Shown: positions 1 to 62,985 of the stretch, piece after piece | Numbering within the stretch: the stretch's first letter is position 1 | Layout of the letters: the number at the start of each line of letters is the position of its first letter | IMG/VR virus record: IMGVR_UViG_3300034137_000009 | Coordinates: 1 to 62,985 of that record | Source: a virus | Lineage: Duplodnaviria > Caudoviricetes | DNA length: 62,985 nt | Direction: 5' to 3' (one strand) | Notes under the pieces: generated by a model | Told to the model about the DNA's origin: nothing | Databases searched by the model: none | What the model saw: only the letters and a program-made list of their open reading frames with translations | Made by a program: the position numbers and the translations under genes

Positions 1-11
1 AAGGCTCCATC

Positions 12-671
12 ATGTCTGTCTCCACCATCACCAGCACCATCGTCGCCGACGCTCTCGCGGGTGACGCGCTGTCCTACGCGTCGGCCGACGTCAAGATCAA
101 GGCCTCCGTCCGCACGGCCCTGGCCGACCTGGCCAAGACCGCCATCATGAACAGCGACCTGGCCGGGGCGCAGGCGGCCCTCGCGGCCCAGGACCTGATC
201 AAGGGCGCGAAGATCGTCAACAAGGTCGAGGTCGACTACGCAGGCATCATCGCTCGCAAGATCGCAGTCCTCCGTGCGGCGGCCGACCGGCTCGAGGCTG
301 GCGCGGCCAACCTGCCGGACGGCGTCGAGGTGTCGACCGACGACATCGAGGCCGCCGAGGTCGACCTCGACACGGTCTTCGACGAGGCCTCCAAGATCAT
401 CGACGGCCTCAAGTTCACCTCCGGCGAGCGTGCGGCGGGTGTCGACCTGCAGGCGCACCTCGACGAGTTCCTCGCGACCGTCCAGCCTGGCTTCTACACG
501 GTCCAGCAGATCGTCAAGTTCCAGTCCGAGGTCGCACCGTCCGGTCTGGCCTCGCCCGGTGCCGTCGCTAGCCGTCTGTTCCCGGCCTCCGGCAAGGAGA
601 CCTCGTTCACCGGTGACTTCATCGTCTGCGAGCGCACGGCCAACACGCCTCGCGGCATCGAGGTCAACTAG
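12..671 (+). CDS. hypothetical protein with C-terminal putative winged-helix DNA-binding domain (paralog of 5079-6137)
   Basis: Strong C/G-ending codon bias; C-terminal PGFYTVQQI...SPGAVASRLFP aligns with the C-terminus of 5079-6137. Confidence 0.75.
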   Translation: MSVSTITSTIVADALAGDALSYASADVKIKASVRTALADLAKTAIMNSDLAGAQAALAAQDLIKGAKIVNKVEVDYAGIIARKIAVLRAAADRLEAGAANLPDGVEVSTDDIEAAEVDLDTVFDEASKIIDGLKFTSGERAAGVDLQAHLDEFLATVQPGFYTVQQIVKFQSEVAPSGLASPGAVASRLFPASGKETSFTGDFIVCERTANTPRGIEVN

Positions 672-685
672 CACCATCGGCTAGC

Positions 686-749
686 GGCAGCCCCACCCAG
701 CCCACACGGCCAGCATCGGTGTACCCGGTGCTGGCCTTGTGGCGCTGCC
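686..749 (+). repeat. intergenic hairpin, family A copy 1
   Basis: GGCCAGCATCGG-TGTAC-CCGGTGCTGGCC followed by TTGTGGCGCTGC; similar to 1812-1858. Confidence 0.7.
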
Positions 750-784
750 ACCATCCATCTCCCGATTACCTCGGAGGCTCGACC

Positions 785-1063
785 ATGACTCTCGCCATTA
801 CCTTCTTCGGTACCGCGCCCAAGGCCCTCCCGACGGAGGCCAACATCACCGGTACTGCCCTCACCCGACGCGCAGCCAGCGTGTCCACCATCGTGGAGCA
901 GGACTGCGACTTCTACCTCCCGATCTCGTCCGTCGCCTTCGACGGCAACACCTACTACCTCTGGGAGGTCGACCGCAGCACCGAGACCGCGTGGGTGTTC
1001 TCGCCCGACTCCCTCACGATGATGCAGGTGTCCTGGATGGACGCCTGCTGCCTGGGCGGCTAG
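785..1063 (+). CDS. hypothetical protein
   Basis: GGAGG RBS, ATG at 785, phage-like codon bias. Confidence 0.75.
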   Translation: MTLAITFFGTAPKALPTEANITGTALTRRAASVSTIVEQDCDFYLPISSVAFDGNTYYLWEVDRSTETAWVFSPDSLTMMQVSWMDACCLGG

Positions 1064-1088
1064 CCGCATCCAGTCACCACTCGCCGTT

Positions 1089-1141
1089 CTGCGGCCCGTT
1101 CGGCCCCGGCCTAGGCACCGGGTAGGCCGAACGGGTCGCAG
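1089..1141 (+). other. long intergenic hairpin
   Basis: 17-bp stem CTGCGGCCCGTTCGGCC / GGCCGAACGGGTCGCAG. Confidence 0.65.
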
Positions 1142-1274
1142 GCCCGCACACGGCCGCACAACCGGCCTAGCGTCCCGCTCCCGTTCCCCGTCCCACCGTC
1201 GCCCTCCCGGCACCGGCGGGACTGGGTGTGGTCGCGAGTCCACAACCCTTCCCGACACCTCATCGGAGGCTCCA

Positions 1275-1670
1275 ATGCACATCTTCGACAGCACCAAGGT
1301 CGTTCTCACCGCGAACGTCCGCTCGTTCCTCGGCAACCACCTGGCTGACGTGACCTGGGTCGAGCAGTCCGACACCGAGGGCAACCGCTGGTACGCCTGC
1401 TTCCGCCTCGACACCGACGGCGCGCCGGTCGACCTGCCGCAGTTGGAGGTCGACGACCTCCCGAACGCTGCCCGCGTGGCCGGGGAGTTGCTCTCCGGCA
1501 GCCTCCTCATCGTGCAGGCGCTCACGACCGCCGAGAACCTCGGCAAGATCGTTCTCCACCGGACCAAGTGTTCGCTCTGGAACACCGACCAGTACGAGGA
1601 CTGCGACGCCCTCCACACGACAGGCACCCCCCAGACCGGTCTCATGCTCACCCCCCAGATGGCGGTCTGA
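1275..1670 (+). CDS. hypothetical protein
   Basis: GGAGG RBS, codon bias. Confidence 0.75.
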   Translation: MHIFDSTKVVLTANVRSFLGNHLADVTWVEQSDTEGNRWYACFRLDTDGAPVDLPQLEVDDLPNAARVAGELLSGSLLIVQALTTAENLGKIVLHRTKCSLWNTDQYEDCDALHTTGTPQTGLMLTPQMAV

Positions 1671-1672
1671 TC

Positions 1673-1807
1673 ATGACGTACGTCGTCCACATCTCCCCCG
1701 GTCACACGGTCACCACCAACTCCTTCACCGAGGCCCTCAAGGTCGTCGAGCGCTGGACGGCCCAGACCGGGCGCGTTCCGGTGATCCGAGGCACCCGCCT
1801 CCGCTAG
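1673..1807 (+). CDS. small hypothetical protein (44 aa)
   Basis: ATG 2 nt after upstream stop; codon bias. Confidence 0.6.
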   Translation: MTYVVHISPGHTVTTNSFTEALKVVERWTAQTGRVPVIRGTRLR

Positions 1808-1811
1808 CGTT

Positions 1812-1858
1812 CCACCCCCGGCCACCAGGTTGTATGCCTGGTGGCCTTGGGGTGCTGC
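1812..1858 (+). repeat. intergenic hairpin, family A copy 2
   Basis: GGCCACCAGG-TTGTATG-CCTGGTGGCC followed by TTGGGGTGCTGC. Confidence 0.7.
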
Positions 1859-1907
1859 ACCCACAAGCCACGACTTCACCCCCGATCCCCCTGGATCGGG
1901 AGAGCAG

Positions 1908-1920
1908 TGGTAGAATGGTC
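1908..1920 (+). promoter_or_regulatory. extended -10 promoter (TGnTAGAAT)
   Basis: TGGTAGAATGGTC; identical 13-mer at 6702-6714. Confidence 0.65.
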
Positions 1921-1967
1921 ACGTACCCAACCCTCACCCCCGACCCAGTCAACGGGAGGCACCACCA

Positions 1968-2513
1968 ATGGCACGACACCTCACGCACGACTCGCGCATC
2001 GCCAACGTCACCCTCACCCCCGAGTACTTCAACGCCGGGCTGCTGGCCTCGGACATGCTCTACGACGCGATGATGGCTCTCAACTCCGGCTCCCCCCGCA
2101 TGGCCGACGGCGCAGGCCCCGAGGCTCGTGCCGCCGCCGCCGCGTACGCGAAGGCCAACGGAGTCCGCGTCCGTCCCGGCACCCCCGGCCCCTTCTACTA
2201 CACCGAGAAGGCGCTGCTCGAGACCCTCAAGTTGCTCTACCCCACGCAGGCCAGGCAGGTTCTCGACCGCGCCATCGAGTGCGGCGAGCGCCCCCGCAGT
2301 GCCGCTGTCTACGTGCTCGAGGAGATCATCCGAGCCGACCGCGAGAGTGCCCTCCAGGACATGCTGGAGGCCCACGACGACGGTCGTCACGTCTCCGGTG
2401 ACCCCTTCTTCATCACCAACTGCCCCGCGTGCAGGCAGGGCACTACCTCCCCCCTGGTCCAGCTCTACCCGGAGCCCACCACGATGGACAGCACCTCTTA
2501 CACCCCCTGGTAG
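1968..2513 (+). CDS. hypothetical protein
   Basis: GGGAGG RBS, codon bias, C-terminal H..H..CxxC. Confidence 0.75.
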   Translation: MARHLTHDSRIANVTLTPEYFNAGLLASDMLYDAMMALNSGSPRMADGAGPEARAAAAAYAKANGVRVRPGTPGPFYYTEKALLETLKLLYPTQARQVLDRAIECGERPRSAAVYVLEEIIRADRESALQDMLEAHDDGRHVSGDPFFITNCPACRQGTTSPLVQLYPEPTTMDSTSYTPW

Positions 2514-2517
2514 ACGC

Positions 2518-2580
2518 TAGTCTGTCACACCTGCTACCCCCCAGGTCACGTACCTGGGGGCTCCAGGCGTAGTCAGCCTA
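2518..2580 (+). repeat. intergenic hairpin, family B (divergent copy)
   Basis: TAGTCTG...CAGCCTA base stem with T/C mismatch, internal loop, ACACCTG/CAGGCGT, top stem with CACGT loop. Confidence 0.6.
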
Positions 2581-2605
2581 CCTACCCTCACCCACGAGGA
2601 GTCAC

Positions 2606-3100
2606 GTGTCCGAGTCCATCTACCAGCGCCTCATGATCGTCGCGAGGCTGACCGGTACCCCCTACAAGCTCCGGCCTTACGAGCGCGTCCTCTCGATCGA
2701 GGTCACCCCCAAGAAGGTGGCGATCACATCGGAGCGCTTCACCATCGTCGAGTCCCCCCGGTCGGTCAAGCAGACGGCTCGGTTCATCAGCCTCACCGTC
2801 GTCTCCCCCAACAACACCGGTGGCTGGGTGTCCGACTTCGTCACGATGCCGGACCCGGACTTCACCCCCAAGATCATCGACACCACCATCACCTCCCCCC
2901 TCGAGTCCGAGTACAGGGACCGCCTCGCCTACGAGGGCATGTGCTACCGGCCCGGTCGAGGCACCGACTACGAGCGCGTCGGCGAGGAGTTGGTCCGAGC
3001 CTACAACAAGTTGGACGGTACCCCCCGCGAGCAGCGTGTCTTCCGCGACCGTGACGGCAACCTCGACACACCCGAGTCCCCCAGCTACTCCTACTCCTAA
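2606..3100 (+). CDS. hypothetical protein
   Basis: GAGGAG RBS, GTG start, codon bias. Confidence 0.75.
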   Translation: MSESIYQRLMIVARLTGTPYKLRPYERVLSIEVTPKKVAITSERFTIVESPRSVKQTARFISLTVVSPNNTGGWVSDFVTMPDPDFTPKIIDTTITSPLESEYRDRLAYEGMCYRPGRGTDYERVGEELVRAYNKLDGTPREQRVFRDRDGNLDTPESPSYSYS

Positions 3101-3116
3101 CCAGGAAGGCAACACA

Positions 3117-3287
3117 GTGAAGATCAAGCTCACCCCCCGAGGCACACTCGTCTCCCGTCTGGCCGGGGGCGTACTCGTCGTCGGCGTCGGCATCGCCCTC
3201 CCCCACATCAGCCCCTACACCCGCGCACTCGACGCGGCAGCCGTCGCACCCACCCAGTCCCCCGGCGCTACCGGAGCCACCAAGTGA
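3117..3287 (+). CDS. small membrane protein
   Basis: GGAAGG RBS, GTG start, one hydrophobic segment. Confidence 0.6.
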   Translation: MKIKLTPRGTLVSRLAGGVLVVGVGIALPHISPYTRALDAAAVAPTQSPGATGATK

Positions 3288-3655
3288 CCAACCCCACCGA
3301 GCCCACCATCGAGCTGCTCACCGAGGAGCTGTACCTGCTCCGCTACAAGATCACGCTGCCCTCGGGCGTCGTGCTCCTGGTCGACGACGAGACCAACACC
3401 AGCAACCTGACCCGCGCCACCCCCCAGGTCGACGTCTGGGTCAACTTCCCCGAGGGCGCTGGTACGGTCGAGGTCGGTGACACCCCCGCCGACGGCTTTG
3501 CTACCTGGACCTGCGACACCGCCCCCCGCAAGGAACTCTGCGCCTGCCTCGGCGTCGACGGTCGCACCCCCTGTGACCGCGAGGCGGTGCCCCCCGGCAT
3601 CCTCTGCCGCGACTGCCAGCACAACGGCTGCGGTCGCCTCGCCCCGATGCCCTAG
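3284..3655 (+). CDS. hypothetical protein with Cys-rich C-terminus
   Basis: GTGA coupling; CAC, CRDC and other Cys residues. Confidence 0.7.
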   Translation: MTNPTEPTIELLTEELYLLRYKITLPSGVVLLVDDETNTSNLTRATPQVDVWVNFPEGAGTVEVGDTPADGFATWTCDTAPRKELCACLGVDGRTPCDREAVPPGILCRDCQHNGCGRLAPMP

Positions 3656-3713
3656 GTCTGATCGTGCCCCCCAGCCACGTCCTGCACGTGGCTGGGTGGG
3701 GGCGTCCCAGCCC
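3655..3713 (+). repeat. intergenic hairpin, family B
   Basis: GGTCTG-ATC-GTGCCCC...GGGTGGGGGCGT-CC-CAGCCC. Confidence 0.85.
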
Positions 3714-3740
3714 ACCACTCCGAACCGGAAGGCACCACCC

Positions 3741-4103
3741 GTGACCATCGAGATCAAGGACTGCAGCATCCTCCCCAGCACCGTGTCTGGCCTGTGCGAC
3801 AACATGGACTGGCTCAACGTCGCCAGCATCCTCGGCATCGGCACCAGCCACAATCTCTGGGTTGACAACGCTGGTACCTACTTCTACCTCGTCTCCCCCG
3901 AGCACCAGGGCAGCCGCCAGGGCATCGAGACGTGGTCCCGCACCCCCCAGATCGGCAAGCAGATCGGCTGGAACCGCGAGATCTCCCCCGAGCCCACCGT
4001 CGAGGACCGCTCCCAGGTCATGGCTCTGGCCTACCAGTACGTCGCGCAGCAGGCCATCAACGAGGTGCGCGCCGAGTTCATGAGTTACATCACCCCCCAG
4101 TAG
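3741..4103 (+). CDS. hypothetical protein
   Basis: GGAAGG RBS, GTG start, codon bias. Confidence 0.75.
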   Translation: MTIEIKDCSILPSTVSGLCDNMDWLNVASILGIGTSHNLWVDNAGTYFYLVSPEHQGSRQGIETWSRTPQIGKQIGWNREISPEPTVEDRSQVMALAYQYVAQQAINEVRAEFMSYITPQ

Positions 4104-4160
4104 GTCTGAACGTGCCGCCTGCCCCCGTCCTGTACGGGGGCAGGTGGGGCGTACCAGACC
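4103..4160 (+). repeat. intergenic hairpin, family B
   Basis: GGTCTG-AAC-GTGCC...GGTGGGGCGT-AC-CAGACC. Confidence 0.85.
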
Positions 4161-4185
4161 ACCACCCGAGACACACGGAGGCACC

Positions 4186-4677
4186 ATGCTCAACATCAAG
4201 AAGGTCAACGCTCACGCGGTCAAGATCAACCGGCCCAGTCCTCCCCTTGGCTACACCGGCAACGTGTACCTCACCATCCCGGCCAGCAACATCGGCCTCA
4301 ACCAGCGGGCAGAGGACCCCGAGACGCCCTGGGACACGTACTTCGAGTTCTCCGTCTACGTGGACGGCAACATCTTCCACTACCAGGCGGCGTACAACGA
4401 GCCCGAGGGGTACTGGGAGCTGTCGATGTGGGACAGCTTCCGGCGCTGCGGATCGTGCTCGGCCAACGAGGTTCACACCATCCCCACCGACGCGCAGTTC
4501 TACCTCCGACTGGAGCGGATGAACAGCAATGGCATCTTCCTCGGCTCCCCCGGCCGGGTGTTCGAGGAGGTGTTCGCCAAGCACGGCACCTACAGCGTCT
4601 GCCCGAACGGCACAGGCACCCACCCCCTGACCCGGCCGGAGGCGAACAAGATCGCCATGCGCTACGGGCGGGTCTGA
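4186..4677 (+). CDS. hypothetical protein
   Basis: GGAGG RBS, codon bias. Confidence 0.75.
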   Translation: MLNIKKVNAHAVKINRPSPPLGYTGNVYLTIPASNIGLNQRAEDPETPWDTYFEFSVYVDGNIFHYQAAYNEPEGYWELSMWDSFRRCGSCSANEVHTIPTDAQFYLRLERMNSNGIFLGSPGRVFEEVFAKHGTYSVCPNGTGTHPLTRPEANKIAMRYGRV

Positions 4678-4811
4678 TGTCCAAGGTGATCTCCTCCTGG
4701 CCCACCACCCAGGCCGGCTGGTGCGCGCTCTACAAGCGCCTCGACCGGGAGTTCAAGACAACCACCAACTCCCCCCTGCACCACGACAACAGGTGCCCGC
4801 GTTGTAGGTAG
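4677..4811 (+). CDS. small hypothetical protein with HH..CxxC
   Basis: TGATG coupling; codon bias. Confidence 0.55.
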   Translation: MSKVISSWPTTQAGWCALYKRLDREFKTTTNSPLHHDNRCPRCR

Positions 4812-4896
4812 CCCAGCTACTACTTCGCCACTCTAGTAGCACTCGTGCGCCAGATACGGTAAACTAGCCGCATGGCCCACCCGTATCTACACGCCA

Positions 4897-4942
4897 GTCA
4901 CACCCAGTCACAGCCGGTAGTTCGGTTGTGGCTGGGTGTGAC
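4897..4942 (+). other. 20-bp intergenic hairpin
   Basis: GTCACACCCAGTCACAGCCG / CGGTTGTGGCTGGGTGTGAC with G-T pairs on the + strand. Confidence 0.7.
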
Positions 4943-5078
4943 GGCTACCCGTAGGGCGATCCCCCCGAAGTCTTGACCGTGCCCCGTGTCTATGGTTGGC
5001 TCAACCGTAGGCGCGGGGGACGGCCAGCAGGCTGTCCCACCACCCGACCCGACACAATGCCCCGGAGGCAAGTTCATC

Positions 5079-6137
5079 ATGGCCCGTCGTCCCCGCAACA
5101 CCGAGTCCACCGACACCACCACCACGGAGGCCACCGAGGCCACCACCACCCCCACCCCCACCGAGGAGAACACCGTGACCGCCACCACCGAGGCCCCCGT
5201 CGAGGCCGACGCCAGCACCGAGGCCGTCGAGGCCACCATCGAGGCGAACGACACCGAGACGCCCGCCGAGACGCCCGCCCCCGCCGAGGTCGACCTCAGC
5301 GCGTTCGAGGCGGCCGTCAAGGCCGCCGTCGAGGCCGGCGAGGAGGAGCGCGACCCCTCCACCGGCACCCTGGCCGAGGCGCTCGTCAAGCCGGTCCAGG
5401 CCGCCTACCGCGAGCTCGAGGGCATCAAGGGCAAGAACGCCGCCAAGAAGTTCCTCAACGAGGCGATGCGCGACGCGGTCAACAGCACCGACATCCAGCT
5501 GGCGCGCAGCTACATGCAGCTCAACGACGCCTGCACCGCCGCCCCCTCCGGCGGCGGAGCGGCCAAGGCCGAGCGCGTTCCGGCTGACCCCACCCAGGCG
5601 CACGTCGACCGCCTCGGCACGCTCTACCTCGCGGCCGAGCTCGTCACCGCCAACCGCCCCGAGAACGTCGACGAGGCGGCCGCGACCGAGAAGCTCGACG
5701 ACCTGCTCGAGTCGGCCCGCGAGCAGGCCGACGGCTACCTCGCCTGGGTGACCCGCACCCCCGTCGCCGAGGGCGAGGAGGACGCGGCCGAGCCCGAGGC
5801 CTCCGCCGTTGTCAAGGCCGCCGTCAAGCTGGCGCTCGGCAAGACCGCGAAGGTCGGCGGCACGACCCGCTCCGCTTCCACCGGCAGCGCGTCGACCGGC
5901 GACGGCACCCGCAAGAACATCGCCAAGCACATCGCGGAGGTGTTCGAGAACGTCGAGCCCGGCACGTTCCTGACCGTCGCCGAGATCCGCAAGGTGAGCA
6001 CGTCCGAGTACCCGGACAGCCCGCCGTCGGCCGGTGCGATCAGCAGCCGCCTGTTCCCCGACAGCGGCAACTGCACGATCGAGGGCATCACCCCCGGCCA
6101 GAACGCCGAGGGCAACCGCGGCGCCTCCAAGCCGTAG
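5079..6137 (+). CDS. acidic protein with T/E/A-rich N-terminus and C-terminal putative winged-helix domain
   Basis: GGAGG RBS, very strong codon bias; C-terminal PGTFLTVAEI...PPSAGAISSRLFP. Confidence 0.85.
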   Translation: MARRPRNTESTDTTTTEATEATTTPTPTEENTVTATTEAPVEADASTEAVEATIEANDTETPAETPAPAEVDLSAFEAAVKAAVEAGEEERDPSTGTLAEALVKPVQAAYRELEGIKGKNAAKKFLNEAMRDAVNSTDIQLARSYMQLNDACTAAPSGGGAAKAERVPADPTQAHVDRLGTLYLAAELVTANRPENVDEAAATEKLDDLLESAREQADGYLAWVTRTPVAEGEEDAAEPEASAVVKAAVKLALGKTAKVGGTTRSASTGSASTGDGTRKNIAKHIAEVFENVEPGTFLTVAEIRKVSTSEYPDSPPSAGAISSRLFPDSGNCTIEGITPGQNAEGNRGASKP

Positions 6138-6149
6138 CACCTCCAGGCC

Positions 6150-6181
6150 TCACCCCCGCAGCCAGCAGGCTGCGGGGGTGA
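6150..6181 (+). terminator. GC-rich hairpin, possible terminator (overlaps an alternative structure)
   Basis: TCACCCCCGCAGCC-AGCA-GGCTGCGGGGGTGA just after stop; no U-tract. Confidence 0.5.
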
Positions 6182-6299
6182 CCCTGTCTCGGCACACACG
6201 CGGTTCGTTGGGTCGCCACAAGCGATGTCCACTGGCTCTAGCGTGTGTGCCGGGTCAAGGTCACCCCCGACCTACCCCTACTCTCCCCTAGGAGAAGGC

Positions 6300-6689
6300 A
6301 TGTCCATGCTCATGTCCACTCGCGGCATCGTCGAGGCCTGGGCCACGCGGTCCAACGTCAGCCTCGACAAGCTCAACATCGACAAGGTGCGCGAGGACGC
6401 CTCCCCCGGCGACAGCGACTTCTACCTCCCGAACACCGTCGAGATCGAGATCATCTACGACGGCTCGGTCGACGAGGAGTTCTGCATCGACGAGCTGTAC
6501 GCGGTCAACGTCGTAGACGACTGCCTCGTCCCCGACCTCATCGCCCACGCGGCGAAGTCCGACTCCCCCGAGTGGACCGTCTACGTCAGGCGCGTCTCCG
6601 GCGAGCACGGCGACTACGCCGAGGCCGAGCACCTGTTCGAGCGAACGGGTGACGGCAGCGGTGTCACCGAGGCACTGGGTGACCGGTAG
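6300..6689 (+). CDS. acidic hypothetical protein
   Basis: AGGAGAAGG RBS, codon bias. Confidence 0.75.
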   Translation: MSMLMSTRGIVEAWATRSNVSLDKLNIDKVREDASPGDSDFYLPNTVEIEIIYDGSVDEEFCIDELYAVNVVDDCLVPDLIAHAAKSDSPEWTVYVRRVSGEHGDYAEAEHLFERTGDGSGVTEALGDR

Positions 6690-6701
6690 ACTTAAGTCGT
6701 A

Positions 6702-6714
6702 TGGTAGAATGGTC
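6702..6714 (+). promoter_or_regulatory. extended -10 promoter (TGnTAGAAT)
   Basis: TGGTAGAATGGTC, identical to 1908-1920. Confidence 0.65.
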
Positions 6715-6753
6715 CTACGGCACCCGCCTACCCTACTCTCCGATGGAGAAGGC

Positions 6754-6990
6754 ATGACCCACACCGCTACCCCCCAGTGCGTGTTCTGCTCCGCACCCTA
6801 CAGCCGCGCTCGTCTCGACGAGCTCGGCTACATGCACTGCCCCGCCGACCTGTGCGTCGCCAAGTGGCGCAAGCACAAGCTCGAGACTGAGTTCCGTCTC
6901 GACCTCGTTCCCAAGGTCGGGTTCGCCATCACTCACCGCACTGACCCCACCATGGTCACGGCAGGCCGTTCCTCCGGCCGTTCGGTCTGA
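6754..6990 (+). CDS. small C4 zinc-finger protein
   Basis: CVFC...HCPADLC; GGAGAAGG RBS. Confidence 0.7.
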   Translation: MTHTATPQCVFCSAPYSRARLDELGYMHCPADLCVAKWRKHKLETEFRLDLVPKVGFAITHRTDPTMVTAGRSSGRSV

Positions 6991-7043
6991 TTGTGCCCCT
7001 CGGTCACGTCTCGCTACGTGACCGGGTGGGGGCATCCCAGCCC
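6984..7043 (+). repeat. intergenic hairpin, family B
   Basis: GGTCTG-ATT-GTGCCCC...GGGTGGGGGCAT-CC-CAGCCC. Confidence 0.85.
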
Positions 7044-7068
7044 ACTCAAGTGACTGTCCTAGGAGGAC

Positions 7069-7314
7069 ATGATGAGCACACCGAAGATGAAGCGTCAGGC
7101 CGATGGCTCGCGTCACCGCGACCGTCGCCACCAGGAGGCGCTGGAGCGCAACCGGCTCCCGATGTGGGAGCGCGCCCTGCTCGATGCAACCGCCCCGGTC
7201 GGGCAGCTCGCCAAGCTCGACGACCGACTCGGTACCGACAGGGGTGCCGCCAAGGAGCGGGCACGACTCATGGCAATGCTGACCCCCGCTCAGCTGGCCG
7301 ACCGGAAGGTCTGA
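7069..7314 (+). CDS. hypothetical protein
   Basis: AGGAGG RBS; fits between two family B hairpins. Confidence 0.7.
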   Translation: MMSTPKMKRQADGSRHRDRRHQEALERNRLPMWERALLDATAPVGQLAKLDDRLGTDRGAAKERARLMAMLTPAQLADRKV

Positions 7315-7366
7315 ACATGCCCCCCAGCCACGGCTCGCCCGTGGCTGGGTGGGGGTGTACCAGCCC
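7308..7366 (+). repeat. intergenic hairpin, family B
   Basis: GGTCTG-AAC-ATGCCCC...GGGTGGGGGTGT-AC-CAGCCC. Confidence 0.85.
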
Positions 7367-7391
7367 ACTACTCCTCACGGAAGGCAACAGC

Positions 7392-8108
7392 ATGGCAAGC
7401 ATCATCTGCCGTAACGGTACCGACCACCAGCACACCTCGGTGCTGGACAGCAAGATCTGCTGGGGCATCGTTCGCCCGCCTGCCCCACCGGCCCCTGTCG
7501 TGCCCCTTACCTGGCGCGAGCGTCCTGCCACCGAGTCGCAGATCAAGTACATCAAGTCGCTGGGCGGTGACGAGGCGCGTGCCCGCCGCATGACGGGCCT
7601 GCAGGCATCCGACGAGATCGACCGACTCAAGAGGAACCCCCGACCCATGACTCCTGTTCAGCCCGAGCGCGACTCGCGTACCAAGATGATCGTCGGCCTC
7701 ATCGACTCCGTCCCCTCCGGCTACTTCGCCGTGCAGGAGGCCGACGGTCGACCGGTGACCTTCATGCGTATCAGCCGTCCGAAGCACGGCAACTTCAAGG
7801 ACGCGATCAAGGTTCAGACCCAGCACGGCCCCGAGTTCAAGGACGCCTGGGCCTACTGGCCCGCGACCGACAAGCTCATGCACATCAGGGGCCCGTGGGG
7901 CGACGTCTCCCCCCAGCTGCTCATGCTCATCGCCGACTGGCAGGGCTCGACCATGCGTTACAGCCGTCTCATCGGCAAGTGCGGCCGCTGCAACCTGGCG
8001 CTGACCGACGACCGCAGCCGCTACTACGGCATCGGTCCTGACTGCGAGCAGGTCTGGCCGTGGTTCATCGACGAGGTCGACGAGATCAAGGGCCCGTACC
8101 GCCGATGA
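7392..8108 (+). CDS. DUF6011-like zinc-finger protein
   Basis: C-terminal CGRCNLALTDDRSRYYGIGPDC; internal PATESQIKYIKSL motif. Confidence 0.7.
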   Translation: MASIICRNGTDHQHTSVLDSKICWGIVRPPAPPAPVVPLTWRERPATESQIKYIKSLGGDEARARRMTGLQASDEIDRLKRNPRPMTPVQPERDSRTKMIVGLIDSVPSGYFAVQEADGRPVTFMRISRPKHGNFKDAIKVQTQHGPEFKDAWAYWPATDKLMHIRGPWGDVSPQLLMLIADWQGSTMRYSRLIGKCGRCNLALTDDRSRYYGIGPDCEQVWPWFIDEVDEIKGPYRR

Positions 8109-8599
8109 GCGCCCCCCGGACAGCCGCTAAGGTCGTCGGGGGATTCGTCGCGCTCTGCATTGTAGGCGGCACCGTCCAGTCAGTGCTCGCCCACCCCGTC
8201 GAGTACCGTGATAGGATCGTCACGGTAACGGTCACTGCCCCCCCTCAGGTGATCACCAAGACGGTCGAGGTCCCGGTACCTACCCAGGTGCCGGGGCCTC
8301 GGCGCACGGTTCTGACACCCGCTGCGCTCCCCGAGTCATGCACCGTCCTGGCCGGGACTCTAGAGGACTTCGACCGACGTTCGCTCCTCGTATCTGAGGA
8401 CGGTGGTGAGCTCGAACGGATCGTCACCGATCTCGCTCGTGAGACCGTCGGTCACGACCTCGATCAGCTCAACGCGCTCACCGAGCGCGTTCGTACCCTC
8501 AAGGGTACGATGTCGGACAACCAACTCGCAATGCTCGAGGCCAACCGGGCCTTCACCGAGCACTACGCACTATGCCGGAAGGAGTTGAGCAAGAAGTGA
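8105..8599 (+). CDS. membrane-anchored coiled-coil protein
   Basis: N-terminal hydrophobic helix, T/V/P-rich stalk, helical C-terminus; ATGA coupling. Confidence 0.7.
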   Translation: MSAPRTAAKVVGGFVALCIVGGTVQSVLAHPVEYRDRIVTVTVTAPPQVITKTVEVPVPTQVPGPRRTVLTPAALPESCTVLAGTLEDFDRRSLLVSEDGGELERIVTDLARETVGHDLDQLNALTERVRTLKGTMSDNQLAMLEANRAFTEHYALCRKELSKK

Positions 8600-8778
8600 C
8601 GAAGAGTATCTGCATGTGGTACATCGGCCCAGACAAGCTCGAGTGCGGTGCGCCAGCCGTAACCGATGTCACCGTCAAGACCCGCGTCACCCAGGCGGTC
8701 GTGACCCTGTGCGCCAAGCACAAGGCCATCCACGACGAGAACTGGGCACGCGCCCGCAACTCACCGAAGGCAAGCTGA
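8596..8778 (+). CDS. small Cys/His zinc-binding protein
   Basis: C..C...CAKH; GTGA coupling. Confidence 0.6.
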   Translation: MTKSICMWYIGPDKLECGAPAVTDVTVKTRVTQAVVTLCAKHKAIHDENWARARNSPKAS

Positions 8779-8810
8779 CCACCCACTCCCCCACCGGGAA
8801 GGCATCACCA

Positions 8811-10364
8811 ATGACAGAAGCAGTGAAGTCCTGCCTCTCGTGCCCGTCCTACCTGACGGAACCCGCTGAGGTCGTCTCTAAGTTCAAGAAGTCGATCGGT
8901 GCCCCCGTCTGTGGGCGCTTCGGTCACGCGCTCGGCAAGCCCGGCCTGCCCCCCAAGCAGGAGGAGAAGCTGGCGATGCACTACGGCAAGAACTGCCCGG
9001 CCTACGGGGAGCCCCTGCCCCCCGTGCCGCAGGAGCACCGGTTCCAGGTCATGCTCCCCGACCCGGTCGTCGTCTCCCGCACCCCCGACCCCGACATGCA
9101 GGCGCTCGTCAAGACGTGTGCATCCTGCCGTAACTTCGTCCGCGACGACACTGTCGCTACCGAGCTCGGCTGGGCCGCGGGTCTGTGTGCGGCCAAGGGG
9201 AAGCTCATCCTCCCGTCTCGCCAAGTGTTCGAGGCGAAGGACTGCCCGTCGCGTGAGTTCGGCTCGATCCGACAGAACACGACCGGGATGCACCTGCTCC
9301 CCGAATACGAGGACGCGTTTCAGCTGAACGCTGATCCCATCAAGGCCTACTTTAAGGCTAAGGAGGCCGGTGGTATCCCGGACCCCAAGGACTACCCCTC
9401 AGACCGCCCCGTGGCCCCGGACGAGGAGGCATCGGGCATCCGCGCATGGCGGAGGGTAGTTGACCCCGAGGGGTCCGGCAACGAGGTGTTCTTGCCGATC
9501 TACATGTCCTCCCACTTCGACGCCGAGGACCATGCAAAGATTCCCCAGGCTGGTGACGACGAGCACCCCGAGCTCTACGTCGACCACTTCGGCGGCGTCT
9601 TTGCGGCTGCTGTGTCGTGGACCGAGCTCGATGAGACACCCGCCCTGTGGGGTGAGGCCGGTGTCGGTAAGACTGAGCTGTTCCGCCACCTCGCGTACCT
9701 CATGCAGCTTCCGTTCATCCGCATCTCGATCACCGGCAGCACCGAGCTTGACGACCTGGCCGGCAAGATGCACTATGACCCCTCCAAGGGTACGTACTTC
9801 CAGTACGGTCGTCTCCCCCGGTCGTGGGGCAAGCCGTGTGTGCTGTGCATCGACGAGCCGAATGTCGGTCCCCCCGACGTGTGGCAGTTCCTCCGGCCAC
9901 TGACAGACAACAGCAAGCAGCTCGTTCTCGACATGAACGAGGGTGAGACGATGAAGCGTCACACTGACTGCTACCTCGGCATGGCGATGAACCCCGCCTT
10001 CGATCCGAAGAACGTCGGCACGCAGCAGATCGGTGACGCAGACGCCCGTCGCCTGTTCCACGTGTGGGTTCCGCTGCCCCCCGAGGAGCTCGAGCGTGAG
10101 ATCATCGCCAGCCGCGTTGCACTAGACGGGTGGGAGATCGACAAGGGTCGTCTCGACGGAATCATGCAGATCAGCACCGAGCTGCGCGGTCTGTGCCGCG
10201 AGGGTACGCTCCCCATCACCTGGGGTGTGGCGCAGCAGATTAAGGTGGCTCGCGCCCTGCGTTGGTTCACCCCCACAGTCGCCTACCGGCGTGCCGTGGC
10301 CGACTACCTGGAGCCCGAGGCCCAGGACGCCCTCCTGGACGTGGTCCGTGCCAACTTCGCCTAA
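8811..10364 (+). CDS. MoxR/CobS-like AAA+ ATPase with two N-terminal Cys-rich repeats
   Basis: Walker A GEAGVGKT, Walker B LCIDE, sensor AMNP; N-terminal CLSC..C..C and CASC..C..C. Confidence 0.85.
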   Translation: MTEAVKSCLSCPSYLTEPAEVVSKFKKSIGAPVCGRFGHALGKPGLPPKQEEKLAMHYGKNCPAYGEPLPPVPQEHRFQVMLPDPVVVSRTPDPDMQALVKTCASCRNFVRDDTVATELGWAAGLCAAKGKLILPSRQVFEAKDCPSREFGSIRQNTTGMHLLPEYEDAFQLNADPIKAYFKAKEAGGIPDPKDYPSDRPVAPDEEASGIRAWRRVVDPEGSGNEVFLPIYMSSHFDAEDHAKIPQAGDDEHPELYVDHFGGVFAAAVSWTELDETPALWGEAGVGKTELFRHLAYLMQLPFIRISITGSTELDDLAGKMHYDPSKGTYFQYGRLPRSWGKPCVLCIDEPNVGPPDVWQFLRPLTDNSKQLVLDMNEGETMKRHTDCYLGMAMNPAFDPKNVGTQQIGDADARRLFHVWVPLPPEELEREIIASRVALDGWEIDKGRLDGIMQISTELRGLCREGTLPITWGVAQQIKVARALRWFTPTVAYRRAVADYLEPEAQDALLDVVRANFA

Positions 10365-10371
10365 GCACCCC

Positions 10372-10623
10372 ATGAGTGCCGGACGAGATAACGTCGACAC
10401 CATCTGCTGGCGCACCCACCCACACCAGCCCGACAAGGTTTGCCTCCTGCCGGAGGGTCACCTCATCGTTACCGGTGGCATCGAAGAGCACCTGGTGCGT
10501 GAGCACGGTGTTTCCGTGTGGCAGACGCTCAACATCGGTAATCACTGGCAGGTTCACGAGAACCTGCACAGCGACGTGATCCTCGGTTCGGTCTGGGTAC
10601 ACGAGCATGTCCAAGACGCCTAA
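10372..10623 (+). CDS. hypothetical protein (Cys/His-rich)
   Basis: Fills gap; overlaps next start. Confidence 0.5.
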   Translation: MSAGRDNVDTICWRTHPHQPDKVCLLPEGHLIVTGGIEEHLVREHGVSVWQTLNIGNHWQVHENLHSDVILGSVWVHEHVQDA

Positions 10624-10900
10624 CGAGGTTCGGCTTCACGCCGACATCTCGTACAGGCAACTTGACCACTGGACGCGCAAGGGGTACATCACCCCCTTTG
10701 AGCGCGACCGAGAGGGTCAGGGTCACGAACGCGAGTACCCCGAAAAGCAGGCCAACAAGGCCCGCTGGATGGGGTGCCTCGTCAAGCTCGGCATCGACGT
10801 TTCCTCCGCCGAGCGCATAGCACGGCTCGTCGTCGAAGGCGAGAACAAGCTCTACCTCGGTCACGGAGTCACCGTGATCGTGGAACCTCATAGACACTGA
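10607..10900 (+). CDS. MerR-type HTH DNA-binding protein
   Basis: ISYRQLDHWTRKGYITP...GQGHEREY, typical MerR/BldC-like signature. Confidence 0.8.
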   Translation: MSKTPNEVRLHADISYRQLDHWTRKGYITPFERDREGQGHEREYPEKQANKARWMGCLVKLGIDVSSAERIARLVVEGENKLYLGHGVTVIVEPHRH

Positions 10901-10911
10901 GAGGCAATACC

Positions 10912-11484
10912 GTGGGACTCATCGTTTCGCAGGGCTGGACCCCCTTCATCGCCATCATCCAGGACCACCTCCGCATGGCCAGGCCCCAGGTTCTCGGCAA
11001 CTCCAAGAAGGACCAGGAGATTGCCCACTTCGTCTGGGCCGCGCACCGTGCGGCTCGCGGTACGTTCCTATCCTACATCGCCACGACCGAGCGCGCCACG
11101 CTGATGGAGCCGCTGCTGGCCCACAGCGAGCGGAGGTACATCAACATGGTCTCTCCCTCCATGGCGCAGCGCTGGCTAAACGAGATCGAGGACGCCTGGA
11201 AGGCGGGCGAGTTCGAGGAGTACGGTGACGATGATCTGTACTCCCACCTGTGGGAGCAGTTCGTCGAAGTCGTCGTCAAGGGCGAGGACGACTGGTGGAA
11301 CACGGTGTACGAGCCGAGCCGCCGCGAACTCGTCCTGGCCGGGGCTTTCGACCCCCTGCCGCGTGACCGCGAGTACCTCGCCGAGCGCGTCGAGAACCTC
11401 AAGGCCCTCCACACCCCCTACGAGGCCGCGCTCGCCAAGCTGGACGAGGCCGAGGTTACCGAGCTGAACGAGGCACGGCCGTGA
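10912..11484 (+). CDS. hypothetical protein
   Basis: GAGG RBS, GTG start, codon bias. Confidence 0.7.
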   Translation: MGLIVSQGWTPFIAIIQDHLRMARPQVLGNSKKDQEIAHFVWAAHRAARGTFLSYIATTERATLMEPLLAHSERRYINMVSPSMAQRWLNEIEDAWKAGEFEEYGDDDLYSHLWEQFVEVVVKGEDDWWNTVYEPSRRELVLAGAFDPLPRDREYLAERVENLKALHTPYEAALAKLDEAEVTELNEARP

Positions 11485-11657
11485 GAATGGTTCGTATTCA
11501 GGCCCGAACTAGCTTTCGGGACAGGGCTAACCCAAACATCTTCATCTACATGCGCCTCTGTGCCTGGCGCACTCGACACTGGGGTGTAGGTAACAGAACA
11601 TCAGTTCGAGTCTACCGGACGGCGTTCCCACCCCCGATCCCCTAAAAGGGAGGCACC

Positions 11658-14540
11658 ATGACAACAACGTCAGCTGACATCTTCAGCACCAAGAACAACG
11701 TCACCCTGTCGGACACCGACGAGAAGGCAAGGCGGGCGGTCAAGGCCTTCCGATCCCTGCAGCCGACGCTCAGCGCCTACGCCCGCGTGCTCACCAAGAA
11801 CCCGCGCATCGTGGTCGAGATGTCGTCCTCGGACAACGGCTCAACCGACGGCCACAAGATCTACTATCGTCCCCCCATCAGCCTCGGCGAGGACGTTCAG
11901 CACGATCGTCGGCTGTGCGACAAGCGCGACGCCGACCTCACCCCCCTGTGCCGGGCGTGCGAGGTGCGCGAGGACACCCTCGTGACTATCTATCACGAGA
12001 TCGCCCACATCGCTTTCGACAGCTTCGCAGAGACGAAGGACGAGGAGCGTGCTGCGCTACTCGAACGTGCTATCAAGGAGCACGGCGGCCGGTACGCCGC
12101 GCTGCTCCGCCGCAAGATCGAGGTGGCCCCGTCCTACGTGAAGAACTCCTACATCGGTATGGCCGGGTTGATCTCCGACTTTCTCCCGTTGCTGGTCAAC
12201 TGCCTGGAGGACGCCCGCGTCAACCGCGAGATGTTCACTGCCCGCAAGGGCACCAAGGTCATGTTCGATGCCAACACCCACCGTATCTTCGAGGGTGGTG
12301 TCGAGCAGCGCGACCCGAAGACCGGCAAGATCATCACGGTGATGTGGAACGAGTACCCGCTCAACATGCAGGCGCTTGTCGGCGTCTTCTGCAAGGCATC
12401 GGACTACAAGTACGACACGTGGTTCGCCCCCCAGGTCGTTCGCGCCCTGGACGACGCCGAGCTGACCAACCTCGTCAACCGTATGCGGACCGTGCGATCC
12501 GCAGCCGGTGTGTACGAGCTGTCCTTCCCCGTGCTGGCGCGCCTGCGTGAGCTCGGGTTCTGCAAGCTTCCCGACGACCCCGAGCCCGAGCCCACCCCCG
12601 AGGAGAACGACGATGCCCCCCAAGAAGAGGACACCGATCAGCCCGACGAGGCTGACGACGACGGAGGGCGAGGAGGAGATGACAAGCCCGATGCCGACTC
12701 CGACGGACCTGCCTCCGACGGCGACGACGATCCCGAGGGAGACGCCCCCGAGTCTGAGTCCGAGGACGAGGCCACTACAGGGGAAGGCACCGATGCCTCC
12801 GATGGCGGTGAGCCCGACTCCAACGATGATGGAGATGCTGGAGGAACAGGCGCAGGCGAGGATTCAGGCGATGAAGAACGAGGCGAAGGTTCTGATGGCG
12901 ATGGAGCCGAGCCCGAGGAGGCTGGAGCCGACGAGCCCAGCGACGATGCCGGAGACGGCGCAGGAGCCGGTGACGACGGGGAGGCCGATGCCCCTTCGGA
13001 CACCGGAGATGGTGAGGCGGCAGAGGGAGCACCTGGCGAGGAAGGTGATAGCGAGCCCGGTGCGGGGTCTGCTGGAGACGGAGCACCAGTTTCACCCGCA
13101 GACGGATCTGGCGACGATGGTGACGCTGGCGACGGCGAGCCTTCCGATGCCCCCGGAGCCGAGTCTGAGGACGGTGCTGGCGACGGGGGTGATCGTGAAG
13201 CGGAAGGGGGTGAAGGTGACACTGATGCAGCAGCCGAGCCCGACGGGGAGGCCGGTTCTCCGACAGCAGCTGGACAGCCCAACGCTGGACACGCCGAGGG
13301 TGACGACCGGGACGGGCACCCCGAAGGTTCTGATGGAGCACGCGAGGACGACGCTGGAGCTGCTCCTGAGGGTGGAGCCGAAGCTGATCCCGCCGGGCCC
13401 TCGGTGGATGGGGATTCTACGGAGGCGGTAGACGACGAGGTGATCGACACCGGTGCTGACAACGGCACCGGTGGGATCAAGGTCAACGAGTCGGACGACC
13501 CCGATCTGCCGATGGGCACCCCCGACGAGGTGAAAGCCGGTCTGGTCAAGTTCGGCGACCACGAGGAGAAGCCCAAGTCGGTTGATCAGGTCCGCGACGA
13601 GATGGCTGTAGACAAGGCCATCGTGCAGGGCGCGTACTTCGAGACGCCGTCGTCTAGGATTCACGGCGTGCGTGAGCACCGGTACGGCAAGCCCGAGATC
13701 GATCGGCACGGCTTCGACTTCAGCCGTGCATGGAAGAACCTCGGTTCGTACTTCGGCTACTCGACAACCGCCCTCGGACAGGACGGGGAGTTTCTCCCCA
13801 CCGAGAGTGTCCTTGGTCCGGCCCTACTGAGGATGCGGGTCGCGTTCTCCGACAACCAGCGTGGCAACATGGCGCGGCACAAGCGTTCGGGCAGGATCAA
13901 CGGCGCTGTACTGGGTAAGCGTGCCCCCCTGGAGGATGGTCGTCTTTTTCAGAAGAAGACCATGCCTGGCAAGAAGGACTACTTCGTGCTCATCGGTATG
14001 GACGTATCTGGTAGCACCGTTGGCCAGAACATCGTGCTCGAGAAGCAGGCCGTCATGGCGCAGGCCGAGCTGTGCAGGCGCATGGGCATCCCCTTCGCCA
14101 TCTTCGCGCACAGTGGCAACCACCACGACAGCCAGAACGGGTCCGTTGGCATCGACCTTGACATCTACATCATCAAGGAGCCCGGTGAGGTGTGGGACGA
14201 CAAGGTCAAGGAGCGTCTGCTCAAGATCGGTCCCGATGCAGCCAACATCGACGGTCACACGATGGAATACTACCGCAAGGTGCTTGACGGTGTGGATGCG
14301 ACCGACAAGATCATCATGTACTACACCGACGGCAAGATGCCTGCGGAGAACTACGATGAGGAGTTGGAAATCCTCCAGCGCGAGCTCCGCATCTGCAAGC
14401 AGAAAGGCTACACCGTCATGGGTGTTGGCATCCGTACCGACTCCCCCGTCCGACACGGCCTCGATACCGTGCAGGTTGACGGTCCGGCCGATGTTGGCAG
14501 GGTCGTGCGTCACCTCGAGAAGAGGTTGACGGGTGCTTAG
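11658..14540 (+). CDS. CobT-like VWA-domain protein with N-terminal HEXXH and long acidic linker
   Basis: YHEIAH and LEDARV motifs; MIDAS DVSGS, YYTDG; D/E/G/A-rich linker about 12570-13500. Confidence 0.85.
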   Translation: MTTTSADIFSTKNNVTLSDTDEKARRAVKAFRSLQPTLSAYARVLTKNPRIVVEMSSSDNGSTDGHKIYYRPPISLGEDVQHDRRLCDKRDADLTPLCRACEVREDTLVTIYHEIAHIAFDSFAETKDEERAALLERAIKEHGGRYAALLRRKIEVAPSYVKNSYIGMAGLISDFLPLLVNCLEDARVNREMFTARKGTKVMFDANTHRIFEGGVEQRDPKTGKIITVMWNEYPLNMQALVGVFCKASDYKYDTWFAPQVVRALDDAELTNLVNRMRTVRSAAGVYELSFPVLARLRELGFCKLPDDPEPEPTPEENDDAPQEEDTDQPDEADDDGGRGGDDKPDADSDGPASDGDDDPEGDAPESESEDEATTGEGTDASDGGEPDSNDDGDAGGTGAGEDSGDEERGEGSDGDGAEPEEAGADEPSDDAGDGAGAGDDGEADAPSDTGDGEAAEGAPGEEGDSEPGAGSAGDGAPVSPADGSGDDGDAGDGEPSDAPGAESEDGAGDGGDREAEGGEGDTDAAAEPDGEAGSPTAAGQPNAGHAEGDDRDGHPEGSDGAREDDAGAAPEGGAEADPAGPSVDGDSTEAVDDEVIDTGADNGTGGIKVNESDDPDLPMGTPDEVKAGLVKFGDHEEKPKSVDQVRDEMAVDKAIVQGAYFETPSSRIHGVREHRYGKPEIDRHGFDFSRAWKNLGSYFGYSTTALGQDGEFLPTESVLGPALLRMRVAFSDNQRGNMARHKRSGRINGAVLGKRAPLEDGRLFQKKTMPGKKDYFVLIGMDVSGSTVGQNIVLEKQAVMAQAELCRRMGIPFAIFAHSGNHHDSQNGSVGIDLDIYIIKEPGEVWDDKVKERLLKIGPDAANIDGHTMEYYRKVLDGVDATDKIIMYYTDGKMPAENYDEELEILQRELRICKQKGYTVMGVGIRTDSPVRHGLDTVQVDGPADVGRVVRHLEKRLTGA
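12613..13431 (+). CDS. candidate overprinted ORF (+1 frame) inside the VWA gene
   Basis: GAGGAG 7 nt before ATG; 272 codons open; host-frame codons shift to GAT/GGA/GCT/GAA here. Confidence 0.45.
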   Translation: MPPKKRTPISPTRLTTTEGEEEMTSPMPTPTDLPPTATTIPRETPPSLSPRTRPLQGKAPMPPMAVSPTPTMMEMLEEQAQARIQAMKNEAKVLMAMEPSPRRLEPTSPATMPETAQEPVTTGRPMPLRTPEMVRRQREHLARKVIASPVRGLLETEHQFHPQTDLATMVTLATASLPMPPEPSLRTVLATGVIVKRKGVKVTLMQQPSPTGRPVLRQQLDSPTLDTPRVTTGTGTPKVLMEHARTTLELLLRVEPKLIPPGPRWMGILRRR

Positions 14541-14823
14541 ACAACTGCCCGACAAGCTCGATACCCCGGTCAGGTCATTCGATCCCACCGAAAGGTGGTA
14601 CGAACCTGACCGAGGGTACGGGCGGTGGCTCCGGTACTTCAGAGATAAGTTGCAGCGGGAACTACAGTCGGACCGCTACGACATCCTCGTAGAGGCGGGG
14701 TTGCTGTGTCACAACTACTGGCGCGTGGAAACGGGCCAACTGTGTTGCAGAGGTTGCGGTCCGGTGTTAGCGAAGTCCAGCGGCATCGGTTGCAAGTGCG
14801 ATCACAGATGGTTCTGTTGGTAG
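14533..14823 (+). CDS. Cys-rich hypothetical protein
   Basis: Overlaps VWA stop; CCRGC, CKC. Confidence 0.5.
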   Translation: MLRQLPDKLDTPVRSFDPTERWYEPDRGYGRWLRYFRDKLQRELQSDRYDILVEAGLLCHNYWRVETGQLCCRGCGPVLAKSSGIGCKCDHRWFCW

Positions 14824-14850
14824 GGTGACGTAGCCCGATAGTCAACTCCA

Positions 14851-14886
14851 TCCCGTGCCCCCTGGTGAAGACCGGGGGGCACGGGG
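14851..14886 (+). other. hairpin upstream of the Sm-like gene
   Basis: TCCCGTGCCCCCTGG / CCGGGGGGCACGGGG. Confidence 0.55.
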
Positions 14887-14946
14887 TAGGGTCGGCACTA
14901 CACCCCCGGCCACCGAGGCACGGGGTCACCGACCCGAGGAGCACCC

Positions 14947-15396
14947 GTGACCGTCACCGCCGAGGACATCGTCCAGTTCGCCGAGAAGAAGGTCGTCCTG
15001 ACCTACGTCAACGCGGAGGGCGTCGAGACCTCTACCGAGGGGAAGGCCGAGGCCGCGAACGCGCTTGGCATCCTGCTCAAGCCGAAGGGCAAGACCAACC
15101 TCGAGCTCGTGGAGCTGGCGTCCATCGTCGGCGTCGAGCACGCCCCCGAGCCCACCAAGGAGCTCAAGGCCAAGACCCTCAAGGTCGTGGACCACGGGGC
15201 CGCGAAGACCCACCTGCTCGAGCGCCACGGCTACACCCTGTCCGAGGTCAACGGCCTCGACGAGGCAACCGCGCTCGAAGTCCACACCCAGATCGACCAC
15301 CCGGCCGAGGACCTCGGTCACGTCCACGGGCCGAAGGCCTCCGCCGAGAAGGCCGAGGCCATCGAGGCGCAGGCCGCCGAGGCCGACGCGGAGTAG
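14947..15396 (+). CDS. putative RNA-binding protein (Sm/Hfq-like N-terminal pattern, His-rich C-terminal domain)
   Basis: GAGGAG RBS, strong codon bias; KKVVLTY..EG...GILL...LVELASIVGVE beta pattern; HLLERHG..H..IDH..LGHVH. Confidence 0.6.
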   Translation: MTVTAEDIVQFAEKKVVLTYVNAEGVETSTEGKAEAANALGILLKPKGKTNLELVELASIVGVEHAPEPTKELKAKTLKVVDHGAAKTHLLERHGYTLSEVNGLDEATALEVHTQIDHPAEDLGHVHGPKASAEKAEAIEAQAAEADAE

Positions 15397-15399
15397 ACT

Positions 15400-15860
15400 C
15401 CTATGCCACCACCTCCGACCCCAGGGGAACCCTGAAGGGCCAGAGGGGAACGCCACAGTGGTCGGTGGCCTGGTGGTGGCGTAGGGCATAACAGAACGGA
15501 GTGGTGACGTAGAAGGGTGGCACCACCGCGCTGACTAGGTGGGACGAGGTCAGCACAGGGGCTCATGGGATGAACAGGCAACGGCGTGAAACCCCAGGCA
15601 TGGGGGTCTGTTCATAAACTCGGGGACATCGCCGCCTCGAGTACGCTGGTTCGACTCCAGCGGGGTCCACATCACGCTGGGCTAGCCCGTTGGGCTGTGA
15701 GGACCCCAAGGTCTATCAGTACACGGCGGGTGACGGGAGGGGATGCCCGCCCAGCGTGACCAAACTGCCTGGTTCCTCTGTCGAGGTCTGGCCGGGTAGA
15801 TGCCGTACCAAGCTGCGGCAGCCGGTCTCAAGGTACCGGTCAACGGAAAACTGAGGCGCG
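15400..15860 (+). ncRNA. candidate large structured RNA containing a circularly permuted tRNA-like domain
   Basis: No credible ORF; many consecutive stems; T-arm GCTGG-TTCGACT-CCAGC (15645-15661) followed by GGGGTCC that pairs 7/7 with downstream GGACCCC (15701-15707). Confidence 0.65.
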
Positions 15861-15861
15861 T

Positions 15862-15895
15862 ACACCCCCCACAGTCTAACTGTGGGGGGTGTTGT
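15862..15895 (+). terminator. intrinsic terminator-like hairpin
   Basis: ACACCCCCCACAG-TCTAA-CTGTGGGGGGTGT then TG-rich tail. Confidence 0.7.
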
Positions 15896-15920
15896 GCTGT
15901 GTAGCCAGTCATGCTAGAAT
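15892..15920 (+). promoter_or_regulatory. SigA-like promoter
   Basis: TTGTGC-N17-TAGAAT with TGn extension; downstream TACGGCAC shared with the 6702 promoter. Confidence 0.6.
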
Positions 15921-15952
15921 AGCGTTACGGCACACCCCTATCCGGAGGACTT

Positions 15953-16567
15953 ATGCCAGTCTATAACCGGCTTGGATCGTCACGAGACATCGCCAAGCAC
16001 CCGTTCATCGTGATCTGTACCGAGTCCCACTGCACCCTCCACATGTCCGCCCCTTCGTATGAGGAAGGCGTGCGCGTGTACGGTGCCCACCACTGCCCCC
16101 ACCTGGGAGGCCCTACCAAGATCGGATACAGCGTGACACTCACCATCGTAGAGACAGCGTGGCAGAAGCTGGATGCCGTGATGGATCTCATCATGGACCC
16201 CGCCGCATCGACTCTGCCGGAGCAGACCATGCGTGCCAAGTACGAGGCTCGTGGCATGGCCGAGATCATCGCCCTGTTCATGGGTCCGTTCTTCACCACC
16301 CCCGACGACGTGGCGAAGGAGGCGAAGAAGCGCTGGCAGGCCCGCCGTGACGGTGACACCGCATACGAGACGGTCGGCCTCGGTCACCTCAAGTACCAGG
16401 CGCCCCCCGGCGGTCCGCGTGACAAGACTGTCGAGCCCGCGCACAAGCTCACCGACAAGGAGATCGCAGGCATCAAGGCCGCGCTCGGCTCAGGCATGAT
16501 GAAGGACGTGGAGCTCGCCAAGATGTACGGCGTCAGTGTCGCCATCATCCGACAGGTGTCCGCTTGA
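15953..16567 (+). CDS. protein with N-terminal Cys/His motif and C-terminal HTH
   Basis: KLTDKEIAGIK...DVELAKMYGVSVAIIRQV; GGAGG RBS. Confidence 0.75.
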   Translation: MPVYNRLGSSRDIAKHPFIVICTESHCTLHMSAPSYEEGVRVYGAHHCPHLGGPTKIGYSVTLTIVETAWQKLDAVMDLIMDPAASTLPEQTMRAKYEARGMAEIIALFMGPFFTTPDDVAKEAKKRWQARRDGDTAYETVGLGHLKYQAPPGGPRDKTVEPAHKLTDKEIAGIKAALGSGMMKDVELAKMYGVSVAIIRQVSA

Positions 16568-16593
16568 CAAGAGCAAGATGCTAGCACTACCAT
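16564..16593 (+). promoter_or_regulatory. SigA-like promoter
   Basis: TTGACA-N18-TACCAT. Confidence 0.65.
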
Positions 16594-16648
16594 CGACCCC
16601 CGGCACACCGTTAGTTCTTACCCGGCCCGACAGCCACGGAGTACCCCC

Positions 16649-17194
16649 ATGCAGACGTTCCTGCCTTACCCCGACTACACCGAGTCAGCGAAGGCGCTAG
16701 ATAGCCTGCGGCTCGGCAAGCAGCGCGTCGAAGTGCTGCAGATGCTCAACGTGCTCCACGAGGTGTCGCCCTCGAACGCCTGGTCCAACCACCCCGCCGT
16801 CCGCATGTGGCGCGGCTACGAGCTGCAGCTCGCCGAGTACGGCATGGTCGTCACCGACGAGTGGATCGCACGCGGCAACGCGGACACATGCATGGCGAAG
16901 CTGCAGCAGCACGTCGAGTGGGCCGAGTCCGGCGAGATGCTCAAGCCCGACTGGTTCGGCGACCCCGCGCTTCACGACTCCCACAAGTCCAACCTGCTTC
17001 GCAAGGCCAACCAGTACCTGCTCATCCACACCGACGAGCCTCACGATGAGCACTGGGCGGGCAAGCGCAAGTGTCCCGGCGACGGGTGTCATAAGCCGCA
17101 CAACAAGTGTGAGCCGCTCAGGTACGTCGAGTGGTACCACCCCCTCTTTCCCGGCGTCCCCGACGACCTTTCGTACATCTGGCCGGTCCCGTGA
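16649..17194 (+). CDS. pyrimidine-dimer DNA glycosylase/endonuclease V-like (MSMEG_6728-type) protein
   Basis: MQTFLPYPD...LD..RLGKQRVE, W.NHPAVRMWRGY, HDSHKSNLLRK, Y.WP. Confidence 0.85.
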   Translation: MQTFLPYPDYTESAKALDSLRLGKQRVEVLQMLNVLHEVSPSNAWSNHPAVRMWRGYELQLAEYGMVVTDEWIARGNADTCMAKLQQHVEWAESGEMLKPDWFGDPALHDSHKSNLLRKANQYLLIHTDEPHDEHWAGKRKCPGDGCHKPHNKCEPLRYVEWYHPLFPGVPDDLSYIWPVP

Positions 17195-17379
17195 GCATAG
17201 AGGATGCACTCACCCTGTTCATCCGCATCCTGAGTTGTTTGATGCTGATTATGGGACTAGTCTACCTTGTCTACGGCACACTCAACTCAAAGCTGGGGTT
17301 CATCGCACTAGGCGCTATAAACGTCACCTTCGCCTTCATCTCCCTGCTGGTTGAGCTGAGCCGCAACAATGGGGACTAA
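17191..17379 (+). CDS. small two-TM membrane protein
   Basis: Two hydrophobic helices; GTGA coupling. Confidence 0.6.
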   Translation: MSIEDALTLFIRILSCLMLIMGLVYLVYGTLNSKLGFIALGAINVTFAFISLLVELSRNNGD

Positions 17380-17785
17380 GCGTGTAGACCAGTGCATCAT
17401 CTGCTACCCCGATGAGTGCGTATGCTTCGCGCCTAAGGCGAAGGCCAAGAAGACATCCGCCCCTAAGGCACCCCCGACCGAGAAGCCGGTAGCACAGCCC
17501 GCACCTGTGGCTGCGACCCCTTCTCGGTCGGGGGCAGCACGTGCTGCCATGAAGGCGGCAGTTACCAAGAATGCGGCCAAGAAACACGAGGATAAGTTCA
17601 CCCCCCCGAGGGAGCCTAAGCCACTCCCGGCCAACGCCGAGGAGGTGCTACTCCAATCGGCACTGCGCGCACTCGCGCCGATCATGGCGTACTCCGAACG
17701 TGAGCGTTACAAGATGATCGTCGACTCAACTCCGACGGTTGCGGATCGTACAACGACCTGGAGGATTCGCCATGGACAAGACTGA
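17369..17785 (+). CDS. hypothetical protein
   Basis: N-terminal CIIC..CVC, K/A/P-rich middle. Confidence 0.65.
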   Translation: MGTKRVDQCIICYPDECVCFAPKAKAKKTSAPKAPPTEKPVAQPAPVAATPSRSGAARAAMKAAVTKNAAKKHEDKFTPPREPKPLPANAEEVLLQSALRALAPIMAYSERERYKMIVDSTPTVADRTTTWRIRHGQD

Positions 17786-17933
17786 AATTGAAGCGTTGCT
17801 TGAAGTCATCGAGTACGACAGCAAGAACACCAGCGAGATGTGGTACGAGACGGACTACTGGTGGACCTTCGAGTCCAAGACGGCGCTGCAAAGCGCGATC
17901 ACCCTCGGTCGGGCTCGTGAGGTACTGGGGTGA
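17772..17933 (+). CDS. small hypothetical protein
   Basis: GGAGG RBS. Confidence 0.55.
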   Translation: MDKTEIEALLEVIEYDSKNTSEMWYETDYWWTFESKTALQSAITLGRAREVLG

Positions 17934-18241
17934 GCCCCGAGTTCTGGTATGCGGCCCGTACCCGTGCCGGAGGCTGGGCACATTCCCTCTATCGGGGGAT
18001 GAACACCTCCAACACGTTCGATAGAGCACAGTGGTTCGACGCCGCTATGCAGCGCGAGCAGGCCCGTCCCCCCATGCGTGAGCGCTTCGGCCCAAAGCCG
18101 TGGGAACGTGACTGGGTGATTCGCTACCTCAACAAGAAGAACTACTACCGCATGTACAGACTCCGCCGTGACATGCGCTGGCTCCGCAAGCAGCTCCGCA
18201 AGCTCGGCATCGACCCCAAGGACGCGGGAGGCTACATCTGA
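17930..18241 (+). CDS. basic hypothetical protein
   Basis: Coupled to both neighbours. Confidence 0.6.
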   Translation: MSPEFWYAARTRAGGWAHSLYRGMNTSNTFDRAQWFDAAMQREQARPPMRERFGPKPWERDWVIRYLNKKNYYRMYRLRRDMRWLRKQLRKLGIDPKDAGGYI

Positions 18242-18873
18242 TGGGCTACGTCGAGTTTGAGGAAGAGGAAATCGAGCACGATGGTGTAGACGGTGACGGT
18301 CGACCATTCGCAAGGACCCGCACCGTGCGTCTCGGCTTCACCCGCACCTGGATGCCACAGTGTAGCGTCCACCCCGGTGACGACTGGTGTTCGCACATCG
18401 AGGAGTGGATCAAGGATGGCGACGATGCTAGTCTGTTCTGGGACGACGTTGCCCCCATCGACATGACCGGTGTACCAATCCCGGTCCCTGTGATCCCGAC
18501 CGCCGACCAGTGGGTCAATGTGAGGTTCGGTGAGTTTAACTCCGCCGTTCGTGCCTACCCCATCGAGCTCTATACCGAGATCATGTCGGCCGACCAGCCC
18601 GGTATCTTTCTCGGGTTCATCGGCCTCGGTGAGGGTCGGCTCGTCATGCGCCAGATGGTGTGGCAGTGGTTCCAGGGTTATCTGGCTACCGTTCCGAAGA
18701 TTGTGTGCAGTGATCGCAAGCACGGCTTCAAGGAACAACTCGTCTGGGAGAAGGCAATGAATGATCCCAAGCGGAACCTGGAGGAGGCGTTCTGCGTGAC
18801 TAACAAGGGCTCCTGCATGGCCTGCTCGGCCCGCAAGGAAGCCGACACGTTCGACGATCTGGTGCCGTTCTGA
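18241..18873 (+). CDS. hypothetical protein with SWIM-like and C-terminal Cys motifs
   Basis: CSVH...CSH, C...H...CMAC; GGAGG RBS. Confidence 0.7.
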   Translation: MGYVEFEEEEIEHDGVDGDGRPFARTRTVRLGFTRTWMPQCSVHPGDDWCSHIEEWIKDGDDASLFWDDVAPIDMTGVPIPVPVIPTADQWVNVRFGEFNSAVRAYPIELYTEIMSADQPGIFLGFIGLGEGRLVMRQMVWQWFQGYLATVPKIVCSDRKHGFKEQLVWEKAMNDPKRNLEEAFCVTNKGSCMACSARKEADTFDDLVPF

Positions 18874-19106
18874 TGCCGCTTCAACCCGACTACAGGTGTA
18901 CAGGCTGCCAGGCCAAGACGAAGCGTGATGATCTCACCGTGAAAAAGTCGGTGTTCCTAGAGATGGGGGCCGGAGGCAAGACTATTCGATCCCGCGTCAC
19001 CGGCTGGTTGTGCCCGTCTTGCGTCGTGATCGACGAGGACTGGAATCGTGAGCGACACGCGGCACCCGGCAACGCCCTCCCCGAGATGAGGCCTCTCAGT
19101 GGCTAG
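18873..19106 (+). CDS. C4 zinc-ribbon protein
   Basis: CTGC...CPSC; TGATG coupling. Confidence 0.65.
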   Translation: MPLQPDYRCTGCQAKTKRDDLTVKKSVFLEMGAGGKTIRSRVTGWLCPSCVVIDEDWNRERHAAPGNALPEMRPLSG

Positions 19107-19659
19107 AGGTGGCGCGTACAAGCCCGGCACCCGTGAGAAGTACACCGACTCGGGAAAGATGTCGGAGAACCGCTACGCCTGGGTTCGCACGATCCTAGGA
19201 CAGATGGTGCTCTACCGTCACGTTGAGGAGCCGCTCGCCAACGAGCCGACAGTTGGCGACACACTCCAGCTCATGATGCCCCGCCCCGGTGGCCGGGCTA
19301 TCAGCATGAACTTTTCCGCACTAACCCTGGCGGAGCTGGAAGCAATACGCGAGTTCTTCAACCTCCTATTCGATCTGGCTACCCCGGTAGTCAAGGCTAG
19401 AGACAAGGTGGCACAGGATGCGTTTGACGCAGGGGATGACTCTTACGCCCGAATCTATCGACAGGTTCCGCAGCTCATTATCCGCAAGGGGCCGGTCGGA
19501 CAACACCGTCAGGGCGTACACGACGGACCTGAGGATGCTGCTGCGGGAGACGAACATGACGGAGATCTCGATGGAGGACTTCGAGGACGTAGCGCTGGAG
19601 TGGCTCCAGTCGAAGAGGAAGACCCTGGCACCGAAGTCGACGGGTCGGAGGCTGACTAG
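19099..19659 (+). CDS. hypothetical protein (3' part overlaps the recombinase)
   Basis: Coupled start; acidic tail encoded in the -1 frame of the recombinase. Confidence 0.6.
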   Translation: MARGGAYKPGTREKYTDSGKMSENRYAWVRTILGQMVLYRHVEEPLANEPTVGDTLQLMMPRPGGRAISMNFSALTLAELEAIREFFNLLFDLATPVVKARDKVAQDAFDAGDDSYARIYRQVPQLIIRKGPVGQHRQGVHDGPEDAAAGDEHDGDLDGGLRGRSAGVAPVEEEDPGTEVDGSEAD

Positions 19660-20251
19660 CCTTAAGGCCTTCGTCAAGTGGGCCAAGTGGCCTAGCGACA
19701 TGCTCGATGAGTACTCCGCGCCCACCCCAGCCAAGGGCATCCCGCACCCCCTGCCCGAGGGCTTCGACGGAGTCACCCGCATGGTGAACGCGGCCAACAA
19801 CGAGCGGCAGCAGGCGCTCATCACCCTCTGCGGTATGCTCGGGTGTCGCGTCGCCGAGGCGCTCGCTGTTAAGGCTAGCGACTTCGACCTCAACAACATG
19901 ACACTGTCGATCCGCGGCAAGGGCGACAAGACGCGCATCGTACCTATCTCCCCCCGTGCATGGGAGATCCTCTCCCTGCCTGTCACCCGTGCCTATGTGG
20001 CCGGGGACGGAGAGGTCGTCGGACTGCGCGACCGCTTCGCCCGGCGCGTGATCACCGATCTCGGTATCCGCGCTGGACTGCAGCGTCGTGTGTCGAGTCA
20101 TGACCTGCGTGCCACGTTCGGCAGCGCGGTCTACAACAAGACACTCGACCTCCGTGTCACGCAGGAGTTGCTCGGTCACGCGTCGTCTGCTACGACCGAG
20201 CTCTACACCGGCATCAGCATGGACAAAATGCGAGGGGCGGTGGAGCTGTGA
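19436..20251 (+). CDS. tyrosine recombinase (XerC/D-like, no arm-binding domain)
   Basis: Catalytic R (GCRVAE), K (RGKGDK), HxxR (HDLR), H (LLGH), Y (TELY); alternative start 19418. Confidence 0.92.
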   Translation: MTLTPESIDRFRSSLSARGRSDNTVRAYTTDLRMLLRETNMTEISMEDFEDVALEWLQSKRKTLAPKSTGRRLTSLKAFVKWAKWPSDMLDEYSAPTPAKGIPHPLPEGFDGVTRMVNAANNERQQALITLCGMLGCRVAEALAVKASDFDLNNMTLSIRGKGDKTRIVPISPRAWEILSLPVTRAYVAGDGEVVGLRDRFARRVITDLGIRAGLQRRVSSHDLRATFGSAVYNKTLDLRVTQELLGHASSATTELYTGISMDKMRGAVEL

Positions 20252-20300
20252 TGATGGTCCCGTCCAGCGTGCCCGTACCGGGCATTACCCCCGGTATCTA

Positions 20301-20480
20301 ATGAGCCGTCGCTACACCTGCTCACAGTGTCTTAAGGATATCAAGCTGCTAGAGGACGCGATCCTCAAGGAGGACATCGACCGCACTACCAAGCGCCCCC
20401 ACTGGCGTGTACGCTGGTTCGACAACGGAGCCTGCGTTGATCTGTTTTACAAGAAGCGACCGCACGTGGAGGTTCGATGA
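20301..20480 (+). CDS. small zinc-binding protein
   Basis: CSQC...C; overlaps next start. Confidence 0.5.
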   Translation: MSRRYTCSQCLKDIKLLEDAILKEDIDRTTKRPHWRVRWFDNGACVDLFYKKRPHVEVR

Positions 20481-20707
20481 AAGAGCTGCTGCTCCGCTTG
20501 ATCGACGCGATCCGTGAGCCCAAGGATCGCGCCTGGCTGAATGGGTACAACACCGCCCACGAAGAGGCCGACGAGTTTATCCAGGGCAAGGAGACTTGGA
20601 TCGTACAGTGCGAGGGTGTGCTGCAGGAGTTCTTCGAGGCTGCTACACCCGAGGTGTGGGAGAAGTTGTCGCCCGATGCTCGTGAGTTCATGAGGACGTG
20701 GGCGTAA
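20477..20707 (+). CDS. hypothetical protein
   Basis: GGAGG RBS, coupling. Confidence 0.65.
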   Translation: MKELLLRLIDAIREPKDRAWLNGYNTAHEEADEFIQGKETWIVQCEGVLQEFFEAATPEVWEKLSPDAREFMRTWA

Positions 20708-21411
20708 TGGCCGACACCAGGCGCAAGATCACAAGCGGGTTCTGCTCTATCGGTCACTGCGAGGGAACCAAGCCTACCGGGTCGATCAGCGGCACCCCGA
20801 TGAAGACGTGCGAGTGGACCTCCGCCGCGTGTTCGTGCAAGTGTCATGCGGACCTCGATGAGATGTTCCGCATGATGGACATGGAGCGAGTGTCACAGCT
20901 CAATCCGGACTACCGCGAGCCCGAAGAGCTCGAGAAGCTGCGTGCAACCCTGGCCGCGATCCGGGACCAGCGTGCTACCTTTACCCGTCCGGATGCACCG
21001 CCCCCCGTGATCATCGAGAGCCCCGCCCCCGACGTGGTACCCGCCACCGTGCAGCGGTCGTTCGCGGCCACAGCCACCGGTCGGGCCGCCCGTGGGCAGC
21101 TGGAGTCGCAGGTGAAAGAGGCCTGCGACCTGTGGGCGATCACCGGCTCAACCAAGCCATGCACCCCCGGCTGGATTAGCGAGTACATTCAGACCCGATG
21201 GGAGCTGGCTAAGCCGCCGAGTCAGGGGGCTATCAACAGCGTGCTCGAGCGCTGGACCGCCATCGACTTCGCGGTCACGGCGAAGAAGCCCACTCGCTTC
21301 GTCTCCTACACCGAGAACGGTCTGAAGTACGGACTCGAAACACAGAAGGTACGTGCCAAGACGGCGCAGCGTATGGGTACGGCTGCGATGATGAGAGAGG
21401 GTCGGAGATGA
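20707..21411 (+). CDS. zinc-finger plus putative winged-helix DNA-binding protein
   Basis: N-terminal C..H.C...C..CSCKCH; C-terminal RGQLE...PPSQGAI..VLERW...KKPTRF. Confidence 0.75.
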   Translation: MADTRRKITSGFCSIGHCEGTKPTGSISGTPMKTCEWTSAACSCKCHADLDEMFRMMDMERVSQLNPDYREPEELEKLRATLAAIRDQRATFTRPDAPPPVIIESPAPDVVPATVQRSFAATATGRAARGQLESQVKEACDLWAITGSTKPCTPGWISEYIQTRWELAKPPSQGAINSVLERWTAIDFAVTAKKPTRFVSYTENGLKYGLETQKVRAKTAQRMGTAAMMREGRR

Positions 21412-21602
21412 CCGATAGTTCTACATCGGTGACACCTCATAGGGCTGCTTCCGACGCACCGTGCGATCCGTCGTGCGAGGAGGCCGACACCACGGCTGAC
21501 CTGTGCGAGCTGCACCAGGCCGAGTACCGAGAGTGGCTGCGGCAGAAGCGCCAGAAAACCGACTATGATGCATCCGCCCCAACACTATCGGAGGACAGGT
21601 AA
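21408..21602 (+). CDS. small hypothetical protein
   Basis: CDPSC..CELH; ATGA coupling. Confidence 0.5.
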   Translation: MTDSSTSVTPHRAASDAPCDPSCEEADTTADLCELHQAEYREWLRQKRQKTDYDASAPTLSEDR

Positions 21603-21603
21603 C

Positions 21604-21828
21604 GTGTGCGGCTTCAGTGCAAAGGGTCCGTGGTGTGTCGTCGTTGACGGCGTACCTTACGGTGCCTACACCGAGAACCAGGCTCGCCTCGTTGCGGGCA
21701 TCATCAAGCAGCACCACAACGCCAAGCAGGTGATGTACTTCAAGATGCTCAAGTTCGACGACGCGGCCGAGGACTACTCGGACGCAATCCTCATGGCTCT
21801 CCGTCCCCTTGACAAGGGCGACGGGTAG
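21604..21828 (+). CDS. hypothetical protein
   Basis: GGAGG upstream, codon bias. Confidence 0.55.
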   Translation: MCGFSAKGPWCVVVDGVPYGAYTENQARLVAGIIKQHHNAKQVMYFKMLKFDDAAEDYSDAILMALRPLDKGDG

Positions 21829-21838
21829 CATGTACCCT
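21809..21838 (+). promoter_or_regulatory. SigA-like promoter
   Basis: TTGACA-N18-TACCCT. Confidence 0.6.
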
Positions 21839-21918
21839 CATGCTGCGTCTCCAGACATGTCGGGTCGGGGTGTCGCAGGGCGGGGAGTCGCGGTCACCAT
21901 CGCGGCTCCCCGTTCCAC

Positions 21919-22230
21919 GTGACCGGTAAGCGCGGCGAGGGTTCCGCGCTCCCCCCGGCACGCCCCCAGGTTGGACTGCCCCCTCGGCCGTTCCTCTACA
22001 CGGTCGATCAGTTGTCGGTCATGCTGGACGTGTCTGAGTCAACGATCCTCAAGGGCTATCTGTACTTCGAGGGCCGTTCCATCGGCTCCCGCATGGCCGG
22101 GCTCATGACCGCTCGCAACATCGCACCGGCGAACGAGAAACCGGATTGGCGGGTTGCCGAGCGGGAGTTCATCAGGTGGATGAAGGTGAAGGGCTTCCGG
22201 CACTACGAAAGGTCGGCGTTCACAAACTAA
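21919..22230 (+). CDS. excisionase/MerR-like HTH DNA-binding protein
   Basis: LYTVDQLSVMLDVSESTI...WRVAEREFIRWM. Confidence 0.7.
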   Translation: MTGKRGEGSALPPARPQVGLPPRPFLYTVDQLSVMLDVSESTILKGYLYFEGRSIGSRMAGLMTARNIAPANEKPDWRVAEREFIRWMKVKGFRHYERSAFTN

Positions 22231-22595
22231 TGGTTGGCGTACCGAGATCTGAAGAGAGCGATCAGCCTTTACGAACTGAGTGGCAGGACTGCAATCCACC
22301 TCAGGACCCTATCGAGCATGACTCGCTATCATGGACGTTCGCATCTGCGGCAGAAATCATGCGCGATCTGGACAACGCTCGCGGGCGTGGTTTGTCGTAC
22401 CATTCATCTGGTACTGCGGTCGACTACTTCGGTGGCATACCAGTAGTCAGGTTCGAGTGGCGTGACGAGGCGGTCGAAAAGCCCGTCGAACGATGCTGCA
22501 AGGCCGGTACCGAGGCATACCCGAAGCCGTGTCCCTGGCATACCAAGAACCACGGGGGTGGACCGCGTGACCGTCACGGTAAGCCCAAGTTCTGA
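22230..22595 (+). CDS. hypothetical protein
   Basis: TAATG coupling; C-terminal CC...CPWH. Confidence 0.5.
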   Translation: MVGVPRSEESDQPLRTEWQDCNPPQDPIEHDSLSWTFASAAEIMRDLDNARGRGLSYHSSGTAVDYFGGIPVVRFEWRDEAVEKPVERCCKAGTEAYPKPCPWHTKNHGGGPRDRHGKPKF

Positions 22596-22645
22596 CACCG
22601 ATAGTGCAGGTTGCCATGTGGGATTGGCGGGGGTAGGGTTGGCAC

Positions 22646-23092
22646 GTGTCCGCTAAAGCTCTGAAGTACGCCGAGGAGACGCTCCGCGTCCACGCCGTCC
22701 ACAACGAGGCGCTCGCCGCCCGTGCAACACTGGAAGAGACGCTCGACGAACTGAAGACGGTACGCGACAAGCGACGGGACCTCGAGTTCCGCATTGCTGA
22801 CTGCGAGCAGGAGGTGGCCTCCGACGAGCGCGGCCGCCACCCCGACATGAGCGCGACAGCCATGGAAAAGCACCTCAAGGCCGCGCTCTACAAGACCGAC
22901 AGCTGGCGTAACCTGCGCGAGCAACTGTCGAAGGTGATCGGGGACATCGAGGGGCTGGAGCACGACAAGCACCTCGCCGACACCGACATCAAGATCGCAA
23001 TATCCCGCATGGGAGAGCTGGGTGGATACCTGTCCTACCTGGCGGAGGTCAAGCGTGCGGCAAACACACGAGAAGCCGGAGCAAGCGAATGA
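22646..23092 (+). CDS. coiled-coil hypothetical protein
   Basis: Heptad-rich; coupled to the SSB-like gene. Confidence 0.75.
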   Translation: MSAKALKYAEETLRVHAVHNEALAARATLEETLDELKTVRDKRRDLEFRIADCEQEVASDERGRHPDMSATAMEKHLKAALYKTDSWRNLREQLSKVIGDIEGLEHDKHLADTDIKIAISRMGELGGYLSYLAEVKRAANTREAGASE

Positions 23093-24066
23093 CCGTGGAC
23101 ACCACCGGCGGCGGAGCCGTCGTGCCTTACGACCCCGACATGTACGGGGACGTGGGCCTCGAGGACGTGGGTGCGGCTGACGTCGTTATCCCCCGCCTGT
23201 CGATCAACCACCTCGACGGCACCTTCAAGGACAACCTCAGCAAGGCGGAGTACCCGAAGCTCAAGGTGATCCTGCTGGGGCTCGTCAAGCAGCGGATCAT
23301 GTGGAAGTCCGAGGTTGAGGACGGCGACAAGCCGCTCTGCAAGTCCCCCGACTTCGAGCACGGCTTCCCGAACGTCCGCGCCGATGCGACGCCGGACAAG
23401 CGCTTCCCGTGGGACGAGTCCAACTTCAACCACGCGGACTTCCCGCCGGAGAAGGGCATCAACGACCTCACGACGCTCCCCTGCAACAACTGCGTCTTCA
23501 AGGAGTGGGGTACGGACAAGAACGGCAAGTCCACCCCGCCGCCCTGCACCGAGCAGCACACCTACCCGCTGCTGTTCTCGTCCGACGACGGTGAGTCCTA
23601 CAGCCCGGCGCTCCTGTCGCTGCAGCGCACCGGCATCAAGCCGAGCCGGCAGTACATCAGTAGCTTCGCGCAGAGCAAGACCCCGATGTTCACCGTCTTC
23701 ACGGAGCTGTCGCTGACCCAGCAGTCCCGTGGCACGGTGCGCTACGCGGTGCCGAACCTCCGCCGCCAGGAGGCCACCGACCGCGAGATGTGGCGCGAGT
23801 ACGCGGACCAGTACCGGACCATCCGCGACTTCGTCCGTGCAGCCCCGCGCAAGCGTGACGAGGAAGGTGACGACACGGCTGTGGTCGTGCCGACTCCGAA
23901 CGTGAACACGGGTCCTACTGCGGCTGCCACTGCCCCTGCGGCACCGGCGGCATCTTCCGCCCCTGCGTCGACACCTGCCTCTGCGCCTGCCCCGAGTGCC
24001 CCGGTGCCGACCCCGGCAGCCCCGGTGTCCGTGACGACTGGTGACGACGAGGACCTGCCGTTCTGA
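23089..24066 (+). CDS. putative ssDNA-binding/annealing protein
   Basis: IPRL motif, Cys cluster (LCKS, CNNC, PPC), P/A linker, SSB-like tail DDEDLPF. Confidence 0.7.
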   Translation: MTVDTTGGGAVVPYDPDMYGDVGLEDVGAADVVIPRLSINHLDGTFKDNLSKAEYPKLKVILLGLVKQRIMWKSEVEDGDKPLCKSPDFEHGFPNVRADATPDKRFPWDESNFNHADFPPEKGINDLTTLPCNNCVFKEWGTDKNGKSTPPPCTEQHTYPLLFSSDDGESYSPALLSLQRTGIKPSRQYISSFAQSKTPMFTVFTELSLTQQSRGTVRYAVPNLRRQEATDREMWREYADQYRTIRDFVRAAPRKRDEEGDDTAVVVPTPNVNTGPTAAATAPAAPAASSAPASTPASAPAPSAPVPTPAAPVSVTTGDDEDLPF

Positions 24067-24075
24067 TGTAGGTAG

Positions 24076-24118
24076 TTGACAACGGGGGGCAGTCAGAGTT
24101 AGGCTGCCCCCCGTTGTC
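24076..24118 (+). promoter_or_regulatory. SigA-like promoter embedded in a 15-bp inverted repeat
   Basis: TTGACA-N18-TAGGCT overlapping GACAACGGGGGGCAG / CTGCCCCCCGTTGTC. Confidence 0.65.
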
Positions 24119-24142
24119 GCACCCCGACCCGAAGGACAGGTT

Positions 24143-25030
24143 GTGCCCGAACTCCTCACGCAGAACTCCGAGCTCAGACCGCTCGGCATCTTCAACTGGA
24201 CGATCCCCGCGTTCGTCGTTCAGCTCAGCAACGGCAAGCACATGAACGTCTGCCCGAACGCAGGCGTCTGCGCATCGGTCTGCTACGCCCGCAACGGGAC
24301 GTACAACTTCCCCTCGGTCAAGCAGGCCCACACCACCAAGCTCGAGTGGTACCTCAACGACCCCGAGGACCTGGAGCGGCGCATGATCACCGAGATCAAC
24401 GGGCGTCAGCGCTACCGAGGCGGCAAGTGGGTTCGCATCCACGACAGCGGAGACTTTTTCTCCGAGCCATACCTGCTCATGTGGCTGCGGATCGCCAAGG
24501 CGTGCCCCGACGTGACCTTCTACTGCTACACCAAGGAGGTCGCCATGTTCCGCCGCGTGGTCGAGCGTGGTGTCGAGGTTCGCAAGACCCCGGAGGGCAG
24601 GTTCATCGCCGAGACTCCGGACGGAAAGCAGTTCATCTCGGATCACCCCGAGATCTCCCGCCGTGTCGCCGTCGAGAGCATCGACCCCGACGCCATGCCG
24701 CGCAACTTCAAGTACATCTTCTCGATGGGCGGCAAGCAGGACGACATGCTCGACAAGGAGGTCGACCGTCACGCCGAGATCTTCTCCACGTTCAAGAAGC
24801 TGTGGGAAGCGGGGTACGACGACCAGGAGGACGACGACCGTCAGTGCGTCACGAACTCCAACATCAAGGTCGGGATCGTTGAGAACAACATTCCGGCCTT
24901 CAAGAAGAAGCTCGGCGGCAAGACCTTCGGTGAGCTGCAGCACGAGCGCGACGCCGCCCGCTTCGACAAGATCGAGCGTCGTCGTCTAGAGCGTCTCGCG
25001 GCGGACCCCGAGACAGCCGCTACGGTCTAG
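24143..25030 (+). CDS. gp88-like protein (mycobacteriophage gene 88 family)
   Basis: LLTQNS, CPNAGVCASVCYA, VRIHDSGDFFS, FYCYTK motifs. Confidence 0.8.
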   Translation: MPELLTQNSELRPLGIFNWTIPAFVVQLSNGKHMNVCPNAGVCASVCYARNGTYNFPSVKQAHTTKLEWYLNDPEDLERRMITEINGRQRYRGGKWVRIHDSGDFFSEPYLLMWLRIAKACPDVTFYCYTKEVAMFRRVVERGVEVRKTPEGRFIAETPDGKQFISDHPEISRRVAVESIDPDAMPRNFKYIFSMGGKQDDMLDKEVDRHAEIFSTFKKLWEAGYDDQEDDDRQCVTNSNIKVGIVENNIPAFKKKLGGKTFGELQHERDAARFDKIERRRLERLAADPETAATV

Positions 25031-25239
25031 GCGGCCGGGATAATGCCTCGTGCGCCGCCGCGAGCACCATAGTTGAGTACATTCTAGCACGCCATTGTTG
25101 ATCCATCCCCGGCCAGACACTAGTCTGTTGTACCGGGCGAAGTCCCCCAGACGCACAACCCACGGTGGCCCCCCAAGGTTACACATGCCAACAGGGGGCC
25201 ACTGTGGTGTCCGACCCGACCCGACACTAGGAGTACAGA

Positions 25240-25776
25240 ATGATCTTTGGTGACGTTCCCGACGAGGTGAAGCAGGCCATGGAGGCGCAGATGGAGCGCG
25301 CCGAGATGGCCGGTACGGCCTTCCGTCACGACATCAACCGCCTCATCCGCAACCTCCCGCAGGACGACCTGCTCACGTTCAAGAACCTCATGCGCCACAT
25401 GCAGGAGAGCCTGTCGACCGCGTTCTACCTAGAGGGCGTCGCGGCCACGACACTGGAGCTCAGGTACGATCTGTGCGGTGGCTGCGGCAAGAACCACGAG
25501 CAGGACCTGCTGGGCGCGCCCCGTGAGGACCCCACCGAGGGCACAGAGCAGCTCGAGCTGGAGTTCGACGGTCTCACCACCGATGAAGCGGTGGACCGTG
25601 TGGCGCTGATGGACGAGTACAACCTCTACGAGGGCGCCGACAAGGACGGCAAGCCCACGGGCGAAATCTTCTGCCGGGGCTGTGATACCCAGGTTGCTAG
25701 TCTGGAGGACCGGATGCTGCGTCCGTCTGGCGTCCGTGGCTGCCCCGGTTGCCAGCACAAGGCGAAGTTCGGCTGA
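25240..25776 (+). CDS. zinc-binding hypothetical protein
   Basis: CGGC..H, CRGC, CPGC; AGGAG RBS. Confidence 0.75.
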   Translation: MIFGDVPDEVKQAMEAQMERAEMAGTAFRHDINRLIRNLPQDDLLTFKNLMRHMQESLSTAFYLEGVAATTLELRYDLCGGCGKNHEQDLLGAPREDPTEGTEQLELEFDGLTTDEAVDRVALMDEYNLYEGADKDGKPTGEIFCRGCDTQVASLEDRMLRPSGVRGCPGCQHKAKFG

Positions 25777-26066
25777 TGCCCGGTGGTCACAAGCAGCGAC
25801 CCGAGCGCTCGCTTATGGTCTGCCCGTCCTGCAAGCAGGACAAGTGTACGGAGTGCGTGGACGTACTCCGGTCTGTCTTCACCGATACGACGATCTGCCA
25901 GTGCCGTCGGCAGGGTCACGCCGGTGAGCCCCGCGACCGACAGATCGCTGATCCCGAGACGGGTACTGTCTACACGCCCGATGGCAAGGTGGAGATCAGC
26001 GGCACCTTCAGCACCTACTCCGGAGAGGAGAAATGGGAACGTGTGGAAGGTAATCATCCAGCGTGA
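25776..26066 (+). CDS. Cys-rich hypothetical protein
   Basis: CPSC..CTEC..CQC..H; TGATG coupling. Confidence 0.6.
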   Translation: MPGGHKQRPERSLMVCPSCKQDKCTECVDVLRSVFTDTTICQCRRQGHAGEPRDRQIADPETGTVYTPDGKVEISGTFSTYSGEEKWERVEGNHPA

Positions 26067-26205
26067 CGAGGAGAAGGACACGCTCGTCGACCTGTCCGAG
26101 GACACCAAGGACCACGAGCTCATCAACGCTGTGTTGGCTGTCCAGGACATCATCCTCCGTCGCGGCTACCGCTCCGTTAAGGTGGTGATGAAGGGTGGCA
26201 AGTGA
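26041..26205 (+). CDS. small hypothetical protein
   Basis: GAGGAG upstream, codon bias. Confidence 0.55.
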   Translation: MWKVIIQRDEEKDTLVDLSEDTKDHELINAVLAVQDIILRRGYRSVKVVMKGGK

Positions 26206-26407
26206 GCCGTGCGCCCTCGGGTGCGGAAGGCCGGTAAACCCCCACGACCTTGGCACGTGGAAGGAGGTCACCGGCTTCGTCGGTGGCCCACGCAAAGACT
26301 CAATGCGACTCCGTCAGGATACCGGTCGGGTCGCGCACAACTCCTGCGTCGAAAAGGTCAACGCGGGTCAGGACATCTTTCAGGAGGATATCTTCAGTGG
26401 CAACTGA
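26195..26407 (+). CDS. small zinc-finger protein
   Basis: CALGC...HNSC. Confidence 0.55.
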   Translation: MASEPCALGCGRPVNPHDLGTWKEVTGFVGGPRKDSMRLRQDTGRVAHNSCVEKVNAGQDIFQEDIFSGN

Positions 26408-26600
26408 TCTAGAGATCAAGGAGGCCGAAGACCGTGGGTACAAGGCCTGCGTCGACGGCGATCCGTTCTCCAGCAACCCGTACGGTCTGAGCACCGCTCA
26501 GGGTACACCGAACAGGGTGCTGATCATCGCGTGGCGACGCGGCTTCCACAACGCGGAGAAGGACGCGGGGAATGACGAGCCCTTCAAGTCCAAGTCCTAA
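26397..26600 (+). CDS. small hypothetical protein (RGY..G...NPY....W..G motif)
   Basis: AGGAGG RBS; motif resembles ribosome-modulation-factor-like phage proteins. Confidence 0.55.
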   Translation: MATDLEIKEAEDRGYKACVDGDPFSSNPYGLSTAQGTPNRVLIIAWRRGFHNAEKDAGNDEPFKSKS

Positions 26601-26802
26601 GGCGAACAACGCCTACCAGTACCGTCCCCCCAAGGAGGACGAGTACCCGGACCCGGTTATCCCCTACCTCTCGTGTACCTGCCCCTGGGTACACAACCTC
26701 ACCCCCGACCAGGCAACCGACGAGGAGTTCATACGATGCCTGAGGCTGATACACAGCACGCGCCCGACGGGGACACACTTCGTGTCGAAGAAACTGAAGT
26801 AA
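26572..26802 (+). CDS. hypothetical protein
   Basis: Overlaps both neighbours. Confidence 0.45.
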   Translation: MTSPSSPSPKANNAYQYRPPKEDEYPDPVIPYLSCTCPWVHNLTPDQATDEEFIRCLRLIHSTRPTGTHFVSKKLK

Positions 26803-27146
26803 CGCTAGTACTCACGGTCCCCTGCGGGTACGGCGTCGACCACGACGAGCACGAGTTCCCCGAGGACTGGGTCTTCGGTGGTGCCAACGGCCTCGACCCT
26901 CGTGCGGACGCCCGTTGGCGTCCGACCACCTACACGTACTTCAGCGAGCGGCTCGATGTTTTGGCGGCAACGCAAACTCCCCTGTGCGACGACCAAGCCA
27001 TCGACGAGTTCACTGTAGTCTCGACGTACGGCCCGGCCTTCAACCCGAAGTACATCTACGCGCTTCGACCTGGCGCGGACAAGCCCGAGCGTCTCATGGT
27101 CACCTACGACAAGGCTACCGACACCGTCACCGAGGAGGAGCGGTGA
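26736..27146 (+). CDS. hypothetical protein
   Basis: GAGGAG RBS; codon bias. Confidence 0.6.
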   Translation: MPEADTQHAPDGDTLRVEETEVTLVLTVPCGYGVDHDEHEFPEDWVFGGANGLDPRADARWRPTTYTYFSERLDVLAATQTPLCDDQAIDEFTVVSTYGPAFNPKYIYALRPGADKPERLMVTYDKATDTVTEEER

Positions 27147-27313
27147 AACGGCTCCACATCAGCCTCGTCTACGACGAGACGGCACGTCTTGCGCCGGATA
27201 CGGAAGCTCTAGGTAAGGCAATTCAGGACCTCTACCACGCCGCACATCACAATGCTGGTGTTTCGTTCGATGTTGCAAGAAACAACTGGAACGAAGAACA
27301 TGAGGATGAGTAG
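27143..27313 (+). CDS. small hypothetical protein
   Basis: GAGGAGG RBS, GTGA coupling. Confidence 0.55.
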   Translation: MKRLHISLVYDETARLAPDTEALGKAIQDLYHAAHHNAGVSFDVARNNWNEEHEDE

Positions 27314-27697
27314 ATGGGAGCACATGGAGTAGCCCTCGGAAAGCACCCCACCGCAAAGCTCGACCCCCTGGACCGCCGCATTGTCGGCTGGTTAGGTGCC
27401 ATGGATCTTTGGTCGAAGCGTGAGATCGCGGCGGCGTTCGGCATAGCCGAGCGCACCGTCCGCAAGCATGAAGTCACCTACGGAGGACAGGTATGGCAGC
27501 GACCGAACGAAAGTCCCTCGAGCCCTGGTTGCTCGACAGCATCGCCTTCTACCCTCACCAGATCGAGGGTGTCCGAGACCTCGCCCGACGCAACTCCTTC
27601 CTCCTCGCCGACGACATGGGACTTGGAAAGTCCCTCCAGGCCCTCACCGTCTTCACCGTTGACGTTGTCCGAGGATGGGCTCGAACCGCACTGGTAG
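27314..27697 (+). CDS. HTH DNA-binding protein (tail overlaps the helicase)
   Basis: WSKREIAAAFGIAERTVRK. Confidence 0.55.
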   Translation: MGAHGVALGKHPTAKLDPLDRRIVGWLGAMDLWSKREIAAAFGIAERTVRKHEVTYGGQVWQRPNESPSSPGCSTASPSTLTRSRVSETSPDATPSSSPTTWDLESPSRPSPSSPLTLSEDGLEPHW

Positions 27698-28935
27698 TCG
27701 CCCCCGTTACCCTCAAGGGCAACTGGCAAGACGAGATCGAGAAGTTCACTCGGTTCCCAGCCGTCGTGCTCAACGGCACAAAGGCACAGCGCGAAAAGCA
27801 GATCATTGACTTTGTCGGGATCGAAGGCCCCAAGATCATGGTCGTCAACTACGAACAGGTTGTCGCACACTACGACACGCTCGACGCCCTCAAGTTCGAC
27901 GTGGCTATCTTCGACGAGTGTCACTACCTCAAGAACCCCAAGGCTAAGCGCACCAAGGCCTGCCTGTCGCTTTACAGCCGTCGGTCGTTCATGTTGACCG
28001 GTACCCCGATGCTCAACCACGTGGACGAGCTGTGGTCGATCCTGCACCGCATTGACCCGAAGGCCTACCCCAAGTACTGGGGGTTCCTCAACAGGTACGC
28101 CGTCTTCGGCGGCTACAAGGACAAGCAAATCGTAGGGGTCAAGAATGAAAAGGAGCTCACCGAGCGCCTACAGGGGGTCATGCTTCGACGGCTCAAGCAG
28201 GACGTGCTTGATCTGCCTGACGTACAGATCATCGAGCGCCGTGTGGACCTTCTTCCGCAGCAGCGCAAGCTCTACGATGAGGTTGCTAACGAGATGCGTC
28301 TACCGCAGCCTGACGGCGCGGACCCGCAGGACATCGAGAACGCTCTCACGAAGTTCCTCAGGCTCAAGCAGATCTGTGGTACTACGCTCCCATTCACCGG
28401 TGAGGATCATTCGGGCAAACTCGATCTCGCGACGGAGGACGATCTGGAGCTGCTCGAGAACGGACATCGACTCGTAGTCTTCACACAATTCCGTGACGTG
28501 CAGGCCGCCTACGCCAAGAGGATCGCGGCCATGACTAACGGGGACGTACCGATCTTCCAGCTCCACGGTGACATCGCGCAGACCGAGCGGCAGCCTACCG
28601 TCAAGACGTGGTCCTCTACCACCACCCCCGGTGTGATCGTCTGTATGCTGCAGGTCGCCGGTGTCGGCCTCAACATGGTGGCGGCGAGGCATGGGTCGTT
28701 CATCGACGAACTGTTCGTCCCCGGCCTCAACAAGCAGGCCATTGACCGCCTGCACCGCATCGGGCAGAACACGACGCAGCCGGTGCAGATTCGTAAGTAC
28801 ATCTGCCGCAACACGATTGAGAACCGCGTACAGCAGATTCTCCGCACGAAGTCGAAGTTGTTCGGCGAGATTGTGGAGTCCGATCCCGACTGGAAGCGCA
28901 AGCTTCTCAAAGTCATGATGGAGGACGAGGAATGA
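27493..28935 (+). CDS. SNF2-family helicase
   Basis: LADDMGLGKS, DECH, LTGTP, GVGLN, QAIDRLHRIGQ. Confidence 0.93.
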   Translation: MAATERKSLEPWLLDSIAFYPHQIEGVRDLARRNSFLLADDMGLGKSLQALTVFTVDVVRGWARTALVVAPVTLKGNWQDEIEKFTRFPAVVLNGTKAQREKQIIDFVGIEGPKIMVVNYEQVVAHYDTLDALKFDVAIFDECHYLKNPKAKRTKACLSLYSRRSFMLTGTPMLNHVDELWSILHRIDPKAYPKYWGFLNRYAVFGGYKDKQIVGVKNEKELTERLQGVMLRRLKQDVLDLPDVQIIERRVDLLPQQRKLYDEVANEMRLPQPDGADPQDIENALTKFLRLKQICGTTLPFTGEDHSGKLDLATEDDLELLENGHRLVVFTQFRDVQAAYAKRIAAMTNGDVPIFQLHGDIAQTERQPTVKTWSSTTTPGVIVCMLQVAGVGLNMVAARHGSFIDELFVPGLNKQAIDRLHRIGQNTTQPVQIRKYICRNTIENRVQQILRTKSKLFGEIVESDPDWKRKLLKVMMEDEE

Positions 28936-29255
28936 ACGTCGTCCCGCCTCCCGCCTGCGACTGCTATGCCTGCACGTTCTGGGATGCCGTCGACGACGGT
29001 AGGGTTCTGCCATCATGGAAGGACTACAGCAGGGCTTCGCTTTACGAAGACCTGGTTCATCTAGTTGAGCGCACCATCGGGCAGGGTAAGGAGATGTCTA
29101 TCTCGGAGGTGTGGCGACAGCAAAGGTTCCGTGGTCCGACGGACTACAACATGCTGAGAAAGGTCATGCACGATATGGCACGACATGGACTGATTGTTTG
29201 CGTCCACGTCGACCGTGCAGGTAAGTGTCGACGATACGGAAGGATTGAGACATGA
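28932..29255 (+). CDS. hypothetical protein, possible winged helix
   Basis: ATGA coupling; CDCYAC, helical C-terminus. Confidence 0.55.
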   Translation: MNVVPPPACDCYACTFWDAVDDGRVLPSWKDYSRASLYEDLVHLVERTIGQGKEMSISEVWRQQRFRGPTDYNMLRKVMHDMARHGLIVCVHVDRAGKCRRYGRIET

Positions 29256-29416
29256 TGTTCTATCTCAAGCTCGCAAGGCTCCGGTTGTGGCGACGCTACC
29301 GTCGGCACTTCCTGTCGACGTTCGAGATGTCGGTGCTACCGGACCTCACCGTGCCGGAGGTGCTGATGATCGCATCGGCCTACGAAAAGGCGATCAAGAA
29401 CGGGATGGCTAGGTGA
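29252..29416 (+). CDS. small hypothetical protein (54 aa)
   Basis: ATGA/GTGA coupling on both sides; below ORF-track cutoff. Confidence 0.5.
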   Translation: MMFYLKLARLRLWRRYRRHFLSTFEMSVLPDLTVPEVLMIASAYEKAIKNGMAR

Positions 29417-29571
29417 GTAGCATCAGCATCAACCTCTCCGTTCACACCGAGGACCAGTCAAAGGCGCTCAAGGCCGCCGAGGTGCTGGCCCGCACGGCCG
29501 CCGGACTCGTTCTGGACGGGATCGACGTAAACATGTCCATGTACCAGCACAACGACGAAGAGGATGACTGA
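29413..29571 (+). CDS. small hypothetical protein (52 aa)
   Basis: Coupled on both sides; good codon bias. Confidence 0.55.
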   Translation: MSSISINLSVHTEDQSKALKAAEVLARTAAGLVLDGIDVNMSMYQHNDEEDD

Positions 29572-29855
29572 TGTTCGACAGAGGTTCCGAGAGCTACAAG
29601 ACCGACATCAAGCTGGGGGAGAAGTACCGTGACAAGATCACGGGGTTCGAGGGCACGGCCGTCGTGATCTCTTTCTTCCAGCACGCCTGCGAGCGCGTGT
29701 CGCTTCGCACCCTCAACAAGGACATGGAGATCGTCGAGCAGTCCTTCGACGCCCCCGAGCTCGTCCACGTCGCAACCGGGAGGCAGCCCGGTACGTCGCG
29801 TACCGGTGGTGTGCGTCCGACGCCGGGCCGCGCCCAGGAGCCGGGGCGGAGGTGA
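29571..29855 (+). CDS. hypothetical phage protein (SH3-like KLG...RD.ITGFEG motif)
   Basis: Coupling, codon bias. Confidence 0.7.
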   Translation: MFDRGSESYKTDIKLGEKYRDKITGFEGTAVVISFFQHACERVSLRTLNKDMEIVEQSFDAPELVHVATGRQPGTSRTGGVRPTPGRAQEPGRR

Positions 29856-30046
29856 CCGTCGACCCCGACACCGATCGACTCATGACGGTGAAGGAGGTGG
29901 CGGAGTTCTTCTCGGTCACGCAGTACACCGTCAGGCAGTGGATCAACAACGGCACCCTCAAAGGTGCTAAGGTCAATGACAAGTGGCGGGTGGCCCGATC
30001 CGAGGTCATCCGATACGCCAAGACACTCTACGAGGAGACAAAGTGA
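29852..30046 (+). CDS. excisionase-family HTH DNA-binding protein
   Basis: LMTVKEVAEFFSVTQYTVRQWINNGTLKGAKV..KWRV. Confidence 0.88.
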   Translation: MTVDPDTDRLMTVKEVAEFFSVTQYTVRQWINNGTLKGAKVNDKWRVARSEVIRYAKTLYEETK

Positions 30047-30621
30047 TCCTGACCCCCGACACCCGCATGATCTGGGTCGACATCGAAACGACCGGGCTCG
30101 ACCCTCTGAACGACACGATCCTCGAGGTGGGGTTCTGTGTAACCGACACCGAACTCAAGGTCGTGTCCGAGTTCGACGTGCTGATCTGGGATGCCGGATC
30201 GCAGACGTACGTCGACAAGGCCGACACGTTCGTCAAGAAGATGCACGGCCCCGATGGTACCGATCTGTTCCGCATCGCTAAGGAGGAGGGCATTCGTTGG
30301 GCCGACGCCGAGCGCGCTCTTCTCGGATGGATGGCCGAGGTCGGGGTTACGAAGGACGACCCCCTGTGTGGGTCCTCGGTCCACTTTGACCGTGGCTTCC
30401 TCAAGGACCAGCTCGACACCATTGAGTCACAGTTCAGCCACCGCAACATCGACAACAGCACCATCAAGGAGCTGTGCCGCAGGTACAACCCGAACGTCTA
30501 CGCGAGCGTCGACGAGTTCACACACCCCAAGAAGCTGCACCGTGCAATGCCCGATCTGGCGGACACGATCGAGGAGCACGGCTTCTACATGGACAACTTC
30601 CTCTGGGTGGCTGCCCGATGA
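30043..30621 (+). CDS. orn: oligoribonuclease-like DEDDh 3'-5' exonuclease
   Basis: MIWVDIETTGLDP, LCGSSVHFDRGFL, HRNIDNSTIKEL, HRAMPD. Confidence 0.85.
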   Translation: MILTPDTRMIWVDIETTGLDPLNDTILEVGFCVTDTELKVVSEFDVLIWDAGSQTYVDKADTFVKKMHGPDGTDLFRIAKEEGIRWADAERALLGWMAEVGVTKDDPLCGSSVHFDRGFLKDQLDTIESQFSHRNIDNSTIKELCRRYNPNVYASVDEFTHPKKLHRAMPDLADTIEEHGFYMDNFLWVAAR

Positions 30622-30869
30622 GCACTACCCTGCACGAGAACGAGAAGCGTACAGTCCACCTCTACGGTAAGCCGTACCACTGGATCAAGGTCGACGGACG
30701 GCTCACCCTCGTGGCCGGTTACCGCACCGAGGACGACGAGTTCCGTGACGGCATCATCCAGCGTCTGCTGGCCAGCGGGATGCCGCACAAGATGATCACC
30801 GACGAGATGATCGAAAAGATCATCGAGGATGCACGTGAGCGTGCGGCGGCGGCCGAGGAGGAGAAGTAA
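30618..30869 (+). CDS. hypothetical protein
   Basis: ATGA coupling. Confidence 0.6.
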   Translation: MSTTLHENEKRTVHLYGKPYHWIKVDGRLTLVAGYRTEDDEFRDGIIQRLLASGMPHKMITDEMIEKIIEDARERAAAAEEEK

Positions 30870-31000
30870 TGGAGCTCATCGACGTGACATTGACATACGT
30901 CAACGGCGAAGGGGAGACGACGCACTACACGGTTCAGGTGCCGGACCACAACTCGGTGGCTAGGATCATCTCGGTGATGGATGAGGAGACGGAGTACTAG
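30869..31000 (+). CDS. small hypothetical protein (43 aa)
   Basis: GAGGAG RBS, TAATG coupling. Confidence 0.5.
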   Translation: MELIDVTLTYVNGEGETTHYTVQVPDHNSVARIISVMDEETEY

Positions 31001-31290
31001 TGGCTATCAGCGCACAGCAGGGTTCGGCGCGAAGGACCTGTGAGGTCTGTGGTGCAACGATCGAGGTCATGGCCTTCAAGGGCACCGGGGTGTGTGGTGA
31101 GAACCACATGAAGACGCGAGTCAGGCTTATCGCATCCGACATCGGTTGGGAGCCCATGGTGGAGCCCGAGGACACGCACGGGGATGAGGACGGCGGCAAC
31201 TCGGTGCCGGTCGAGCCAACCCCCAAGACGCCGACTCCGGCTGGCATGGTGGCTACTCCGGTTGCCGCTCCGCCCCAGTTCTCGGCATGA
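31000..31290 (+). CDS. zinc-finger hypothetical protein
   Basis: CEVC...CGENH. Confidence 0.55.
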   Translation: MAISAQQGSARRTCEVCGATIEVMAFKGTGVCGENHMKTRVRLIASDIGWEPMVEPEDTHGDEDGGNSVPVEPTPKTPTPAGMVATPVAAPPQFSA

Positions 31291-32411
31291 CGACGAAGGT
31301 TGAGTTCGAAACGGCCACTATCGCCGAGGCAATCAAGGCCGCCGACCGCGTAGCCCCGACCAAGGGTGCTGCCTTCGACAAGGCGCACGGGATCGTCATT
31401 GAGATCGACCCCGGCTCATCCACGGTCGTCGTCAGGTCAACCAACGGCGACCTGTTCTACATGTCCTGGGTTGACCACGTGGCGGTGGAGGGTGAGGCTA
31501 CGACCTGGCGCGTACCCAGCAAGGTTTTCACACAGGTCGTCACCTCGCTCCCGTACGGCACCGGCAAGACCGTTTCGTTCGAGGAGTCGACAAAGGGGCA
31601 GATCAACATGGTCTGCGGGCGGACCAAGGCGCGCTTTGGTCTGATCCATCACGCTGACTACCCAATGTGGGCGGCGTTCGATCCCGATGGACTCTTCCCG
31701 GCGTCTGACTTGGGCGGGACCATCGGCATGGTCGAGTGGGCCGCGGCCAAGGTAGAGATCCCCCTGTGCGGGGTTCACTTCGACGGCAAACAGGTCGTCG
31801 CCACAGATCGCTATCGTCTGGTGCGGGTGCCCCTGACGATCAGTGATCTGGACCGCCCGATCACCGTTCCCGCCGGTCTACTCTCGCAGGTGATCAAGCA
31901 GACCGGTGAGGTGATGATCGGCACGGACGGCAATCAGCTACTGGTTATGCCGGACGAGTACACGCAGATCAGGTGTGTGATCTTCGACGAGAAATACCAG
32001 AACGTCGAGCGGGTCATGAGCAACCACCGCGACTACCCCGAGTCGGTAGAGTTCTCCCGGGATAGCTTCGTCGAGGTGATCAACAGGACGATGGCCTTCC
32101 AGGGTAACGGTCGGGAGGTTCCGCTCCTGCGCACCTTCCTCGGCAACGAGGAGATCCGTGTCATGATGGCGAACAAGGAGCAGGGGATGCTCGGCGACGT
32201 TCTCGAGATCGCCGGGCAGGCAACGCACGACATGTGCGAGATCAAGTTCACGCCCAAGAACCTGCTCGACGCCCTGGCCAACTGCCCGAACGACCGCATC
32301 AGAATGCACTACAACCCCGACCGTACCAACGGACTCATCTACATCACCTCGGGTACAAGCTTCGAGGTGTGGGTCATGCCACGGGCTGAGGTTGGCGAGT
32401 CGAATGGGTAG
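31287..32411 (+). CDS. dnaN: DNA polymerase III beta subunit (sliding clamp)-like protein
   Basis: 374 aa, three-domain pattern, VATDRYRL, ADYP, IKFTPKNLLDAL, VWVMP. Confidence 0.88.
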   Translation: MTTKVEFETATIAEAIKAADRVAPTKGAAFDKAHGIVIEIDPGSSTVVVRSTNGDLFYMSWVDHVAVEGEATTWRVPSKVFTQVVTSLPYGTGKTVSFEESTKGQINMVCGRTKARFGLIHHADYPMWAAFDPDGLFPASDLGGTIGMVEWAAAKVEIPLCGVHFDGKQVVATDRYRLVRVPLTISDLDRPITVPAGLLSQVIKQTGEVMIGTDGNQLLVMPDEYTQIRCVIFDEKYQNVERVMSNHRDYPESVEFSRDSFVEVINRTMAFQGNGREVPLLRTFLGNEEIRVMMANKEQGMLGDVLEIAGQATHDMCEIKFTPKNLLDALANCPNDRIRMHYNPDRTNGLIYITSGTSFEVWVMPRAEVGESNG

Positions 32412-32664
32412 CCCGATCCGGCCCCCGAACCCCGGCCTGCCATGGCCCGGCGGACCGTCCGTACGGGCGCGTGCGGCCCTCAATGACGCCGGGGGTACAC
32501 CGGCACGCCCCCGCGTGCAGGACGCCGCTACGGGGCTAGGAAAAGCAGTCCTTACCTTGCTCGTCATAATGGTCTTTGCCATCTGCCTGGCGTTCCTCGC
32601 AATGGTCCTAGGTGTACTCACCTACCTGGCCGTGGATACCTGGCAGGCGGTGGCAGAACTGTGA
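32404..32664 (+). CDS. membrane protein
   Basis: Long hydrophobic C-terminal segment. Confidence 0.55.
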   Translation: MGSPIRPPNPGLPWPGGPSVRARAALNDAGGTPARPRVQDAATGLGKAVLTLLVIMVFAICLAFLAMVLGVLTYLAVDTWQAVAEL

Positions 32665-33185
32665 CTGACTACCAGTACTTCGTGCTCAACGTTAACCCGG
32701 AACCATGGGCCATCGGTCCAGTCGGTTATGCACGACGCAACGGCAAGATGAGCGCCTACGTCGGGCAGAACAAGCAGCTCGACGCCTACAAGCAGGCGAT
32801 CAAGGAAGAGCTTGGCACCGGCCACAAGATGCTAGAGGGACCGGTAGATCTGCGGTTCTACTTCTGGCGCGTGCGTGACGAGTACACTACCCCTCAGGGT
32901 CGCGCTCATCGCAAGCACGAGGCCGATGCAACCAACATGCAGAAGGCTACCGAGGATGCGCTCCAGGGTGTGCTCTTCGCCAATGACAAGGACGTGCAGC
33001 ACGTCGAGTCGTGGATCATCGCACAGGGTCCCGACGTGGAGCCTCGCGTCGTGGTCGGGGTCAAGCGCTACGAGGAGGACTACCTGCTCCCCGACGGCGT
33101 GCTAGTAGCACTCGCTAACCAGCCCGAGCTGCCGTTCGACGACGACAGCATGTCCTGGTCACCCCCCGAGGAGGGGATGTTCTGA
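32661..33185 (+). CDS. rusA: RusA-like Holliday junction resolvase
   Basis: ADATNMQKATEDALQGVLFANDKDV (DxxNxxK..D...D). Confidence 0.85.
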   Translation: MTDYQYFVLNVNPEPWAIGPVGYARRNGKMSAYVGQNKQLDAYKQAIKEELGTGHKMLEGPVDLRFYFWRVRDEYTTPQGRAHRKHEADATNMQKATEDALQGVLFANDKDVQHVESWIIAQGPDVEPRVVVGVKRYEEDYLLPDGVLVALANQPELPFDDDSMSWSPPEEGMF

Positions 33186-33514
33186 TGCTAGAGGTTACGG
33201 GGTGGCTCACCGACCCCGACAACGACAACTTCATCGGTGACGAGAAGTTCGTCGTCCAGATCAAGATGGTTCGCGAGAACAGCGACGACACCGCCGACTA
33301 CTCGGTGAAGTTCATCGTCGATGAGGAAACCGAGATCGCCATGCGTCACCGTGTGATCACGGCCTTCCCGTACACCAAGTACAATAAGTTGGCGCTCCTG
33401 CGCTTTGCCCTCTACACCCTCGACAAGGAAGACTTGGTGGTCCCGTATGGGGAAGTTGGTACATCAGATCTGGCATGGCGACAGCGCGGACCTGGGCGCT
33501 CGCTTCCACGCTAA
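33185..33514 (+). CDS. hypothetical protein
   Basis: TGATG coupling, codon bias. Confidence 0.65.
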   Translation: MLEVTGWLTDPDNDNFIGDEKFVVQIKMVRENSDDTADYSVKFIVDEETEIAMRHRVITAFPYTKYNKLALLRFALYTLDKEDLVVPYGEVGTSDLAWRQRGPGRSLPR

Positions 33515-34181
33515 GCGTGGCATCCAGTCCATCATCACCGATCCGCCCTTCGGTGTGGACAACCAGTCAAACATGGCGGTGACTAAGGAGGGCAAGGAGC
33601 ACGCTCGCAAGATCGCCAACGACGAGTCCCCCGAGGTAGCCATCGCTACCTTCCGTCGTGTGATGGAGGCGATGATCCCTGGGATGAAGGACAACTCCGA
33701 CATCTACATCTTTACGAGTCACCAGGTACTGCAGGAGTGGCTGGTGTTCACACAGGAGCTGCTCGTCCCCCACGGGTTCCGCCGTAAGGCGATCTTAGTG
33801 TGGGAAAAGGACGGACCGGGTATGGGTGACCTCGAGACGTGGGGCATGGGCTGCGAGTTCGTGCTGTACTACAAGAGGGGTAACCGTGAGCGGTCGGACA
33901 AGCGACGCAACAACGTGCTACATGTGCCTCAACTCAGGCCATCGGAGCTCATCCATCCACATGAAAAGCCCCTGCCCCTGCTCGAGCTCCTCATCAAGCA
34001 CAGCACGGACCCTGGCGACCTGGTTGTGGACCCGTTCGGTGGGAGTGGTAGTCTGGTGCGTGCTGCACAGCGTACCGGGCGTCACGGTGTCGGAATCGAG
34101 TACGACGAGCTGAACTACCAAAAGGCGCTCAAGAAGCTCACCGAGGGTGAGGGTGCCGGGATGGACTTCGGCGACGACTAA
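33447..34181 (+). CDS. DNA N6-adenine/N4-cytosine methyltransferase (beta class)
   Basis: IITDPPF (motif IV) before HPHEKP and VDPFGGSGS (motif I). Confidence 0.92.
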   Translation: MGKLVHQIWHGDSADLGARFHAKRGIQSIITDPPFGVDNQSNMAVTKEGKEHARKIANDESPEVAIATFRRVMEAMIPGMKDNSDIYIFTSHQVLQEWLVFTQELLVPHGFRRKAILVWEKDGPGMGDLETWGMGCEFVLYYKRGNRERSDKRRNNVLHVPQLRPSELIHPHEKPLPLLELLIKHSTDPGDLVVDPFGGSGSLVRAAQRTGRHGVGIEYDELNYQKALKKLTEGEGAGMDFGDD

Positions 34182-34187
34182 CACACG

Positions 34188-34227
34188 ACAACGCCCCCGC
34201 ACCTGATCAGGAGTGCGGGGGCGTTGT
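34188..34227. terminator. bidirectional terminator between convergent genes
   Basis: ACAACGCCCCCGCAC / GTGCGGGGGCGTTGT with T-rich flanks on each strand. Confidence 0.75.
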
Positions 34228-34237
34228 TGCTTGTGCG

Positions 34238-34597
34238 CTAGATGCCCCCACCCGCGTCGATGCGCGAGATGGCGTAGCGGAGTGCCACAATAAGAACACG
34301 GGCCAAGGTTCGTACCGATGTGGTGAGTTGCAGCAGGCTCATCGTACCCGTTGTGTCCGCGATCTTCTGCAGGTCAACGAACATGGCCTGTGATCGGGTA
34401 CTAAGAGCCGTCGGGGGAAGGGGCCGGGCCGCCATGGCCGCTGCCTCATCAGCGTAGTAGTCCCACCCGTCCACCGGGAGAACGGTAGGTGGCTCGTCGA
34501 GCGTGAGGGTGTAACCCGGCCCGTAGACGCGCTCGCCGTACTCAAGATCGCCGCCTCTCCACCGGTAGAAGCCTGCGCCTCGCTGCGGGGTGGTCAT
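34238..34597 (-). CDS. hypothetical virion/fibre-associated protein
   Basis: Coupled to the LRR gene; PVDGW.YY motif. Confidence 0.65.
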   Translation of the reverse strand: MTTPQRGAGFYRWRGGDLEYGERVYGPGYTLTLDEPPTVLPVDGWDYYADEAAAMAARPLPPTALSTRSQAMFVDLQKIADTTGTMSLLQLTTSVRTLARVLIVALRYAISRIDAGGGI

Positions 34598-36165
34598 GAA
34601 CCAGTCACCGTCCAGCCCTTCGCCGTTGCGATTGTCGGGTCGTCGCCGGCTGTGCCGTAGTTACCCGCGACGGCGAGCGTCTGCGCCCCGGAAGCGATGC
34701 CGAGGCTGGTGTAGAGGGCGTTAAGAGCGGCGGCGCTCAGGTTGTTGTTCTGGAAGAACGGCGACGTAGAGGGGAAGCCGTACTTGAGGCCGGTCAGGAT
34801 CACCGACGTGAGGGACGCCGCCGCGTTAAACATCAGGGTGGTCGCGGTTGTGTTGGGGCATGACGACATGTCGATGCTGACGGTCCGGAGCGCGAAGCAA
34901 CCCTGGAACATGCCAGTGAAGTTGGCGACCCTGCTCGTGTTGAGCGGCGGGACGTCGGTGAGACCGCTGCAGTTGATGAACATGTTGTTGGTCGAGGTGG
35001 CGCTACTCATGTCGTACGCGGGGATCGTGCGCATGTTCTGGCAGGCCTGGAACATGGTTCCGAAGTTGACGCCCTTGCTGGTGTCCATCGTGGGGCCGAC
35101 AAGCAGCGAGACGCAGTTGACGAACATGGTGCCGAAGTCCGTGACCGACGGGGTGGTGATCGTCGGGGGCACGCGCAGGGACCGGCACTCCTGGAACATG
35201 CCGGAGCACGAGGTGTTCAGCGGCATGTCCATCGCCGGGAACTCAGTCATGATCAAACAGCTGCTGAACATGCCCCCTGCCTGCGTGACCTTGAGCAGAT
35301 TGTAGGTCGGGACGTACGAGAGATTCCAGCACCCGGCGAACATGTTCACGGTGGAAATCGCGGCTGAGGTGTCGAAGGCCGGAGCCTCGCGGAGGTTGAC
35401 GCACGACGCGAACATGTTCGAGAAGTTCGTGACCTTGCTCGAGTTAAACAGCGGGACACTGCGCAGGGCCGTGCAGTTGGAGAACAGCTCGGCGAACGTA
35501 GTGCAGTTGGTCGTGTCGAAGGTGTCGACGAATTCCAGAGCCGGGTCGTTCGTGAAGCACCGGAACATACCGCTGAGGGTAGCGGTCCACTTCGTGCCGA
35601 CGATGCGACGCAGGTTCACCGCCTCGCGACAAGCGTCGCCGAACTGGCCGTTCATGGACGTTGGCCCGACCCAGGTGAGCTGGTACGTGCCGTTCCTCAT
35701 GGTACTCGACGTGCTGATGACAGCGCTGATGAGGTTGCGGCAGCAGATCGCGATGTCGCGCCAGTGGACGGTTCCACCGGAGGTCATGCCGGTCGGGACG
35801 GAGTTGAGGAGCACGGTGTTGAGCTGCTGCCCGGCCTGCGGAGTGATCGTAACGACGGCCTGGCGCCAGCCCTCGCTGGTCGTAGTGTTCGCCGGCAGAC
35901 TCGCGAAAGAGTAGGTGCGCTCGGCCTTTGCCCCGCTGGCGTAGTTCGTGACGGTGCCGTCGCCCCAGTCGACGGTGTACGCGCCGCTCACGGTCACGGC
36001 GAACGCGCTGTTGCCGTTGGGGAAGACGGCGGCCAGCAGGACGATCTTCTCGTCGACGCCCTCGGTGAGTGTTGGCAGCGGAAGCCAGTCCGTAGGACGG
36101 GTCCAGAACGTCGGGTAGTTGACCTTGCCGGAGGCCCGACTTCGACTGGCGCGGGTGACACTCAC
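34594..36165 (-). CDS. BspA/DUF285-type leucine-rich-repeat protein with PKD-like VDWGDG domain (putative adhesin/fibre)
   Basis: About nine 23-aa repeats of D/NTS...NF..MF..C..L...P. Confidence 0.85.
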   Translation of the reverse strand: MSVTRASRSRASGKVNYPTFWTRPTDWLPLPTLTEGVDEKIVLLAAVFPNGNSAFAVTVSGAYTVDWGDGTVTNYASGAKAERTYSFASLPANTTTSEGWRQAVVTITPQAGQQLNTVLLNSVPTGMTSGGTVHWRDIAICCRNLISAVISTSSTMRNGTYQLTWVGPTSMNGQFGDACREAVNLRRIVGTKWTATLSGMFRCFTNDPALEFVDTFDTTNCTTFAELFSNCTALRSVPLFNSSKVTNFSNMFASCVNLREAPAFDTSAAISTVNMFAGCWNLSYVPTYNLLKVTQAGGMFSSCLIMTEFPAMDMPLNTSCSGMFQECRSLRVPPTITTPSVTDFGTMFVNCVSLLVGPTMDTSKGVNFGTMFQACQNMRTIPAYDMSSATSTNNMFINCSGLTDVPPLNTSRVANFTGMFQGCFALRTVSIDMSSCPNTTATTLMFNAAASLTSVILTGLKYGFPSTSPFFQNNNLSAAALNALYTSLGIASGAQTLAVAGNYGTAGDDPTIATAKGWTVTGS

Positions 36166-36497
36166 GGCGTGATCTCCTGTCCAAAGAGGCTGAAGGCCAT
36201 GTTCGGGTCACTTGTGCGAACGGTCACCACATCGGTGGCGGCCAGAGTCAACCCGATGGTGAAGAACGCAGCATCTGCCGGATCGACGCCGACACCCGGC
36301 AGGATAGTGTGCTTGGTCGCAACCGCCTCACCGGCAGGCCGAACGTAAACCCACACCGGAACAGACGGCACAGTGCCGGTGTTGGCGACGCTCAGCGTTG
36401 AGACAACTGCCGACTTACCCACACCCACCACGTAGAGGTCGGTATTCACGTTGGCGGCAGGTGATACCTGCCCGAGAACCTTGTATGCAGTAGCCAT
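36162..36497 (-). CDS. hypothetical virion protein
   Basis: MATAYKVLGQVSP...FSLFGQEIT, beta-rich. Confidence 0.7.
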   Translation of the reverse strand: MATAYKVLGQVSPAANVNTDLYVVGVGKSAVVSTLSVANTGTVPSVPVWVYVRPAGEAVATKHTILPGVGVDPADAAFFTIGLTLAATDVVTVRTSDPNMAFSLFGQEITP

Positions 36498-36498
36498 G

Positions 36499-37281
36499 TT
36501 AGGCTCCCATCAGAAGAAAGGGGCTCATGTCGCCACCCCCGGTCGGGGCATCTGCCCACTCGACATCGTAGTTGGCGGCGGTGCGCTTGCGCGGAACCTG
36601 CCCGACCAGACCGCCAACGGGCAGCCCTGGTCCGGCCGCTCCGGTGTCACCCTTGACACCCTGAATGCCCTGCGCCCCGGTGTCACCCTTGACACCCTGG
36701 ATGCCCTGTGCGCCGGTGTCGCCCTTGAGTCCCTGGATACCCTGGGCGCCGGTGTCGCCCTTGTCGCCCTTGAGTCCCTGGATACCCTGCGCACCGGGAT
36801 CACCCTTCAGACCCTGGATACCCTGGGCACCCGTGTCGCCCTTGAGTCCCTGGATACCCTGCGCGCCGGGGTCACCCTTGTCGCCCTTGAGTCCCTGAGG
36901 TCCGATGTCACCCTGCGGTCCCTGGATGCCCTGTGCGCCGGTGTCGCCCTTGAGTCCCTGGATACCCTGAGCACCGGTGTCGCCCTTTAGTCCCTGGGCA
37001 CCGGTGTCACCCTTGACGCCCTGGATGCCCTGGATTCCCTGAGCGCCAGTGTCACCCCTAGGACCCTGGATGCCCTGGATTCCCTGTGAGCCGGGATCGC
37101 CCTTGTCACCCTTGATACCCTGCACGCCCTGGGGACCACGCGTTGTTAGTTCGATGGTCGTGAGGCTAGGCACTACCGGCTGAGCAAGGACCCTCGACGA
37201 GACGACCGCGATAACCTCGACACCGGGCTGGTCCGACGGGACGACTGAGACGGAGGTACTGAGAACCTCTACATCTGTCAT
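36499..37281 (-). CDS. collagen-like tail fibre protein
   Basis: Long Gly-X-Y tract; GLPVGG..GQV..K....YDVEW C-terminus. Confidence 0.85.
36620..37140 (-). repeat. collagen-coding tandem repeat
   Basis: Repeated [12 protein letters not shown]-coding 36-45 nt units. Confidence 0.85.
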
Positions 37282-37631
37282 ACCCGCGTGACCTCCTTGA
37301 CCACCGTGACCGTGCCTCGCAGATAGGTGTTCACCTCGCCGGTTGCCGTTACCTGAAGCTGAACGTCCCACACACCACCGGTCGTGAGTGCAGAGGTCTG
37401 CGCTGAGGTGAGCGTCAGCAGAACCGACCCACGGTTAGCCAGGACAGACTGATCCGGGATAGAGGTCGAAAACTCCGCCAGGACGGTGGGGGCATCCGTG
37501 TTGGAGCGAATCTGCGCCTTCGCGATCTGCCCGGTGAGGTCGATGTATGTACCACCCTCATCCCGGAGCCGGAAGAACACACGGAAGGTGTCGCCCTGGT
37601 AGATCTGAATATCGTACGTGCCCGGTATCAC
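37278..37631 (-). CDS. BppU-like baseplate/fibre attachment protein
   Basis: IYQGDTF...IDLTG..AKAQIR...WDVQL...[12 protein letters not shown]. Confidence 0.75.
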
Positions 37632-37787
37632 CAGGAACCTCCGCTGAATGCTGGGCTGATTGTAGAGGAGGTCGTAGGACCAGACAGCACCGATAGCTCC
37701 TCATCTTCGCCAGGGACTACCACACTAGCCCCATACGCGCTAGCATGGCTAGCACGGCCCGACAACTACGCGAGAGGCACCCGTACT

Positions 37788-38033
37788 GTGAGTGAGAATC
37801 CGGACACCCCGCCGACCGAAGAGCCTAAGGCTCCGACCGTCGAGCCCGAGGTCGAGCAGATCATCGAGGAGGACGACGGCGTACCCGAGGTAAGTCCCTT
37901 CACGATGTTCATGGGTGACGAGGACCGCATGTTCGACTTCAGACCTCGCCCGGTGGATGAGCCCGAGGTGGAGCCGGAGCCGGTCCCAAAAGAGGTCTCC
38001 TCGCCTCCTTCCTCGCCGAAGAAGCCGACGTAA
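37788..38033 (+). CDS. acidic/Pro-rich protein; probable N-terminal part of a frameshifted WhiB
   Basis: GAGAGG upstream, GTG start; contains C_CCA_AAA at 37985-37991. Confidence 0.6.
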   Translation: MSENPDTPPTEEPKAPTVEPEVEQIIEEDDGVPEVSPFTMFMGDEDRMFDFRPRPVDEPEVEPEPVPKEVSSPPSSPKKPT

Positions 38034-38233
38034 GCTGGCAGAGCGAGGCTGCCTGCAAGGACGAGGACCCCGAGTTGTTCTTCCCCGAAAAGGGGCAATC
38101 AGCTATGGGGAACAAGGCGATCATGATTTGCTTCTCGTGCTCCGTACGTGCGGAGTGCAAGGAGTATCGGGTAAGCACCGGCTCGGACTACGGCATTTGG
38201 GCTGGCGAGTTCACTAAGCGACACGGAAAGTAG
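37985..38233 (+). CDS. whiB: WhiB-family transcription factor domain (no in-frame start; -1 frame of the upstream ORF)
   Basis: WQSEAACKDEDPELFFPEKG...ICFSCSVRAEC...YGIWAG; four Cys and GIWxG; absent from the ORF track. Confidence 0.85.
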   Translation, partial: PKRGLLASFLAEEADVSWQSEAACKDEDPELFFPEKGQSAMGNKAIMICFSCSVRAECKEYRVSTGSDYGIWAGEFTKRHGK

Positions 38234-38237
38234 GACC

Positions 38238-39425
38238 ATGAGGCCCAAGTCATTGAGCGCATCCGCGCTCAGCGTAGCGGAGCTGTGCCTGGCAAGGTAC
38301 AAGGCCGAGCAGATTGAGCGCGGTAGGGGTGCCGGTAACTCGGCGGCATCGGTGGGAACATCAGTACACGGTGCACTCGAGATGTTCGTCAAGGCAACGC
38401 GGCCTGAGTTGGGCGGCAACCCGGCCATGGGTGGGCTCGACACCATCGAGATGTTCTACCGCACCTCGTACATGGACACCTTCAACACCTCGGATGCGTC
38501 CGGCGAGTTCTACGACGACGGTTGGGACCTCGTCAAGAAGTGGCACGGCCGTCAGGACTGGGAGGGCGTAACTGTCCTGTCGGCTGAGGTAAAGGAGAAC
38601 TTTCCCGTCAAGGCGATGTTTGAGGGGTCGCAGATCGAGATCCCCTTCAACTACATCTGGGACCGGCACGACCAGATCGGACCTACCGAGTATCGCGTCG
38701 TGGACTACAAGACGAACCGGTGGGGCATCCGACCCGACGACCTCAAGAAGAAGATCCAGGCGCGGTGCTACGGTCTTGCCGCGCAGATCAAGTACCCCGA
38801 GGCTACACGTATCTGGGTGCAGTTCGACATGCTGCGTCACGACCCGGTCGGCATCGTCTACTCTCGCGACGAGAACATCGCTACCTGGCGGTTCATCCGT
38901 GATCTGACCCAGCGTATCCTCGACACCCCGGTGGACGCGGTGAAGGAGACACTCAACCCCGAGTGTCGGTTCTGCGTTCGCAAGCTCAAGTGCTCGGCGC
39001 TTCAGGCAAACATCGCGGTCGGCGGTGCCCTCGGCATCACGTCAGCCAAGGAGGCCGTCGACATTCGGGCAACCCTGGAGTACCAGAAGTCGGCTATCGA
39101 GTCCGCTATCCGCGACCTCGATGAGATTGTGCTTACCGAGGCGCGGGCGACCGACGTGCTCGAGTTCGAGTCCGACATGAACCGCCTCAAGATCGGCGTG
39201 TCCGGCCGACGTGGCGTGGACGCCGAGCGTGCCCGCATGGTTCTCGGTGACGACCTGTTCGGAAAGTACGGCTCCGCATCTATCACCCTGGGCACGGTGG
39301 AGAAGCTCCTCAAGGGGAAGGACCTCACCGAAGACCAGAAGAAGCAGCTCCGCGGGCTCATCAAGGTGCAGACCGGCGAGCCACGGGTCAAGGTAGAGCC
39401 CAAGAACAGTCTCGAGGAGGACTAA
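38238..39425 (+). CDS. Cas4/RecB-like PD-(D/E)XK exonuclease
   Basis: LSAS..C, GTSVHGALE, WDRHD..VVDYKT, Q..CY, CRFC...C. Confidence 0.85.
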   Translation: MRPKSLSASALSVAELCLARYKAEQIERGRGAGNSAASVGTSVHGALEMFVKATRPELGGNPAMGGLDTIEMFYRTSYMDTFNTSDASGEFYDDGWDLVKKWHGRQDWEGVTVLSAEVKENFPVKAMFEGSQIEIPFNYIWDRHDQIGPTEYRVVDYKTNRWGIRPDDLKKKIQARCYGLAAQIKYPEATRIWVQFDMLRHDPVGIVYSRDENIATWRFIRDLTQRILDTPVDAVKETLNPECRFCVRKLKCSALQANIAVGGALGITSAKEAVDIRATLEYQKSAIESAIRDLDEIVLTEARATDVLEFESDMNRLKIGVSGRRGVDAERARMVLGDDLFGKYGSASITLGTVEKLLKGKDLTEDQKKQLRGLIKVQTGEPRVKVEPKNSLEED

Positions 39426-39533
39426 CCGGTGGGATCGGCCCACCCTCACCCCCGTCCCGGCCACCGCCGGGAGCCACACGGCCCTCTCGTGCCTATGACG
39501 GGGGATGGCAAACCTACCACTAGAGAGGATGCT

Positions 39534-39722
39534 ATGGCCGCACCGCGTAAGAGGACATACGTCAACTGTCCAAACTGCAACGCCGAGATAAGCGTAACAA
39601 AAAGCAGCAAGGACAACGTAGTCTGTCCCGACTGTGACACGATCATCGCGCTCAGCGTGCTACACGACGGTCGACGCCTCCCACCACCGGTGGATGGGAG
39701 CAAGTTCGACATCATCGGCTAG
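39534..39722 (+). CDS. zinc-ribbon protein
   Basis: CPNC...CPDC; GAGAGG RBS. Confidence 0.65.
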   Translation: MAAPRKRTYVNCPNCNAEISVTKSSKDNVVCPDCDTIIALSVLHDGRRLPPPVDGSKFDIIG

Positions 39723-39728
39723 AGCGAC

Positions 39729-39763
39729 TCGACCCCCGCACCCGGTCAGGGTACGGGGGTCGA
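39729..39763. terminator. hairpin between convergent genes
   Basis: TCGACCCCCGCACCC / GGGTACGGGGGTCGA. Confidence 0.65.
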
Positions 39764-39783
39764 ATCTTGCCACCCCAAGTGGT

Positions 39784-40263
39784 CTATTTCTTGACATACA
39801 CCTGACAGTTCACCTGCTTGATAGCAGCCGCGTATTCGCCAAATGCCTCGGCGTACTCCTGCCCGGCCTTTGTTCCGGCTGGTGTGTCGGACGCCCCGAT
39901 CTTACTCACACGCGCCAGGAGTGCGATGAACTCTCGGTTGTTGGTGTTGCGGTCCTCGCAGGTGTCGACGAGTGCCTTCTCTACCCTCACCTGGTTGGTG
40001 TTGATCGTGTGCTGCTGCAGGAAAAGCGCGACCCCGAACCCCGCCACGAGAAGGCCGGAACAGATGGCCTTGAGTCGATTCTTGCTAGCCTGCCGGTCGA
40101 TCTCTTCGCGTGTCGGTCGCGTCTCCACCGCGTGTGCCAGCGCGATGATGCTTGCGTTGAGCGCCTCGAGCTTTTCGGTCTGGTGCGCCAGCATGGCCGC
40201 GTCCATCGCAACGAATGACCCAACTGCCTTACGTCGTTCGGGAACGCCGGGAGGGGTTGGCAC
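39784..40263 (-). CDS. membrane protein (lysis cassette)
   Basis: One TM segment, paired Cys in the C-terminal part. Confidence 0.65.
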   Translation of the reverse strand: MPTPPGVPERRKAVGSFVAMDAAMLAHQTEKLEALNASIIALAHAVETRPTREEIDRQASKNRLKAICSGLLVAGFGVALFLQQHTINTNQVRVEKALVDTCEDRNTNNREFIALLARVSKIGASDTPAGTKAGQEYAEAFGEYAAAIKQVNCQVYVKK

Positions 40264-40432
40264 GCGGTGTCTCCTTCAGCTTTTCTACGCGTTCCGCAAA
40301 GGCGCGGTTCGTCTCTTGCAGCTCCAATGCTACCCGGCGTAGGTCACCAAGGGTAGCATTGAGCATTATGTCCTGCGGCGAAGCGTACTCTTCCGAGGGC
40401 TTAGATCTGAACATCTGCCGCCACCACCCCAT
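40229..40432 (-). CDS. small coiled-coil protein
   Basis: In lysis cluster. Confidence 0.55.
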   Translation of the reverse strand: MGWWRQMFRSKPSEEYASPQDIMLNATLGDLRRVALELQETNRAFAERVEKLKETPRANPSRRSRTT

Positions 40433-40434
40433 GT

Positions 40435-40779
40435 CTACGACCTTCTGGTCGGAGTACGCTTGACAGGCTTAGCAGGGAAACGATCCTCGTCACTGAGAAC
40501 CTGTAGCGTCTCACCCATTAGCCGGTTGAGCTCCGTGAGGGGGGGTACAACTTCCTTACGGATCGTATCGTTGAGCGTCTGGTTTTGCTCGCGTAGGTTT
40601 CTATTCTCCTCGCGGAGCCTATCCCTCTCGCTGTTGGTACCGAGCTTGTCGAAGATGATCAGTGCGAGAACTACGGCAAATGGGCCACCCTTGAGTAGTG
40701 CGTCAAGGATGCCACTACCCGATGGATCAGCCGCCTGTGCGTAGACCCCGGCGGTTACAAGGCCGAGGTAGTGATGCAT
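40435..40779 (-). CDS. membrane protein with coiled coil (holin-associated)
   Basis: Hydrophobic helix then ERDRLREEN... coil. Confidence 0.7.
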   Translation of the reverse strand: MHHYLGLVTAGVYAQAADPSGSGILDALLKGGPFAVVLALIIFDKLGTNSERDRLREENRNLREQNQTLNDTIRKEVVPPLTELNRLMGETLQVLSDEDRFPAKPVKRTPTRRS

Positions 40780-41079
40780 CTACCCGACCGGGACCAGTGT
40801 GTACTTCGACTCGCCACACACCTCGAGAACCTCCTTGGTGCGCTGCGTGTACGCCTGGCACACGGCGGTCAAAATCTCACCACCGATCTTTGTGTTGACC
40901 AGGTTCTCACGCTTGGCCTCTTCCTGACGAACAACCAGGGCGATCACTGAGATCCAGAGCACAAGTCCGATAATGCCGATCATCGTCACGATGTTACCCA
41001 GGCGACGCCGGGCGATGTTCGAGAGCTCAAGCTCCTCCCGAACCCTCGCCATCTCATCGCGCAGCATGGTGGTCGGCAT
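40780..41079 (-). CDS. membrane protein
   Basis: TM helix, C...C pair. Confidence 0.65.
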   Translation of the reverse strand: MPTTMLRDEMARVREELELSNIARRRLGNIVTMIGIIGLVLWISVIALVVRQEEAKRENLVNTKIGGEILTAVCQAYTQRTKEVLEVCGESKYTLVPVG

Positions 41080-41081
41080 GT

Positions 41082-41819
41082 CTACAGCTTGGCGAGGATC
41101 GCGTTGAGCTTCGCGTCGAGGGCCTTCTGGTTGTCCTCGATCCGGGTGAAGGTGTCAGCGATGCTGATGTTCTCGGGGTCCTCGTCCAGCACCCTGCCGT
41201 TCTTGTCACGCTTGCGGACACCACCCGTGATCGTGAGCCGCAGCTCGTCGATCTCACGACGGAATGCGGCGGCGATCTGCCCCTCGGAGGTGTTGAGCTC
41301 CGCCTTGACCCACTCGCGGTCGGCCTGGTCCATCTTGTCACTCCTGTTCGTGTGGGTGGCGGCACCGATTGTGCCATTGCGGATCTTGTCGGCGACCCGC
41401 TTCACATCAGCGGCGCTTCCCTTGATCTCGAAGTGCATCTCGTCGTAGCCGATCAGCTGACGCACGACGCTCTCGAGCTCCAGGAGGATCTTCTTGATCT
41501 CTCGGAACTGTGCGGGGGTGAAGGTGCCGGAGACACCGTTCGGGTGGTCGGGGGCACGCCAGTCGATAGCGGTGCCACTGCCGTGACAGCTGATGTTGTT
41601 GGCGTTCCGGTTGAGCCGGAAGTTGTGACCCCAACAGCCGAAGCCATTTCCGAAGGGCTCCACGCGGTTATCGAGCTGTGCAACGAGGTAGCTGAACACC
41701 ACCGCCACGTCGCCCGACTTCACGCCGGCCGGGAACGGCTTACCCCGGTAGTAGAAGGGCTCGACGCCGATGTCGGATCGGTCAGACGAGGCGGGCCAGC
41801 CGTTGTAAGAGTAGTGCAT
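41082..41819 (-). CDS. endolysin, M15-type Zn peptidase
   Basis: SYNGWPAS, WGHNFR, SCHGSGTAID, DEMHFE. Confidence 0.88.
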   Translation of the reverse strand: MHYSYNGWPASSDRSDIGVEPFYYRGKPFPAGVKSGDVAVVFSYLVAQLDNRVEPFGNGFGCWGHNFRLNRNANNISCHGSGTAIDWRAPDHPNGVSGTFTPAQFREIKKILLELESVVRQLIGYDEMHFEIKGSAADVKRVADKIRNGTIGAATHTNRSDKMDQADREWVKAELNTSEGQIAAAFRREIDELRLTITGGVRKRDKNGRVLDEDPENISIADTFTRIEDNQKALDAKLNAILAKL

Positions 41820-41820
41820 G

Positions 41821-42177
41821 TCAGCGACCTGCCGACTCGGCACCCTTGTCGTTGGCGGTCAGGTCGGGCTGTCCGAGACCAAAGCCGGCGGTCTTGTTGG
41901 CGACCACGCCAGCCACGCCGGTCGGCTTGAGGAAGCCGTAGTAGGCGACGATGCTGGACAGGAACGCGTTGGCCGTCTGCTCGACGAAGTTGCCGAAGTC
42001 GAAGCCCCCATCGGCGGCGGCAAGGTAGGCCAGCGAGCCGACGATAGCGGAGACGAGCAGGTTGAGAACGGACTTGAGGCCCTGGTTGGCGGTGCGCTTG
42101 CTGATCACCCCGACGATCAGCGGGACGAGCAGGCCGAGCCAGCGGGCCGCGTCCACGGGGTCGATGTTCTCAAACAC
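41821..42177 (-). CDS. holin
   Basis: Three hydrophobic segments, YYGFLKPTG motif; adjacent to the lysin. Confidence 0.8.
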   Translation of the reverse strand: MFENIDPVDAARWLGLLVPLIVGVISKRTANQGLKSVLNLLVSAIVGSLAYLAAADGGFDFGNFVEQTANAFLSSIVAYYGFLKPTGVAGVVANKTAGFGLGQPDLTANDKGAESAGR

Positions 42178-42212
42178 TTGGGGACCTCCAGATCCTGTGT
42201 TGTCGGGCTAGG

Positions 42213-43493
42213 CTAGGCGTCGTCGGTCGGGGGGTCAACCACGGAGGGATCAAACCTCGGTAGCACGTCCCTAGCGTCCTCTGTAATGTCCACGACCTCC
42301 GCGACGATGTCCTTCTTCAGGCCATTGCGGTTGACATTCTCCAGCTTCTGCCGCAGTCTCTTGAGGCGCTCCTCAGCGTCGTCACGCTCGACCACGATGG
42401 TGGCAACGTGCTGTGTGTACGCCTCGTGTTCCTCGCGGGTAAGCCGGTGCGCCTCCTGCTCCTCGTGGAGCATGTGCCGCGTGTCACGCAACTCGAAACG
42501 AAGCTCCTCGATCTTGTCAATGAGCTTGTCGTAGCGCTCGGTAGGTGTTGTCACCGTGTACTCATAGGCCGCGTGGAACGTGCAGGCGATGGACGCCCAG
42601 GCCGGTGCCTGGCGATAGATCTGAACCTCACCGCCGGGGAAGATTCGCATCTCACAAGGTGTGCCATCAGCCATTGTAGAGAAGATGAGGTTGAGGTTCG
42701 GCCTGTAACCGACCGGCAGGGTGAACGCGGTTACCGCAGTTGTACCACCAGCAATGAGTCCACGCATGACGACAAGACCATCTGCGGTCTTGCGGAATCC
42801 CGAGGCGCCAAACCCAGCATCGCCGTAGTTAGACCATCCGTTAACAAAGGCGGGCTGTCCGGCGGCACCGAAGGCCCTCCATGCGGGGTCACCACCGGAA
42901 ATCCTCTCCCATGCAGACCAGCTACCAGCCTGTGTTGGATCACCCCCGGCGCAGTAGCGGGTCCAGCCGGGCTGATAGGCACCGTTGACAGTCATCTGCC
43001 AGGCGATCTGTCGCTGGTACGTTGTCCCGGTGGTCGGGTTGCTGTGGGCCATGACCTCGATGAGATACCAGTCCGTCGTAGGCATAGCCGACGAGTTGGC
43101 CGTCTCCCAAAACCCCGAGGTGTAGTTGGCGTTCGGGCTTGCACCCATCGTGGAAACCTCACCCGCTACCGGTGTCGAGCTGCCCCGGCCACGCGGAAGG
43201 CTACCGTCAACGTAGGGCAGAGCACCCACCACATCAGTGATGTACTTGTCACCCGACGGACCCTCTACACGAACGCGCTGTCCGTTGGCTGAGGGCTGCA
43301 GGCTACCCATGCTGACGTTGATCGGCGTGGTGTCACCCGCCATGAGCACCGACGCCTTGCGGGTGGCACGGTTGTAGGACTGCACAATACCGTACTGCAC
43401 CGCCGGGCGCAGTCTAGCGACCTCGGTCTGTGTGATCCGACGCACGGCGTCACGCAGACGCGTAGCAAAGGCAACGTCCTCAAAACCAGTCAT
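42213..43493 (-). CDS. minor tail protein with an unrelated coiled-coil C-terminal extension
   Basis: OB-like N-terminus, FVNGWSNY..FTLPVGYRP fibre-tip motif. Confidence 0.8.
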   Translation of the reverse strand: MTGFEDVAFATRLRDAVRRITQTEVARLRPAVQYGIVQSYNRATRKASVLMAGDTTPINVSMGSLQPSANGQRVRVEGPSGDKYITDVVGALPYVDGSLPRGRGSSTPVAGEVSTMGASPNANYTSGFWETANSSAMPTTDWYLIEVMAHSNPTTGTTYQRQIAWQMTVNGAYQPGWTRYCAGGDPTQAGSWSAWERISGGDPAWRAFGAAGQPAFVNGWSNYGDAGFGASGFRKTADGLVVMRGLIAGGTTAVTAFTLPVGYRPNLNLIFSTMADGTPCEMRIFPGGEVQIYRQAPAWASIACTFHAAYEYTVTTPTERYDKLIDKIEELRFELRDTRHMLHEEQEAHRLTREEHEAYTQHVATIVVERDDAEERLKRLRQKLENVNRNGLKKDIVAEVVDITEDARDVLPRFDPSVVDPPTDDA

Positions 43494-43494
43494 A

Positions 43495-46398
43495 TCAGCT
43501 CACCATCGTTACGCGCTTGCCCACCGGGTTCATCTTACCCAGGACTAGCGGAATAGAGAAGGACGACAGCAGAAAGCGGGTCGGATCGCCGGGGTTCGGG
43601 TCAGGATCACGGAACTCCACGATCTCACCGACCTCCAGCCACGGGAGCACGAGGGTCGACAGCGAAAGCTCGAACTCCTCAAGCGCGTGAATCTTCAGGA
43701 GTGAGTTAGCAACGTCGAGCGCCTGTGCCTGGGTCGTGATGAACGACGACGAGTACTCGTACACACGAGCACCGATCTTGTCAATCGAGGTAGGACTAGA
43801 GGCGCTAGTGTTCTTCGCCTCGGCGCTTACGGGGATGGTGTCAGACGACCCGCCAACGACGACGATGTGGTTGTAGAGACGTGCGTCACGTGTAGTCTTG
43901 GAGTAGGACTCTACGTTGCCATCACCGATAGAGGCCTTAGACCGCGACCTAGTCCTGGCAGCGGTGTAGAGTCCCGCCACGTCGGCATCGGTGAGCTGAC
44001 GGTTGTAGACCACCATCTCATCGTAGGCCGCACCCTTGTAGATATTCGAGTTTACCTGGCTGTTGTCCATAGCGTACAGGTAACCGCTGGTGTCAGCGCT
44101 GTAGAGAACGGTACCCGTCGGTACTGGATCACCGATGTTCCACCCACGAAGAGCGATAGTTCCGTTCGAGCGCTTGATGTTGATATTCCTGAAGTAGCCA
44201 TACCGCGTCTTGCTGGCCGCATCACCCTCACATGCGAGGTCGATGTTGTTGATGGTGCTACCTACGAGTCCCGCAAGACTAAGACGACGTGTTGCCCAGG
44301 CATTGACCGCGCCGGGCGGGGTGTCGTAAAAGGTAACACCGTTCTGATCCGAGGGATTTGGCACGCGGAGGGGGTTGGTAGAACTCTCGAGGTCAACGAA
44401 GTACTTGTCGGTCACATCATTGACGCGAATCTCATACTCGAGGTAGTCACCGGTCTGTACCGTGTAACCACCAATACCAAGACCCAGGTAGACGTACTTA
44501 TTAGTCACGGAGCCGTTGCTACCGGTTGTGGTAGAGAGCTGGAGCGCATTCACCCCGTGGTTCGACGGAAGGGCACCTACCGCACTGTCCGAGTACAGCG
44601 TTCCGTTGACGTAGCACTTGCCACGTCCGTTTGACTTGACGGCAAAGACAATGTGGACCCACTCGCCAGGCACGACAACCGGCCCATCCACGATGGAGGT
44701 CCAGCCGTCGTTCGGGGAGGCAAACAGGGCAATCTTGTTAACCATGCTGGCCGTCTGGGTGCCATTGGCAGTACCGAAGTGGTAAATGCAGTACGGTACG
44801 TTCGTCCAGCCGGGGTTGCCCTTGAAGAGGGGCTGAATCGCGTAGTCGGCCGGGGTAGGTCCGGGCCTGTACCACATCTCGATAGTGTACTCGGTCAGAG
44901 CAAGACGCGGGTCGTTCTGGACTACGAACAGATTGTTGGTGTTGAGCGACTCTACCGCCGTGTTACCGCTACCCGTCTCGGCTAGCGCACCGGCAACACC
45001 CATTCTCAGGCTAGATGGCGACTGGTAGACCCCGTCCACGCCGCGAAGGGATGAGTCACGAAGTACCGTACTGCCCTGTGACTCACCAAACCGCCAGTAG
45101 GCGAGCGGACGCAGGTCCATCACGGCCTCGGGGTACGCAGAGGTGGTGTAGACCGAGGAACCGGCCTCAAAGGTGAACACCGTGGGGCTCGTAGACGGGT
45201 CCCTGTATTCCTGCAGACGCATATACCCCTGGCCGTCAAAGAAGATCTCGTAACCGTACGCGGTAGCGATGTCGTTGCACGCATCCCAGCGCGGGGCACC
45301 ACGGTCGAAGCTGAACTCACGCTGGATCGTCTTGCCGGTGACCGGAAAGATAAACTTCGTGATCCCCGCGTTGAGTGCGATCGTACGGATGAGACCCTCG
45401 ACCGACTGCCCCGAGGTGAACGTCGTGTTTTGGGTGAACTTGCTAGTAAGCAGCTTCTTGGCGTAGTCACGTCCGGTGATCTGTACCGTGCCAGGGAAGT
45501 CCTGCGTTGTGATCTGGTCGATCATGAACTCGCCGACCTGCGTCTCCCAGCTCAGGTCCTGACCGCGAACGAACAGCCATTTGACGCCGTTGTTAATGAG
45601 AATACGTGCCTGTGTACCGGTCAGTCCAAAGTCATGAATGTGGACCCAGTGAGCCCCGTTGCCGTTCGGGTTTTCCTCAGCAAGGGCAGTGAATGCACTT
45701 GCATCATTTGAGAGTCTAGCAATAGGAACCGCTGTGCTGCGGTAGGAAGTTGGCACCGTACCGGAATCTGAGGAAAGCGTTTCCGTAGTCCAGCCGGCAG
45801 CGACCGGGTGGTTAGCCCCGGTTGGGGCGATGCTGTAACCAGTCTGCGTTCTAGTTGTACCGATGAGTGGGACGCTTGAGCTGGTGTTATCGTTGCCACT
45901 CGTAAACACCGAGATACCCGCATTGTAGCAGGCAACGGCAAGGGAACCCTTAGTAAGTGTGACACCACCACCGTCAAAGACTACGATGTCATAACCGTAG
46001 CACTGCTCGACGGTTGTAACAGAAGTCATAATCTTGACATTGGTGTAGCCCAGCGCCTGGATAGCGCCAACAAGTCCGGCACTACCACTCCACTCGACTA
46101 CCAAGATGCGTGGCTGACGCTTGACCCCTCGGTAGTTGATGCCACGGTAGGGCTTGATCACCTTGTCGTACCAGAACCCGCCCGGGTAGTTGTCCAGGCG
46201 GCCCGACAGGTTCTCGAGCGTGAGGTCGATGGCACGACGCTCGGAACGCCCCTGGTCGACGGAGACAGAACCGGCCGTCAGCGGTGCATCCCGCATCCAG
46301 ATGGTCGTACCATCTGACTCGTAGATGTCCACACGAGCGGTCGTGTAGGTAACCGCCGCCTCGACGGCCTCGGCGATGTGCAGGGGCGGGTTCGGCAC
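43495..46398 (-). CDS. minor tail (hub-like) protein with inserted LamG/ConA-type domain
   Basis: PLAYWRFGE, TIEMWYR, WVHIV..YVNG, DEMVVYNRQL. Confidence 0.8.
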   Translation of the reverse strand: MPNPPLHIAEAVEAAVTYTTARVDIYESDGTTIWMRDAPLTAGSVSVDQGRSERRAIDLTLENLSGRLDNYPGGFWYDKVIKPYRGINYRGVKRQPRILVVEWSGSAGLVGAIQALGYTNVKIMTSVTTVEQCYGYDIVVFDGGGVTLTKGSLAVACYNAGISVFTSGNDNTSSSVPLIGTTRTQTGYSIAPTGANHPVAAGWTTETLSSDSGTVPTSYRSTAVPIARLSNDASAFTALAEENPNGNGAHWVHIHDFGLTGTQARILINNGVKWLFVRGQDLSWETQVGEFMIDQITTQDFPGTVQITGRDYAKKLLTSKFTQNTTFTSGQSVEGLIRTIALNAGITKFIFPVTGKTIQREFSFDRGAPRWDACNDIATAYGYEIFFDGQGYMRLQEYRDPSTSPTVFTFEAGSSVYTTSAYPEAVMDLRPLAYWRFGESQGSTVLRDSSLRGVDGVYQSPSSLRMGVAGALAETGSGNTAVESLNTNNLFVVQNDPRLALTEYTIEMWYRPGPTPADYAIQPLFKGNPGWTNVPYCIYHFGTANGTQTASMVNKIALFASPNDGWTSIVDGPVVVPGEWVHIVFAVKSNGRGKCYVNGTLYSDSAVGALPSNHGVNALQLSTTTGSNGSVTNKYVYLGLGIGGYTVQTGDYLEYEIRVNDVTDKYFVDLESSTNPLRVPNPSDQNGVTFYDTPPGAVNAWATRRLSLAGLVGSTINNIDLACEGDAASKTRYGYFRNINIKRSNGTIALRGWNIGDPVPTGTVLYSADTSGYLYAMDNSQVNSNIYKGAAYDEMVVYNRQLTDADVAGLYTAARTRSRSKASIGDGNVESYSKTTRDARLYNHIVVVGGSSDTIPVSAEAKNTSASSPTSIDKIGARVYEYSSSFITTQAQALDVANSLLKIHALEEFELSLSTLVLPWLEVGEIVEFRDPDPNPGDPTRFLLSSFSIPLVLGKMNPVGKRVTMVS

Positions 46399-49300
46399 TA
46401 CACGACCTCCTCGTAGGTGAAGCTCACCTTAGCGTGCTCGATGCCACCGGTACCGGCCATGCGCTCGGTCGACACGTTACCGAGGCTGATGAGCCAGTAG
46501 TCACGGAACGGAGACCGGAGGTAGTAAGCCTCACGGCTAGCCTTAATCGTCTCAAGCTCGCCGCGCTGAGTAGCAGCGGTGCGTCCATTAAGAGACTCGT
46601 GGATCGACGCGCTGATCGAACCGGACACACCCAGGTGGGTGCCGTAGTCCTTCTTGCGACCGCGACCGATGATGTTGAAGGTCTCCTCCTGGTACTCGTC
46701 TGTGAACGAGTCGGAAGTAACGTGGTCGAGGCGGTACACGCGGGCGGCGTCGTCGGGGTGAATCAGCCAGTAGTACTGCGTGTAGAGGACAGGCGTAGTC
46801 TGCGGCACCTTGTTGCCCTCCAGCGTGGCACCGAACCTCACGACCTCCTGCACCACGGCGTACTCGTAGGCTACCCCACTTGCGGGGTAGTAGTCGTCGA
46901 AGGTGTAGTTCGGCAGATCGAGGCGGTTCTCGTACACCAGACCCCAGACCCCGCCCACGCGACGACGGTACACCAACCAGCCGGTCCACTCCGTCTCGCG
47001 GGTGCCGTTCGTCCAGGTGATGCGAACCCGACCGAGATCGTTGAAGTTGGCTGCGTTGACGGTGAACGAACCTGCAGTCGGAATAGCGAAGGTAGTGGTG
47101 AAGGTGTTGGTTGCAGTCGACGAAAGCGCACCGGTGTCGCTGACCGTGACCTGCACCGTGTAGACTGTGTTGTTGACGAGGACGGTACCGCTGGGCGTGT
47201 ATGAGGTAGCCGCACTCGCTACGACGCCGGTGTCGTGAACAACGGTACTGCCGGCCCTGATCACCACACGGTAGTTGGCCTGTGCGCGGGTACCTGCGTA
47301 GGTCCAGCTAACGGTAGGCTGTCCGGACTGGATGGTCGAGGCATCGGCAGGTGCCGTGATGGCAACAGTCGGCGCGTCGTCGATGATGAAGGTCTGGTAT
47401 GCGGAGTACGCACCAAGGACATCATCGGAATCATAGAGTCGAACGCGCCAGCGCAGCAGTACACCCTTGTACTGGCTGGCGATAACGAACGTGTAGCCCT
47501 GGGCCGCGCCAGCCTGCTTGCCGGTGTCGTAGAGGACAACACCGTCGGAGTTGCGCTCGACCGTAGCCTGGAATGCAGTCTGCACATCGGTGGGCGACGT
47601 GTCACTGAAGTTCCAGTTTGTCGTCATGTTACCAGTAGTGCCGAACTGACGGATTGCACCACCCGTCGGGGTGAGGTTGATCGCCGTTGGCGGGTGGCTG
47701 ACGGTGAAGGTGTTGGTAGCCGTGTAGTCAGAGTACTGACCACCGCTCGTGTTGAGCGCACGGGCCCTGATGTACCACGTACCCTGGAACAGCTCGGCCG
47801 CACCGGAAACTGCCTCAGTGGTCGCACCGGAGACACGTGCGTCGCCGCCCGGCTCGAGAATGGTACGGAGGTTGGAGGTGAACGCCGCGTCGCGTGCGAT
47901 CTGGAACTCAGCACGCTGCGTGCTCTGTCCCGTACCCGATCCGGTAACGAGTATCAGACCAAGCGTCGGAAGGTCGGTGGTTACCGTCGCACCGGTCGTG
48001 GGGGTAAGGGTCGTGGGGGTCGGAGGAGTCGTGTAGAAGATCCTGTCAGGGGCGTATGAACCCTGAAGAGATGCATCCTTAGTCGCTACACTCCATACCC
48101 CACGTACGCCCCTCTCAAAGGCATTCGCGGGGATCGAAACGGAGGCCGCGGCACTCGTGATGAAGGTCTCTGTGGTAACAAAGATGCTACCGTTCCACCA
48201 GTACGGGGTTCCGGACACGGTGTAGCGCAGAGCGTATGCTGTCTGCGCGTCACCCTGCGGGTCGCTGTGCGTCCACGAGAACGTGTTGGCAACACGTGTG
48301 TCGAGTCCCGCACCATCTGCCGGTGCACCGAGAGTAGGTGCGTTCGGAGCCGAGTTGGAGTTGATGGCCTGGTCGGCAGCATAGGGACCGGTAAGACCAC
48401 CGGCATCCCTGGTAGAGACACTCCACACGTAGGAGCCGCCAGGCCACTTCCCGGCGGGGAAGGTGTATGCCGGGGTGGTGCTCGTGTTGTAGACCTCCGT
48501 CGACTGCCATGAGGCCGTAGTGACATTGTAGTACTCGTACGCACCGGCACCGAGCTTGCGACGGAAAGAGAACGCAGACTGCGTGTCGCCAGCGTCGGGG
48601 TCGCTCAGCGTCCAGGACGCGGTAAAGCCGTTGTTGTACGTGCCTGTCGAGTTAGCAGCGGGGGTGAGGTTGGTCGGTGCGTTCGGAGCCGTGTTGTTGG
48701 GCGGAATCGCCAGGGTGTACGTGTCGAAGGAGGTTCCGACGTAGGGAGTCGTAGCCGTTGAGTCAACGGGAACATTTCCACCGGGGAAGTTGGTCGTTGC
48801 GCGAAGGGGACCAACCTGCCCGGCCACGTTGTTGACGCCGCGATTGTGACCGTGTGGGAGTACCGGAGTAGATGTAGGCAGAGCCCCTAAAATCGCCGTA
48901 CTACCACTGAAGCTAGCAAAGGTACCAAGAAAGCGCACCAAAACACTGTCAGCTGGTACACCGGTCAGTGCTGGGAAGGCAACCTGTCCATTTGCATATG
49001 GGGTGTCGCGGTTAGCGGCAAGCCTGATAGCCGAGATGGGGGGAGGATTAGTAATAGCGATCACGGCACCCTGCGAACTTCCAGAGTTTGGTGCCGTAAG
49101 GGTTTCAGTAGCGCTCTGTGCAATCCTAGCAAGAATAAGCTCTAGATCGGTGCCAAGAAGACGACGTTCGAGCTCGGTCCAACCGGCCGGGGTTGCACCA
49201 GCGCCGGCCGAATCGAGAAGTAGGTGTGCAATGAGAAGCGTACCTTCATCGTGCGGGGGCATACCTGTGTCATTGTACTGGGCACCGATATTAGGTGCAG

Positions 49301-50039
49301 ACTCTGTAGCGGCCGGTCCCTCAGTGGCGTTAAATGCCAGGGTACCGCCACCCCAAAGAAGTCCCCGAGCGCCACGCGGTGCGGGACTTGCGTTTTGGGC
49401 CGCCTTAAAGACAATCTGCCCGGTTGCGGCGTTGCCACCCGTGCCCATAGAAAACGTTGTTGCCATTGTGGTGCTGCCGGTACCGGTCACAGCACGAGTT
49501 GCAAATCCAGTTCCCATATTTGCACTACCACCAACACCACCGGCAGTTCCACGGTAGGTGGCGGGAGCGTTAGCACCATTCGGACCAGGACCGGTCTGCG
49601 AAGCACTACTCTGTGCGTTAAAAGCGTGGACAATTCCTGGACCGGTAAAGGTCTGCGATGGTGCGGTCCCTGAGCCGCCGCTAACCGCAAAGGGTACAAG
49701 AACGGGATTGGTCTGGTCGATACCCGCGTACGCAACCATTGTACCTATTGGGTAGCACTGGCTACCCTGACCCGTCACTACAAAACTGTGCAGAGTACCC
49801 GGCGTGTCCGAGGCAGTTGCAATCTTGTAGGCACAGTAAAGTGGACCGGGACCGGTACCGACCTTAACCCACCCAGCGGGGGTTGTAAAGTCACCATTCT
49901 GCCCGAAGGCAATGCTGTTGTATGTGGCGAACGTAACGACTAGCAGATCACCAGGCCGCACATTGGCCGGAACGTAAGCATCCAGCTGTGTACCGACGTA
50001 ACTGTGTCCGTTGTCGCGCCCCGCGTAGTGAGCAGTCAT
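46398..50039 (-). CDS. large minor tail protein with FN3/Ig-like repeats
   Basis: Repeated APNAPT..P...W..SD..GD.Q.A units; follows the tape measure. Confidence 0.8.
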   Translation of the reverse strand: MTAHYAGRDNGHSYVGTQLDAYVPANVRPGDLLVVTFATYNSIAFGQNGDFTTPAGWVKVGTGPGPLYCAYKIATASDTPGTLHSFVVTGQGSQCYPIGTMVAYAGIDQTNPVLVPFAVSGGSGTAPSQTFTGPGIVHAFNAQSSASQTGPGPNGANAPATYRGTAGGVGGSANMGTGFATRAVTGTGSTTMATTFSMGTGGNAATGQIVFKAAQNASPAPRGARGLLWGGGTLAFNATEGPAATESAPNIGAQYNDTGMPPHDEGTLLIAHLLLDSAGAGATPAGWTELERRLLGTDLELILARIAQSATETLTAPNSGSSQGAVIAITNPPPISAIRLAANRDTPYANGQVAFPALTGVPADSVLVRFLGTFASFSGSTAILGALPTSTPVLPHGHNRGVNNVAGQVGPLRATTNFPGGNVPVDSTATTPYVGTSFDTYTLAIPPNNTAPNAPTNLTPAANSTGTYNNGFTASWTLSDPDAGDTQSAFSFRRKLGAGAYEYYNVTTASWQSTEVYNTSTTPAYTFPAGKWPGGSYVWSVSTRDAGGLTGPYAADQAINSNSAPNAPTLGAPADGAGLDTRVANTFSWTHSDPQGDAQTAYALRYTVSGTPYWWNGSIFVTTETFITSAAASVSIPANAFERGVRGVWSVATKDASLQGSYAPDRIFYTTPPTPTTLTPTTGATVTTDLPTLGLILVTGSGTGQSTQRAEFQIARDAAFTSNLRTILEPGGDARVSGATTEAVSGAAELFQGTWYIRARALNTSGGQYSDYTATNTFTVSHPPTAINLTPTGGAIRQFGTTGNMTTNWNFSDTSPTDVQTAFQATVERNSDGVVLYDTGKQAGAAQGYTFVIASQYKGVLLRWRVRLYDSDDVLGAYSAYQTFIIDDAPTVAITAPADASTIQSGQPTVSWTYAGTRAQANYRVVIRAGSTVVHDTGVVASAATSYTPSGTVLVNNTVYTVQVTVSDTGALSSTATNTFTTTFAIPTAGSFTVNAANFNDLGRVRITWTNGTRETEWTGWLVYRRRVGGVWGLVYENRLDLPNYTFDDYYPASGVAYEYAVVQEVVRFGATLEGNKVPQTTPVLYTQYYWLIHPDDAARVYRLDHVTSDSFTDEYQEETFNIIGRGRKKDYGTHLGVSGSISASIHESLNGRTAATQRGELETIKASREAYYLRSPFRDYWLISLGNVSTERMAGTGGIEHAKVSFTYEEVV

Positions 50040-50041
50040 GT

Positions 50042-53000
50042 CTAACCCGCCAGGTTCTCGAGGTTGCGGAGGAACGCCTCGGCATCGTCACCGGACTTGA
50101 TGTTCGGCAGAACCAGATCGCCGTTGATGTTGATGGTACGCGCTCCGTTGCTCTGGTTGGCCGGGACGGGTGCCTGCTGGGTCACCGACGCTACACGACC
50201 GGCCGCCGATGCGACGAGCCCCGTGGCGGCCCCTCCACCGCCCGTGGGGAGGTTCTCGATGCGGTTGACGGTGATGCCACGGTCGAGGGATTCCTTTACC
50301 CCGGCGGTGACGGTAGCGATAGCACGGAAGCCGTCGTCGAGACGCCCGAAGAACTGCGTAAGCGGGACGACGGCCTCGGGACCACGCTCACCGATGATGG
50401 CGTTGGTGGCGTTGTTCACGATGCCACCCTTCGCCATCTTCAGCGTAAGGCCGTACATGTCGGCGTACGCGAGCTGGCGCGGCGTCAGCTGCGAGCTCGA
50501 CATGTGCTGGATGAGCCAGTCATTCTCCGGCGTCTGCTTCGGCAGCGGGTGCGCAGCGATAGACTTCTCGAGCGCAATTGCAGCCGGGTTAACGAAGGCC
50601 GCCAGCGCGTCGGCACCGGGCGCCTTGCCGTTACCGAACGCGGTAGAGCCCGTAGCGGACTCGGTGGCGGGAACGTCCGGCGCACTGGTAGCGGCGGCCT
50701 GCGCCTGGGCGATAGCATCCGCATTAGCCTGGGCAGCAGCCGCAGCTGCACCGGCAGCGGCCGCAGCGTTGTTTGCAGCCTCAAGTGCCTGGTTCGCCGT
50801 CTCCTGTGCGCTAGCGACCTGGGTACGCAGCTCATCGAGGACACCACCGATAGACTCGGCAAGGGACGCGATAGCCTCGACCAGGGTCTGCGTGTCCTCA
50901 CGACGGTTCACGTCGTGGTCGGTCAGTAGATCGGTGAGGGAAGTCTGCGCCTCGACGAGGGCGCTAGCCTCCGTAGCCCAGTTCTCGACAACGGCCGCGT
51001 GGTTGGCGGTCAGCAGCTCGATGAGCGCGGTGTTAGCGTCCGTGTCGAATATAAGCCGTGCATCGTAGAGCTCCTGTGCCTTCGCGAGGCCCTCGGTGTG
51101 GAGCGTAGTAAGCTGCTCACCCAGGGTCGCCGTCTGTGCCGTGATGGCGTCGACGATACCGCTGTTACCGAGCGTGATGCCCCCGATGATCTGTCCGGCC
51201 GTGGTGCGCTCACCCTCGAGCCACATCGTCTCCCAGCGGGCCGCACGGAGCGCGCTGTCGAGGTTGAGCTGGTTGACCGCCGAGGCGGTAGACGTAAGCG
51301 CGTCCATGAGGGGGCCGAGGGGCATAACCGCCTCGGGACCGGCCTCACCGATCACCGCAGTCGTTGCACGACGGACGATACCACCCTCGGCGAGCATCGG
51401 CATCCTGGTCGGGACAACACCACCCTCGGCAAGGGCCGCGTGAACGTGGTTCCAGTGGTTGCCGGGCTCACCGGGACGACCCCAGGCGTAGCCGGGAACC
51501 TGGCGACCGTTCTTGATGTTGAAGGGGGCACCCGCGAGGATAACCTCCTTCAGACTACCGGCAATCGGCATGAGGGCGTTGAAGATGGCACGCAGGCCAG
51601 AGTTGCCGAATCCCTGGTTCTTGTGAACGGCGGGACCACCGTGGGGCTGGTAGTCAACAGCGCGACCGGTCTGGTGGTAGGAGCCACCGTCACCGGGACG
51701 CACGGTAGAGGTAATGACCTTGTCGAGGCCGGGGGCGTTCGCGTTGAGCCAGTTGTCGATACCCCTCCACCCGGAACCGGCCGGAGCGCCGTTACCAGGG
51801 GAGAGAGCGGGACCGGAAGAACCAGCGGCGGCAGCTGCCGCACGAGCCTCGGCCTCAGCCTTCTTGTCGTACTTGTCGGACTCGCCCTTGGCCCAGTTGT
51901 AGAAGGCGTTCTTGCGGTTGTTAGCGATCTCACGAACCGGACCGCGAAGATCGGTCGCGTCCATCGCCAGGTCGTAACCCTTGAGGAACGGCGCCAGCGC
52001 GGCCATGACCGCACCCTTCTGAATCGCGCTACCGACCGCCGCGACACCAGATGCAACCGCCCCGGCGGCGTCCTTAACGGCCCCCCCGACGCTACCGGCA
52101 GCGTCCCTGGCCTTGTCGAGGATGCCACCGTTCTCGTACTGCGGGACGTTGAGTCCGAGGTCCTTAGTCAGCTGGGCGTGCAGCTGGGTAGCCCGACCCC
52201 GGAAGCGCGGGTCGGTCGGCACAACGTACTCTGGGTGGCTAGAGCTTCCCTCACCGACGATGGCACGAGCGCCCTTGGTCTTGAAGCCAGCACCAACCGT
52301 GGTCTGCGGAACGTAACCACCGACGGCCAGCTGCGGAATCTGCGGGATGAGGTCGATCTTGAGGCCGATGCCGAGCTTGGACCCGACCGCGTTAAGGCCC
52401 TTGAACAGCGTGTTGATCGCGCTGGTGACCGCGTTAATACCACCGATGATCTTGTTAATACCGCCCTTGCCGTACTGATCCCACAGGGAACCAAGGCCGC
52501 TCATGAAGGCCTTCCAGGCGGGCTGAACAACCTTGTCCCAGAGGAACGTGAACGAGTTGCCAAGAATAGTAAGTGCGGTACCGATTCCGTCGAGAACCGG
52601 CTTACCGAGGGACCTCCACGCCGTGCCGAGGTAGCCCGTGAACCTGTCCCACAACGGCTTGATAACGAGAGCGTAAACATCCTCGAATGCCTGACCGAGA
52701 ACCTTGAGGGCAACACCGATACCGTCGAGGACCTCCTTGCCAAACTTCCATCCGGCCTTGAGTCCACCGGTGAAGGCGTTCCATGCCGGGCTGATCACCT
52801 TCGTCCAGATGAGCTCGAAACCCTCACCCATGATCTTGAGGGCACCCACGATGGCGATGAGCAAGACCAGGCCCACCGTCTCCCATACCCGCTTGACGGT
52901 GCCCCACCACAGGTTCCAGACCGGCTCGACAACCTTCTCCCAGACCCACTTGACGGCGGTGCCGAGGGCCTCGAACAGGGTGCCGATGGCGGAGAACAGC

Positions 53001-56000
53001 GGCTTGAGAACGGTGTTATAGATGAACTCGAACGTAGCACCCATCGCCTTGAAGGTTGCGACGATAAGGTCGAAGATCGGGCTTGCGACGTTCTCCCACA
53101 GGAACTTAACGACGGCCCACAGGGCCTTGAACACGCCCTCGATAATCCCACCGAAGAACTTGAAGATGCCGATTACCACGTTGAGCACGGCCTGGATGGG
53201 ACCGGGCATCGCGTCATAGAAGTCCTGAGAGATGTCCTTGACGCCACCCCAGATGCCCTTGATTGCTGCCCAGATGAGAACACCGGCGGCCTTGATGATG
53301 TCCCAGATGCCCTTGAACAGACCCTCGACAATCCCCCACAGGATCTTGGGCACGTTCTCAAAGATGTTCTTGACCTGGTCCCACATCGCCTTGACGATGG
53401 TGACCACGCCGTCCTTGATCATAGCAAAGTCGCCGGTGAAGATGCCGATGAGCACCTGAACGACACCGCGCACCATGTCGATGAAGTTGGCGAACGACTT
53501 AATGACAAAGTCGAGCACCGGGCCGAGCGTCTCAGCAAGCACGGAAGAAATCAGCTTGAGCGCCGCGAGGAGCGGCACAGCAATCACCGCAACGATGATC
53601 TTGAGAACATTCCACAGCGCCTCGAGTGCGGGCATGATCAGCGGGAAGAATGCCGACACCGCCGGACCAAGCTCAGTCCACGCGGTCTTGAACGCCGTGA
53701 GGACGGCTCCCCAGATTGCCTTGAAATCCTCGGCGAAGAAGCCGTAGATCGCCTTGAGCCCACCCCAGAAAGCGTTGACCCCCACCATGATGCCAGACCA
53801 CATGGAGGAGAAGAATCCACCGACGGGGGCGAATGTCTCGGACAGCCAGGTGCCAGCAACGGCGGCACCACCGAACGGGTTACCCCCAGTGAACAGCTCC
53901 TTGACCGAGGTCCAGATCGGAATGACGTACGGGCCGACGTTGTCCTTGATCCAGGTCCAGGTCTTGCGCCACATGTCCTTGATCGGACCGAACATGTCAA
54001 ACTGGCCGAGCATCCCAGCGGTGTCGAGCGCGATACCCTTGGTGAATTCGTCGATAGCCTTTGACTGGTCCTCCAGGAGCGGACGACCGGGCAGCGCCTC
54101 ACGACCGATCTGCGCGTTACCGCCGACCTCCGGGAAGTTACCACCCTCAGCGTCCATGAAGTTCTGCTCAGCCGGACTAGGCTTCGGACCCTTTGCCGCA
54201 GCCGCAGCGGTGTTGATGTCAGCCGCAGTAGAGTTCATGCTACGGAGGGCGGCCTCCACCTCGCGAATAGCGTCGGCGACCTCCTCGTAGGACTGCTTGA
54301 CCTTATCAAGCTTCGCCTGCTCAGCATCGTACTGGGCCTGCACGGCGTCGCGGGCGATCTCCGCCTTCTTGATAGCCGCCTCCTGCGCCTCGACGGCTGC
54401 GGTAGCCGCAGCAATCTTCGGCGTGAGGGCGTCCATCGCGGCCTGCTCGGTCTTGATCCCGGCCACGATGGTGTCGAAGGACATCTCCTTCTGCGTGTTG
54501 GTGAGCTTCTCGATCTCGTGGAGGGCAGGGCCGAACTCGATGTCGTACTTGAGCTGCATAATCTCGCCCTGCGTCTGCAGCTTAGCGAGTGCGGCCTCAA
54601 GCTCGTCAATCTTCGCCTTCTCGCGGTCGTACGCCGCGTTAGCCGCATCACGAGTAGCGGCGGCCTCCTTGACGACGGCCTCCTGCCTACGAACCGCCGC
54701 CTCAGCCTGGTTGTAGGAAGGCGTGAGCTGGTCGATTGCCGCCTTCTCACGGTTGATCCCGGCAATGATCTCATCGAACGGCAGCTCGTTCTTCGCGTTA
54801 GCCAGTTCCTCGATCTGCCGCGTCAGCGGGTCGAAGTTGATCGAGTTTTCGAGATCGAGTCGCTCGCCCTCGCGGGCCAGCGCGTCGAGCTCCTTCTGCA
54901 GCTTCGCAATGCCGGTCTGGTCCATGGACGCCTCGAGCTGTGCCCGCTGCTTCTCCATGGCATTGAGGTTGTCCATCATCGGACCGGTGATGTCGCTGCC
55001 CGCGCCGGCCAGACGAAGGTCGGAGATCTCGGACTGCCCACGCTCGATGTCGCCCTGAAGCTCGCCGAGCTTCTTGCGGACATCGTCGATAGAACCGCCC
55101 GCGTCCTCCATCTTCATCATCTCGAGGCGAAGACGCTTCTGTGCCATCTGGTTCTCGAAGATCGCATCGGACATGGCCCCCATGCCCTTGATGGGCGTAG
55201 AGGCGTAGTCCTGCATGGCCTGCTTGTGGGCGTCGATCTCACCCCTGATGTCGGAAAGCTTAGCTTCGAGCTGGTCGAGGGTGTTCTTCTCCCTGTCGTA
55301 TGCTGCGGCGGCGGCATCGGCAGCGGCCTTGCTAGCCGCCCCCGTCTGGAGGATCTGCAGACGGAGCTTCTTCTGTGCTAGGTCGTTAGCAAAGATCGCG
55401 TCCTGCTGCTTGCCCATACCGATCAGCGGGGCAGTCGCATACGCCTCGAGCTTGTCCTTGTGTCCATCGTACTGTGCCTGCAGATCCTGCAGGTGGTCAC
55501 GAAGTCCGTCGAGAATAGCGTTCTGCTTGTCGAGTGAGGCGTTCGCCTCATCGAGACGGGCCTTCCAGCGGGCGACAACACGCTCCTGGCCCTGTACCAC
55601 GGCGTTCTGCCTAGCGAGCTCGGCGTTGAGCCCGCTCAGGTCACTGACAAGAGCATCGAACACCGGGAGGGCCGCGGGCTTGGCCTTCTTGACCTCCTCG
55701 CGCTCCTTGTTCCACTCACCGCCGCCCATGGAGGCGGCCATCTTCTTGTACGCAGCGAGATCACTCTTAGCCTTGGCCAGGATGCCGCCTGTGTTGCGCG
55801 CCATGAGCGCGTACTGCCCCGTGACAGCCGCCATACCGTTGGTGACATTCTCAACCAACGAGGGGCTGTGGTGTGCGAACGGGTTGAAGTAGCTGAACAT
55901 GTCGTAGACCGCAAGTGCGGCCTGACGAACGATGTCGACTACCGCCTGGAAGGCGTTGCGGACACCGAGGGGCAGCATGTTGAAGGACTTGATGATAGCG

Positions 56001-58765
56001 TTGGTGACGCCGCCGAAGTAGCCGGGCAGCGAGGAGAACCAGTCAACGATCCCACGCACGAATCCGCCAGTACCGCCGACGATGTCACGGTAGACAGATG
56101 CAATCTGGTCACGGAACAGGTAGAGAAGTCCGATAGCCCCGAGGACGGCCCAGCCGATCGGACCAGACAGTGCAACCGCGAGGGCGCGACCGATCAGCGC
56201 AAAGGACCGAACGCCCCCCGTAGCAAGGGCTATGAGAATACGGAAGCCACCGGCGAACAGCCCGGCAAGTGCGCCGGGTGAGGTCGCGAGAATGCGGATG
56301 CCAGCAACGCCAGCCGCCGCGGCCATGCCGATGGTTGCCGCGCCGACCTGGGCGATGAGGATGAGCGCCCGCCATGCCGCCGCGAATGCACCGCCGATGC
56401 CGAAGGTGATCACCGGCAGTGCGGCCATCATGGTGGACCACAGAACGGGAATCAGCGTGGTAAGGGTTGCGGTTCCGTACCGCATGAGGAACAGAACCGA
56501 GTTCCAGGCGGCCACCCATGCCGCCCCGATGGCGGTGGTCATGGCTGCGAGCCCGGCCATCATGCCCGCCCACAGCGGTCCTGTTACGGCGGCAAAGGTA
56601 GCGGTCGCGTAGCGCATGAGGAACAGGACTGTGTTCCACGCACCAGCGATAGCGTTACCGATGGAGATAGTCAGGTACCGCAGCATGAACATCATGCTGC
56701 CCCACAGCTGCCCGATCGGACCCGTGAGCGTCAGCAGCAGGTACCGCATGAGGAACAGCGTGCTAGCCCATGCAGCGGTGATCCCGCCGCCGATGGAGAT
56801 GGTCAGGTACCGCAGCATGAACATCATGCTGCCCCAGGCGGACGCAAGGGCGGGACCGGCAATGGCGGTGAAGGCCGTCAGGGCCGCGAGGAAACCTCGC
56901 CAGATGATGGTGCCGAACTCGACAAAGCTGAGCATGAGGTAGCGCAGCATGAAGAGTACGCTGCCCCACGCCGACGCAAGCGCCGCACCAGCGGGTGCGA
57001 GGACGGTTGCCATCGTGACCAGGAACCCGCGCCAGAGCATTGTGACCGCGTAGGCGAACGCACGGAACTGGGCACCGAACAGAAACCAGATGCCGGTCCA
57101 CACGGTGCTGAGCGCGGTACCGCCTGCAACGATGATCGTGGCAAGAAGCGGGAACAGACCGGTCAGCATAGCTGCAGTGCTCTGCGCGAGGTACACCATG
57201 ACAGCGGCAGAACGAACAGCGAACGTAGCGAAGGCAAGTGCGGCGGTACCGGCCCAGCCAACGATGGCGGGGATGGTCGAGAACAGCGCAACGGGCAGTG
57301 TGATCACTGCACCGAGGATGCCGAACAGGCCAGACATAATGGCACCGAAGGGTGCGGCGGCCATGAAGACCAGACCGCGACCGATGGCAAAGAACGGGGT
57401 CGACAGACCAACGGTGAACTTGGCGAGCGTGACGCCGAGGAGCATGAACGCACCGGTGAGCCGGGTCACCAGACCGAACACCATGACGAACGCGAGTGCC
57501 GCACCAACCATCTTGAGAATGGCGGGGTTCATCTCGCTGATGCGCTGACCGAGCATGGCGAACTGCTGTCCGGCGTACACCAAAACAGGAATGAGCGGCT
57601 GGATGATGTCAGCCATCACGTTCTGGAAGATAACACCGATCTGCTTCATCTTCTGCGGGTTCGACTCCAGGACAGCGTTGAGCTCGCGCACACGCTGCTG
57701 GTAGTTGCGAACCTCGCTACTGGTTGCGTTAAGCGCCTTCTGGTAGTACCCGTTCTTGTTGATGATGTCGCGCATGAGAACATCGAACCGGCTGATCTGG
57801 TACCGGCTAGCGATGTAGGTACTGACGACCGACTTCTGCGCATCGTCGAGGCCCTCAAACTTGCGGGCCAGCAGCTCGAGGCGCTGTGCGGCATTGAGGG
57901 ACTTCCAGCCCACCTCGGCGGTGCCAATGCCCATCTTGTGCAGCAGCTTGCTAGCGTCGTCGGTCGGGGCAAGCAGTCGGCTGATGATGGTCTTCAGTGC
58001 ATTACCGGCGTTCGCGGCCGTACCAGATGCAGGCACCAGGGCAGCCATCATCGCAGCCAGGTGACGCACGTCGACCCCAGCGGTTCGTGCCACACCCGCC
58101 GCACGCGCCAGGCCCTGCACGAGGCCCTGCATGGAGACACCGGTCTGGTTCTCCACCATGTTCAGGGTGTCGATGGTCTTGGCCAGCTCCTCAGTGGACT
58201 GACCGTACTGCGCCTGAATGGCGATGAGGGCGGTGGTAGCCTCCGCGGCCTCCATCTCACCCAAGACCATAGTCTCCATGGTGAGCTTGACGCTCTTTGC
58301 CAGGGCTAGACCAGATGCACCAGCAGCTGCCCAGTCGGCGGCGATGTTGATAACGTCCTTCTGCGCAACACCGAACCGGTTGGACAGCGCCTCAAAGGCA
58401 CGCTCTAGTGCGGGAATCTCGGTCTTTGCGAGCTGCTGAAAGACCTCGGACCCGTCGCCGTAGACCTTACGAACGCGGGTCATAGCTTTCTCGTTATCGA
58501 GAGCAAACTTGACCGCAGCGGCGCCGGCGATAGCCAACGGGATACCGAAGTTGTAGTGGATCTGACGACCGGTCGCCTGCATTGCGGTACCCCACCGAGT
58601 ACCGGCCTGCATGGCGCGAGCAAAGCTGTTACCGGCCAGGGCAGAAGTACGGTTGGACCGGTTGACCGAGGCGTCAAACGCGGCGATCTCACCACGCATC
58701 TGCCGCATCTGCCGCATACCGTTCGCGGCGAGAACGCGGATCGTGATATTCGCGTAGGCGTTCAA
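50042..58765 (-). CDS. tape measure protein (2907 aa)
   Basis: TP901-type N-terminus, W/F-spaced helical repeats, HSPS motif, C-terminal ITS..RPG..SYH..GRAVD...HWNHVH peptidase-like motif. Confidence 0.95.
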   Translation of the reverse strand: MNAYANITIRVLAANGMRQMRQMRGEIAAFDASVNRSNRTSALAGNSFARAMQAGTRWGTAMQATGRQIHYNFGIPLAIAGAAAVKFALDNEKAMTRVRKVYGDGSEVFQQLAKTEIPALERAFEALSNRFGVAQKDVINIAADWAAAGASGLALAKSVKLTMETMVLGEMEAAEATTALIAIQAQYGQSTEELAKTIDTLNMVENQTGVSMQGLVQGLARAAGVARTAGVDVRHLAAMMAALVPASGTAANAGNALKTIISRLLAPTDDASKLLHKMGIGTAEVGWKSLNAAQRLELLARKFEGLDDAQKSVVSTYIASRYQISRFDVLMRDIINKNGYYQKALNATSSEVRNYQQRVRELNAVLESNPQKMKQIGVIFQNVMADIIQPLIPVLVYAGQQFAMLGQRISEMNPAILKMVGAALAFVMVFGLVTRLTGAFMLLGVTLAKFTVGLSTPFFAIGRGLVFMAAAPFGAIMSGLFGILGAVITLPVALFSTIPAIVGWAGTAALAFATFAVRSAAVMVYLAQSTAAMLTGLFPLLATIIVAGGTALSTVWTGIWFLFGAQFRAFAYAVTMLWRGFLVTMATVLAPAGAALASAWGSVLFMLRYLMLSFVEFGTIIWRGFLAALTAFTAIAGPALASAWGSMMFMLRYLTISIGGGITAAWASTLFLMRYLLLTLTGPIGQLWGSMMFMLRYLTISIGNAIAGAWNTVLFLMRYATATFAAVTGPLWAGMMAGLAAMTTAIGAAWVAAWNSVLFLMRYGTATLTTLIPVLWSTMMAALPVITFGIGGAFAAAWRALILIAQVGAATIGMAAAAGVAGIRILATSPGALAGLFAGGFRILIALATGGVRSFALIGRALAVALSGPIGWAVLGAIGLLYLFRDQIASVYRDIVGGTGGFVRGIVDWFSSLPGYFGGVTNAIIKSFNMLPLGVRNAFQAVVDIVRQAALAVYDMFSYFNPFAHHSPSLVENVTNGMAAVTGQYALMARNTGGILAKAKSDLAAYKKMAASMGGGEWNKEREEVKKAKPAALPVFDALVSDLSGLNAELARQNAVVQGQERVVARWKARLDEANASLDKQNAILDGLRDHLQDLQAQYDGHKDKLEAYATAPLIGMGKQQDAIFANDLAQKKLRLQILQTGAASKAAADAAAAAYDREKNTLDQLEAKLSDIRGEIDAHKQAMQDYASTPIKGMGAMSDAIFENQMAQKRLRLEMMKMEDAGGSIDDVRKKLGELQGDIERGQSEISDLRLAGAGSDITGPMMDNLNAMEKQRAQLEASMDQTGIAKLQKELDALAREGERLDLENSINFDPLTRQIEELANAKNELPFDEIIAGINREKAAIDQLTPSYNQAEAAVRRQEAVVKEAAATRDAANAAYDREKAKIDELEAALAKLQTQGEIMQLKYDIEFGPALHEIEKLTNTQKEMSFDTIVAGIKTEQAAMDALTPKIAAATAAVEAQEAAIKKAEIARDAVQAQYDAEQAKLDKVKQSYEEVADAIREVEAALRSMNSTAADINTAAAAAKGPKPSPAEQNFMDAEGGNFPEVGGNAQIGREALPGRPLLEDQSKAIDEFTKGIALDTAGMLGQFDMFGPIKDMWRKTWTWIKDNVGPYVIPIWTSVKELFTGGNPFGGAAVAGTWLSETFAPVGGFFSSMWSGIMVGVNAFWGGLKAIYGFFAEDFKAIWGAVLTAFKTAWTELGPAVSAFFPLIMPALEALWNVLKIIVAVIAVPLLAALKLISSVLAETLGPVLDFVIKSFANFIDMVRGVVQVLIGIFTGDFAMIKDGVVTIVKAMWDQVKNIFENVPKILWGIVEGLFKGIWDIIKAAGVLIWAAIKGIWGGVKDISQDFYDAMPGPIQAVLNVVIGIFKFFGGIIEGVFKALWAVVKFLWENVASPIFDLIVATFKAMGATFEFIYNTVLKPLFSAIGTLFEALGTAVKWVWEKVVEPVWNLWWGTVKRVWETVGLVLLIAIVGALKIMGEGFELIWTKVISPAWNAFTGGLKAGWKFGKEVLDGIGVALKVLGQAFEDVYALVIKPLWDRFTGYLGTAWRSLGKPVLDGIGTALTILGNSFTFLWDKVVQPAWKAFMSGLGSLWDQYGKGGINKIIGGINAVTSAINTLFKGLNAVGSKLGIGLKIDLIPQIPQLAVGGYVPQTTVGAGFKTKGARAIVGEGSSSHPEYVVPTDPRFRGRATQLHAQLTKDLGLNVPQYENGGILDKARDAAGSVGGAVKDAAGAVASGVAAVGSAIQKGAVMAALAPFLKGYDLAMDATDLRGPVREIANNRKNAFYNWAKGESDKYDKKAEAEARAAAAAAGSSGPALSPGNGAPAGSGWRGIDNWLNANAPGLDKVITSTVRPGDGGSYHQTGRAVDYQPHGGPAVHKNQGFGNSGLRAIFNALMPIAGSLKEVILAGAPFNIKNGRQVPGYAWGRPGEPGNHWNHVHAALAEGGVVPTRMPMLAEGGIVRRATTAVIGEAGPEAVMPLGPLMDALTSTASAVNQLNLDSALRAARWETMWLEGERTTAGQIIGGITLGNSGIVDAITAQTATLGEQLTTLHTEGLAKAQELYDARLIFDTDANTALIELLTANHAAVVENWATEASALVEAQTSLTDLLTDHDVNRREDTQTLVEAIASLAESIGGVLDELRTQVASAQETANQALEAANNAAAAAGAAAAAAQANADAIAQAQAAATSAPDVPATESATGSTAFGNGKAPGADALAAFVNPAAIALEKSIAAHPLPKQTPENDWLIQHMSSSQLTPRQLAYADMYGLTLKMAKGGIVNNATNAIIGERGPEAVVPLTQFFGRLDDGFRAIATVTAGVKESLDRGITVNRIENLPTGGGGAATGLVASAAGRVASVTQQAPVPANQSNGARTININGDLVLPNIKSGDDAEAFLRNLENLAG

Positions 58766-58834
58766 GAACGAGGCCTCCAGACCTATCAGTCCGTGATGGG
58801 CCTCTGGTGCCCTACAACTGACGGATGATACACG

Positions 58835-58867
58835 ACACCCCCGGCGCTATGGAAGCACCGGGGGTGT
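58835..58867 (-). terminator. hairpin between tail chaperone and tape measure
   Basis: ACACCCCCGG / CCGGGGGTGT. Confidence 0.55.
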
Positions 58868-58874
58868 ACGTGAT

Positions 58875-59153
58875 CTAGCGGCGGCCTGCCACCCGACCTC
58901 CGCCGCCCTTGCCACGCTTGGATTCGACCTCGCGCTTGCGCGCTTCCTTCGCCTCGTGCTCATTGCGCTTAGCGAAGATGTAACGCCAGGCCTCTAGAAG
59001 ATCGGGGTGCTGGTCGTAGAGGCCACCCGCCCACGGGAGGTGGGACCACTTCATCGACTCGCACAGTACAAACAGGCGAATCGAGGTGAGCGGGTTGTCG
59101 ACGGCCTTGCCCTCGACGAACAGCGCTACCTGTTCTTCTAGGAGACGTTTCCC
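58875..59153 (-). CDS. tail assembly chaperone, frameshifted C-terminal extension
   Basis: Slippery G_GGA_AAC at 59153-59147; -1 frame open to TAG at 58877-58875 (…HLPWAGGLYDQHP…). Confidence 0.85.
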   Translation of the reverse strand, partial: GKRLLEEQVALFVEGKAVDNPLTSIRLFVLCESMKWSHLPWAGGLYDQHPDLLEAWRYIFAKRNEHEAKEARKREVESKRGKGGGGRVAGRR

Positions 59154-59632
59154 CGCTCGCGCTCCTCCGCGATCTTACGCATCTCCTGCAGGTTCTCGAT
59201 CTCGCGGTCGATGTCCTCCACGGACATCTCGGCCATGAGCCAGGGGTTGGCCTTGCGGACGGCCTTCTCGAGGTCCTCGATGAGGACCGGGTCGGCGAGC
59301 TCGAGGAAGTCCTTGAAGGCCCGCTCGGTGTACGGGATCGGCTGACCGCCGCGGGTGAGGTACCAGTCGGTGACCGACGAGCGGAGCAGCTCGTGACGCT
59401 CCTGGCTCGGGTCCACCTTCATGCGAGCGTTGCCGCTGTTGCGCTCCAGGACGAGGTCGCGCTGGGTGTGCTTCTGGAACTTTGCCTTCTTGCCCTCGTT
59501 CATGATCTCGAACTCGATGTACTGCTTGCCGTCCGGGAAGTACCAGCGCTCGGTCTTGGCGAAGCCGAAGTAGTCCTCGTAGACCGGCTGCTCGACCTCG
59601 AGCTGCGGGGTGTCCTGCGTGGGGGTGCTCAT
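59138..59632 (-). CDS. tail assembly chaperone
   Basis: Between major tail and tape measure; ends RGNVS over GGGAAAC. Confidence 0.88.
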   Translation of the reverse strand: MSTPTQDTPQLEVEQPVYEDYFGFAKTERWYFPDGKQYIEFEIMNEGKKAKFQKHTQRDLVLERNSGNARMKVDPSQERHELLRSSVTDWYLTRGGQPIPYTERAFKDFLELADPVLIEDLEKAVRKANPWLMAEMSVEDIDREIENLQEMRKIAEERERGNVS

Positions 59633-59731
59633 AGCCTGTGACCCTCCAAGAGTCTTCGTGGCTTCGGGTGTCGGGTGAACCTACCCTCGACCGGTCGGAA
59701 CGGTCAAGGGACCTATCGGGCCTCTCACCAC

Positions 59732-59767
59732 CTCGGCCCCCGTACCCTTGCGGGTGCGGGGGCCGAG
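59732..59767 (-). terminator. hairpin after major tail gene
   Basis: CTCGGCCCCCGCACCC-GCAA-GGGTACGGGGGCCGAG on the - strand (GNRA loop). Confidence 0.65.
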
Positions 59768-59789
59768 ATAGCCGAGGTAGCGGTCTGTG

Positions 59790-60806
59790 CTAGGCGATGG
59801 TCGCCACGGTACCGGCGCGCTTGACGACAGCCGTCATGATCGGCGTGGCGTTGTTCGGACGAACGGCCTGACCCTCGACGTCGTTCTCGATCACGTCGTC
59901 ACCCGAGTGCTCCAGGCTGAACGGCGAGAGCATGTAGTTCGGGATCGTGAGGGTGAGGCTGTTCTTGGTCGTCGGGGTACCACCGACGATGTCCTCGTAG
60001 GACTGCGCCGTGATCACGAGCTGCTGCTTGGCGGTCAGACCACCGGGCTGCGTCGCGGTCGAGACACCGTACACGGCCTGACGCCACAGGGCGGAAGACG
60101 TGTGACGGATGCCGAAGGACGCCGTGATCTCGCGACGCTTCGGCGTGAGGTCACCCAGGTAGAAAGAACCCAGGCGGTAGTCGTCGTCCTCGAAGTTGTT
60201 GGTGATGTCGAGGCTGAACGACTTGGCCGGCAGGCTCACTGCGTTGTAGGTGATGCCGATGTTCGTACCGACCGTCAGGGGCGCGGTGTCGAAGAGCGGG
60301 GTCGCCGTCTTCGTCGCACCAGCGACCTGACGAGCACCGATCAGACCGAGGGTGCCCATGAGGTACCCGTTGGCGTCGGCCTCGAGGTGGAACGTGTTGG
60401 CGACGCAGTCCGTGTAGTTGTACGTCTCCAGCGTCCCACCGATGTTCTCCTCCACCGACAGGTACGGCAGGGCCGAGGTGTCCGAGGGGGTGATGGTGTC
60501 CGTGACGATGCCAGTGGCGACAGCGCTGGTTGCCGAGCCGAGGCAGGCACGCAGCATGGTCGGCAGCGACCCGTAGCGGACGTAGAACTCGTAGTCGCCG
60601 GACCACGAGACGGCGCCGAGGTAGGCGTCGCGCACGTCACGCCCGCCACCGATCTCGGCGTCGGGGATGAGCAGCTCGCGGGACGGACCGAGGGAACCGG
60701 ACCGCAGCGGAACACCGACACCAGCGGTACCGGTGTCAGCGTTGAAGGTACCCTGCGCGGTCTGCGACCTGAGGATGACCTGGCCGGACTGGGACTGGAA
60801 GCCCAT
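59790..60806 (-). CDS. major tail (tube) protein
   Basis: Position, size, strong codon bias, FSLDITNN motif. Confidence 0.88.
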   Translation of the reverse strand: MGFQSQSGQVILRSQTAQGTFNADTGTAGVGVPLRSGSLGPSRELLIPDAEIGGGRDVRDAYLGAVSWSGDYEFYVRYGSLPTMLRACLGSATSAVATGIVTDTITPSDTSALPYLSVEENIGGTLETYNYTDCVANTFHLEADANGYLMGTLGLIGARQVAGATKTATPLFDTAPLTVGTNIGITYNAVSLPAKSFSLDITNNFEDDDYRLGSFYLGDLTPKRREITASFGIRHTSSALWRQAVYGVSTATQPGGLTAKQQLVITAQSYEDIVGGTPTTKNSLTLTIPNYMLSPFSLEHSGDDVIENDVEGQAVRPNNATPIMTAVVKRAGTVATIA

Positions 60807-60809
60807 GTG

Positions 60810-61145
60810 CTACGCCTCCTTCGGCGCGTCGTCGGACGCCTTGGCGGACGCCTTGGCGGCGGCCTCCGCGGCCTTCTGGGCGGCGACGGCTCGCTCCATG
60901 TCGGCCTTCGCGGCCTCCAGGGGCGCACCAGCACCGGTCTTCACGTTCGCGGCCTTCGCCGACTCCTTGACGGCGATGAGCTCGACGTCGAGTCGAGCCT
61001 CCTCGGCGCGGAGCCGTGCGGCCGTCTCGTCGTTGACGAGGGCGCGCTCGCGCTCCTCGCGCAGGGCGGTGGCCGCGGCCAGCTCCTGCCGCTTCTTCTC
61101 GACGCTCTCCTGCAGCTTCTGCAGGTCCTCGTCACTCGTGGGCAT
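60810..61145 (-). CDS. coiled-coil hypothetical protein
   Basis: Helical E/A/K-rich. Confidence 0.75.
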   Translation of the reverse strand: MPTSDEDLQKLQESVEKKRQELAAATALREERERALVNDETAARLRAEEARLDVELIAVKESAKAANVKTGAGAPLEAAKADMERAVAAQKAAEAAAKASAKASDDAPKEA

Positions 61146-61640
61146 CTACACGGTCTCCGTCTCTAGCCAGAACTCCAGGGTGGACAAGTACAGGAAGTCT
61201 CCGTCGATCTCATTGCTGAAGAACCGCTGGGATCTGATTCCCCAACGCCTGGCCCTCTCCACACTGTCGTTCATCGTGACCGACAGCGAGGACAACCCTA
61301 CGCGCAGGGGTTCGTCCCGGTACAGCATGGAGCGGATCATCTTCGACAACACGGAGTGTCGTGCGAGTCCCCTTTCCTCGTTGAAGTCCTTGACGAACGC
61401 CTGCACCGCGATCAGGTAGGTCTGCAGGGTTGGCTCGTTTCGACCCATAGGCTGGCCCATGATCTGCATGGACTCGCTATCGGGCTCCCAGGTTGCGGCG
61501 ATGATGCCAGCAGACACCTGAGGATCGGACTCACGAAGGGGACGACGAAACACGCGAATCTGCTCGTCAAGCAGCCCCGTACGGAGCGCGACTAGGTTGA
61601 CCGCGTTGTTGGGAAAAACGACTGTGTCTTCGCTGATCAT
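61146..61640 (-). CDS. putative tail terminator/completion protein
   Basis: Synteny and size. Confidence 0.6.
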   Translation of the reverse strand: MISEDTVVFPNNAVNLVALRTGLLDEQIRVFRRPLRESDPQVSAGIIAATWEPDSESMQIMGQPMGRNEPTLQTYLIAVQAFVKDFNEERGLARHSVLSKMIRSMLYRDEPLRVGLSSLSVTMNDSVERARRWGIRSQRFFSNEIDGDFLYLSTLEFWLETETV

Positions 61641-62164
61641 CGCCCGAACCTTGAACCCTTGATGGAACCGGCAAGGGCGGTGAGGATGAACGTAAGGTCC
61701 TGCGGTCCGATGGCGGCCACGGGGCGCGGAGGTGTGGCGCGCTGACCCGCCTCGGCCTTCTTGCCCATCTGTGCCGTCTTAACCTTCTTCGCCAGCTCGC
61801 CGGTGGGCTTGTTGGGCTTCATCTGAAGAGTAGCACCGGCCGCGTGTACCTGCAAGTCCGACGGTGCGCCAACGATGTAGGCCTCGAGCTCACCGGTCCT
61901 TTTGTTGATCGGACCGGTGGCACCATATCCCTGTGAAGAACGAATCTGCTGGGTAGCCTCAGCAAGCGGAAGCCATCCCCCGCCGACTGCGTCGTCACCC
62001 TCGTTAGCGAACCTGTCCTTGGCTCGCTTGCGCAGGTAGGGGTCCACGACGGCACCGAGAAACCCGGCCACAGCGACAGGGTTAAGTGCAGTGTCAAGAC
62101 GCTTGAGCATTTTCTGAACACCGGCGCTGTCACCGATGATGGCAACGTCCATCGAGGTGGGCAC
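61637..62164 (-). CDS. virion morphogenesis (tail completion) protein
   Basis: RFANEG....W.PL...T, TG.L, Q.G, PPRP motifs. Confidence 0.75.
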   Translation of the reverse strand: MPTSMDVAIIGDSAGVQKMLKRLDTALNPVAVAGFLGAVVDPYLRKRAKDRFANEGDDAVGGGWLPLAEATQQIRSSQGYGATGPINKRTGELEAYIVGAPSDLQVHAAGATLQMKPNKPTGELAKKVKTAQMGKKAEAGQRATPPRPVAAIGPQDLTFILTALAGSIKGSRFGR

Positions 62165-62634
62165 TAGAAGAACCCTCTCCTCGGAGCGACCCGGTTGTAG
62201 AATGCCTCGACGTGGGACTCGCGGTCGAGGTTAGCGATGAGTGCGAATGCATTGGAGGACACGCTGTGGTCCTGAGGGTTTGCCGTCTCCTCGTTGATGG
62301 GAGCTCCCGGAAGCAACTGCTCGCCCGTGGCGATGGCTACCAGCGTGAGCTCAACACTGTCAACGAGGTTCTGGCCGTATGCGTTGAGACGCTCATCCTC
62401 GGCGGAGATCGTAGCGGCGAGAATCAGCCGACCGGAGGCTAGATGAGCGTTGAGACGCTTCAGGAGGAGGACGACGGGGCGGGGGACGCTAGCGACATCG
62501 ACCGGAGTCTCATACTGAAATCCGATCTTGCTGTCGATCTCGTCCGCCGCATCATTTACGTACTTCAGCGGGTCAAGCTGTCCACCGGTCGGAATGTCAC
62601 CGATCAGCAGATCCTGAACCGTGCAGTACGCCAC
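62164..62634 (-). CDS. head-tail adaptor (Mu gp36-like)
   Basis: MAYCTVQDL, A.DEID..IG..Y..P, L..IA.G. Confidence 0.75.
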   Translation of the reverse strand: MAYCTVQDLLIGDIPTGGQLDPLKYVNDAADEIDSKIGFQYETPVDVASVPRPVVLLLKRLNAHLASGRLILAATISAEDERLNAYGQNLVDSVELTLVAIATGEQLLPGAPINEETANPQDHSVSSNAFALIANLDRESHVEAFYNRVAPRRGFF

Positions 62635-62670
62635 GTCGTCGCCCTCCTCCTGTTGCGGTTGGTGCTGGTA

Positions 62671-62979
62671 CTACTCGGGCGTGCGAGCGGGGGCCTTCTG
62701 CGGGACCCGACTGCCGGACACCTTCGGCTTCTCGGCGTCGGACGCCTCGGCCTTGTCGTCCCCGGCGTCCGCACCGAGCACCTCGGTCTTGACACCCTGA
62801 CCGCTCGTGGTGGCGTAGACGACCGGGGTCGAAGCGCCACTACCGAGGGTCTGCTCGTTGTTCTCCTCCGGCGGCGTACCGTCGAAGGCGAACTGGTTGT
62901 CGAGCAGGTGCTTGTGCGACTCGAGCTCCGGACCGCTCTCGGCGAGCAGCGGCTTCTCGGTGTCGCTGGCGTGGGTCAT
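62671..62979 (-). CDS. hypothetical protein
   Basis: Codon bias; upstream of the adaptor. Confidence 0.65.
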   Translation of the reverse strand: MTHASDTEKPLLAESGPELESHKHLLDNQFAFDGTPPEENNEQTLGSGASTPVVYATTSGQGVKTEVLGADAGDDKAEASDAEKPKVSGSRVPQKAPARTPE

Positions 62980-62985
62980 GTACTC

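Follow-up and report, generated by a model that had tools for sequence, protein, structure and literature searches.

We found that the early region of an uncultured high-GC actinophage carries a family of repeated hairpin elements set between single genes, and we consider it on balance probable that these are promoter-less intergenic junction modules of early operons, in which an RNA hairpin would punctuate the transcript and the base of the hairpin would give homology for recombination. The window, by which we mean the whole stretch of DNA analysed (62,985 nucleotides; IMG/VR record IMGVR_UViG_3300034137_000009), holds four close copies of the element (B to E), each ~59 nt long, and two divergent ones (A and F):

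3655..3713, + strand: element B, hairpin junction element (pattern match; fold -39.4 kcal/mol, z -3.8)
4103..4160, + strand: element C (pattern match; fold -49.3 kcal/mol, z -6.0; covariance model)
6984..7043, + strand: element D (pattern match; fold -35.0 kcal/mol; covariance model)
7308..7366, + strand: element E (pattern match; repeat search; fold -41.2 kcal/mol; covariance model)
2516..2582, + strand: divergent copy A, weak membership (covariance model 17.5 bits, E 0.034; fold -31.8 kcal/mol, z -2.6)
4966..5036, + strand: divergent copy F (covariance model 22.5 bits, E 0.0016)

A family of hairpins with a conserved base

The pattern GGTCTGNNNNTGCCN{20,40}GGTGGGG matched the four close copies (n=4 matches, + strand only; 0 matches in 100 shuffles), and a repeat search grouped three of them as a single 68-nt family with 63–87% identity. 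Every copy points in one direction, and the close copies have GGTCTGA at the 5' end and CCAGMCC at the 3' end; the consensus proposed in an earlier, sequence-only reading of this DNA fits all four in both sequence and alignment. Element E is 87% identical to B across 68 nt, the similarity being sharply bordered, starting exactly at AGGTCTGA and running on into the spacer and Shine-Dalgarno sequence. A covariance model was built from the four close copies and used to score A and F; the 90.5 bits that it gives to B are a matter of construction, B being in the training set. The sequence-only reading had counted five elements, the fifth at 2518-2580; the four close copies stand, but this fifth one (A) is a weak member and is outscored by a sixth, divergent copy (F). 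Copy A starts 3 nt past the TAG stop of gene 1968-2513, and F sits in a 270-nt gap 5' of the conserved gene 5079-6137, with no adjoining stop codon.

Each close copy folds into a single long hairpin (dG -35.0 to -49.3 kcal/mol; z -3.7 to -6.0). On a 24-pair consensus structure, 94.7% of 95 cells were paired (vs. 38–49% for slid controls on the same structure), and 8/24 pairs were compensatory, with both sides changed, a count reached in 0/500 shuffles. Invariant columns in the alignment of the four close copies numbered 23/32 in the base vs. 11/28 in the tip, and the earlier picture of variable but paired top stems over a conserved base is borne out. Three features keep a fixed position in the stem, namely a 1x2 internal loop, a G/G mismatch and a U bulge, the last of which is replaced in element C by a G-U pair. 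A T/C mismatch, said to be kept in four of five copies, is indeed present in B, D, E and the fold of copy A, vs. a full T-A pair in C. When more of the surrounding sequence is folded along with it, copy B takes a different minimum-energy structure. The strand bias claimed for these hairpins is weak. On the sense strand the consensus structure counts six G-U cells and lacks A-C cells, but antisense folds of B, C, D and E (-39.8, -44.8, -33.3 and -41.3 kcal/mol) are about as stable as the sense folds listed above. A role for the sense strand is therefore argued from context and from these six G-U cells.

Operon context and the proposed fate of the early transcript

Around the elements lie the following features:

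1908..1920, + strand: promoter-like box TGGTAGAATGGTC, extended -10 type, upstream of the A/B/C operon (exact match, intergenic gap)
6702-6714, + strand: second exact TGGTAGAATGGTC copy, upstream of the D/E operon (exact match, intergenic gap)
3714..3740, + strand: C/A-rich spacer with Shine-Dalgarno sequence GGAAGG, then the GTG start at 3741 (sequence)
4161-4185, 7044-7068 and 7367-7391: equivalent C/A-rich spacers (sequence)
3741..4103, + strand: ORFan gene between elements B and C (no Pfam or PHROG family; no tblastn match in 22 related loci)
7069..7314, + strand: ORFan gene between elements D and E (no Pfam or PHROG family; no tblastn match in 22 related loci)

All four strong copies start from the upstream stop codon, which confirms the overlap described before. 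The sequence at B and C reads TAG GTC TGA, with the element's own TGA in frame behind the TAG. Gene 3284-3655 ends in a TAG whose G is also the first base of B, and the in-frame TGA of B lies at 3659-3661; C in turn overlaps the TAG that ends gene 3741-4103. For D and E, the TGA within GGTCTGA is itself the stop of the preceding gene (6754-6990 and 7069-7314, respectively). In 4/4 strong copies the element's TGA is in frame and the 5' basal arm contains the stop. From the end of the element to the next start codon there are 27, 25, 25 and 25 nt (B, C, D and E), in which the C/A-rich spacer and ribosome-binding site noticed previously are found behind each strong copy. A -10 box (TANNNT) is absent from the 4/4 intergenic units in sequence, and a promoter scan gave no prediction at the elements. 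The TGGTAGAATGGTC boxes, which we judge from their consensus to be putative promoters, were found at 1908 and 6702 and nowhere else, which would put B, C, D and E inside operons.

We propose a module that runs from the stop codon through the long hairpin and a 25–27-nt C/A-rich leader with a Shine-Dalgarno sequence to the start codon, and whose working form would be an RNA hairpin within a polycistronic early transcript. The hairpin may mark a cleavage point of the message. RNase III could act on the stem, which spans two turns and has fixed internal loops, or an enzyme of the RNase E type could act on the leader, which is C-rich and single-stranded; the cut would leave the upstream cistron with a 3' hairpin that protects it and give the downstream cistron a standard leader at its start. 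Partial attenuation at the hairpin is also possible, and the conserved base may be a recognition surface for a host or phage protein. As a by-product, identical base segments of 14–20 nt would offer homology for the deletion, insertion and exchange of genes between copies. By analogy with the RNase III sites of phage T7, we infer that the RNA may be cleaved at the elements, as the sequence-only reading had also preferred; the anatomy fits (hairpins of ~24 bp with fixed internal loops, inside putative operons and downstream of promoter-like boxes, with neither T-tract nor -10 box). An RNase III site calls for at least ~20 bp of dsRNA, usually with an internal loop, and the present stem has 24 pairs and such a loop. 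In M. smegmatis, cleaved 5' ends are reported to carry C at +1 in >90% and to be enriched in operon intergenic regions (PMC6448022).

The absence of a U-tract was confirmed, with 0–2 T among the 10 nt that follow the stem of the strong copies, and a terminator scan placed none at the elements. It is a minority possibility that factor-independent termination or attenuation takes place at the hairpins without a U-tract, leaving nested rather than processed early transcripts; the hairpins are GC-rich, lie straight after stops and belong to the early region of an actinophage, and terminators without poly-U tails were reportedly found by Ingham et al. in 1995 in the early region of actinophage phiC31. 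However, relatives of the present phage use canonical terminators made of a hairpin and a T-run (e.g. after Chelms gp98), and a plain terminator needs neither a conserved base sequence nor fixed internal loops. Genes 3' of the elements would moreover depend on read-through, because the leader is just 25–27 nt long and has no -10 box. Mycobacterial RNA polymerase is described as requiring a U-tract for intrinsic termination, and the same source suggests that gene-end structures in mycobacteria may stabilise RNA or define processed ends (PMC3993855).

Related phages, gene flux and rival origins

Searched with the strict pattern, the collections did not yield the exact family elsewhere: there were 0 matches elsewhere in IMG/VR, one among metagenome contigs (a low-GC sequence with no hairpin) and one among 185,579 species genomes (a Firestonebacteria MAG, known by the pattern alone). 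No family of the element was found in host genomes by the strict pattern in that species-genome collection, and the elements had no match in Rfam. In 20 related loci the covariance model reached no significant score (best E 0.12), and it recovered 0/2 in GTE7 and Chelms; MAFFT likewise gave no coherent alignment of the elements with those of relatives. Since the covariance model is blank in relatives, homology is argued from architecture and short shared motifs. Distant relatives (uncultured contigs and the Gordonia phages Woes, GTE7 and Chelms) have private families of their own with the same architecture; one relative, L094, has four copies of its own family (0 matches in shuffles), a conserved 3' box is common to the elements of Woes, GTE7 and Chelms, and the hairpins of relatives have the stop codon at the base or within a few nt.

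Among 25 records compared in the Woes cluster, 19 were collinear and 6 different, and the junctions of gene presence, absence and replacement fell within elements of the same architecture. In Lahirium, one gene and one element are missing, and its two matches overlap by 52 nt; in Bianmat, the segment between two elements is replaced, and the overlap of Lahirium and Bianmat is 106 nt, an entire element. These 52–106 nt of shared sequence at the junctions point to homologous recombination between repeats. Variation of gene content exactly at the elements is thereby supported in Woes-cluster relatives, whose elements have the same architecture and are not this phage's own family; the one DNA run of this phage showed no variant joints. 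A 528-nt indel between Dakiti and Chelms lies at a stop codon outside any such element, so gene-boundary indels occur without these elements too.

A tyrosine recombinase gene is also present in the window:

19418-20251: tyrosine recombinase, XerC/D-like, 12 kb from the last element

We regard it as very improbable that the elements are attC-like ssDNA sites at which this recombinase captures and excises cassettes, even though the layout of conserved box, unpaired bases and variable tip is suggestive, promoter-less ORFans are flanked by elements, and the recombinase is found in this phage and both closer relatives tested. On TIGR02249, the integron-integrase subfamily, the recombinase scores 66.8 bits vs. 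a cut-off of 265, and its best models are XerC, XerA and XerD, each below its cut-off. The complete genomes of Woes, GTE7 and Chelms, all with elements, have no tyrosine recombinase (0/3), though the Woes cluster has cassette flux, and the junction overlaps indicate homologous, not site-specific, exchange. The R'/R'' core consensus of attC contains GTT, which the 3' end CCAGMCC does not have, and neither an attI site nor an integrase adjoins the array. Of the gene shuffling once suggested for these elements, what survives is the flux that Woes-cluster phages show at elements of matching architecture; the attC and recombinase mechanism is not supported, and the integron reading, with no IntI-type integrase, GTT core or adjacent integrase or attI, is not either. 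Nor is a selfish or neutral origin, as MITE- or REP-like repeated palindromes that multiply through copying and recombination and are tolerated in gaps with no role in expression, a likely one. The high identity and sharp borders of B and E, the private family in each lineage and the recombination in the Woes cluster would suit it; the single orientation of all copies, the position of 4/4 strong ones at a stop codon, the near-constant distance to the next start, the compensatory tip changes over a fixed base, the single match of the strict pattern in each of the species genomes and metagenomes, and the lack of a transposase near the elements all argue against it. We think it quite unlikely that the hairpins act on translation, by slowing termination, blocking re-initiation or uncoupling adjacent cistrons. 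REP elements near stop codons affect translation in E. coli, and the embedded stop and in-frame TGA, together with the stops of relatives at or near the hairpin base, could be read in this way; however, genome compaction alone would also press a 60-nt hairpin onto the stop codon, because it cannot overlap the ribosome-binding site, and holding the first 15–21 nt single-stranded produced no consistent alternative fold or masking of the Shine-Dalgarno sequence in the four copies.

Junction modules of early operons thus remain our preferred reading. A broader version, which we hold to be doubtful, is that GTE7-like actinophages share an old lineage-wide system of junction elements, a recombinase-free counterpart of the integron. 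The hairpin, its base conserved and its tips free to be exchanged, would then serve in two ways: as an RNA signal through which any ORF that is captured could be expressed within an early operon and, as DNA, as the place where ORFan cassettes are taken up, cut out and traded among co-infecting phages. Hairpin extrusion or template switching, rather than plain homology, might assist the exchange.

Genes of unknown function, anti-defence genes included, have their main reservoir in the early regions of phages, and how such genes are acquired and correctly expressed is only partly understood. If true, the module would account for both in a large group of actinophages (those of Gordonia, Rhodococcus and Tsukamurella, with their soil relatives), and would extend the idea of promoter-early stem-loops (PeSLs) past T4-like phages and that of T7 processing sites past enterobacteria. 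Cultured Woes-cluster phages allow the module to be tested directly, and those who design operons for high-GC actinobacteria might use it as a compact part to place between cistrons.

Comparison with known systems

The early transcript of T7 is cut by RNase III at the processing sites R0.3, R0.5, R1, R1.1 and R1.3. When folded, the T7 early gaps 0.4/0.5, 0.7/1 and 1.2/1.3 gave stop-anchored hairpins, 2/3 of them beginning on the tandem stops UGA UAG, each followed by a short leader; we take the hairpins in these gaps to be RNase III sites. Shared features are repeated hairpins between cistrons, some two helical turns long and interrupted by internal loops, in an early unit that is polycistronic in T7 and probably so here, an upstream stop at the hairpin start, a short Shine-Dalgarno leader and partial conservation among copies. 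The conserved part, however, is the base here and the upper stem in T7, the host here is a high-GC actinobacterium, there is no sequence similarity, and cleavage here is presumed from the likeness.

The PeSLs of T4-type phages are described as having a strong sigma-70 promoter core and stems that work as terminators (Arbiol et al., 2010; PMC2839356). As reported there, they too form a repeated intergenic cassette in which the upstream stop is followed by a stem-loop and the next Shine-Dalgarno sequence and start, are clustered by ORFans in plastic regions, and recombine between copies with gain and loss of genes, which on our side was seen in the Woes cluster. Unlike PeSLs, the present elements probably lie inside operons and have no -10 box or sigma-70-like promoter.

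The likeness to the reported phiC31 early terminators lies in GC-rich hairpins with no T-tract behind actinophage early genes. Integron attC sites are likewise imperfect palindromes, in which outer boxes are conserved, some bases are unpaired and the centre varies, and they lie at the 3' end of promoter-less cassettes, but they are served by an IntI-type integrase, carry the GTT core and have attI and the integrase beside the array. The REP elements of enterobacteria, with which mycobacterial gene-end structures have been compared (PMC3993855), are likewise intergenic imperfect palindromes within operons that can protect upstream mRNA; REPs, however, are host-genome repeats in hundreds of copies, vs. 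one species-genome match for the strict pattern here.

Hairpins at the early gene junctions

The sequence-only reading had described close hairpin copies between single early genes, and four of them, elements B to E, were recovered: a pattern built from the conserved ends matched four times in the window vs. 0 times in 100 shuffles. The four copies and the genes that they flank are as follows.

Strong hairpin copies and element-flanked genes in the window.
3655-3713, + strand, element B, of one family with C, D and E
4103-4160, + strand, element C
6984-7043, + strand, element D
7308-7366, + strand, element E
3284-3655, element-flanked gene
3741-4103, element-flanked gene
4186-4677, element-flanked gene
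6754-6990, element-flanked gene
7069-7314, element-flanked gene

The predicted fold of every strong copy is one long hairpin, with energies of -35 to -49 kcal/mol and z-scores of -3.7 to -6.0. The proposal that the top stems vary while keeping their pairing held up: on a 24-pair structure common to all four, pairing holds in 94.7% of 95 cells, and eight pairs are altered on both sides, a number reached by none of 500 shuffles; with slid partners as a control, pairing falls to 38-49%. Invariant columns make up 23/32 of the base vs. 11/28 of the tip. Since B and C read TAG GTC TGA, and the stop codon of D and E is the TGA within GGTCTGA, the TGA of the element is in frame in all four copies. None of the four is followed by a T-run, no TANNNT box is present in any of the four intergenic units, and the next start codon, with a Shine-Dalgarno sequence ahead of it, lies 27, 25, 25, and 25 nt beyond the hairpin.

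Two further claims stood only in part. Five copies had been counted, and the fifth, copy A (2516-2582), is weak under a covariance model built from B-E (17.5 bits, E 0.034); it scores below a sixth candidate, copy F (4966-5036; 22.5 bits, E 0.0016), and the remainder of the window is noise under the same model. A strand bias had also been read from the G-T pairs; A-C cells are absent from the sense strand of the consensus structure and G-U cells number six, but folds of the antisense strand are of about equal stability. When G-U pairs were counted in the minimum-energy folds of each strand, the numbers were noisy and favoured neither strand, which leaves this claim weak. Rfam returned two sub-threshold chance matches only, none at the elements.

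The unit that is repeated appears larger than the hairpin. Elements B and E are 87% identical, and their similarity starts exactly at AGGTCTGA and extends through the hairpin, leader, and Shine-Dalgarno sequence, with unrelated coding flanks, which argues that the repeated unit is the whole intergenic junction. A promoter-like 13-nt box, TGGTAGAATGGTC, has two exact copies (1908 and 6702), both in gaps upstream of element-bearing gene runs, and the elements would thus be internal to putative operons. The element-flanked genes belong to no Pfam or PHROG family and have no tblastn match in 22 related loci, unlike their neighbours 5079-6137, 7392-8108, and the ATPase gene, which are conserved in all 22. 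Translational bypass at element B was considered and dropped; the GTE7 blastn match is the gene 5079-6137, not B.

The heptamer GGTCTGA occurs 18 times in the window (12.6 expected), and its six + strand occurrences in the first 8 kb are all gene ends. Those terminating ORFs 1275-1670 (at 1664-1670) and 4186-4677 (at 4671-4677) have no hairpin behind them, and the next ORF begins on or just past the TGA; they may be element remnants, or chance. Strong hairpins of other sequence, neither with a T-tract, lie at 4893-4949 (a stem of ~21 pairs, upstream of the conserved gene 5079-6137) and at 6151-6180 (a 14-bp stem, just past the stop codon of that gene).

The phage, its relatives, and their own elements

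The window is an entire IMG/VR virus record (linear, 62,985 bp, completeness ~81%). The sequencing runs listed as containing it comprise one biocrust-metagenome DNA run and no RNA run. Its genes run rightward up to ~42 kb, among them an AAA_5 ATPase, SNF2 helicase, RusA, DNA methylase, PD-(D/E)XK nuclease, and a XerC/D-like recombinase, and beyond ~42 kb lie leftward tail genes. The rightward genes also include a Pyr_excise pyrimidine-dimer DNA glycosylase (16649-17194), which fits a sun-exposed biocrust habitat, and an RNase_T-family exonuclease (29983-30621). The C-terminal part of protein 12-671 is similar to the C-terminal end of proteins in the conserved 5079-6137 family (phrog_6708), and the protein matches the positions of 5079-6137 homologues in four related viral contigs (L096, L097, L099, and L101); these matches suggest that the phage has two paralogues, 12-671 and 5079-6137. 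Dense direct repeats at 36601-37158 (18 overlapping copies, spacings in multiples of 9 nt) suggest a repetitive coding stretch, possibly collagen-like. Periodic repeats of 66 and 132 nt at 56606-57044 fall within the - strand gene 50042-58765 (2907 aa), a very long tail gene that is presumably the tape measure.

By tblastn with the ATPase, the nearest named phages infect Gordonia, Rhodococcus, and Tsukamurella (the GTE7, Woes, and Monty groups), with identity below 60% in all 117 records; uncultured relatives in the protein database reach 76%. No close relative was found by megablast against phages, nor by single-protein locus searches with the AAA-ATPase or the protein of 4186-4677. Comparisons were made with 20 related viral contigs (ATPase 39-66% identical), each with its upstream 10 kb. 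The scan of related phages that had been proposed as a check came back empty, as the covariance model from B-E gave nothing significant in these 20 loci (best E 0.12), and likewise nothing when GTE7 and Chelms were scanned as complete genomes. A strict pattern had no match in IMG/VR, one (pattern only) in 185,579 species genomes, and one in 241 million metagenome records, the last in a low-GC sequence with no hairpin, read as coding. A loose pattern matched 86 stretches in IMG/VR, with a single match in each of the 84 listed, and these were treated as chance. By these searches, the exact hairpin family is private to the window contig.

The architecture is not. The closest contig fetched, L094, has its own family (CTGAYC...GGCRATCAG) with four + strand copies in its early region, a pattern with no match in 100 shuffles, and the TGA is part of the basal stem, or next to it, in no fewer than three of these copies; contigs L095 and L096 have more stop-anchored hairpins. 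Elements of the Woes, GTE7, and Chelms phages also adjoin the stop codon and have in common a 3' box, GGGAGTC..C..GRCTC, and, from the base upward, a lower stem of 4-6 bp, then an asymmetric internal loop, a short stem in the middle, and above it a long upper stem that varies. The motifs GTRCC (5' arm) and GTGGGRG (3' arm) are common to these relatives and the window family, and common descent is likely, albeit not proven, because a joint MAFFT alignment was structurally incoherent. Other repeats were seen in the same early regions: a leader, CACCGRAAGGGTTGCA, is conserved just ahead of many early start codons in L091 (GTE7; 2350-5330), L092 (Chelms), and L117-L119 (Woes cluster); GTE7 gaps also repeat a ACTAGTAC motif; and in L095 a small hairpin motif of its own, GGCGCCCCGTAGGCGCCC, recurs in several gaps of the early region (4610-4730, 9580-9780).

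Gene flux at Woes-cluster elements and the tyrosine recombinase

Whether gene content changes at the elements had been proposed as a check. In the DNA run that is possibly the contig's source, no joints at elements were found, and one contig spans 1800-8300; in the Woes cluster such changes were seen. A 1.7-kb Woes segment with two elements, used as query, matched 25 Woes-cluster phages, and was collinear in 19 and differing in six. Lahirium lacks exactly Woes gene 90 and one element. When it is aligned with Woes, the two matching stretches share 52 nt, which fall within the leader and the 3' portion of the element. In Bianmat, two genes stand between two direct elements; Lahirium has a single element there and lacks both genes, and the two phages overlap by 106 nt, the whole element. 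In place of the Woes segment from the end of element 1 to the middle of element 2, Bianmat has other sequence, and four more phages have a match pattern like Bianmat's in this search (pattern only). Across five aligned Woes-cluster elements, the base and leader are identical and there are three unrelated upper stems. Read from these alignments, the junctions are marks of recombination within conserved base segments. On the other side, a 528-nt insertion in Dakiti vs. Chelms sits at a stop codon outside any such element, and gene-boundary indels thus also arise without elements.

The sequence-only reading had offered attC-like sites, used as single-stranded DNA by the phage tyrosine recombinase, as an alternative. 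The recombinase (19418-20251, 277 aa) has a SAM-like N-terminal and a catalytic domain, is XerC/D-like without an arm-binding domain, and is also encoded in the L094 and L096 genomes (2/5 tested). Among NCBIfam models it fits XerC, XerA, and XerD best, it scores 66.8 bits on the integron-integrase subfamily model vs. a cut-off of 265, and its gene is 12 kb away from the array. Furthermore, a tyrosine recombinase is absent from the complete Woes, GTE7, and Chelms genomes (control positive in 14/14 genomes surveyed), which nevertheless have elements and, in the Woes cluster, cassette flux. The integron alternative is thus not supported.

Proposed RNA punctuation and known systems

We lean, with modest confidence, toward the elements being RNA punctuation, which would process, 3'-protect, and perhaps attenuate the early transcript. 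Each element sits inside a putative operon and is a hairpin of two helical turns whose internal loops are fixed, whose base is conserved, and whose tip covaries; no T-tract is present, and a standard leader comes next. This anatomy looks like that of the T7 early RNase III sites. We folded the T7 gaps 0.4/0.5, 0.7/1, and 1.2/1.3, and each has a hairpin that begins at the stop codon (two of the three read UGA UAG there) and then a short leader; we take these hairpins to be the RNase III sites. Pfam scans of 40 phage ORFs turned up neither RNase III nor any other protein with an evident role in RNA processing. A translation-coupled switch was also modelled and rejected; when the bases covered by the ribosome were kept unpaired, no alternative fold emerged consistently.

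In the excerpted text of PMC6448022, endonucleolytic 5' ends of M. smegmatis, a cultured actinobacterium not necessarily related to the phage's host, have C at +1 in >90% and are enriched between co-transcribed genes. This pattern agrees with a cut in the C/A-rich leader, after which the hairpin would stay on as a 3' cap. For termination, the RNA polymerase of mycobacteria requires a U-tract, and structures at gene ends may instead, according to the authors of that study, lend the RNA stability or set the ends left by processing (PMC3993855, in excerpt). The T7-like anatomy, the M. smegmatis cleavage data, and the U-tract requirement together favour RNA punctuation; recombination at the repeated bases would come second, as a role in evolution.

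Our literature search, which covered sources outside the supplementary repeat tables of the Gordonia phage paper PMC4524720 (these may list GMA7/GTE7 hairpins), yielded no account of hairpins like these, whether in Gordonia phages or in actinophages at large; in the excerpted text of that paper, palindromes are merely counted and terminators suggested. For a role in recombination, the nearest described concept is the PeSL of T4-type phages (PMC2839356, in excerpt), which has a promoter, whereas the window elements have none.

What the first reader, a model, noticed from the sequence alone, without database searches (positions are those of the whole stretch)
15400..15895. ~460-nt structured RNA with a circularly permuted tRNA-like core
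Seen: the gap has no credible ORF and is tiled with stems: 15400-15413/15472-15485 (14 bp), 15501-06/15521-26, 15530-35/15549-54, 15570-79/15606-15, 15618-25/15635-42, and further hairpins at 15726-15840. It ends in a terminator. A canonical T-arm (5 bp plus TTCGACT) is followed directly by GGGGTCC-A, whose perfect 7-bp partner GGACCCC lies DOWNSTREAM at 15701-15707. After that come AA and a GGTC...GACC stem in the D-arm position. Known: this T-arm, closed acceptor, D-arm order is that of bacterial YrlA Y RNAs and of two-piece tmRNA precursors. Inference: a phage tRNA-mimic RNA, possibly cut by RNase P/Z into two pieces or acting as a decoy for anticodon nucleases or ribosome-rescue factors. 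The downstream pairing gives A3-U70 rather than the Ala G3-U70. A weaker upstream partner (GGGCTC, 15559-15564) would give G3-U70 with A73, so two folds may compete.
Basis: partly seen in the sequence, partly recalled or inferred. Interest (0 to 1): 0.85.

Follow-up and report, generated by a model that had tools for sequence, protein, structure and literature searches.

The report
Orphan tRNA-like element in phage gap
A half-kilobase non-coding, hairpin-rich stretch of an uncultured soil phage carries one convincing tRNA-style T-arm and acceptor strand, but it fits no known RNA family and no relative could be fetched to test it, so its role as a tRNA mimic remains a plausible guess.

Summary
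The sequence features are real. The gap 15397-15952 is non-coding: GC3 is flat, and 0 of 8 small ORFs hit Pfam or PHROGs. It folds better on the + strand (z -4.5 against -3.05). It holds the only T-arm-like hairpin of the 63-kb record. That hairpin is followed directly by GGGGTCC-A, with a perfect partner GGACCCC at 15701-07. A strict T-arm plus such a partner appeared in 0 of 300 shuffled windows.

The proposed D-arm is not credible. Its strands lie 43 nt apart and overlap an 11-bp stem. The nested folding model puts the closed acceptor 8 kcal/mol above the optimum and prefers the weak upstream partner (G3-U70, A73). A pseudoknot estimate makes the two folds about equal.

Family tests fail. 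ARAGORN at default settings finds nothing. Rfam tRNA, tmRNA, tmRNA_permuted and YrlA give no match at E<=10 on the record. There is no Ro60 gene and no GNCGAA motif, and the closed form has A3-U70.

None of the syntenic relatives checked has the element. IMG/VR holds no relative above 45% identity. Closer ones (50-64%) exist but could not be fetched, so covariation is untested. No RNA data were found.

Best reading (0.4): a lineage-specific tRNA-mimic module in a long structured 3' region.

The parts
14947..15396 (+). 149-aa early gene (phrog_6646, unknown function). The structured region follows its stop codon directly.
   Evidence: GC3 0.93-1.0; phrog_6646 E 1.5e-25; orthologues in 97 phage records, all under 60% identity.
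14885..14892 (+). GGTAGGGT, a candidate -10-like promoter element upstream of the 149-aa gene (second copy at 14819-26). Inferred.
   Evidence: 4 copies in the window, all on the + strand and upstream of ORFs; 1.59 expected; 6 of 100 shuffles reach 4.
15399..15486 (+). Domain A: long hairpin closed by a 15-bp stem (15399-413/15472-86).
   Evidence: Pair probabilities 0.97-1.0; z -2.7 on +, -3.7 on -; inverted repeat I2.
15501..15554 (+). Domain B: two hairpins (15501-06/15521-26 and 15530-36/15548-54).
   Evidence: In the optimum fold; z -1.9 on +, -2.9 on -.
15559..15564 (+). Upstream partner GGGCTC. It pairs with 15663-68 (6 bp, 2 G-U) and gives G3-U70 with A73 in a cloverleaf-like four-way junction.
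   Evidence: P 0.98-0.99 in the full-length ensemble. By chance such a G-U-tolerant 6-mer is expected with P 0.22-0.41.
15570..15615 (+). Arm I: a 10-bp stem plus an inner 5-bp stem with a GGCA loop.
   Evidence: P 0.9-1.0.
15618..15642 (+). Arm II: an 8-bp stem with a 9-nt loop, directly upstream of the T-arm. It sits in the position of the YrlA 'V' arm or of an anticodon arm.
   Evidence: P 0.93-1.0.
15645..15661 (+). Canonical T-arm: GCTGG / TTCGACT / CCAGC.
   Evidence: P about 1.0; the only such hairpin in the window; 0.027 expected per shuffled window.
15662..15669 (+). Acceptor 3' strand GGGGTCC plus discriminator-like A. It is followed by CAT; no CCA is encoded.
   Evidence: 27 nt (15645-71) are identical to the 3' end of a tRNA-Met of an unrelated low-GC phage. 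90% identity over 30 nt to a Microbacterium phage tRNA-Pro.
15670..15700 (+). Intervening loop of the closed-acceptor form. It contains the 5' arm of the 11-bp stem.
15701..15707 (+). Downstream partner GGACCCC: 7 perfect pairs with 15662-68. The pair at 3:70 would be A-U.
   Evidence: P(chance) 0.009-0.027; forms with P 0.9-1.0 when 15640-15710 is folded alone; Rfam beta_tmRNA local alignment.
15672..15759 (+). Domain D: hairpin closed by a perfect 11-bp stem (15672-82/15749-59). It excludes the closed acceptor in nested folds but could coexist with it as a pseudoknot.
   Evidence: Inverted repeat I4; P 0.82-1.0; z -3.0 on +, -2.2 on -; pseudoknot estimate.
15765..15840 (+). Domain E: three hairpins (15765-99 with 4 G-U pairs, 15801-20, 15821-40).
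   Evidence: z -3.0 on +, -1.0 on -.
15862..15892 (+). 14-bp perfect hairpin with a 3-nt loop, followed by TTGTGCTG. Likely the transcript end (inferred).
   Evidence: I1; z -5.6. Not called by the terminator scan on the + strand.
15912..15920 (+). TGCTAGAAT, an extended -10-like element for the next gene (15953-16567). Read by eye only.
   Evidence: The promoter scan found 0 sites with both hexamers.

Best explanation
The gap is a lineage-specific, non-coding, + strand-structured RNA region of about 0.46 kb. It is most likely transcribed as the long 3' part of the 149-aa early gene's transcript and ended by the hairpin at 15862-92.

Embedded in it is a tRNA-derived module: a canonical T-arm stacked directly on a 7-nt acceptor 3' strand plus A. 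I think this module works as a tRNA mimic. It would form a 12-bp acceptor/T minihelix that host tRNA-end enzymes (RNase P, 3' trimming, CCA-adding enzyme, T-loop modifiers) can recognise.

The acceptor can be closed in two ways:
- By the perfect downstream partner 15701-07. This is the statistically non-random one and gives the T-arm/closed-acceptor order seen in M. smegmatis YrlA and in two-piece tmRNA precursors.
- By the weak upstream partner 15559-64. This is preferred by the nested energy model and gives a cloverleaf-like junction with G3-U70/A73.

Cleavage 5' of G15701 (or of G15559), with trimming after A15669/C15670, would split the transcript and leave a stable tRNA-like end or a two-piece particle.

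Shown: the sequence features, the non-coding state, the strand bias of the structure, the rarity by chance, and the absence from relatives.
Inferred: transcription, processing, and any binding partner or benefit to the phage.

It is not a member of the tRNA, tmRNA or YrlA families.
For: - One T-arm-like hairpin in 126 kb of both strands, and it lies in a non-coding gap.
- A strict T-arm is expected 0.027 times per window. With a perfect 7-nt partner it occurred in 0 of 300 shuffles. The partner alone has P 0.009-0.027.
- The T-arm plus acceptor strand is of true tRNA type: 27 nt are identical to a phage tRNA-Met 3' end, and 28-30 nt are about 90% identical to actinophage tRNA-Pro and tRNA-Val 3' ends.
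- The only Rfam clan that touches it is the tRNA/tmRNA clan. There, the T arm plus closed acceptor aligns to beta_tmRNA model positions 86-150 (12.7 bits, E 0.1).
- The structure is strand-specific in domains C-E (z -2.6, -3.0, -3.0 on +; -1.1, -2.2, -1.0 on -). The whole region gives z -4.53 with 0 of 100 shuffles as good, against -3.05 on the - strand.
- The closed acceptor forms with P 0.9-1.0 when folded locally. Together with the 11-bp stem as a pseudoknot it comes to about -249 to -244 kcal/mol, against -248.7 for the nested optimum.
- A precedent exists: M. smegmatis YrlA has a 7-bp closed acceptor, is cut by RNase P, and receives CA onto an encoded C (PMC4201824, section 8). Here the strand is followed by A-C.
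Against: - No homologue was found, so there is no covariation. 0 of 14 syntenic IMG/VR loci and 0 of 11 loci have a T-arm-like hairpin near the gene (L010 has one relaxed match 3 kb away). The four annotated phages have gaps of only 68-168 nt there and no ARAGORN tRNA in the loci. The L010 gap of 218 nt does not align.
- No RNA data.
- In the full-length nested ensemble the closed acceptor has P about 0. Forcing it costs 7.9 kcal/mol.
- The upstream partner that the model prefers is expected by chance with P 0.22-0.41.
- There is no D-arm, no canonical anticodon arm and no encoded CCA.
- ARAGORN at default settings and all Rfam gathering thresholds are negative.
- Hairpin-rich gaps are common in this phage: 3 of 11 control gaps reach z<=-3 on at least one strand.
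- No tRNA- or RNA-repair gene was found among 40 other ORFs scanned.
- The first-stage scan covered very many windows, so a 1-in-1000 coincidence is not excluded.
Confidence: 0.4

Rival explanations
1. Non-functional remnant. The 3' half of a former phage tRNA gene was left by a deletion or rearrangement inside an intergenic region whose hairpins serve only termination and mRNA stability. The downstream complement is coincidence.
For: Only the T-arm and the 3' acceptor strand are tRNA-like. Nothing upstream resembles a D or anticodon arm. Rfam tRNA gives no match at E<=10. The T-loop motif GGTTCGANTCC occurs 4 times in the Perlina record and 3 times in TIN2, away from this locus; these may be tRNA genes but were not run through ARAGORN. 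The 3' end resembles actinophage tRNA 3' ends. The element is absent from every relative seen.
Against: The perfect 7-nt partner 32 nt downstream has a chance probability of 0.009-0.027. The T-arm is still flawless while everything else would have decayed beyond recognition. The surrounding about 450 nt has no similarity to anything, so a simple deletion within a tRNA array is not visible.
Confidence: 0.22
2. Chance look-alike. This is a hairpin-rich 3' region (terminators, RNase sites) in which one hairpin happens to have a T-loop sequence and a nearby complement.
For: A relaxed T-arm pattern is expected 0.89 times per window (58% of shuffles). Other gaps of the window are as structured by z-score. 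The first-stage scan covered a very large number of windows. Relaxed ARAGORN 'permuted tmRNAs' in this window at -ps85 and 30 at -ps80.
Against: The strict pattern (G53, TTCRANY, C61, 5 Watson-Crick pairs) is expected 0.027 times per window, and with the partner it occurred in 0 of 300 shuffles. 27 nt are identical to a real tRNA 3' end.
Confidence: 0.13
3. A YrlA-type Y RNA that uses the host's Ro60 (Rsr): V arm, T arm, closed acceptor, then a degenerate D region.
For: The order V-like hairpin (15618-42), T-arm, 7-bp closed acceptor matches the YrlA layout. The A-C after the acceptor strand matches the M. smegmatis case, where CA is added (PMC4201824, sections 6 and 8). YrlA-like RNAs occur in Gordonia, Mycobacterium and mycobacteriophages (same paper, section 5).
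Against: The Rfam YrlA model gives no match at E<=10 in the record. There is no TROVE/Ro60 gene in the 63 kb, whereas nearly all YrlAs lie within 4 kb of Ro60 on the same strand (section 5). There is no GNCGAAN0-1G motif in the gap. There is no D stem-loop, which together with T is the most conserved part of YrlA.
Confidence: 0.07
4. attP-type fragment. The 3' end of a host tRNA gene is carried by the phage as the core of its integration site.
For: A tyrosine integrase is encoded 3.7 kb downstream (19418-20251). T-arm plus 3' acceptor is exactly the part that tRNA-targeting phages carry (established knowledge; see also the abstract of PMC4383910 in the listing).
Against: The exact 20-mer of T-loop, stem and acceptor occurs in none of the 185,579 species genomes except one stretch of an archaeal MAG. 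There ARAGORN calls no tRNA, and the flanks read like coding DNA by eye. The integrase is syntenic in Perlina and ReqiDocB7, which have no such fragment at this locus. Six ORFs separate it from int, on the same strand.
Confidence: 0.05
5. A divergent two-piece (permuted) tmRNA: acceptor piece up to 15670, coding piece from 15701 with a tag reading frame downstream.
For: The Rfam beta_tmRNA and tmRNA_permuted models align locally to the T arm and closed acceptor (12.7 and 7.9 bits). ARAGORN with thresholds lowered to 87% or less draws a permuted tRNA-like domain with a 5+1-bp P2 helix (15632-36/15725-29) and a 25-aa tag. Phage two-piece tmRNAs exist (passages of PMC9004378).
Against: Scores are far below the gathering thresholds (84 and 47 bits). 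There are no matches at E<=10 on the whole record. ARAGORN at default settings finds none, and the relaxed setting gives 7-30 calls in this window, mostly inside long ORFs. The closed form has A3-U70 instead of the G3-U70 that alanyl-tRNA synthetase needs. No CCA is encoded. The proposed tags (AVPS...PPTV, or AWFLCRGLAG) do not end like known degradation tags (recalled). The P2 fold costs 11.9 kcal/mol.
Confidence: 0.04

Closest known systems
Mycobacterium smegmatis YrlA (bacterial Y RNA with a tRNA-like domain; Chen et al. 2014, PMC4201824)
   Same: A hairpin directly upstream of a canonical T-arm. The T-arm is followed by a 7-bp acceptor-like stem closed by a loop. The acceptor strand is followed by N-C, so CA addition would give a CCA end. 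A 7-bp stem is the stated determinant of RNase P cleavage.
   Different: There is no D stem-loop, no GNCGAAN0-1G Ro-binding motif, no Ro60 gene nearby and no match to the Rfam YrlA model. The closing loop is 32 nt. The element sits inside a much longer structured region of about 460 nt.
Two-piece (circularly permuted) tmRNA genes, including phage-borne ones (Rfam RF01850 and RF04321; Melnitz phage, PMC9004378)
   Same: The gene order is T-arm, acceptor 3' strand, intervening segment, acceptor 5' strand. A weak P2-like pairing is possible between the strand before the T-arm and the strand after a 14-nt linker.
   Different: A3-U70 instead of G3-U70, no encoded CCA, no convincing tag frame or pseudoknots, and scores far below threshold.
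Ordinary phage tRNA genes (tRNA-Met of the low-GC phage contigs L008/L009; Microbacterium phage BAjuniper tRNA-Pro)
   Same: The T-arm, acceptor 3' strand and the following ACA are identical over 27 nt to the tRNA-Met. There is 90% identity over 30 nt to the tRNA-Pro.
   Different: No 5' acceptor strand at the normal distance upstream, no D-arm, no 7-nt anticodon loop. ARAGORN and Rfam tRNA are negative.
tRNA-gene 3' fragments at phage attP sites
   Same: An isolated T-arm plus 3' acceptor strand in a phage that encodes a tyrosine integrase.
   Different: No bacterial tRNA with this 3' end among 185,579 species genomes. The fragment is not adjacent to int. It is absent from relatives with the same integrase.

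Membership tests
YrlA (Rfam RF02553) | Match to the family covariance model | tested here: not met
   0 matches at E<=10 in the whole 62,985-base record. Not listed at E<=10 for 15300-16000.
YrlA (Rfam RF02553) | Encoded within about 4 kb of a Ro60/TROVE gene on the same strand (PMC4201824, section 5) | tested here: not met
   PF05731 TROVE gives 0 matches in the record, which is about 81% complete.
YrlA (Rfam RF02553) | GNCGAAN0-1G motif near the 5' end (PMC4201824, section 6) | tested here: not met
   No match on either strand of 15397-15900. There is not even a CGAA on the + strand.
YrlA (Rfam RF02553) | Nearly invariant T and D stem-loops with an acceptor-like stem-loop between them | tested here: inconclusive
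   The T stem-loop and the 7-bp closing stem are present. There is no D stem-loop: GGTC and GACC are 43 nt apart, and with the acceptor forced only 3 bp form there.
Two-piece tmRNA (Rfam RF01850, RF04321) | Match to the covariance model, or a default ARAGORN call | tested here: not met
   beta_tmRNA 12.7 bits against gathering 84. tmRNA_permuted 7.9 bits against 47, and 0 matches at E<=10 on the record. ARAGORN at default settings finds 0 genes. It is called only at -ps87 or lower, where 7-30 other calls appear in the window.
Two-piece tmRNA (Rfam RF01850, RF04321) | G3-U70 pair and A73 for alanine charging (established knowledge) | tested here: not met
   With the downstream partner, the pair at 3:70 is A15703-U15666. 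A73 is present.
Two-piece tmRNA (Rfam RF01850, RF04321) | Tag reading frame with a resume codon and a degradation-type C-terminus; pseudoknots | tested here: inconclusive
   Only arbitrary frames are found: AVPSCGSRSQGTGQRKTEARTPPTV, or AWFLCRGLAG read by eye. ARAGORN reports 'Tag not identified'.
One-piece tmRNA (Rfam RF00023) | Match to the covariance model | tested here: not met
   0 matches at E<=10.
tRNA (Rfam RF00005) | Cloverleaf with D-arm, 7-nt anticodon loop, T-arm and 7-bp acceptor | tested here: not met
   0 matches at E<=10. ARAGORN finds 0 genes. The upstream-partner cloverleaf has a 46-nt arm I, an 8-bp arm II with a 9-nt loop, and a 6-bp acceptor.
attP core copied from a host tRNA gene | Identity of the fragment with the 3' end of a bacterial tRNA gene | tested here: not met
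   The exact 20-mer occurs in 1 of 185,579 species genomes, an archaeal MAG stretch where ARAGORN calls no tRNA. The true host may be unsampled.

The most novel reading that the evidence does not exclude
This is a phage-borne, Ro60-independent tRNA mimic of a new kind. The T-arm/closed-acceptor minihelix is cut by RNase P at G15701 and CCA-tailed at 15669-70. That gives a two-piece tRNA-like particle without an anticodon arm. A built-in switch to an alternative G3-U70/A73 cloverleaf (upstream partner) and a pseudoknot with the 11-bp stem decide which form is made. The particle titrates a host tRNA-binding factor, such as a tRNA-targeting defence nuclease, a modification enzyme or a rescue factor, early in infection.
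Probability: 0.1. Interest if true: 0.8.

Novelty: new variant of a known kind. Interest (0 to 1): 0.4.

Why it matters
Known tRNA mimics with a closed acceptor in bacteria and phages are tied either to Ro60 (YrlA) or to trans-translation (two-piece tmRNA). A phage RNA with the same core but without the Ro motif, the D-arm, the Ala identity pair or a tag frame would be a third use of this architecture. It would be a candidate for a phage decoy or processing signal aimed at host tRNA enzymes or tRNA-targeting defences in actinobacteria. At present it is a single sequence from one soil metagenome. Its value is as a concrete, cheaply testable candidate: one in-vitro RNase P assay, one Northern blot, and one look at the contigs of the closer relatives.

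Tried and rejected
**Homologue hunt, nothing usable**
- blastn of 14900-16000 and of the gap against 50,697 phage records gave no match at 1e-5 and only 22-30-nt pieces at E<=10. Plasmids gave one 32-nt piece.
- IMG/VR by protein, using the 149-aa, 960-aa and 204-aa proteins and alignments A2 and A4: the best relative is L010 at 45%, without the element.
- IMG/VR by pattern: 2 and 22 stretches. All are ordinary tRNAs or unrelated DNA.
- Metagenome pattern scan: 12 stretches. Nine are one marine sequence, 95% identical among the eight aligned, lying in long open frames on both strands in L021, so probably coding. One is an ordinary tRNA-Ala with a chance downstream match. The last two are one unrelated sequence.
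- Earlier findings of this scan: none.

**Expression**
- No RNA holder is listed. The only holder is the probable source sample.
- Laying its contigs showed one 17-kb contig covering 14900-16600 with 0 differences and no variants. This is the same sample, so it is not independent.

**ARAGORN with lowered thresholds**
- It gives a permuted tmRNA call and odd tRNA calls. The same settings give 7 calls at -ps85 and 30 at -ps80 elsewhere in the window. Rejected as evidence.

**Other checks**
- A 15-nt repeat of 15641-55 at 20409-23, near the integrase, reads as part of an open frame (by eye) and is taken as chance.
- No mobile-element signs: no flanking direct repeats, no terminal inverted repeats and no second copy in the window.
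- A UUCAUAA string (15611-17, Met-like anticodon loop) has no pairing stem around it. Rejected by eye.

**Literature**
- Searches were: YrlA + phage + tRNA-like; two-piece tmRNA + phage; actinobacteriophage + tmRNA; tRNA-like + bacteriophage + decoy + anticodon nuclease. Nothing in these listings described such an element in this phage group.
- The supplements of PMC4201824 (YrlA alignments, list of phages) were not seen. They could refine the comparison with phage YrlAs.
Full report
**What the window is**

The window is a whole IMG/VR virus record of 62,985 bases, about 81% complete, with 62.7% G+C. Its genes place it among actinophages of the Gordonia, Rhodococcus and Tsukamurella group (Montyvirus, Demosthenesvirus, ReqiDocB7, Perlina, TIN2). 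The 149-aa protein upstream of the finding has relatives in 97 phage records, all below 60% identity.

The local gene order is:
- AAA-ATPase (8616-10364);
- CobT-like protein (11658-14540);
- the 149-aa gene (14947-15396, phrog_6646);
- the gap;
- a 204-aa gene (15953-16567, phrog_5406);
- a pyrimidine-dimer glycosylase.

Yes, for nearly every sequence statement.
- One search shows the T-arm GCTGG/TTCGACT/CCAGC (15645-61), GGGGTCC-A (15662-69), GGACCCC (15701-07), then AA and GGTC, and the upstream GGGCTC (15559-64).
- The listed stems all appear in the ViennaRNA optimum with pair probabilities of 0.9-1.0.
- The gap is non-coding. GC3 is 0.93-1.0 and 0.75-0.88 in the flanking genes and flat in the gap. 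None of 8 small ORFs on either strand hits PHROGs or Pfam at E<=1.
- The + strand folds to -248.7 kcal/mol, z -4.53, with 0 of 100 shuffles as good. The - strand gives z -3.05.
- Split into domains, the part from 15557 to 15845 is clearly better on the + strand (z -2.6, -3.0, -3.0 against -1.1, -2.2, -1.0). The first 160 nt are not.

Two caveats apply.
- Hairpin-rich gaps are common in this phage. 3 of 11 control gaps reach z<=-3 on at least one strand, although none is as stable per base on the + strand.
- The end hairpin (14 perfect pairs, z -5.6) has a poor U tail and is not called by the terminator scan.

**Is the tRNA-like core more than chance?**

- The window holds exactly one hairpin with a 5-bp stem and a TTYRANY loop on both strands, and it is this one.
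- A relaxed pattern is expected 0.89 times per shuffled window.
- The strict pattern (G53, TTCRANY, C61, Watson-Crick stem) is expected only 0.027 times (8 of 300 shuffles).
- The strict pattern with a perfect 7-nt partner within 150 nt occurred in 0 of 300 shuffles.
- GGACCCC occurs 12 times in 126 kb. That gives P about 0.009 for a copy within 100 nt downstream and 0.027 for either side.
- The strand is of genuine tRNA type. 27 nt equal the 3' end of a tRNA-Met in an unrelated low-GC phage. The best blastn pieces in the phage collection are 3' ends of an actinophage tRNA-Pro and a tRNA-Val.
- By contrast, the upstream partner (6 pairs, two of them G-U) is expected by chance with P 0.22-0.41.

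**Which fold?**

The evidence pulls two ways.

The nested energy model favours the upstream partner.
- It gives the upstream partner P 0.98 and the downstream closure P about 0. This is because a perfect 11-bp stem (15672-82/15749-59) uses the closing loop.
- Forcing the closure costs 7.9 kcal/mol. Adding the P2-like helix costs 11.9.

Other results keep the closure in play.
- Folded locally (15640-15710), the closure has P 0.9-1.0.
- It has P 0.34 when the transcript ends at 15712, and about 0 once it extends to 15745 or beyond.
- The upstream pairing has P 0.98 when the transcript ends at 15672 and 0.34 at 15690.
- If the closure and the 11-bp stem coexist as a pseudoknot, a rough sum gives -249 to -244 kcal/mol, the same as the nested optimum within error.

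So the energy model cannot decide, and the statistically unusual partner is the downstream one.

GGTC (15710-13) and GACC (15757-60) are 43 nt apart and overlap the 11-bp stem. With the acceptor forced, only 3 bp form there.

**Family tests**

- ARAGORN at default settings finds nothing in the window.
- Rfam at gathering thresholds finds nothing.
- At E<=10 the only relevant match is a local piece of the two-piece beta_tmRNA model, covering the T arm plus closed acceptor (12.7 bits against gathering 84, E 0.1). A truncated 7.9-bit piece of tmRNA_permuted also appears.
- On the whole record the models for YrlA, tmRNA, tRNA and tmRNA_permuted give 0 matches at E<=10.
- There is no TROVE/Ro60 gene and no GNCGAAN0-1G motif. 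Both are part of the YrlA definition (PMC4201824, sections 5 and 6, read in full).
- The closed form has A3-U70, not the G3-U70 needed for alanine charging, and CCA is not encoded.
- ARAGORN with thresholds lowered to 87% or less draws a permuted tmRNA here. The same settings give 7 to 30 such calls in the window, mostly inside long ORFs. That call is not evidence.

**Relatives**

The element is lineage-specific.
- In four annotated relatives the gap after the orthologous gene is 68-168 nt, and ARAGORN finds no tRNA in these loci.
- In the closest fetchable relative, L010, the 149-aa gene is 45% identical and the next gene 37% identical. Its gap is 218 nt and does not align.
- None of 14 further IMG/VR loci has a T-arm-like hairpin within 2.5 kb.
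- Pattern scans of IMG/VR, the metagenome contigs and 185,579 species genomes found no homologue.
This is the main thing left open.
- No RNA run holds the sequence, and the only DNA holder is the probable source sample.

**The attP reading**

A tyrosine integrase lies 3.7 kb downstream. However:
- the same integrase is syntenic in Perlina and ReqiDocB7, which lack the fragment;
- no bacterial species genome carries a tRNA with this 3' end.
I give this reading 0.05.

**Most likely mechanism**

Confidence 0.4.
- The region is the long structured 3' part of the early 149-aa transcript. A -10-like GGTAGGGT lies upstream, the hairpin 15862-92 lies at the end, and a separate TGCTAGAAT precedes the next gene.
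- It contains a tRNA-derived minihelix: the T-arm stacked on the acceptor, 12 bp in either fold.
- Host tRNA-end enzymes can recognise this minihelix, as shown for M. smegmatis YrlA. That RNA has a 7-bp closed acceptor, is cut by RNase P, and receives CA onto an encoded C (PMC4201824, section 8).
- Cleavage would split the RNA and leave a tRNA-like end or a two-piece particle.

Transcription, processing and any partner are inferred. Only the sequence features and statistics are shown.

The rivals, in order, are:
- a dead tRNA 3' half in a hairpin-rich spacer (0.22);
- chance (0.13);
- a YrlA-type RNA for host Ro60 (0.07);
- an attP fragment (0.05);
- a divergent two-piece tmRNA (0.04).

**Novelty and score**

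If real, it is a new variant of the closed-acceptor tRNA mimics, outside both known contexts (Ro60 and trans-translation). As it stands it is one sequence without covariation or expression data, so interest is 0.4.

Noticed in passing
window 4678-4985: Another non-coding gap with strong + strand structure (z -4.8, against -2.0 on the - strand). It has a weak sub-threshold Rfam match to the actinobacterial sRNA Ms_IGR-5 (4902-5028, 20.2 bits against gathering 45, E 0.013).
   Followed up: partly
window 14819-26, 14885-92, 22632-39, 28998-29005: GGTAGGGT occurs 4 times, always on the + strand and just upstream of ORFs (1.59 expected; 6 of 100 shuffles reach 4). It may be the -10 part of a phage early promoter. 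Two copies flank a hairpin upstream of the 149-aa gene.
   Followed up: partly
window 39426-39783 and 10365-10606: These gaps are strongly structured mainly on the - strand (z -4.65 and -4.63).
   Followed up: no
window 14947-15396 and alignment A4: The 149-aa protein of unknown function has an invariant histidine-rich pattern across 12 relatives (H89, H94, H113, H118, H125, H127; KPKGKT; HLxxRH; LGHxH). This suggests a metal site or a catalytic site. It is conserved in phages that lack the RNA element.
   Followed up: no
window 19418-20251: A small (277-aa) XerC-like tyrosine integrase is conserved in synteny in Perlina and ReqiDocB7 (43% identity). The attP of this phage group was not located.
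   Followed up: partly
window 20409-20423: An exact 15-nt copy of 15641-55 (the strand before the T-arm plus half of the T-arm) lies, by eye, inside an open frame after the integrase gene. Judged to be chance (blastn-short E 0.027).
   Followed up: yes
L020-L022, L025, L027-L031 (marine metagenome contigs): Nine contigs share one GC-rich sequence, 95% identical among the eight aligned. It contains GGTTCGATTCC, then GGGGTCC, 17 nt, and GGACCCC. In L021 it lies inside long open frames on both strands. ARAGORN (3 of the 9 tested) and Rfam (3 of the 9 tested) find nothing. It is probably coding DNA and not an RNA relative.
   Followed up: partly
L026 1314-1448: An ALIL pseudoknot (IS3-type frameshift element, 51.8 bits) lies on an unrelated metagenome contig fetched by the pattern scan.
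   Followed up: no
window 8616-14540: A MoxR-type AAA ATPase (AAA_5) is followed by a 960-aa CobT-like protein. The pair is conserved in this phage group and lies just upstream of the finding. No link to the RNA was found.
   Followed up: no

Follow-up and report, generated by a model that had tools for sequence, protein, structure and literature searches.

The tail assembly chaperones G and GT of tailed phages arise by slippage at a heptamer of the type X_XXY_YYZ, situated shortly before the upstream open reading frame (ORF) ends, an arrangement that is conserved across very divergent phages and that often does without a strong 3′ structure; Xu, Hendrix and Duda reportedly described this programmed -1 frameshift in 2004, in lambda and other tailed phages. 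The locus analysed here would resemble the G/GT pair in that a phage makes two products, one short and one extended in the -1 frame, with a common N-terminal part, the heptamer lying close to where the upstream ORF ends, although the two differ in what is made, as G/GT is a virion assembly chaperone, whereas the present locus encodes an Fe-S transcription factor of the WhiB type in the early or replication region.

In the IS3 family, OrfA is a small upstream product, while the -1 fusion OrfAB adds a catalytic or functional domain that lacks a separate start, and the proportion between the two products is regulatory. Here too the fusion would consist of an upstream N-terminus and a C-terminal domain without its own start, but the WhiB locus is no mobile element and encodes no transposase, and its N-terminal module (N-module) is predicted to be disordered and acidic rather than a DNA-binding domain. 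In the dnaX gene of E. coli, the tau and gamma forms depend on a -1 shift at A_AAA_AAG, with an SD-like element on the 5′ side and a stem-loop on the 3′ side; the work on dnaX cited in PMC10732093 includes Blinkowa & Walker 1990 and Larsen et al. 1994. With dnaX the WhiB locus has in common a heptamer for tandem slippage whose last codon is one for Lys, and an SD-like stretch that begins and ends within about 5-14 nt 5′ of it and might base-pair with the 16S rRNA; it differs in that the last codon is AAA and not AAG, in that a 3′ stem-loop is not supported and in that the shift truncates the dnaX protein, whereas in the WhiB locus it would add a functional domain.

Ordinary phage WhiB proteins encoded by a single ORF include mycobacteriophage TM4 gp49 and Hammy gp53 (PMC10700055, citing Rybniker 2010), and the same source states that phage WhiB-type proteins slow host growth when overproduced. 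These proteins resemble the WhiB of the window (the whole stretch of 62,985 bp analysed, from an uncultivated soil phage) in having a four-Cys WhiB domain and a site among early or DNA-metabolism genes, but each of them begins at a start codon that belongs to it and lacks the acidic module at the N-terminus. Phages of Gordonia and Tsukamurella (Woesvirus, Montyvirus, Getseptimavirus, Tinduovirus, Demosthenesvirus, Orchidvirus and Gordtnkvirus) have start-less WhiB genes, with which the window shares the N-module motif, an in-phase heptamer followed by G, a conserved Phe and a downstream Cas4-family exonuclease. The window differs from them, as does the viral contig L018, in lacking the Cys linker of 40-70 residues, and its turn reads GIWAG, not GIWGG.

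From the arrangement of the reading frames and its conservation, it is very probable that the WhiB of the window is made by programmed -1 ribosomal frameshifting at C_CCA_AAA, as the initial annotation had proposed. A literature search found no report of a WhiB made by frameshifting; if the proposal is right, a transcription factor would join the short list of phage proteins made in this way.

Organization of the locus and identity of the WhiB domain

All the features of the locus lie on the + strand; the upstream ORF comes from the ORF list. An SD-like GAGAGG (37772..37777) stands 10 nt 5′ of the GTG with which the upstream, zero-frame ORF begins (37788..38033); this ORF encodes an acidic, Pro-rich protein of 81 aa, ends in TAA (38031..38033) and includes, at residues 34-53 (37887..37946), the N-module motif EVSPFTMFMGDEDRMFDFRP, common to the upstream ORFs of the relatives. 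The WhiB frame (phase 2) is closed upstream by a TGA (37958..37960) and remains open from 37961 to the TAG at 38231-38233. It contains neither ATG, GTG nor TTG before the Trp (38036-38) and the first conserved Cys, Cys1 (38054-56), the earliest canonical start being a TTG at 38075, already past Cys1, and among the codons from 37961 to Cys1 there is not even a one-base neighbour of ATG. The two frames overlap by 70 nt (37961-38030, 23 codons), and within this overlap is found the slippery heptamer C_CCA_AAA (37985..37991), followed by G and placed in the zero-frame phase, with the codons GTC CCA AAA. The zero frame goes on for 13 codons past the heptamer (EVSSPPSSPKKPT) before its TAA, while the -1 part runs from AGA to TAG (37991..38233, 80 codons plus stop) and consists of the linker RGLLASFLAEEADVS and the WhiB domain. 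A -1 slip would yield 68 + 80 = 148 aa, with the junction ...VPK-RGLLASFLAEEADVSWQSEAAC.... What the initial annotation had read here, namely a WhiB frame closed by TGA and start-less before its Trp and Cys, an in-phase heptamer in the upstream ORF, and readable frames for a WhiB of about 148 aa with an acidic N-terminus together with a short form of 81 aa, is thus borne out by the coordinates and by translation.

Over 37788-37984, GC3 is 0.82 in the phase of the upstream ORF vs 0.38 in that of WhiB, and over 38034-38233 it is 0.77 in the WhiB phase. Promoter and terminator scans of 37500-38400 gave no sites, and a tRNA gene search found none.

The -1 part matches the WhiB family of Pfam (PF02467) with 63.4 bits, against a cut-off of 23.6, and an E value of 2.8e-17 over residues 26-82 of the -1 frame (38036..38206), and in a six-frame search it is the sole WhiB match in the record. 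The best match in the PDB is the WhiB chain 8dy7_H (E 2.1e-15), and WhiB1 (5oay) is matched with E 1.7e-12. The -1-frame protein of the window (P0001) has the pattern C-Xn-C-X2-C-X5-C at C32, C57, C60 and C66 (codons 38054-56, 38129-31, 38138-40 and 38156-58), and these four Cys are invariant across the alignment of 11 lineages. WhiB-like proteins have a G[V/I]WGG turn and then a basic C-terminal tail; in the window the turn is GIWAG and is followed by the basic tail EFTKRHGK, and the turn of relatives in the frameshift family reads WAG, WNG or WGG. By homology, the domain would carry a putative [4Fe-4S] cluster and bind the principal sigma factor. A search of viral contigs with P0001 gave only WhiBs at 40-44% identity, and a word-index protein search gave 2 matches from 4 candidates; the closest protein relative, P0002, is 73% identical and has 65 aa, its gene call beginning at a Met that stands 5 codons ahead of Cys1.

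The heptamer in the overlap exceeds the chance expectation. In 15 long ORFs of the phage contig an in-phase X_XXY_YYZ occurs at 9 of 10,738 codon positions, in just one of the nine with Y = A/T, so that the overlap of 23 codons would be expected to hold 0.019 such heptamers by chance, or 0.002 with Y = A/T. In the same ORFs, AAA accounts for 8 of 384 Lys codons (2%) and CCA for 46 of 567 Pro codons (8%), with which the CCA-AAA of the heptamer is a pairing of two codons that are rare in this phage; the other three Lys codons of the upstream ORF are all AAG.

Conservation of the split and the alternative readings

Seventeen loci were compared: the window, four uncultivated viral contigs (Gordonia phage Orchid is one of the four) and 12 records of isolated Gordonia or Tsukamurella phages. 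In all 17 the WhiB frame overlaps an upstream ORF, to which it stands in the -1 relation, and the overlap holds an in-phase X_XXY_YYZ. The heptamer is C_CCA_AAA in seven (the window, L138, L152, Orchid twice, RobinSparkles and GordTnk2), G_GGA_AAA in L018 and C_CCT_TTA in nine (Newt, John316, PokyPuppy, Dakiti, Eggsie, GTE7, TIN2, TIN4 and Katyusha), that is, among the three types the X triplet or the Y triplet varies as a unit, while pattern and phase stay the same. In Orchid and GordTnk2 the TGA that opens the -1 frame stands immediately 5′ of the CCC, and entry into that frame must therefore be at the heptamer.

It is also at the heptamer that protein conservation passes from the 0 frame to the -1 frame. 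Over the 24 codons on the 5′ side, the C_CCT_TTA group has a mean BLOSUM score of 43.3 in the 0 frame vs 3.9 in the -1 frame, and over the 24 codons on the 3′ side the -1 frame scores 53.3 vs 33.2 for the 0 frame; in the long-linker group with C_CCA_AAA, the values 3′ of the heptamer are 51.0 (-1 frame) vs 13.7 (0 frame). The peptide after the slip is conserved from its first codon (PK-RLVC.G.C or PF-RC.G.C), this codon being Arg in 10 of the 11 aligned lineages and Ser in L018. Together with the split and in-phase heptamer in 17 of 17 loci, this switch of frame supports the reading as a -1 frameshift.

A Cys-rich linker (C-x-G-x-C ... C-x-C-G-E-G) is found in 9 of the 11 aligned lineages and is missing from the window and L018, so the window is a short-linker variant, outside the long-linker subgroup; at the DNA level, this short form is represented by these two loci only. 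From the slip site to the Trp of WhiB the window has only 15 residues. The Phe of the ASF motif (38009-11 in the window) is conserved 5′ of the Trp in 10 of the 11 lineages (alignment A5), and as it stands 9 codons past the slip, entry into the -1 frame of the window must fall between 37961 and about 38008.

These observations bear on a second reading, according to which there would be two genes, with the WhiB begun by non-canonical initiation or by re-initiation, and the family would in truth start at the Met that lies 5 codons ahead of Cys1. The gene calls P0002, P0006, P0007 and P0015 do start at this Met, and the position holds an ATG in L018 and a GTG in Katyusha. In the window, however, the position is occupied by CAG, within a stretch from 37961 to Cys1 that is devoid of ATG, GTG, TTG and one-base neighbours of ATG; W-M-x-x-A-x-C with an internal Met is also found in ordinary WhiBs (P0004, P0061); and the -1-frame sequence 5′ of the Met is conserved across lineages, both in the Phe some 7-9 residues before the Trp and in the Cys-rich linker of the long-linker relatives. 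The subfamily calls P0008, P0014 and P0024 even begin past Cys1, as results from the way in which a gene caller usually handles a frame without a start. Among the 17 loci, 11 have no ATG, GTG or TTG in the -1 frame before Cys1, and in the other six the sole -1-frame start sits 3′ of conserved -1-frame sequence. Separate initiation is, on this evidence, very unlikely. In a script survey, 133 of 136 WhiB loci with a match had their own start before Cys1, the exceptions being the window and L032/L033.

A third reading, which the initial annotation had itself raised, is that of a 1-nt deletion in the CCCAAAA run, real or due to an assembly error, with which the locus would be a single ORF of 148 codons or a fresh pseudogene, without recoding. 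Homopolymer runs are hot spots of indels, one base added to this run would give the identical 148-aa protein, and the phage record is a metagenome assembly, estimated to be 81% complete. Against this, the stretch 37400-38600 (1,201 nt) is spanned by a Logan contig from run X1, 2,812 nt long, which shows 0 differences and 0 gaps at a k-mer depth of 9.2, and has no extra base at 37985-37991; run X1 is probably the source sample and was compared as assembled contigs, which makes the agreement less than an independent proof at the level of reads, but the identical contig gives an indel no support. Errors of this kind must be rare in the phage contig, since it contains uninterrupted ORFs of 2,907, 1,213, 967 and 960 codons. 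Nor is there one continuous ORF in the relatives, as the split and the in-phase heptamer are kept in 16 of the 16 other loci, 12 of which are finished isolate records. The searches of longer proteins gave no continuous fused form: the upstream ORF had no match, and the N-part of Newt had four, none with a WhiB domain, all of which is weak evidence against a continuous fusion. A deletion is accordingly highly improbable. Other searches for relatives were made at the level of nucleotides and contigs: blastn of 37600-38400 against the phage collection gave no nucleotide match, a metagenome scan gave 13 loci, all at most 44% identical and none of the frameshift family, and genome-contig scans gave 43 loci and 1 locus, likewise none of that family.

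The same product could also be obtained by transcriptional slippage, if the RNA polymerase put one base too many into the run of A or C, so that some of the mRNAs had the fused frame, and homopolymer runs are indeed present. Known transcriptional slippage sites need longer runs, however, and those of the family have just 3-4 bases (CCC, AAAA, TTT), while what the family keeps is a phase-specific X_XXY_YYZ in three base combinations, the mark of two tRNAs re-pairing in tandem rather than of run length, all of which leaves slippage of the polymerase extremely unlikely. That the group as a whole inherited an old frameshift mutation, and that the split would be a relic with a WhiB domain no longer produced, is barely credible, for all 11 aligned lineages have an open -1 frame of 80-140 codons with the four Cys kept, and the WhiB parts of the relatives are 39-53% identical to that of the window, as expected under purifying selection, with Pfam E values of 1e-11 to 1e-17.

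The shift of the tail chaperones is routinely annotated in actinophage genomes; in contrast, a shift in WhiB is missing from the GenBank/RefSeq annotations of all 12 isolates, where the gene appears as a stub of 33 aa or with an internal start, or is not listed. If these loci are frameshifted, a whole group of sequenced actinophages would carry a mis-annotated or unannotated WhiB, and annotation could profit from a rule by which an in-phase C_CCA_AAA, C_CCT_TTA or G_GGA_AAA is sought 5′ of a start-less WhiB frame. The internal start found in six of the 17 loci could in principle yield an independent short WhiB.

Candidate stimulators and a possible route of synthesis

The initial annotation had noted two elements around the heptamer. 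On the 5′ side, the SD-like stretch is present as described inside the upstream ORF (37965..37979, with GAGGTGGAG at 37965-73 and GGAG at 37976-79), 5-14 nt from the heptamer, and a role as stimulator is suggested by the duplex that the 20 nt 5′ of the heptamer could form with the anti-SD string, of -10.1 kcal/mol at best, within the top 3.8% of the windows in the surrounding 4 kb. Among 15 loci, which are related to one another, the duplex falls within the best 18% of the local background in 13, while in L018 and L138 the element is not enriched, 31-38% of the background windows being equally good. G-rich elements of a similar kind are present in most of the relatives. The same stretch also encodes Gly/Glu.

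On the 3′ side, the letters GAGG (37992-95) and CCTC (37999-38002) are where they had been noted, but neither this hairpin nor a larger 3′ structure was retained as a stimulator, as the sequence folds no better than its shuffles: the downstream stretches of 69 and 99 nt in the window gave z values of +0.10 and +0.54, and the downstream folds of six relatives z values of -1.46 to +1.31. A consensus fold of the nine C_CCT_TTA loci reached only -2.0 kcal/mol, with no covariation, and a search of Rfam had no match. A stem-loop or pseudoknot on the 3′ side, at 5-9 nt from the heptamer, is common at -1 sites, yet it is not required at every bacterial or phage one.

If we accept programmed frameshifting, ribosomes would initiate at the GTG at 37788 and read the acidic, predicted-disordered N-module; the majority would stop at the TAA at 38031 and release the 81-aa protein, while a fraction would slip by -1, with tRNA-Pro and tRNA-Lys on the C_CCA_AAA at 37985-91, and would go on in the -1 frame to give a protein of 148 aa whose last 80 residues hold the complete four-Cys WhiB domain. 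As this domain lacks an initiation codon, the slip would be the sole route to it. We infer both the ribosomal nature of the slippage and its efficiency, and the slip may be aided by the SD-like stretch 5′ of the site or by slow decoding of the rare AAA.

Such an arrangement could serve to fix the ratio of two proteins that have the N-module in common, or to keep an Fe-S transcription factor at a low dose; frameshifting might limit the dosage of a toxic factor. A more elaborate possibility, which we consider unlikely as it stands, is that the conserved hydrophobic-P...G...DFRP motif of the N-module acts as a short linear motif docking on a partner of the host or of the phage, and that the slip sets the ratio of a bare, decoy-like 81-aa form to the form that carries the WhiB Fe-S domain to this partner; the slip codons being the rarest in the genome (AAA, or UUA in the C_CCU_UUA relatives), this ratio would track the supply of rare tRNA and the state of the host. 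Were this true, WhiB production would be a translational sensor timing the take-over of the host. The cultured Gordonia phages offer a directly testable case of recoding that would govern how much of an Fe-S regulator is made, or in which isoforms.

The upstream ORF and its neighbour

The upstream ORF matches no family of Pfam or PHROG, and the ESM Atlas gave no usable feature match for it; the N-module is predicted to be disordered, with a pLDDT of 0.25 in the ESM Atlas model. In the alignment of the upstream ORFs from 11 lineages (A6), F51 and P67 are invariant, and P37 and D50 nearly so.

Directly downstream of the WhiB frame is a gene for a Cas4-family PD-(D/E)XK exonuclease (38238..39425; Pfam PF12705, E 5.1e-13). 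A search of viral contigs with this nuclease gave no relative; full-length, it is 36% identical (E 9e-78) to the one that follows WhiB in Gordonia phage Newt, and a Cas4-family nuclease 3′ of the module is a synteny common to the relatives.

By itself, the upstream ORF matches 82 phage records, plus 6 of the Orchid type, the split architecture having been checked in 12 records. The truncated stub constitutes a PHROG family of its own, of 33 residues (phrog_11832).

The WhiB locus and its heptamer

The sole WhiB match within the whole 62,985-bp record (a linear IMG/VR viral contig, ~81% complete and of 62.7% G+C, also present in a biocrust metagenome run) is an open stretch of 90 codons from 37961 to the TAG at 38231-38233, residues 26-82 of which match the Pfam WhiB domain (E 2.8e-17), with the four conserved cysteines at C32, C57, C60 and C66; its nearest solved relatives are the Streptomyces WhiB 8dy7_H (E 2.1e-15) and WhiB1 (5oay and 6ono). 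The stretch is closed on its 5′ side by a TGA (37958-37960) and lies one base back from an acidic, proline-rich ORF of 81 aa with a GTG start (37788-38033), in which the heptamer C_CCA_AAA (37985-37991) stands in phase, in the codons GTC CCA AAA; a Cas4-family PD-(D/E)XK nuclease follows from 38238. This arrangement of the two frames, including a WhiB frame that has no start before its first conserved cysteine (Cys1), had been described in the initial annotation and was confirmed: no ATG, GTG or TTG precedes Cys1, the first being a TTG at 38075, past it, nor, on reading the codons, does any one-base neighbour of ATG. The third-position G+C supports the coding of both frames, the upstream ORF and then WhiB, being 0.82 in the upstream phase versus 0.38 in the WhiB phase over 37788-37984, and 0.77 in the WhiB phase versus 0.48 in the upstream phase over 38034-38233.

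A programmed -1 frameshift is very probably the best explanation of this locus. Ribosomes would slip by -1 on C_CCA_AAA and yield, beside the 81-aa form, a predicted WhiB fusion of 148 residues (68 + 80 codons) with the junction ...EPEPVPK-RGLLASFLAEEADVSWQSEAAC... In-phase X_XXY_YYZ heptamers are rare in the 15 long ORFs of the window (9 of 10,738 codon positions, Y being A or T in one of the nine), so that in the 23-codon overlap only ~0.019 of any kind, or 0.002 of the A/T kind, would be expected. The site is built from codons that are rare in the long ORFs. Only 8 of their 384 Lys codons (2%) are AAA, and 46 of their 567 Pro codons CCA; AGA, read first in the -1 frame, accounts for 14 of 645 Arg codons. 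The remaining three Lys codons of the upstream ORF are AAG.

Conservation of the split among relatives

Close relatives of the locus are scarce across the searches made, and no nucleotide relatives of the window were found in the phage collection. A profile search of 1.84 billion representatives returned a small WhiB subfamily with oddly truncated gene calls, beginning either with a Met that lies five residues ahead of Cys1 (P0002, P0006, P0007, P0015) or past Cys1 (P0008, P0014, P0024), or with the 5′ end cut off (P0005); pattern scans of IMG/VR recovered the family loci L018, L138, L139 and L152, one of which, L139, proved to be Gordonia phage Orchid (100% identical); and with the WhiB frame as tblastn query, the phage collection yielded many Gordonia and Tsukamurella phages, the match crossing two annotated genes. 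The 17 loci compared are the window, the uncultivated viral contigs L018, L138 and L152, Orchid twice (L139, L141), RobinSparkles, Newt, John316, PokyPuppy, Dakiti, Eggsie, GTE7, TIN2, TIN4, GordTnk2 and Katyusha.

The split proposed for the window is conserved in all 17, the WhiB frame being -1 to an overlapping upstream ORF with an in-phase X_XXY_YYZ inside the overlap, even where this is just 28 nt long (L018). The heptamer is C_CCA_AAA in seven loci, C_CCT_TTA in nine and G_GGA_AAA in one (L018), and is followed by G in 15 of the 15 loci whose flanks were viewed (all but the duplicate Orchid and RobinSparkles copies); second in-phase heptamers, G_GGC_CCC in Newt and C_CCC_CCG in Katyusha, are not conserved. 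A phase-locked X_XXY_YYZ, kept here with three base combinations, is the hallmark of tandem re-pairing, in which the tRNAs in the P and A sites re-pair at the same time during -1 frameshifting. In Orchid, RobinSparkles and GordTnk2 a TGA of the -1 frame lies directly 5′ of CCC, so that this frame could be entered only at the heptamer.

Judged from the aligned sequences, the frame in which the protein is conserved switches at the heptamer. Mean pairwise BLOSUM62 scores for the C_CCT_TTA group are 43.3 (0 frame) versus 3.9 (-1 frame) over the 24 codons before it, and 53.3 (-1) versus 33.2 (0) after it; downstream in the long-linker C_CCA_AAA group the values are 51.0 (-1) versus 13.7 (0). Conservation of the -1 peptide sets in at its very first codon (PK-RLVC.G.CK or PF-RC.G.C), and a conserved Phe stands ~7-9 residues ahead of the WhiB Trp in 10 of 11 aligned lineages (codon 38009-38011 in the window). 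The upstream ORFs have in common the motif hydrophobic-P...G...(D/N)F(R/G/S)(P/A), in the window EVSPFTMFMGDEDRMFDFRP, with F51 and P67 invariant across 11 lineages. The nuclease 3′ of WhiB is 36% identical to its Newt counterpart over the full length (E 9e-78), and the 2,907-residue tape measure protein (50042-58765, minus strand) matches the same PHROG of very long tape measures (phrog_5448, profile length 3,103). The window therefore contains a divergent version of a single ancient module.

Most relatives carry between slip site and WhiB domain a linker of 40-70 residues with C-x-G-x-C and C-x-C-G-E-G, whereas the window and L018 have no Cys-rich linker, the window having only 15 residues from slip site to Trp; its turn motif reads GIWAG, not GIWGG. 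The linker of the long-linker relatives (L139, L142-L152) places four extra conserved cysteines in the start-less -1 frame, the second motif ~20-50 residues after the first, and these may form a metal-binding module.

Other explanations and candidate stimulators

Independent initiation of WhiB is quite improbable. A start codon does precede Cys1 in 6 of the 17 loci, 5, 10 or 34 codons away, always 3′ of conserved -1-frame sequence; in the other 11 the -1 frame has no ATG, GTG or TTG 5′ of Cys1, and in a comparison set of 136 WhiB loci picked irrespective of the start question only the window and two further contigs, L032 and L033, lack one. A contig-specific indel, with no recoding, is a shade less probable still. 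The initial annotation had left open an extra base at 37985-37991; a Logan contig (2,812 nt, k-mer depth 9.2) spans 37400-38600 with 0 differences and 0 gaps, though its run, probably the source sample and kept as contigs, amounts to a second assembly rather than independent read-level proof. Unbroken ORFs of 2,907, 1,213, 967 and 960 codons indicate that indel errors are infrequent in the window contig. Transcriptional slippage, which would make the same fusion from altered transcripts, deserves even less credence beside the phase-locked heptamer, and a relic gene, beside a -1 peptide under such conservation, the least of all.

As to what would favour the programmed slip, no 3′ structure emerged: for the 69 and 99 nt after the window's heptamer, folding is not stronger than that of shuffled sequences (z +0.10, +0.54), z ranges from -1.46 to +1.31 in six relatives, nine C_CCT_TTA loci folded jointly reach -2.0 kcal/mol with no covariation, and Rfam has no match. 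The GAGG/CCTC stem put forward as a stimulator found no support; it would have four pairs, begin right behind the heptamer and lie outside the best fold. That the SD-like stretch, also put forward, stimulates the slip is plausible. The window's 20 nt 5′ of the heptamer form a duplex of -10.1 kcal/mol with an anti-SD string, among the top 3.8% of windows nearby, and pairing is likewise strong in Orchid (top 0.8%) and L152 (top 2.9%), with the Woes and Monty group at top 6-10%; on the other side, L018 and L138 show no enrichment, these loci share ancestry, and the same bases code for Gly or Glu. Slow decoding of a rare A-site codon could also help, this codon being AAA in the window and UUA in the nine C_CCT_TTA relatives (L142-L146, L148-L151); high-G+C actinobacteria as a rule use UUA very little, and of the 833 Leu codons in the window's long ORFs a single one is TTA.

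Products, annotation and neighbouring genes

The 81-aa and 148-aa forms have 68 residues in common, an acidic module predicted to be disordered (ESM Atlas model pLDDT 0.25). A low fixed dose of a regulator would fit, as would a fixed ratio of two forms with one binding module, which by analogy would resemble the logic of G/GT and of IS3 OrfA/OrfAB, where two forms having one module in common are made in a set ratio. Overproduction of Hammy gp53, an ordinary phage WhiB, is reported to slow host growth (PMC10700055), as is that of TM4 gp49 (Rybniker 2010, as cited there).

The proposed mechanism is that of a classical -1 frameshift in a new class of gene, the short-linker form being a variant, and it is widely present, unannotated, in sequenced actinophages. 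Among 12 annotated phage records examined, none has a joined CDS at the site: Newt, John316 and Dakiti list WhiB as a stub of 33 residues; for RobinSparkles, GordTnk2 and Katyusha its start is put at an internal ATG or GTG; and it is without annotation in Orchid, GTE7, PokyPuppy, TIN4, TIN2 and Eggsie. The family phrog_11832 (33 positions) consists of the truncated stub. The upstream ORF belongs to phrog_6890, which bears the same label as in RefSeq, ‘endonuclease’, or to phrog_14812, neither with Pfam support, and the label looks unfounded; the Newt type matches 82 phage records (76 Gordonia and 6 Tsukamurella, a GenBank entry and its RefSeq copy each being counted) and the Orchid type 6. A search of full-text literature, subscription journals and supplements being outside its scope, found no paper on a WhiB frameshift; the term ‘WhiB’ is absent from PRFect (PMC10885494), a Streptomyces UUA paper (PMC10732093), a Gordonia phage survey (PMC5559632) and the Hotorobo/Woes/Monty announcement (PMC4982279), and ‘frameshift’ from the last two.

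The tape measure gene, after which the same strand encodes minor tail proteins of 1,213 and 967 residues, points to a very long tail, as in the Hotorobo/Woes/Monty group. A collagen-like tail fibre protein with long G-X-Y repeats (36499-37371, minus strand) is adjoined by a 117-residue protein (37278-37631; phrog_1084/phrog_3304, tail fibre assembly-like), and on the plus strand an ATPase (8616-10364, phrog_5424) and a 960-residue ‘cobalamin biosynthesis protein’ (11658-14540, phrog_5298) resemble a CobS/CobT-like pair.

In L032 (2890-3060) and L033, IMG/VR contigs of 76 and 55 kb that are identical there, the WhiB frame without ATG, GTG or TTG before Cys1 overlaps a 48-codon upstream ORF (MMAGFNLSVW...GLAS*) in a +1 relation, not -1, with an in-frame CTG at S-L-D-W; possible readings are +1 recoding at this site, initiation at the CTG, or a gene that is broken.
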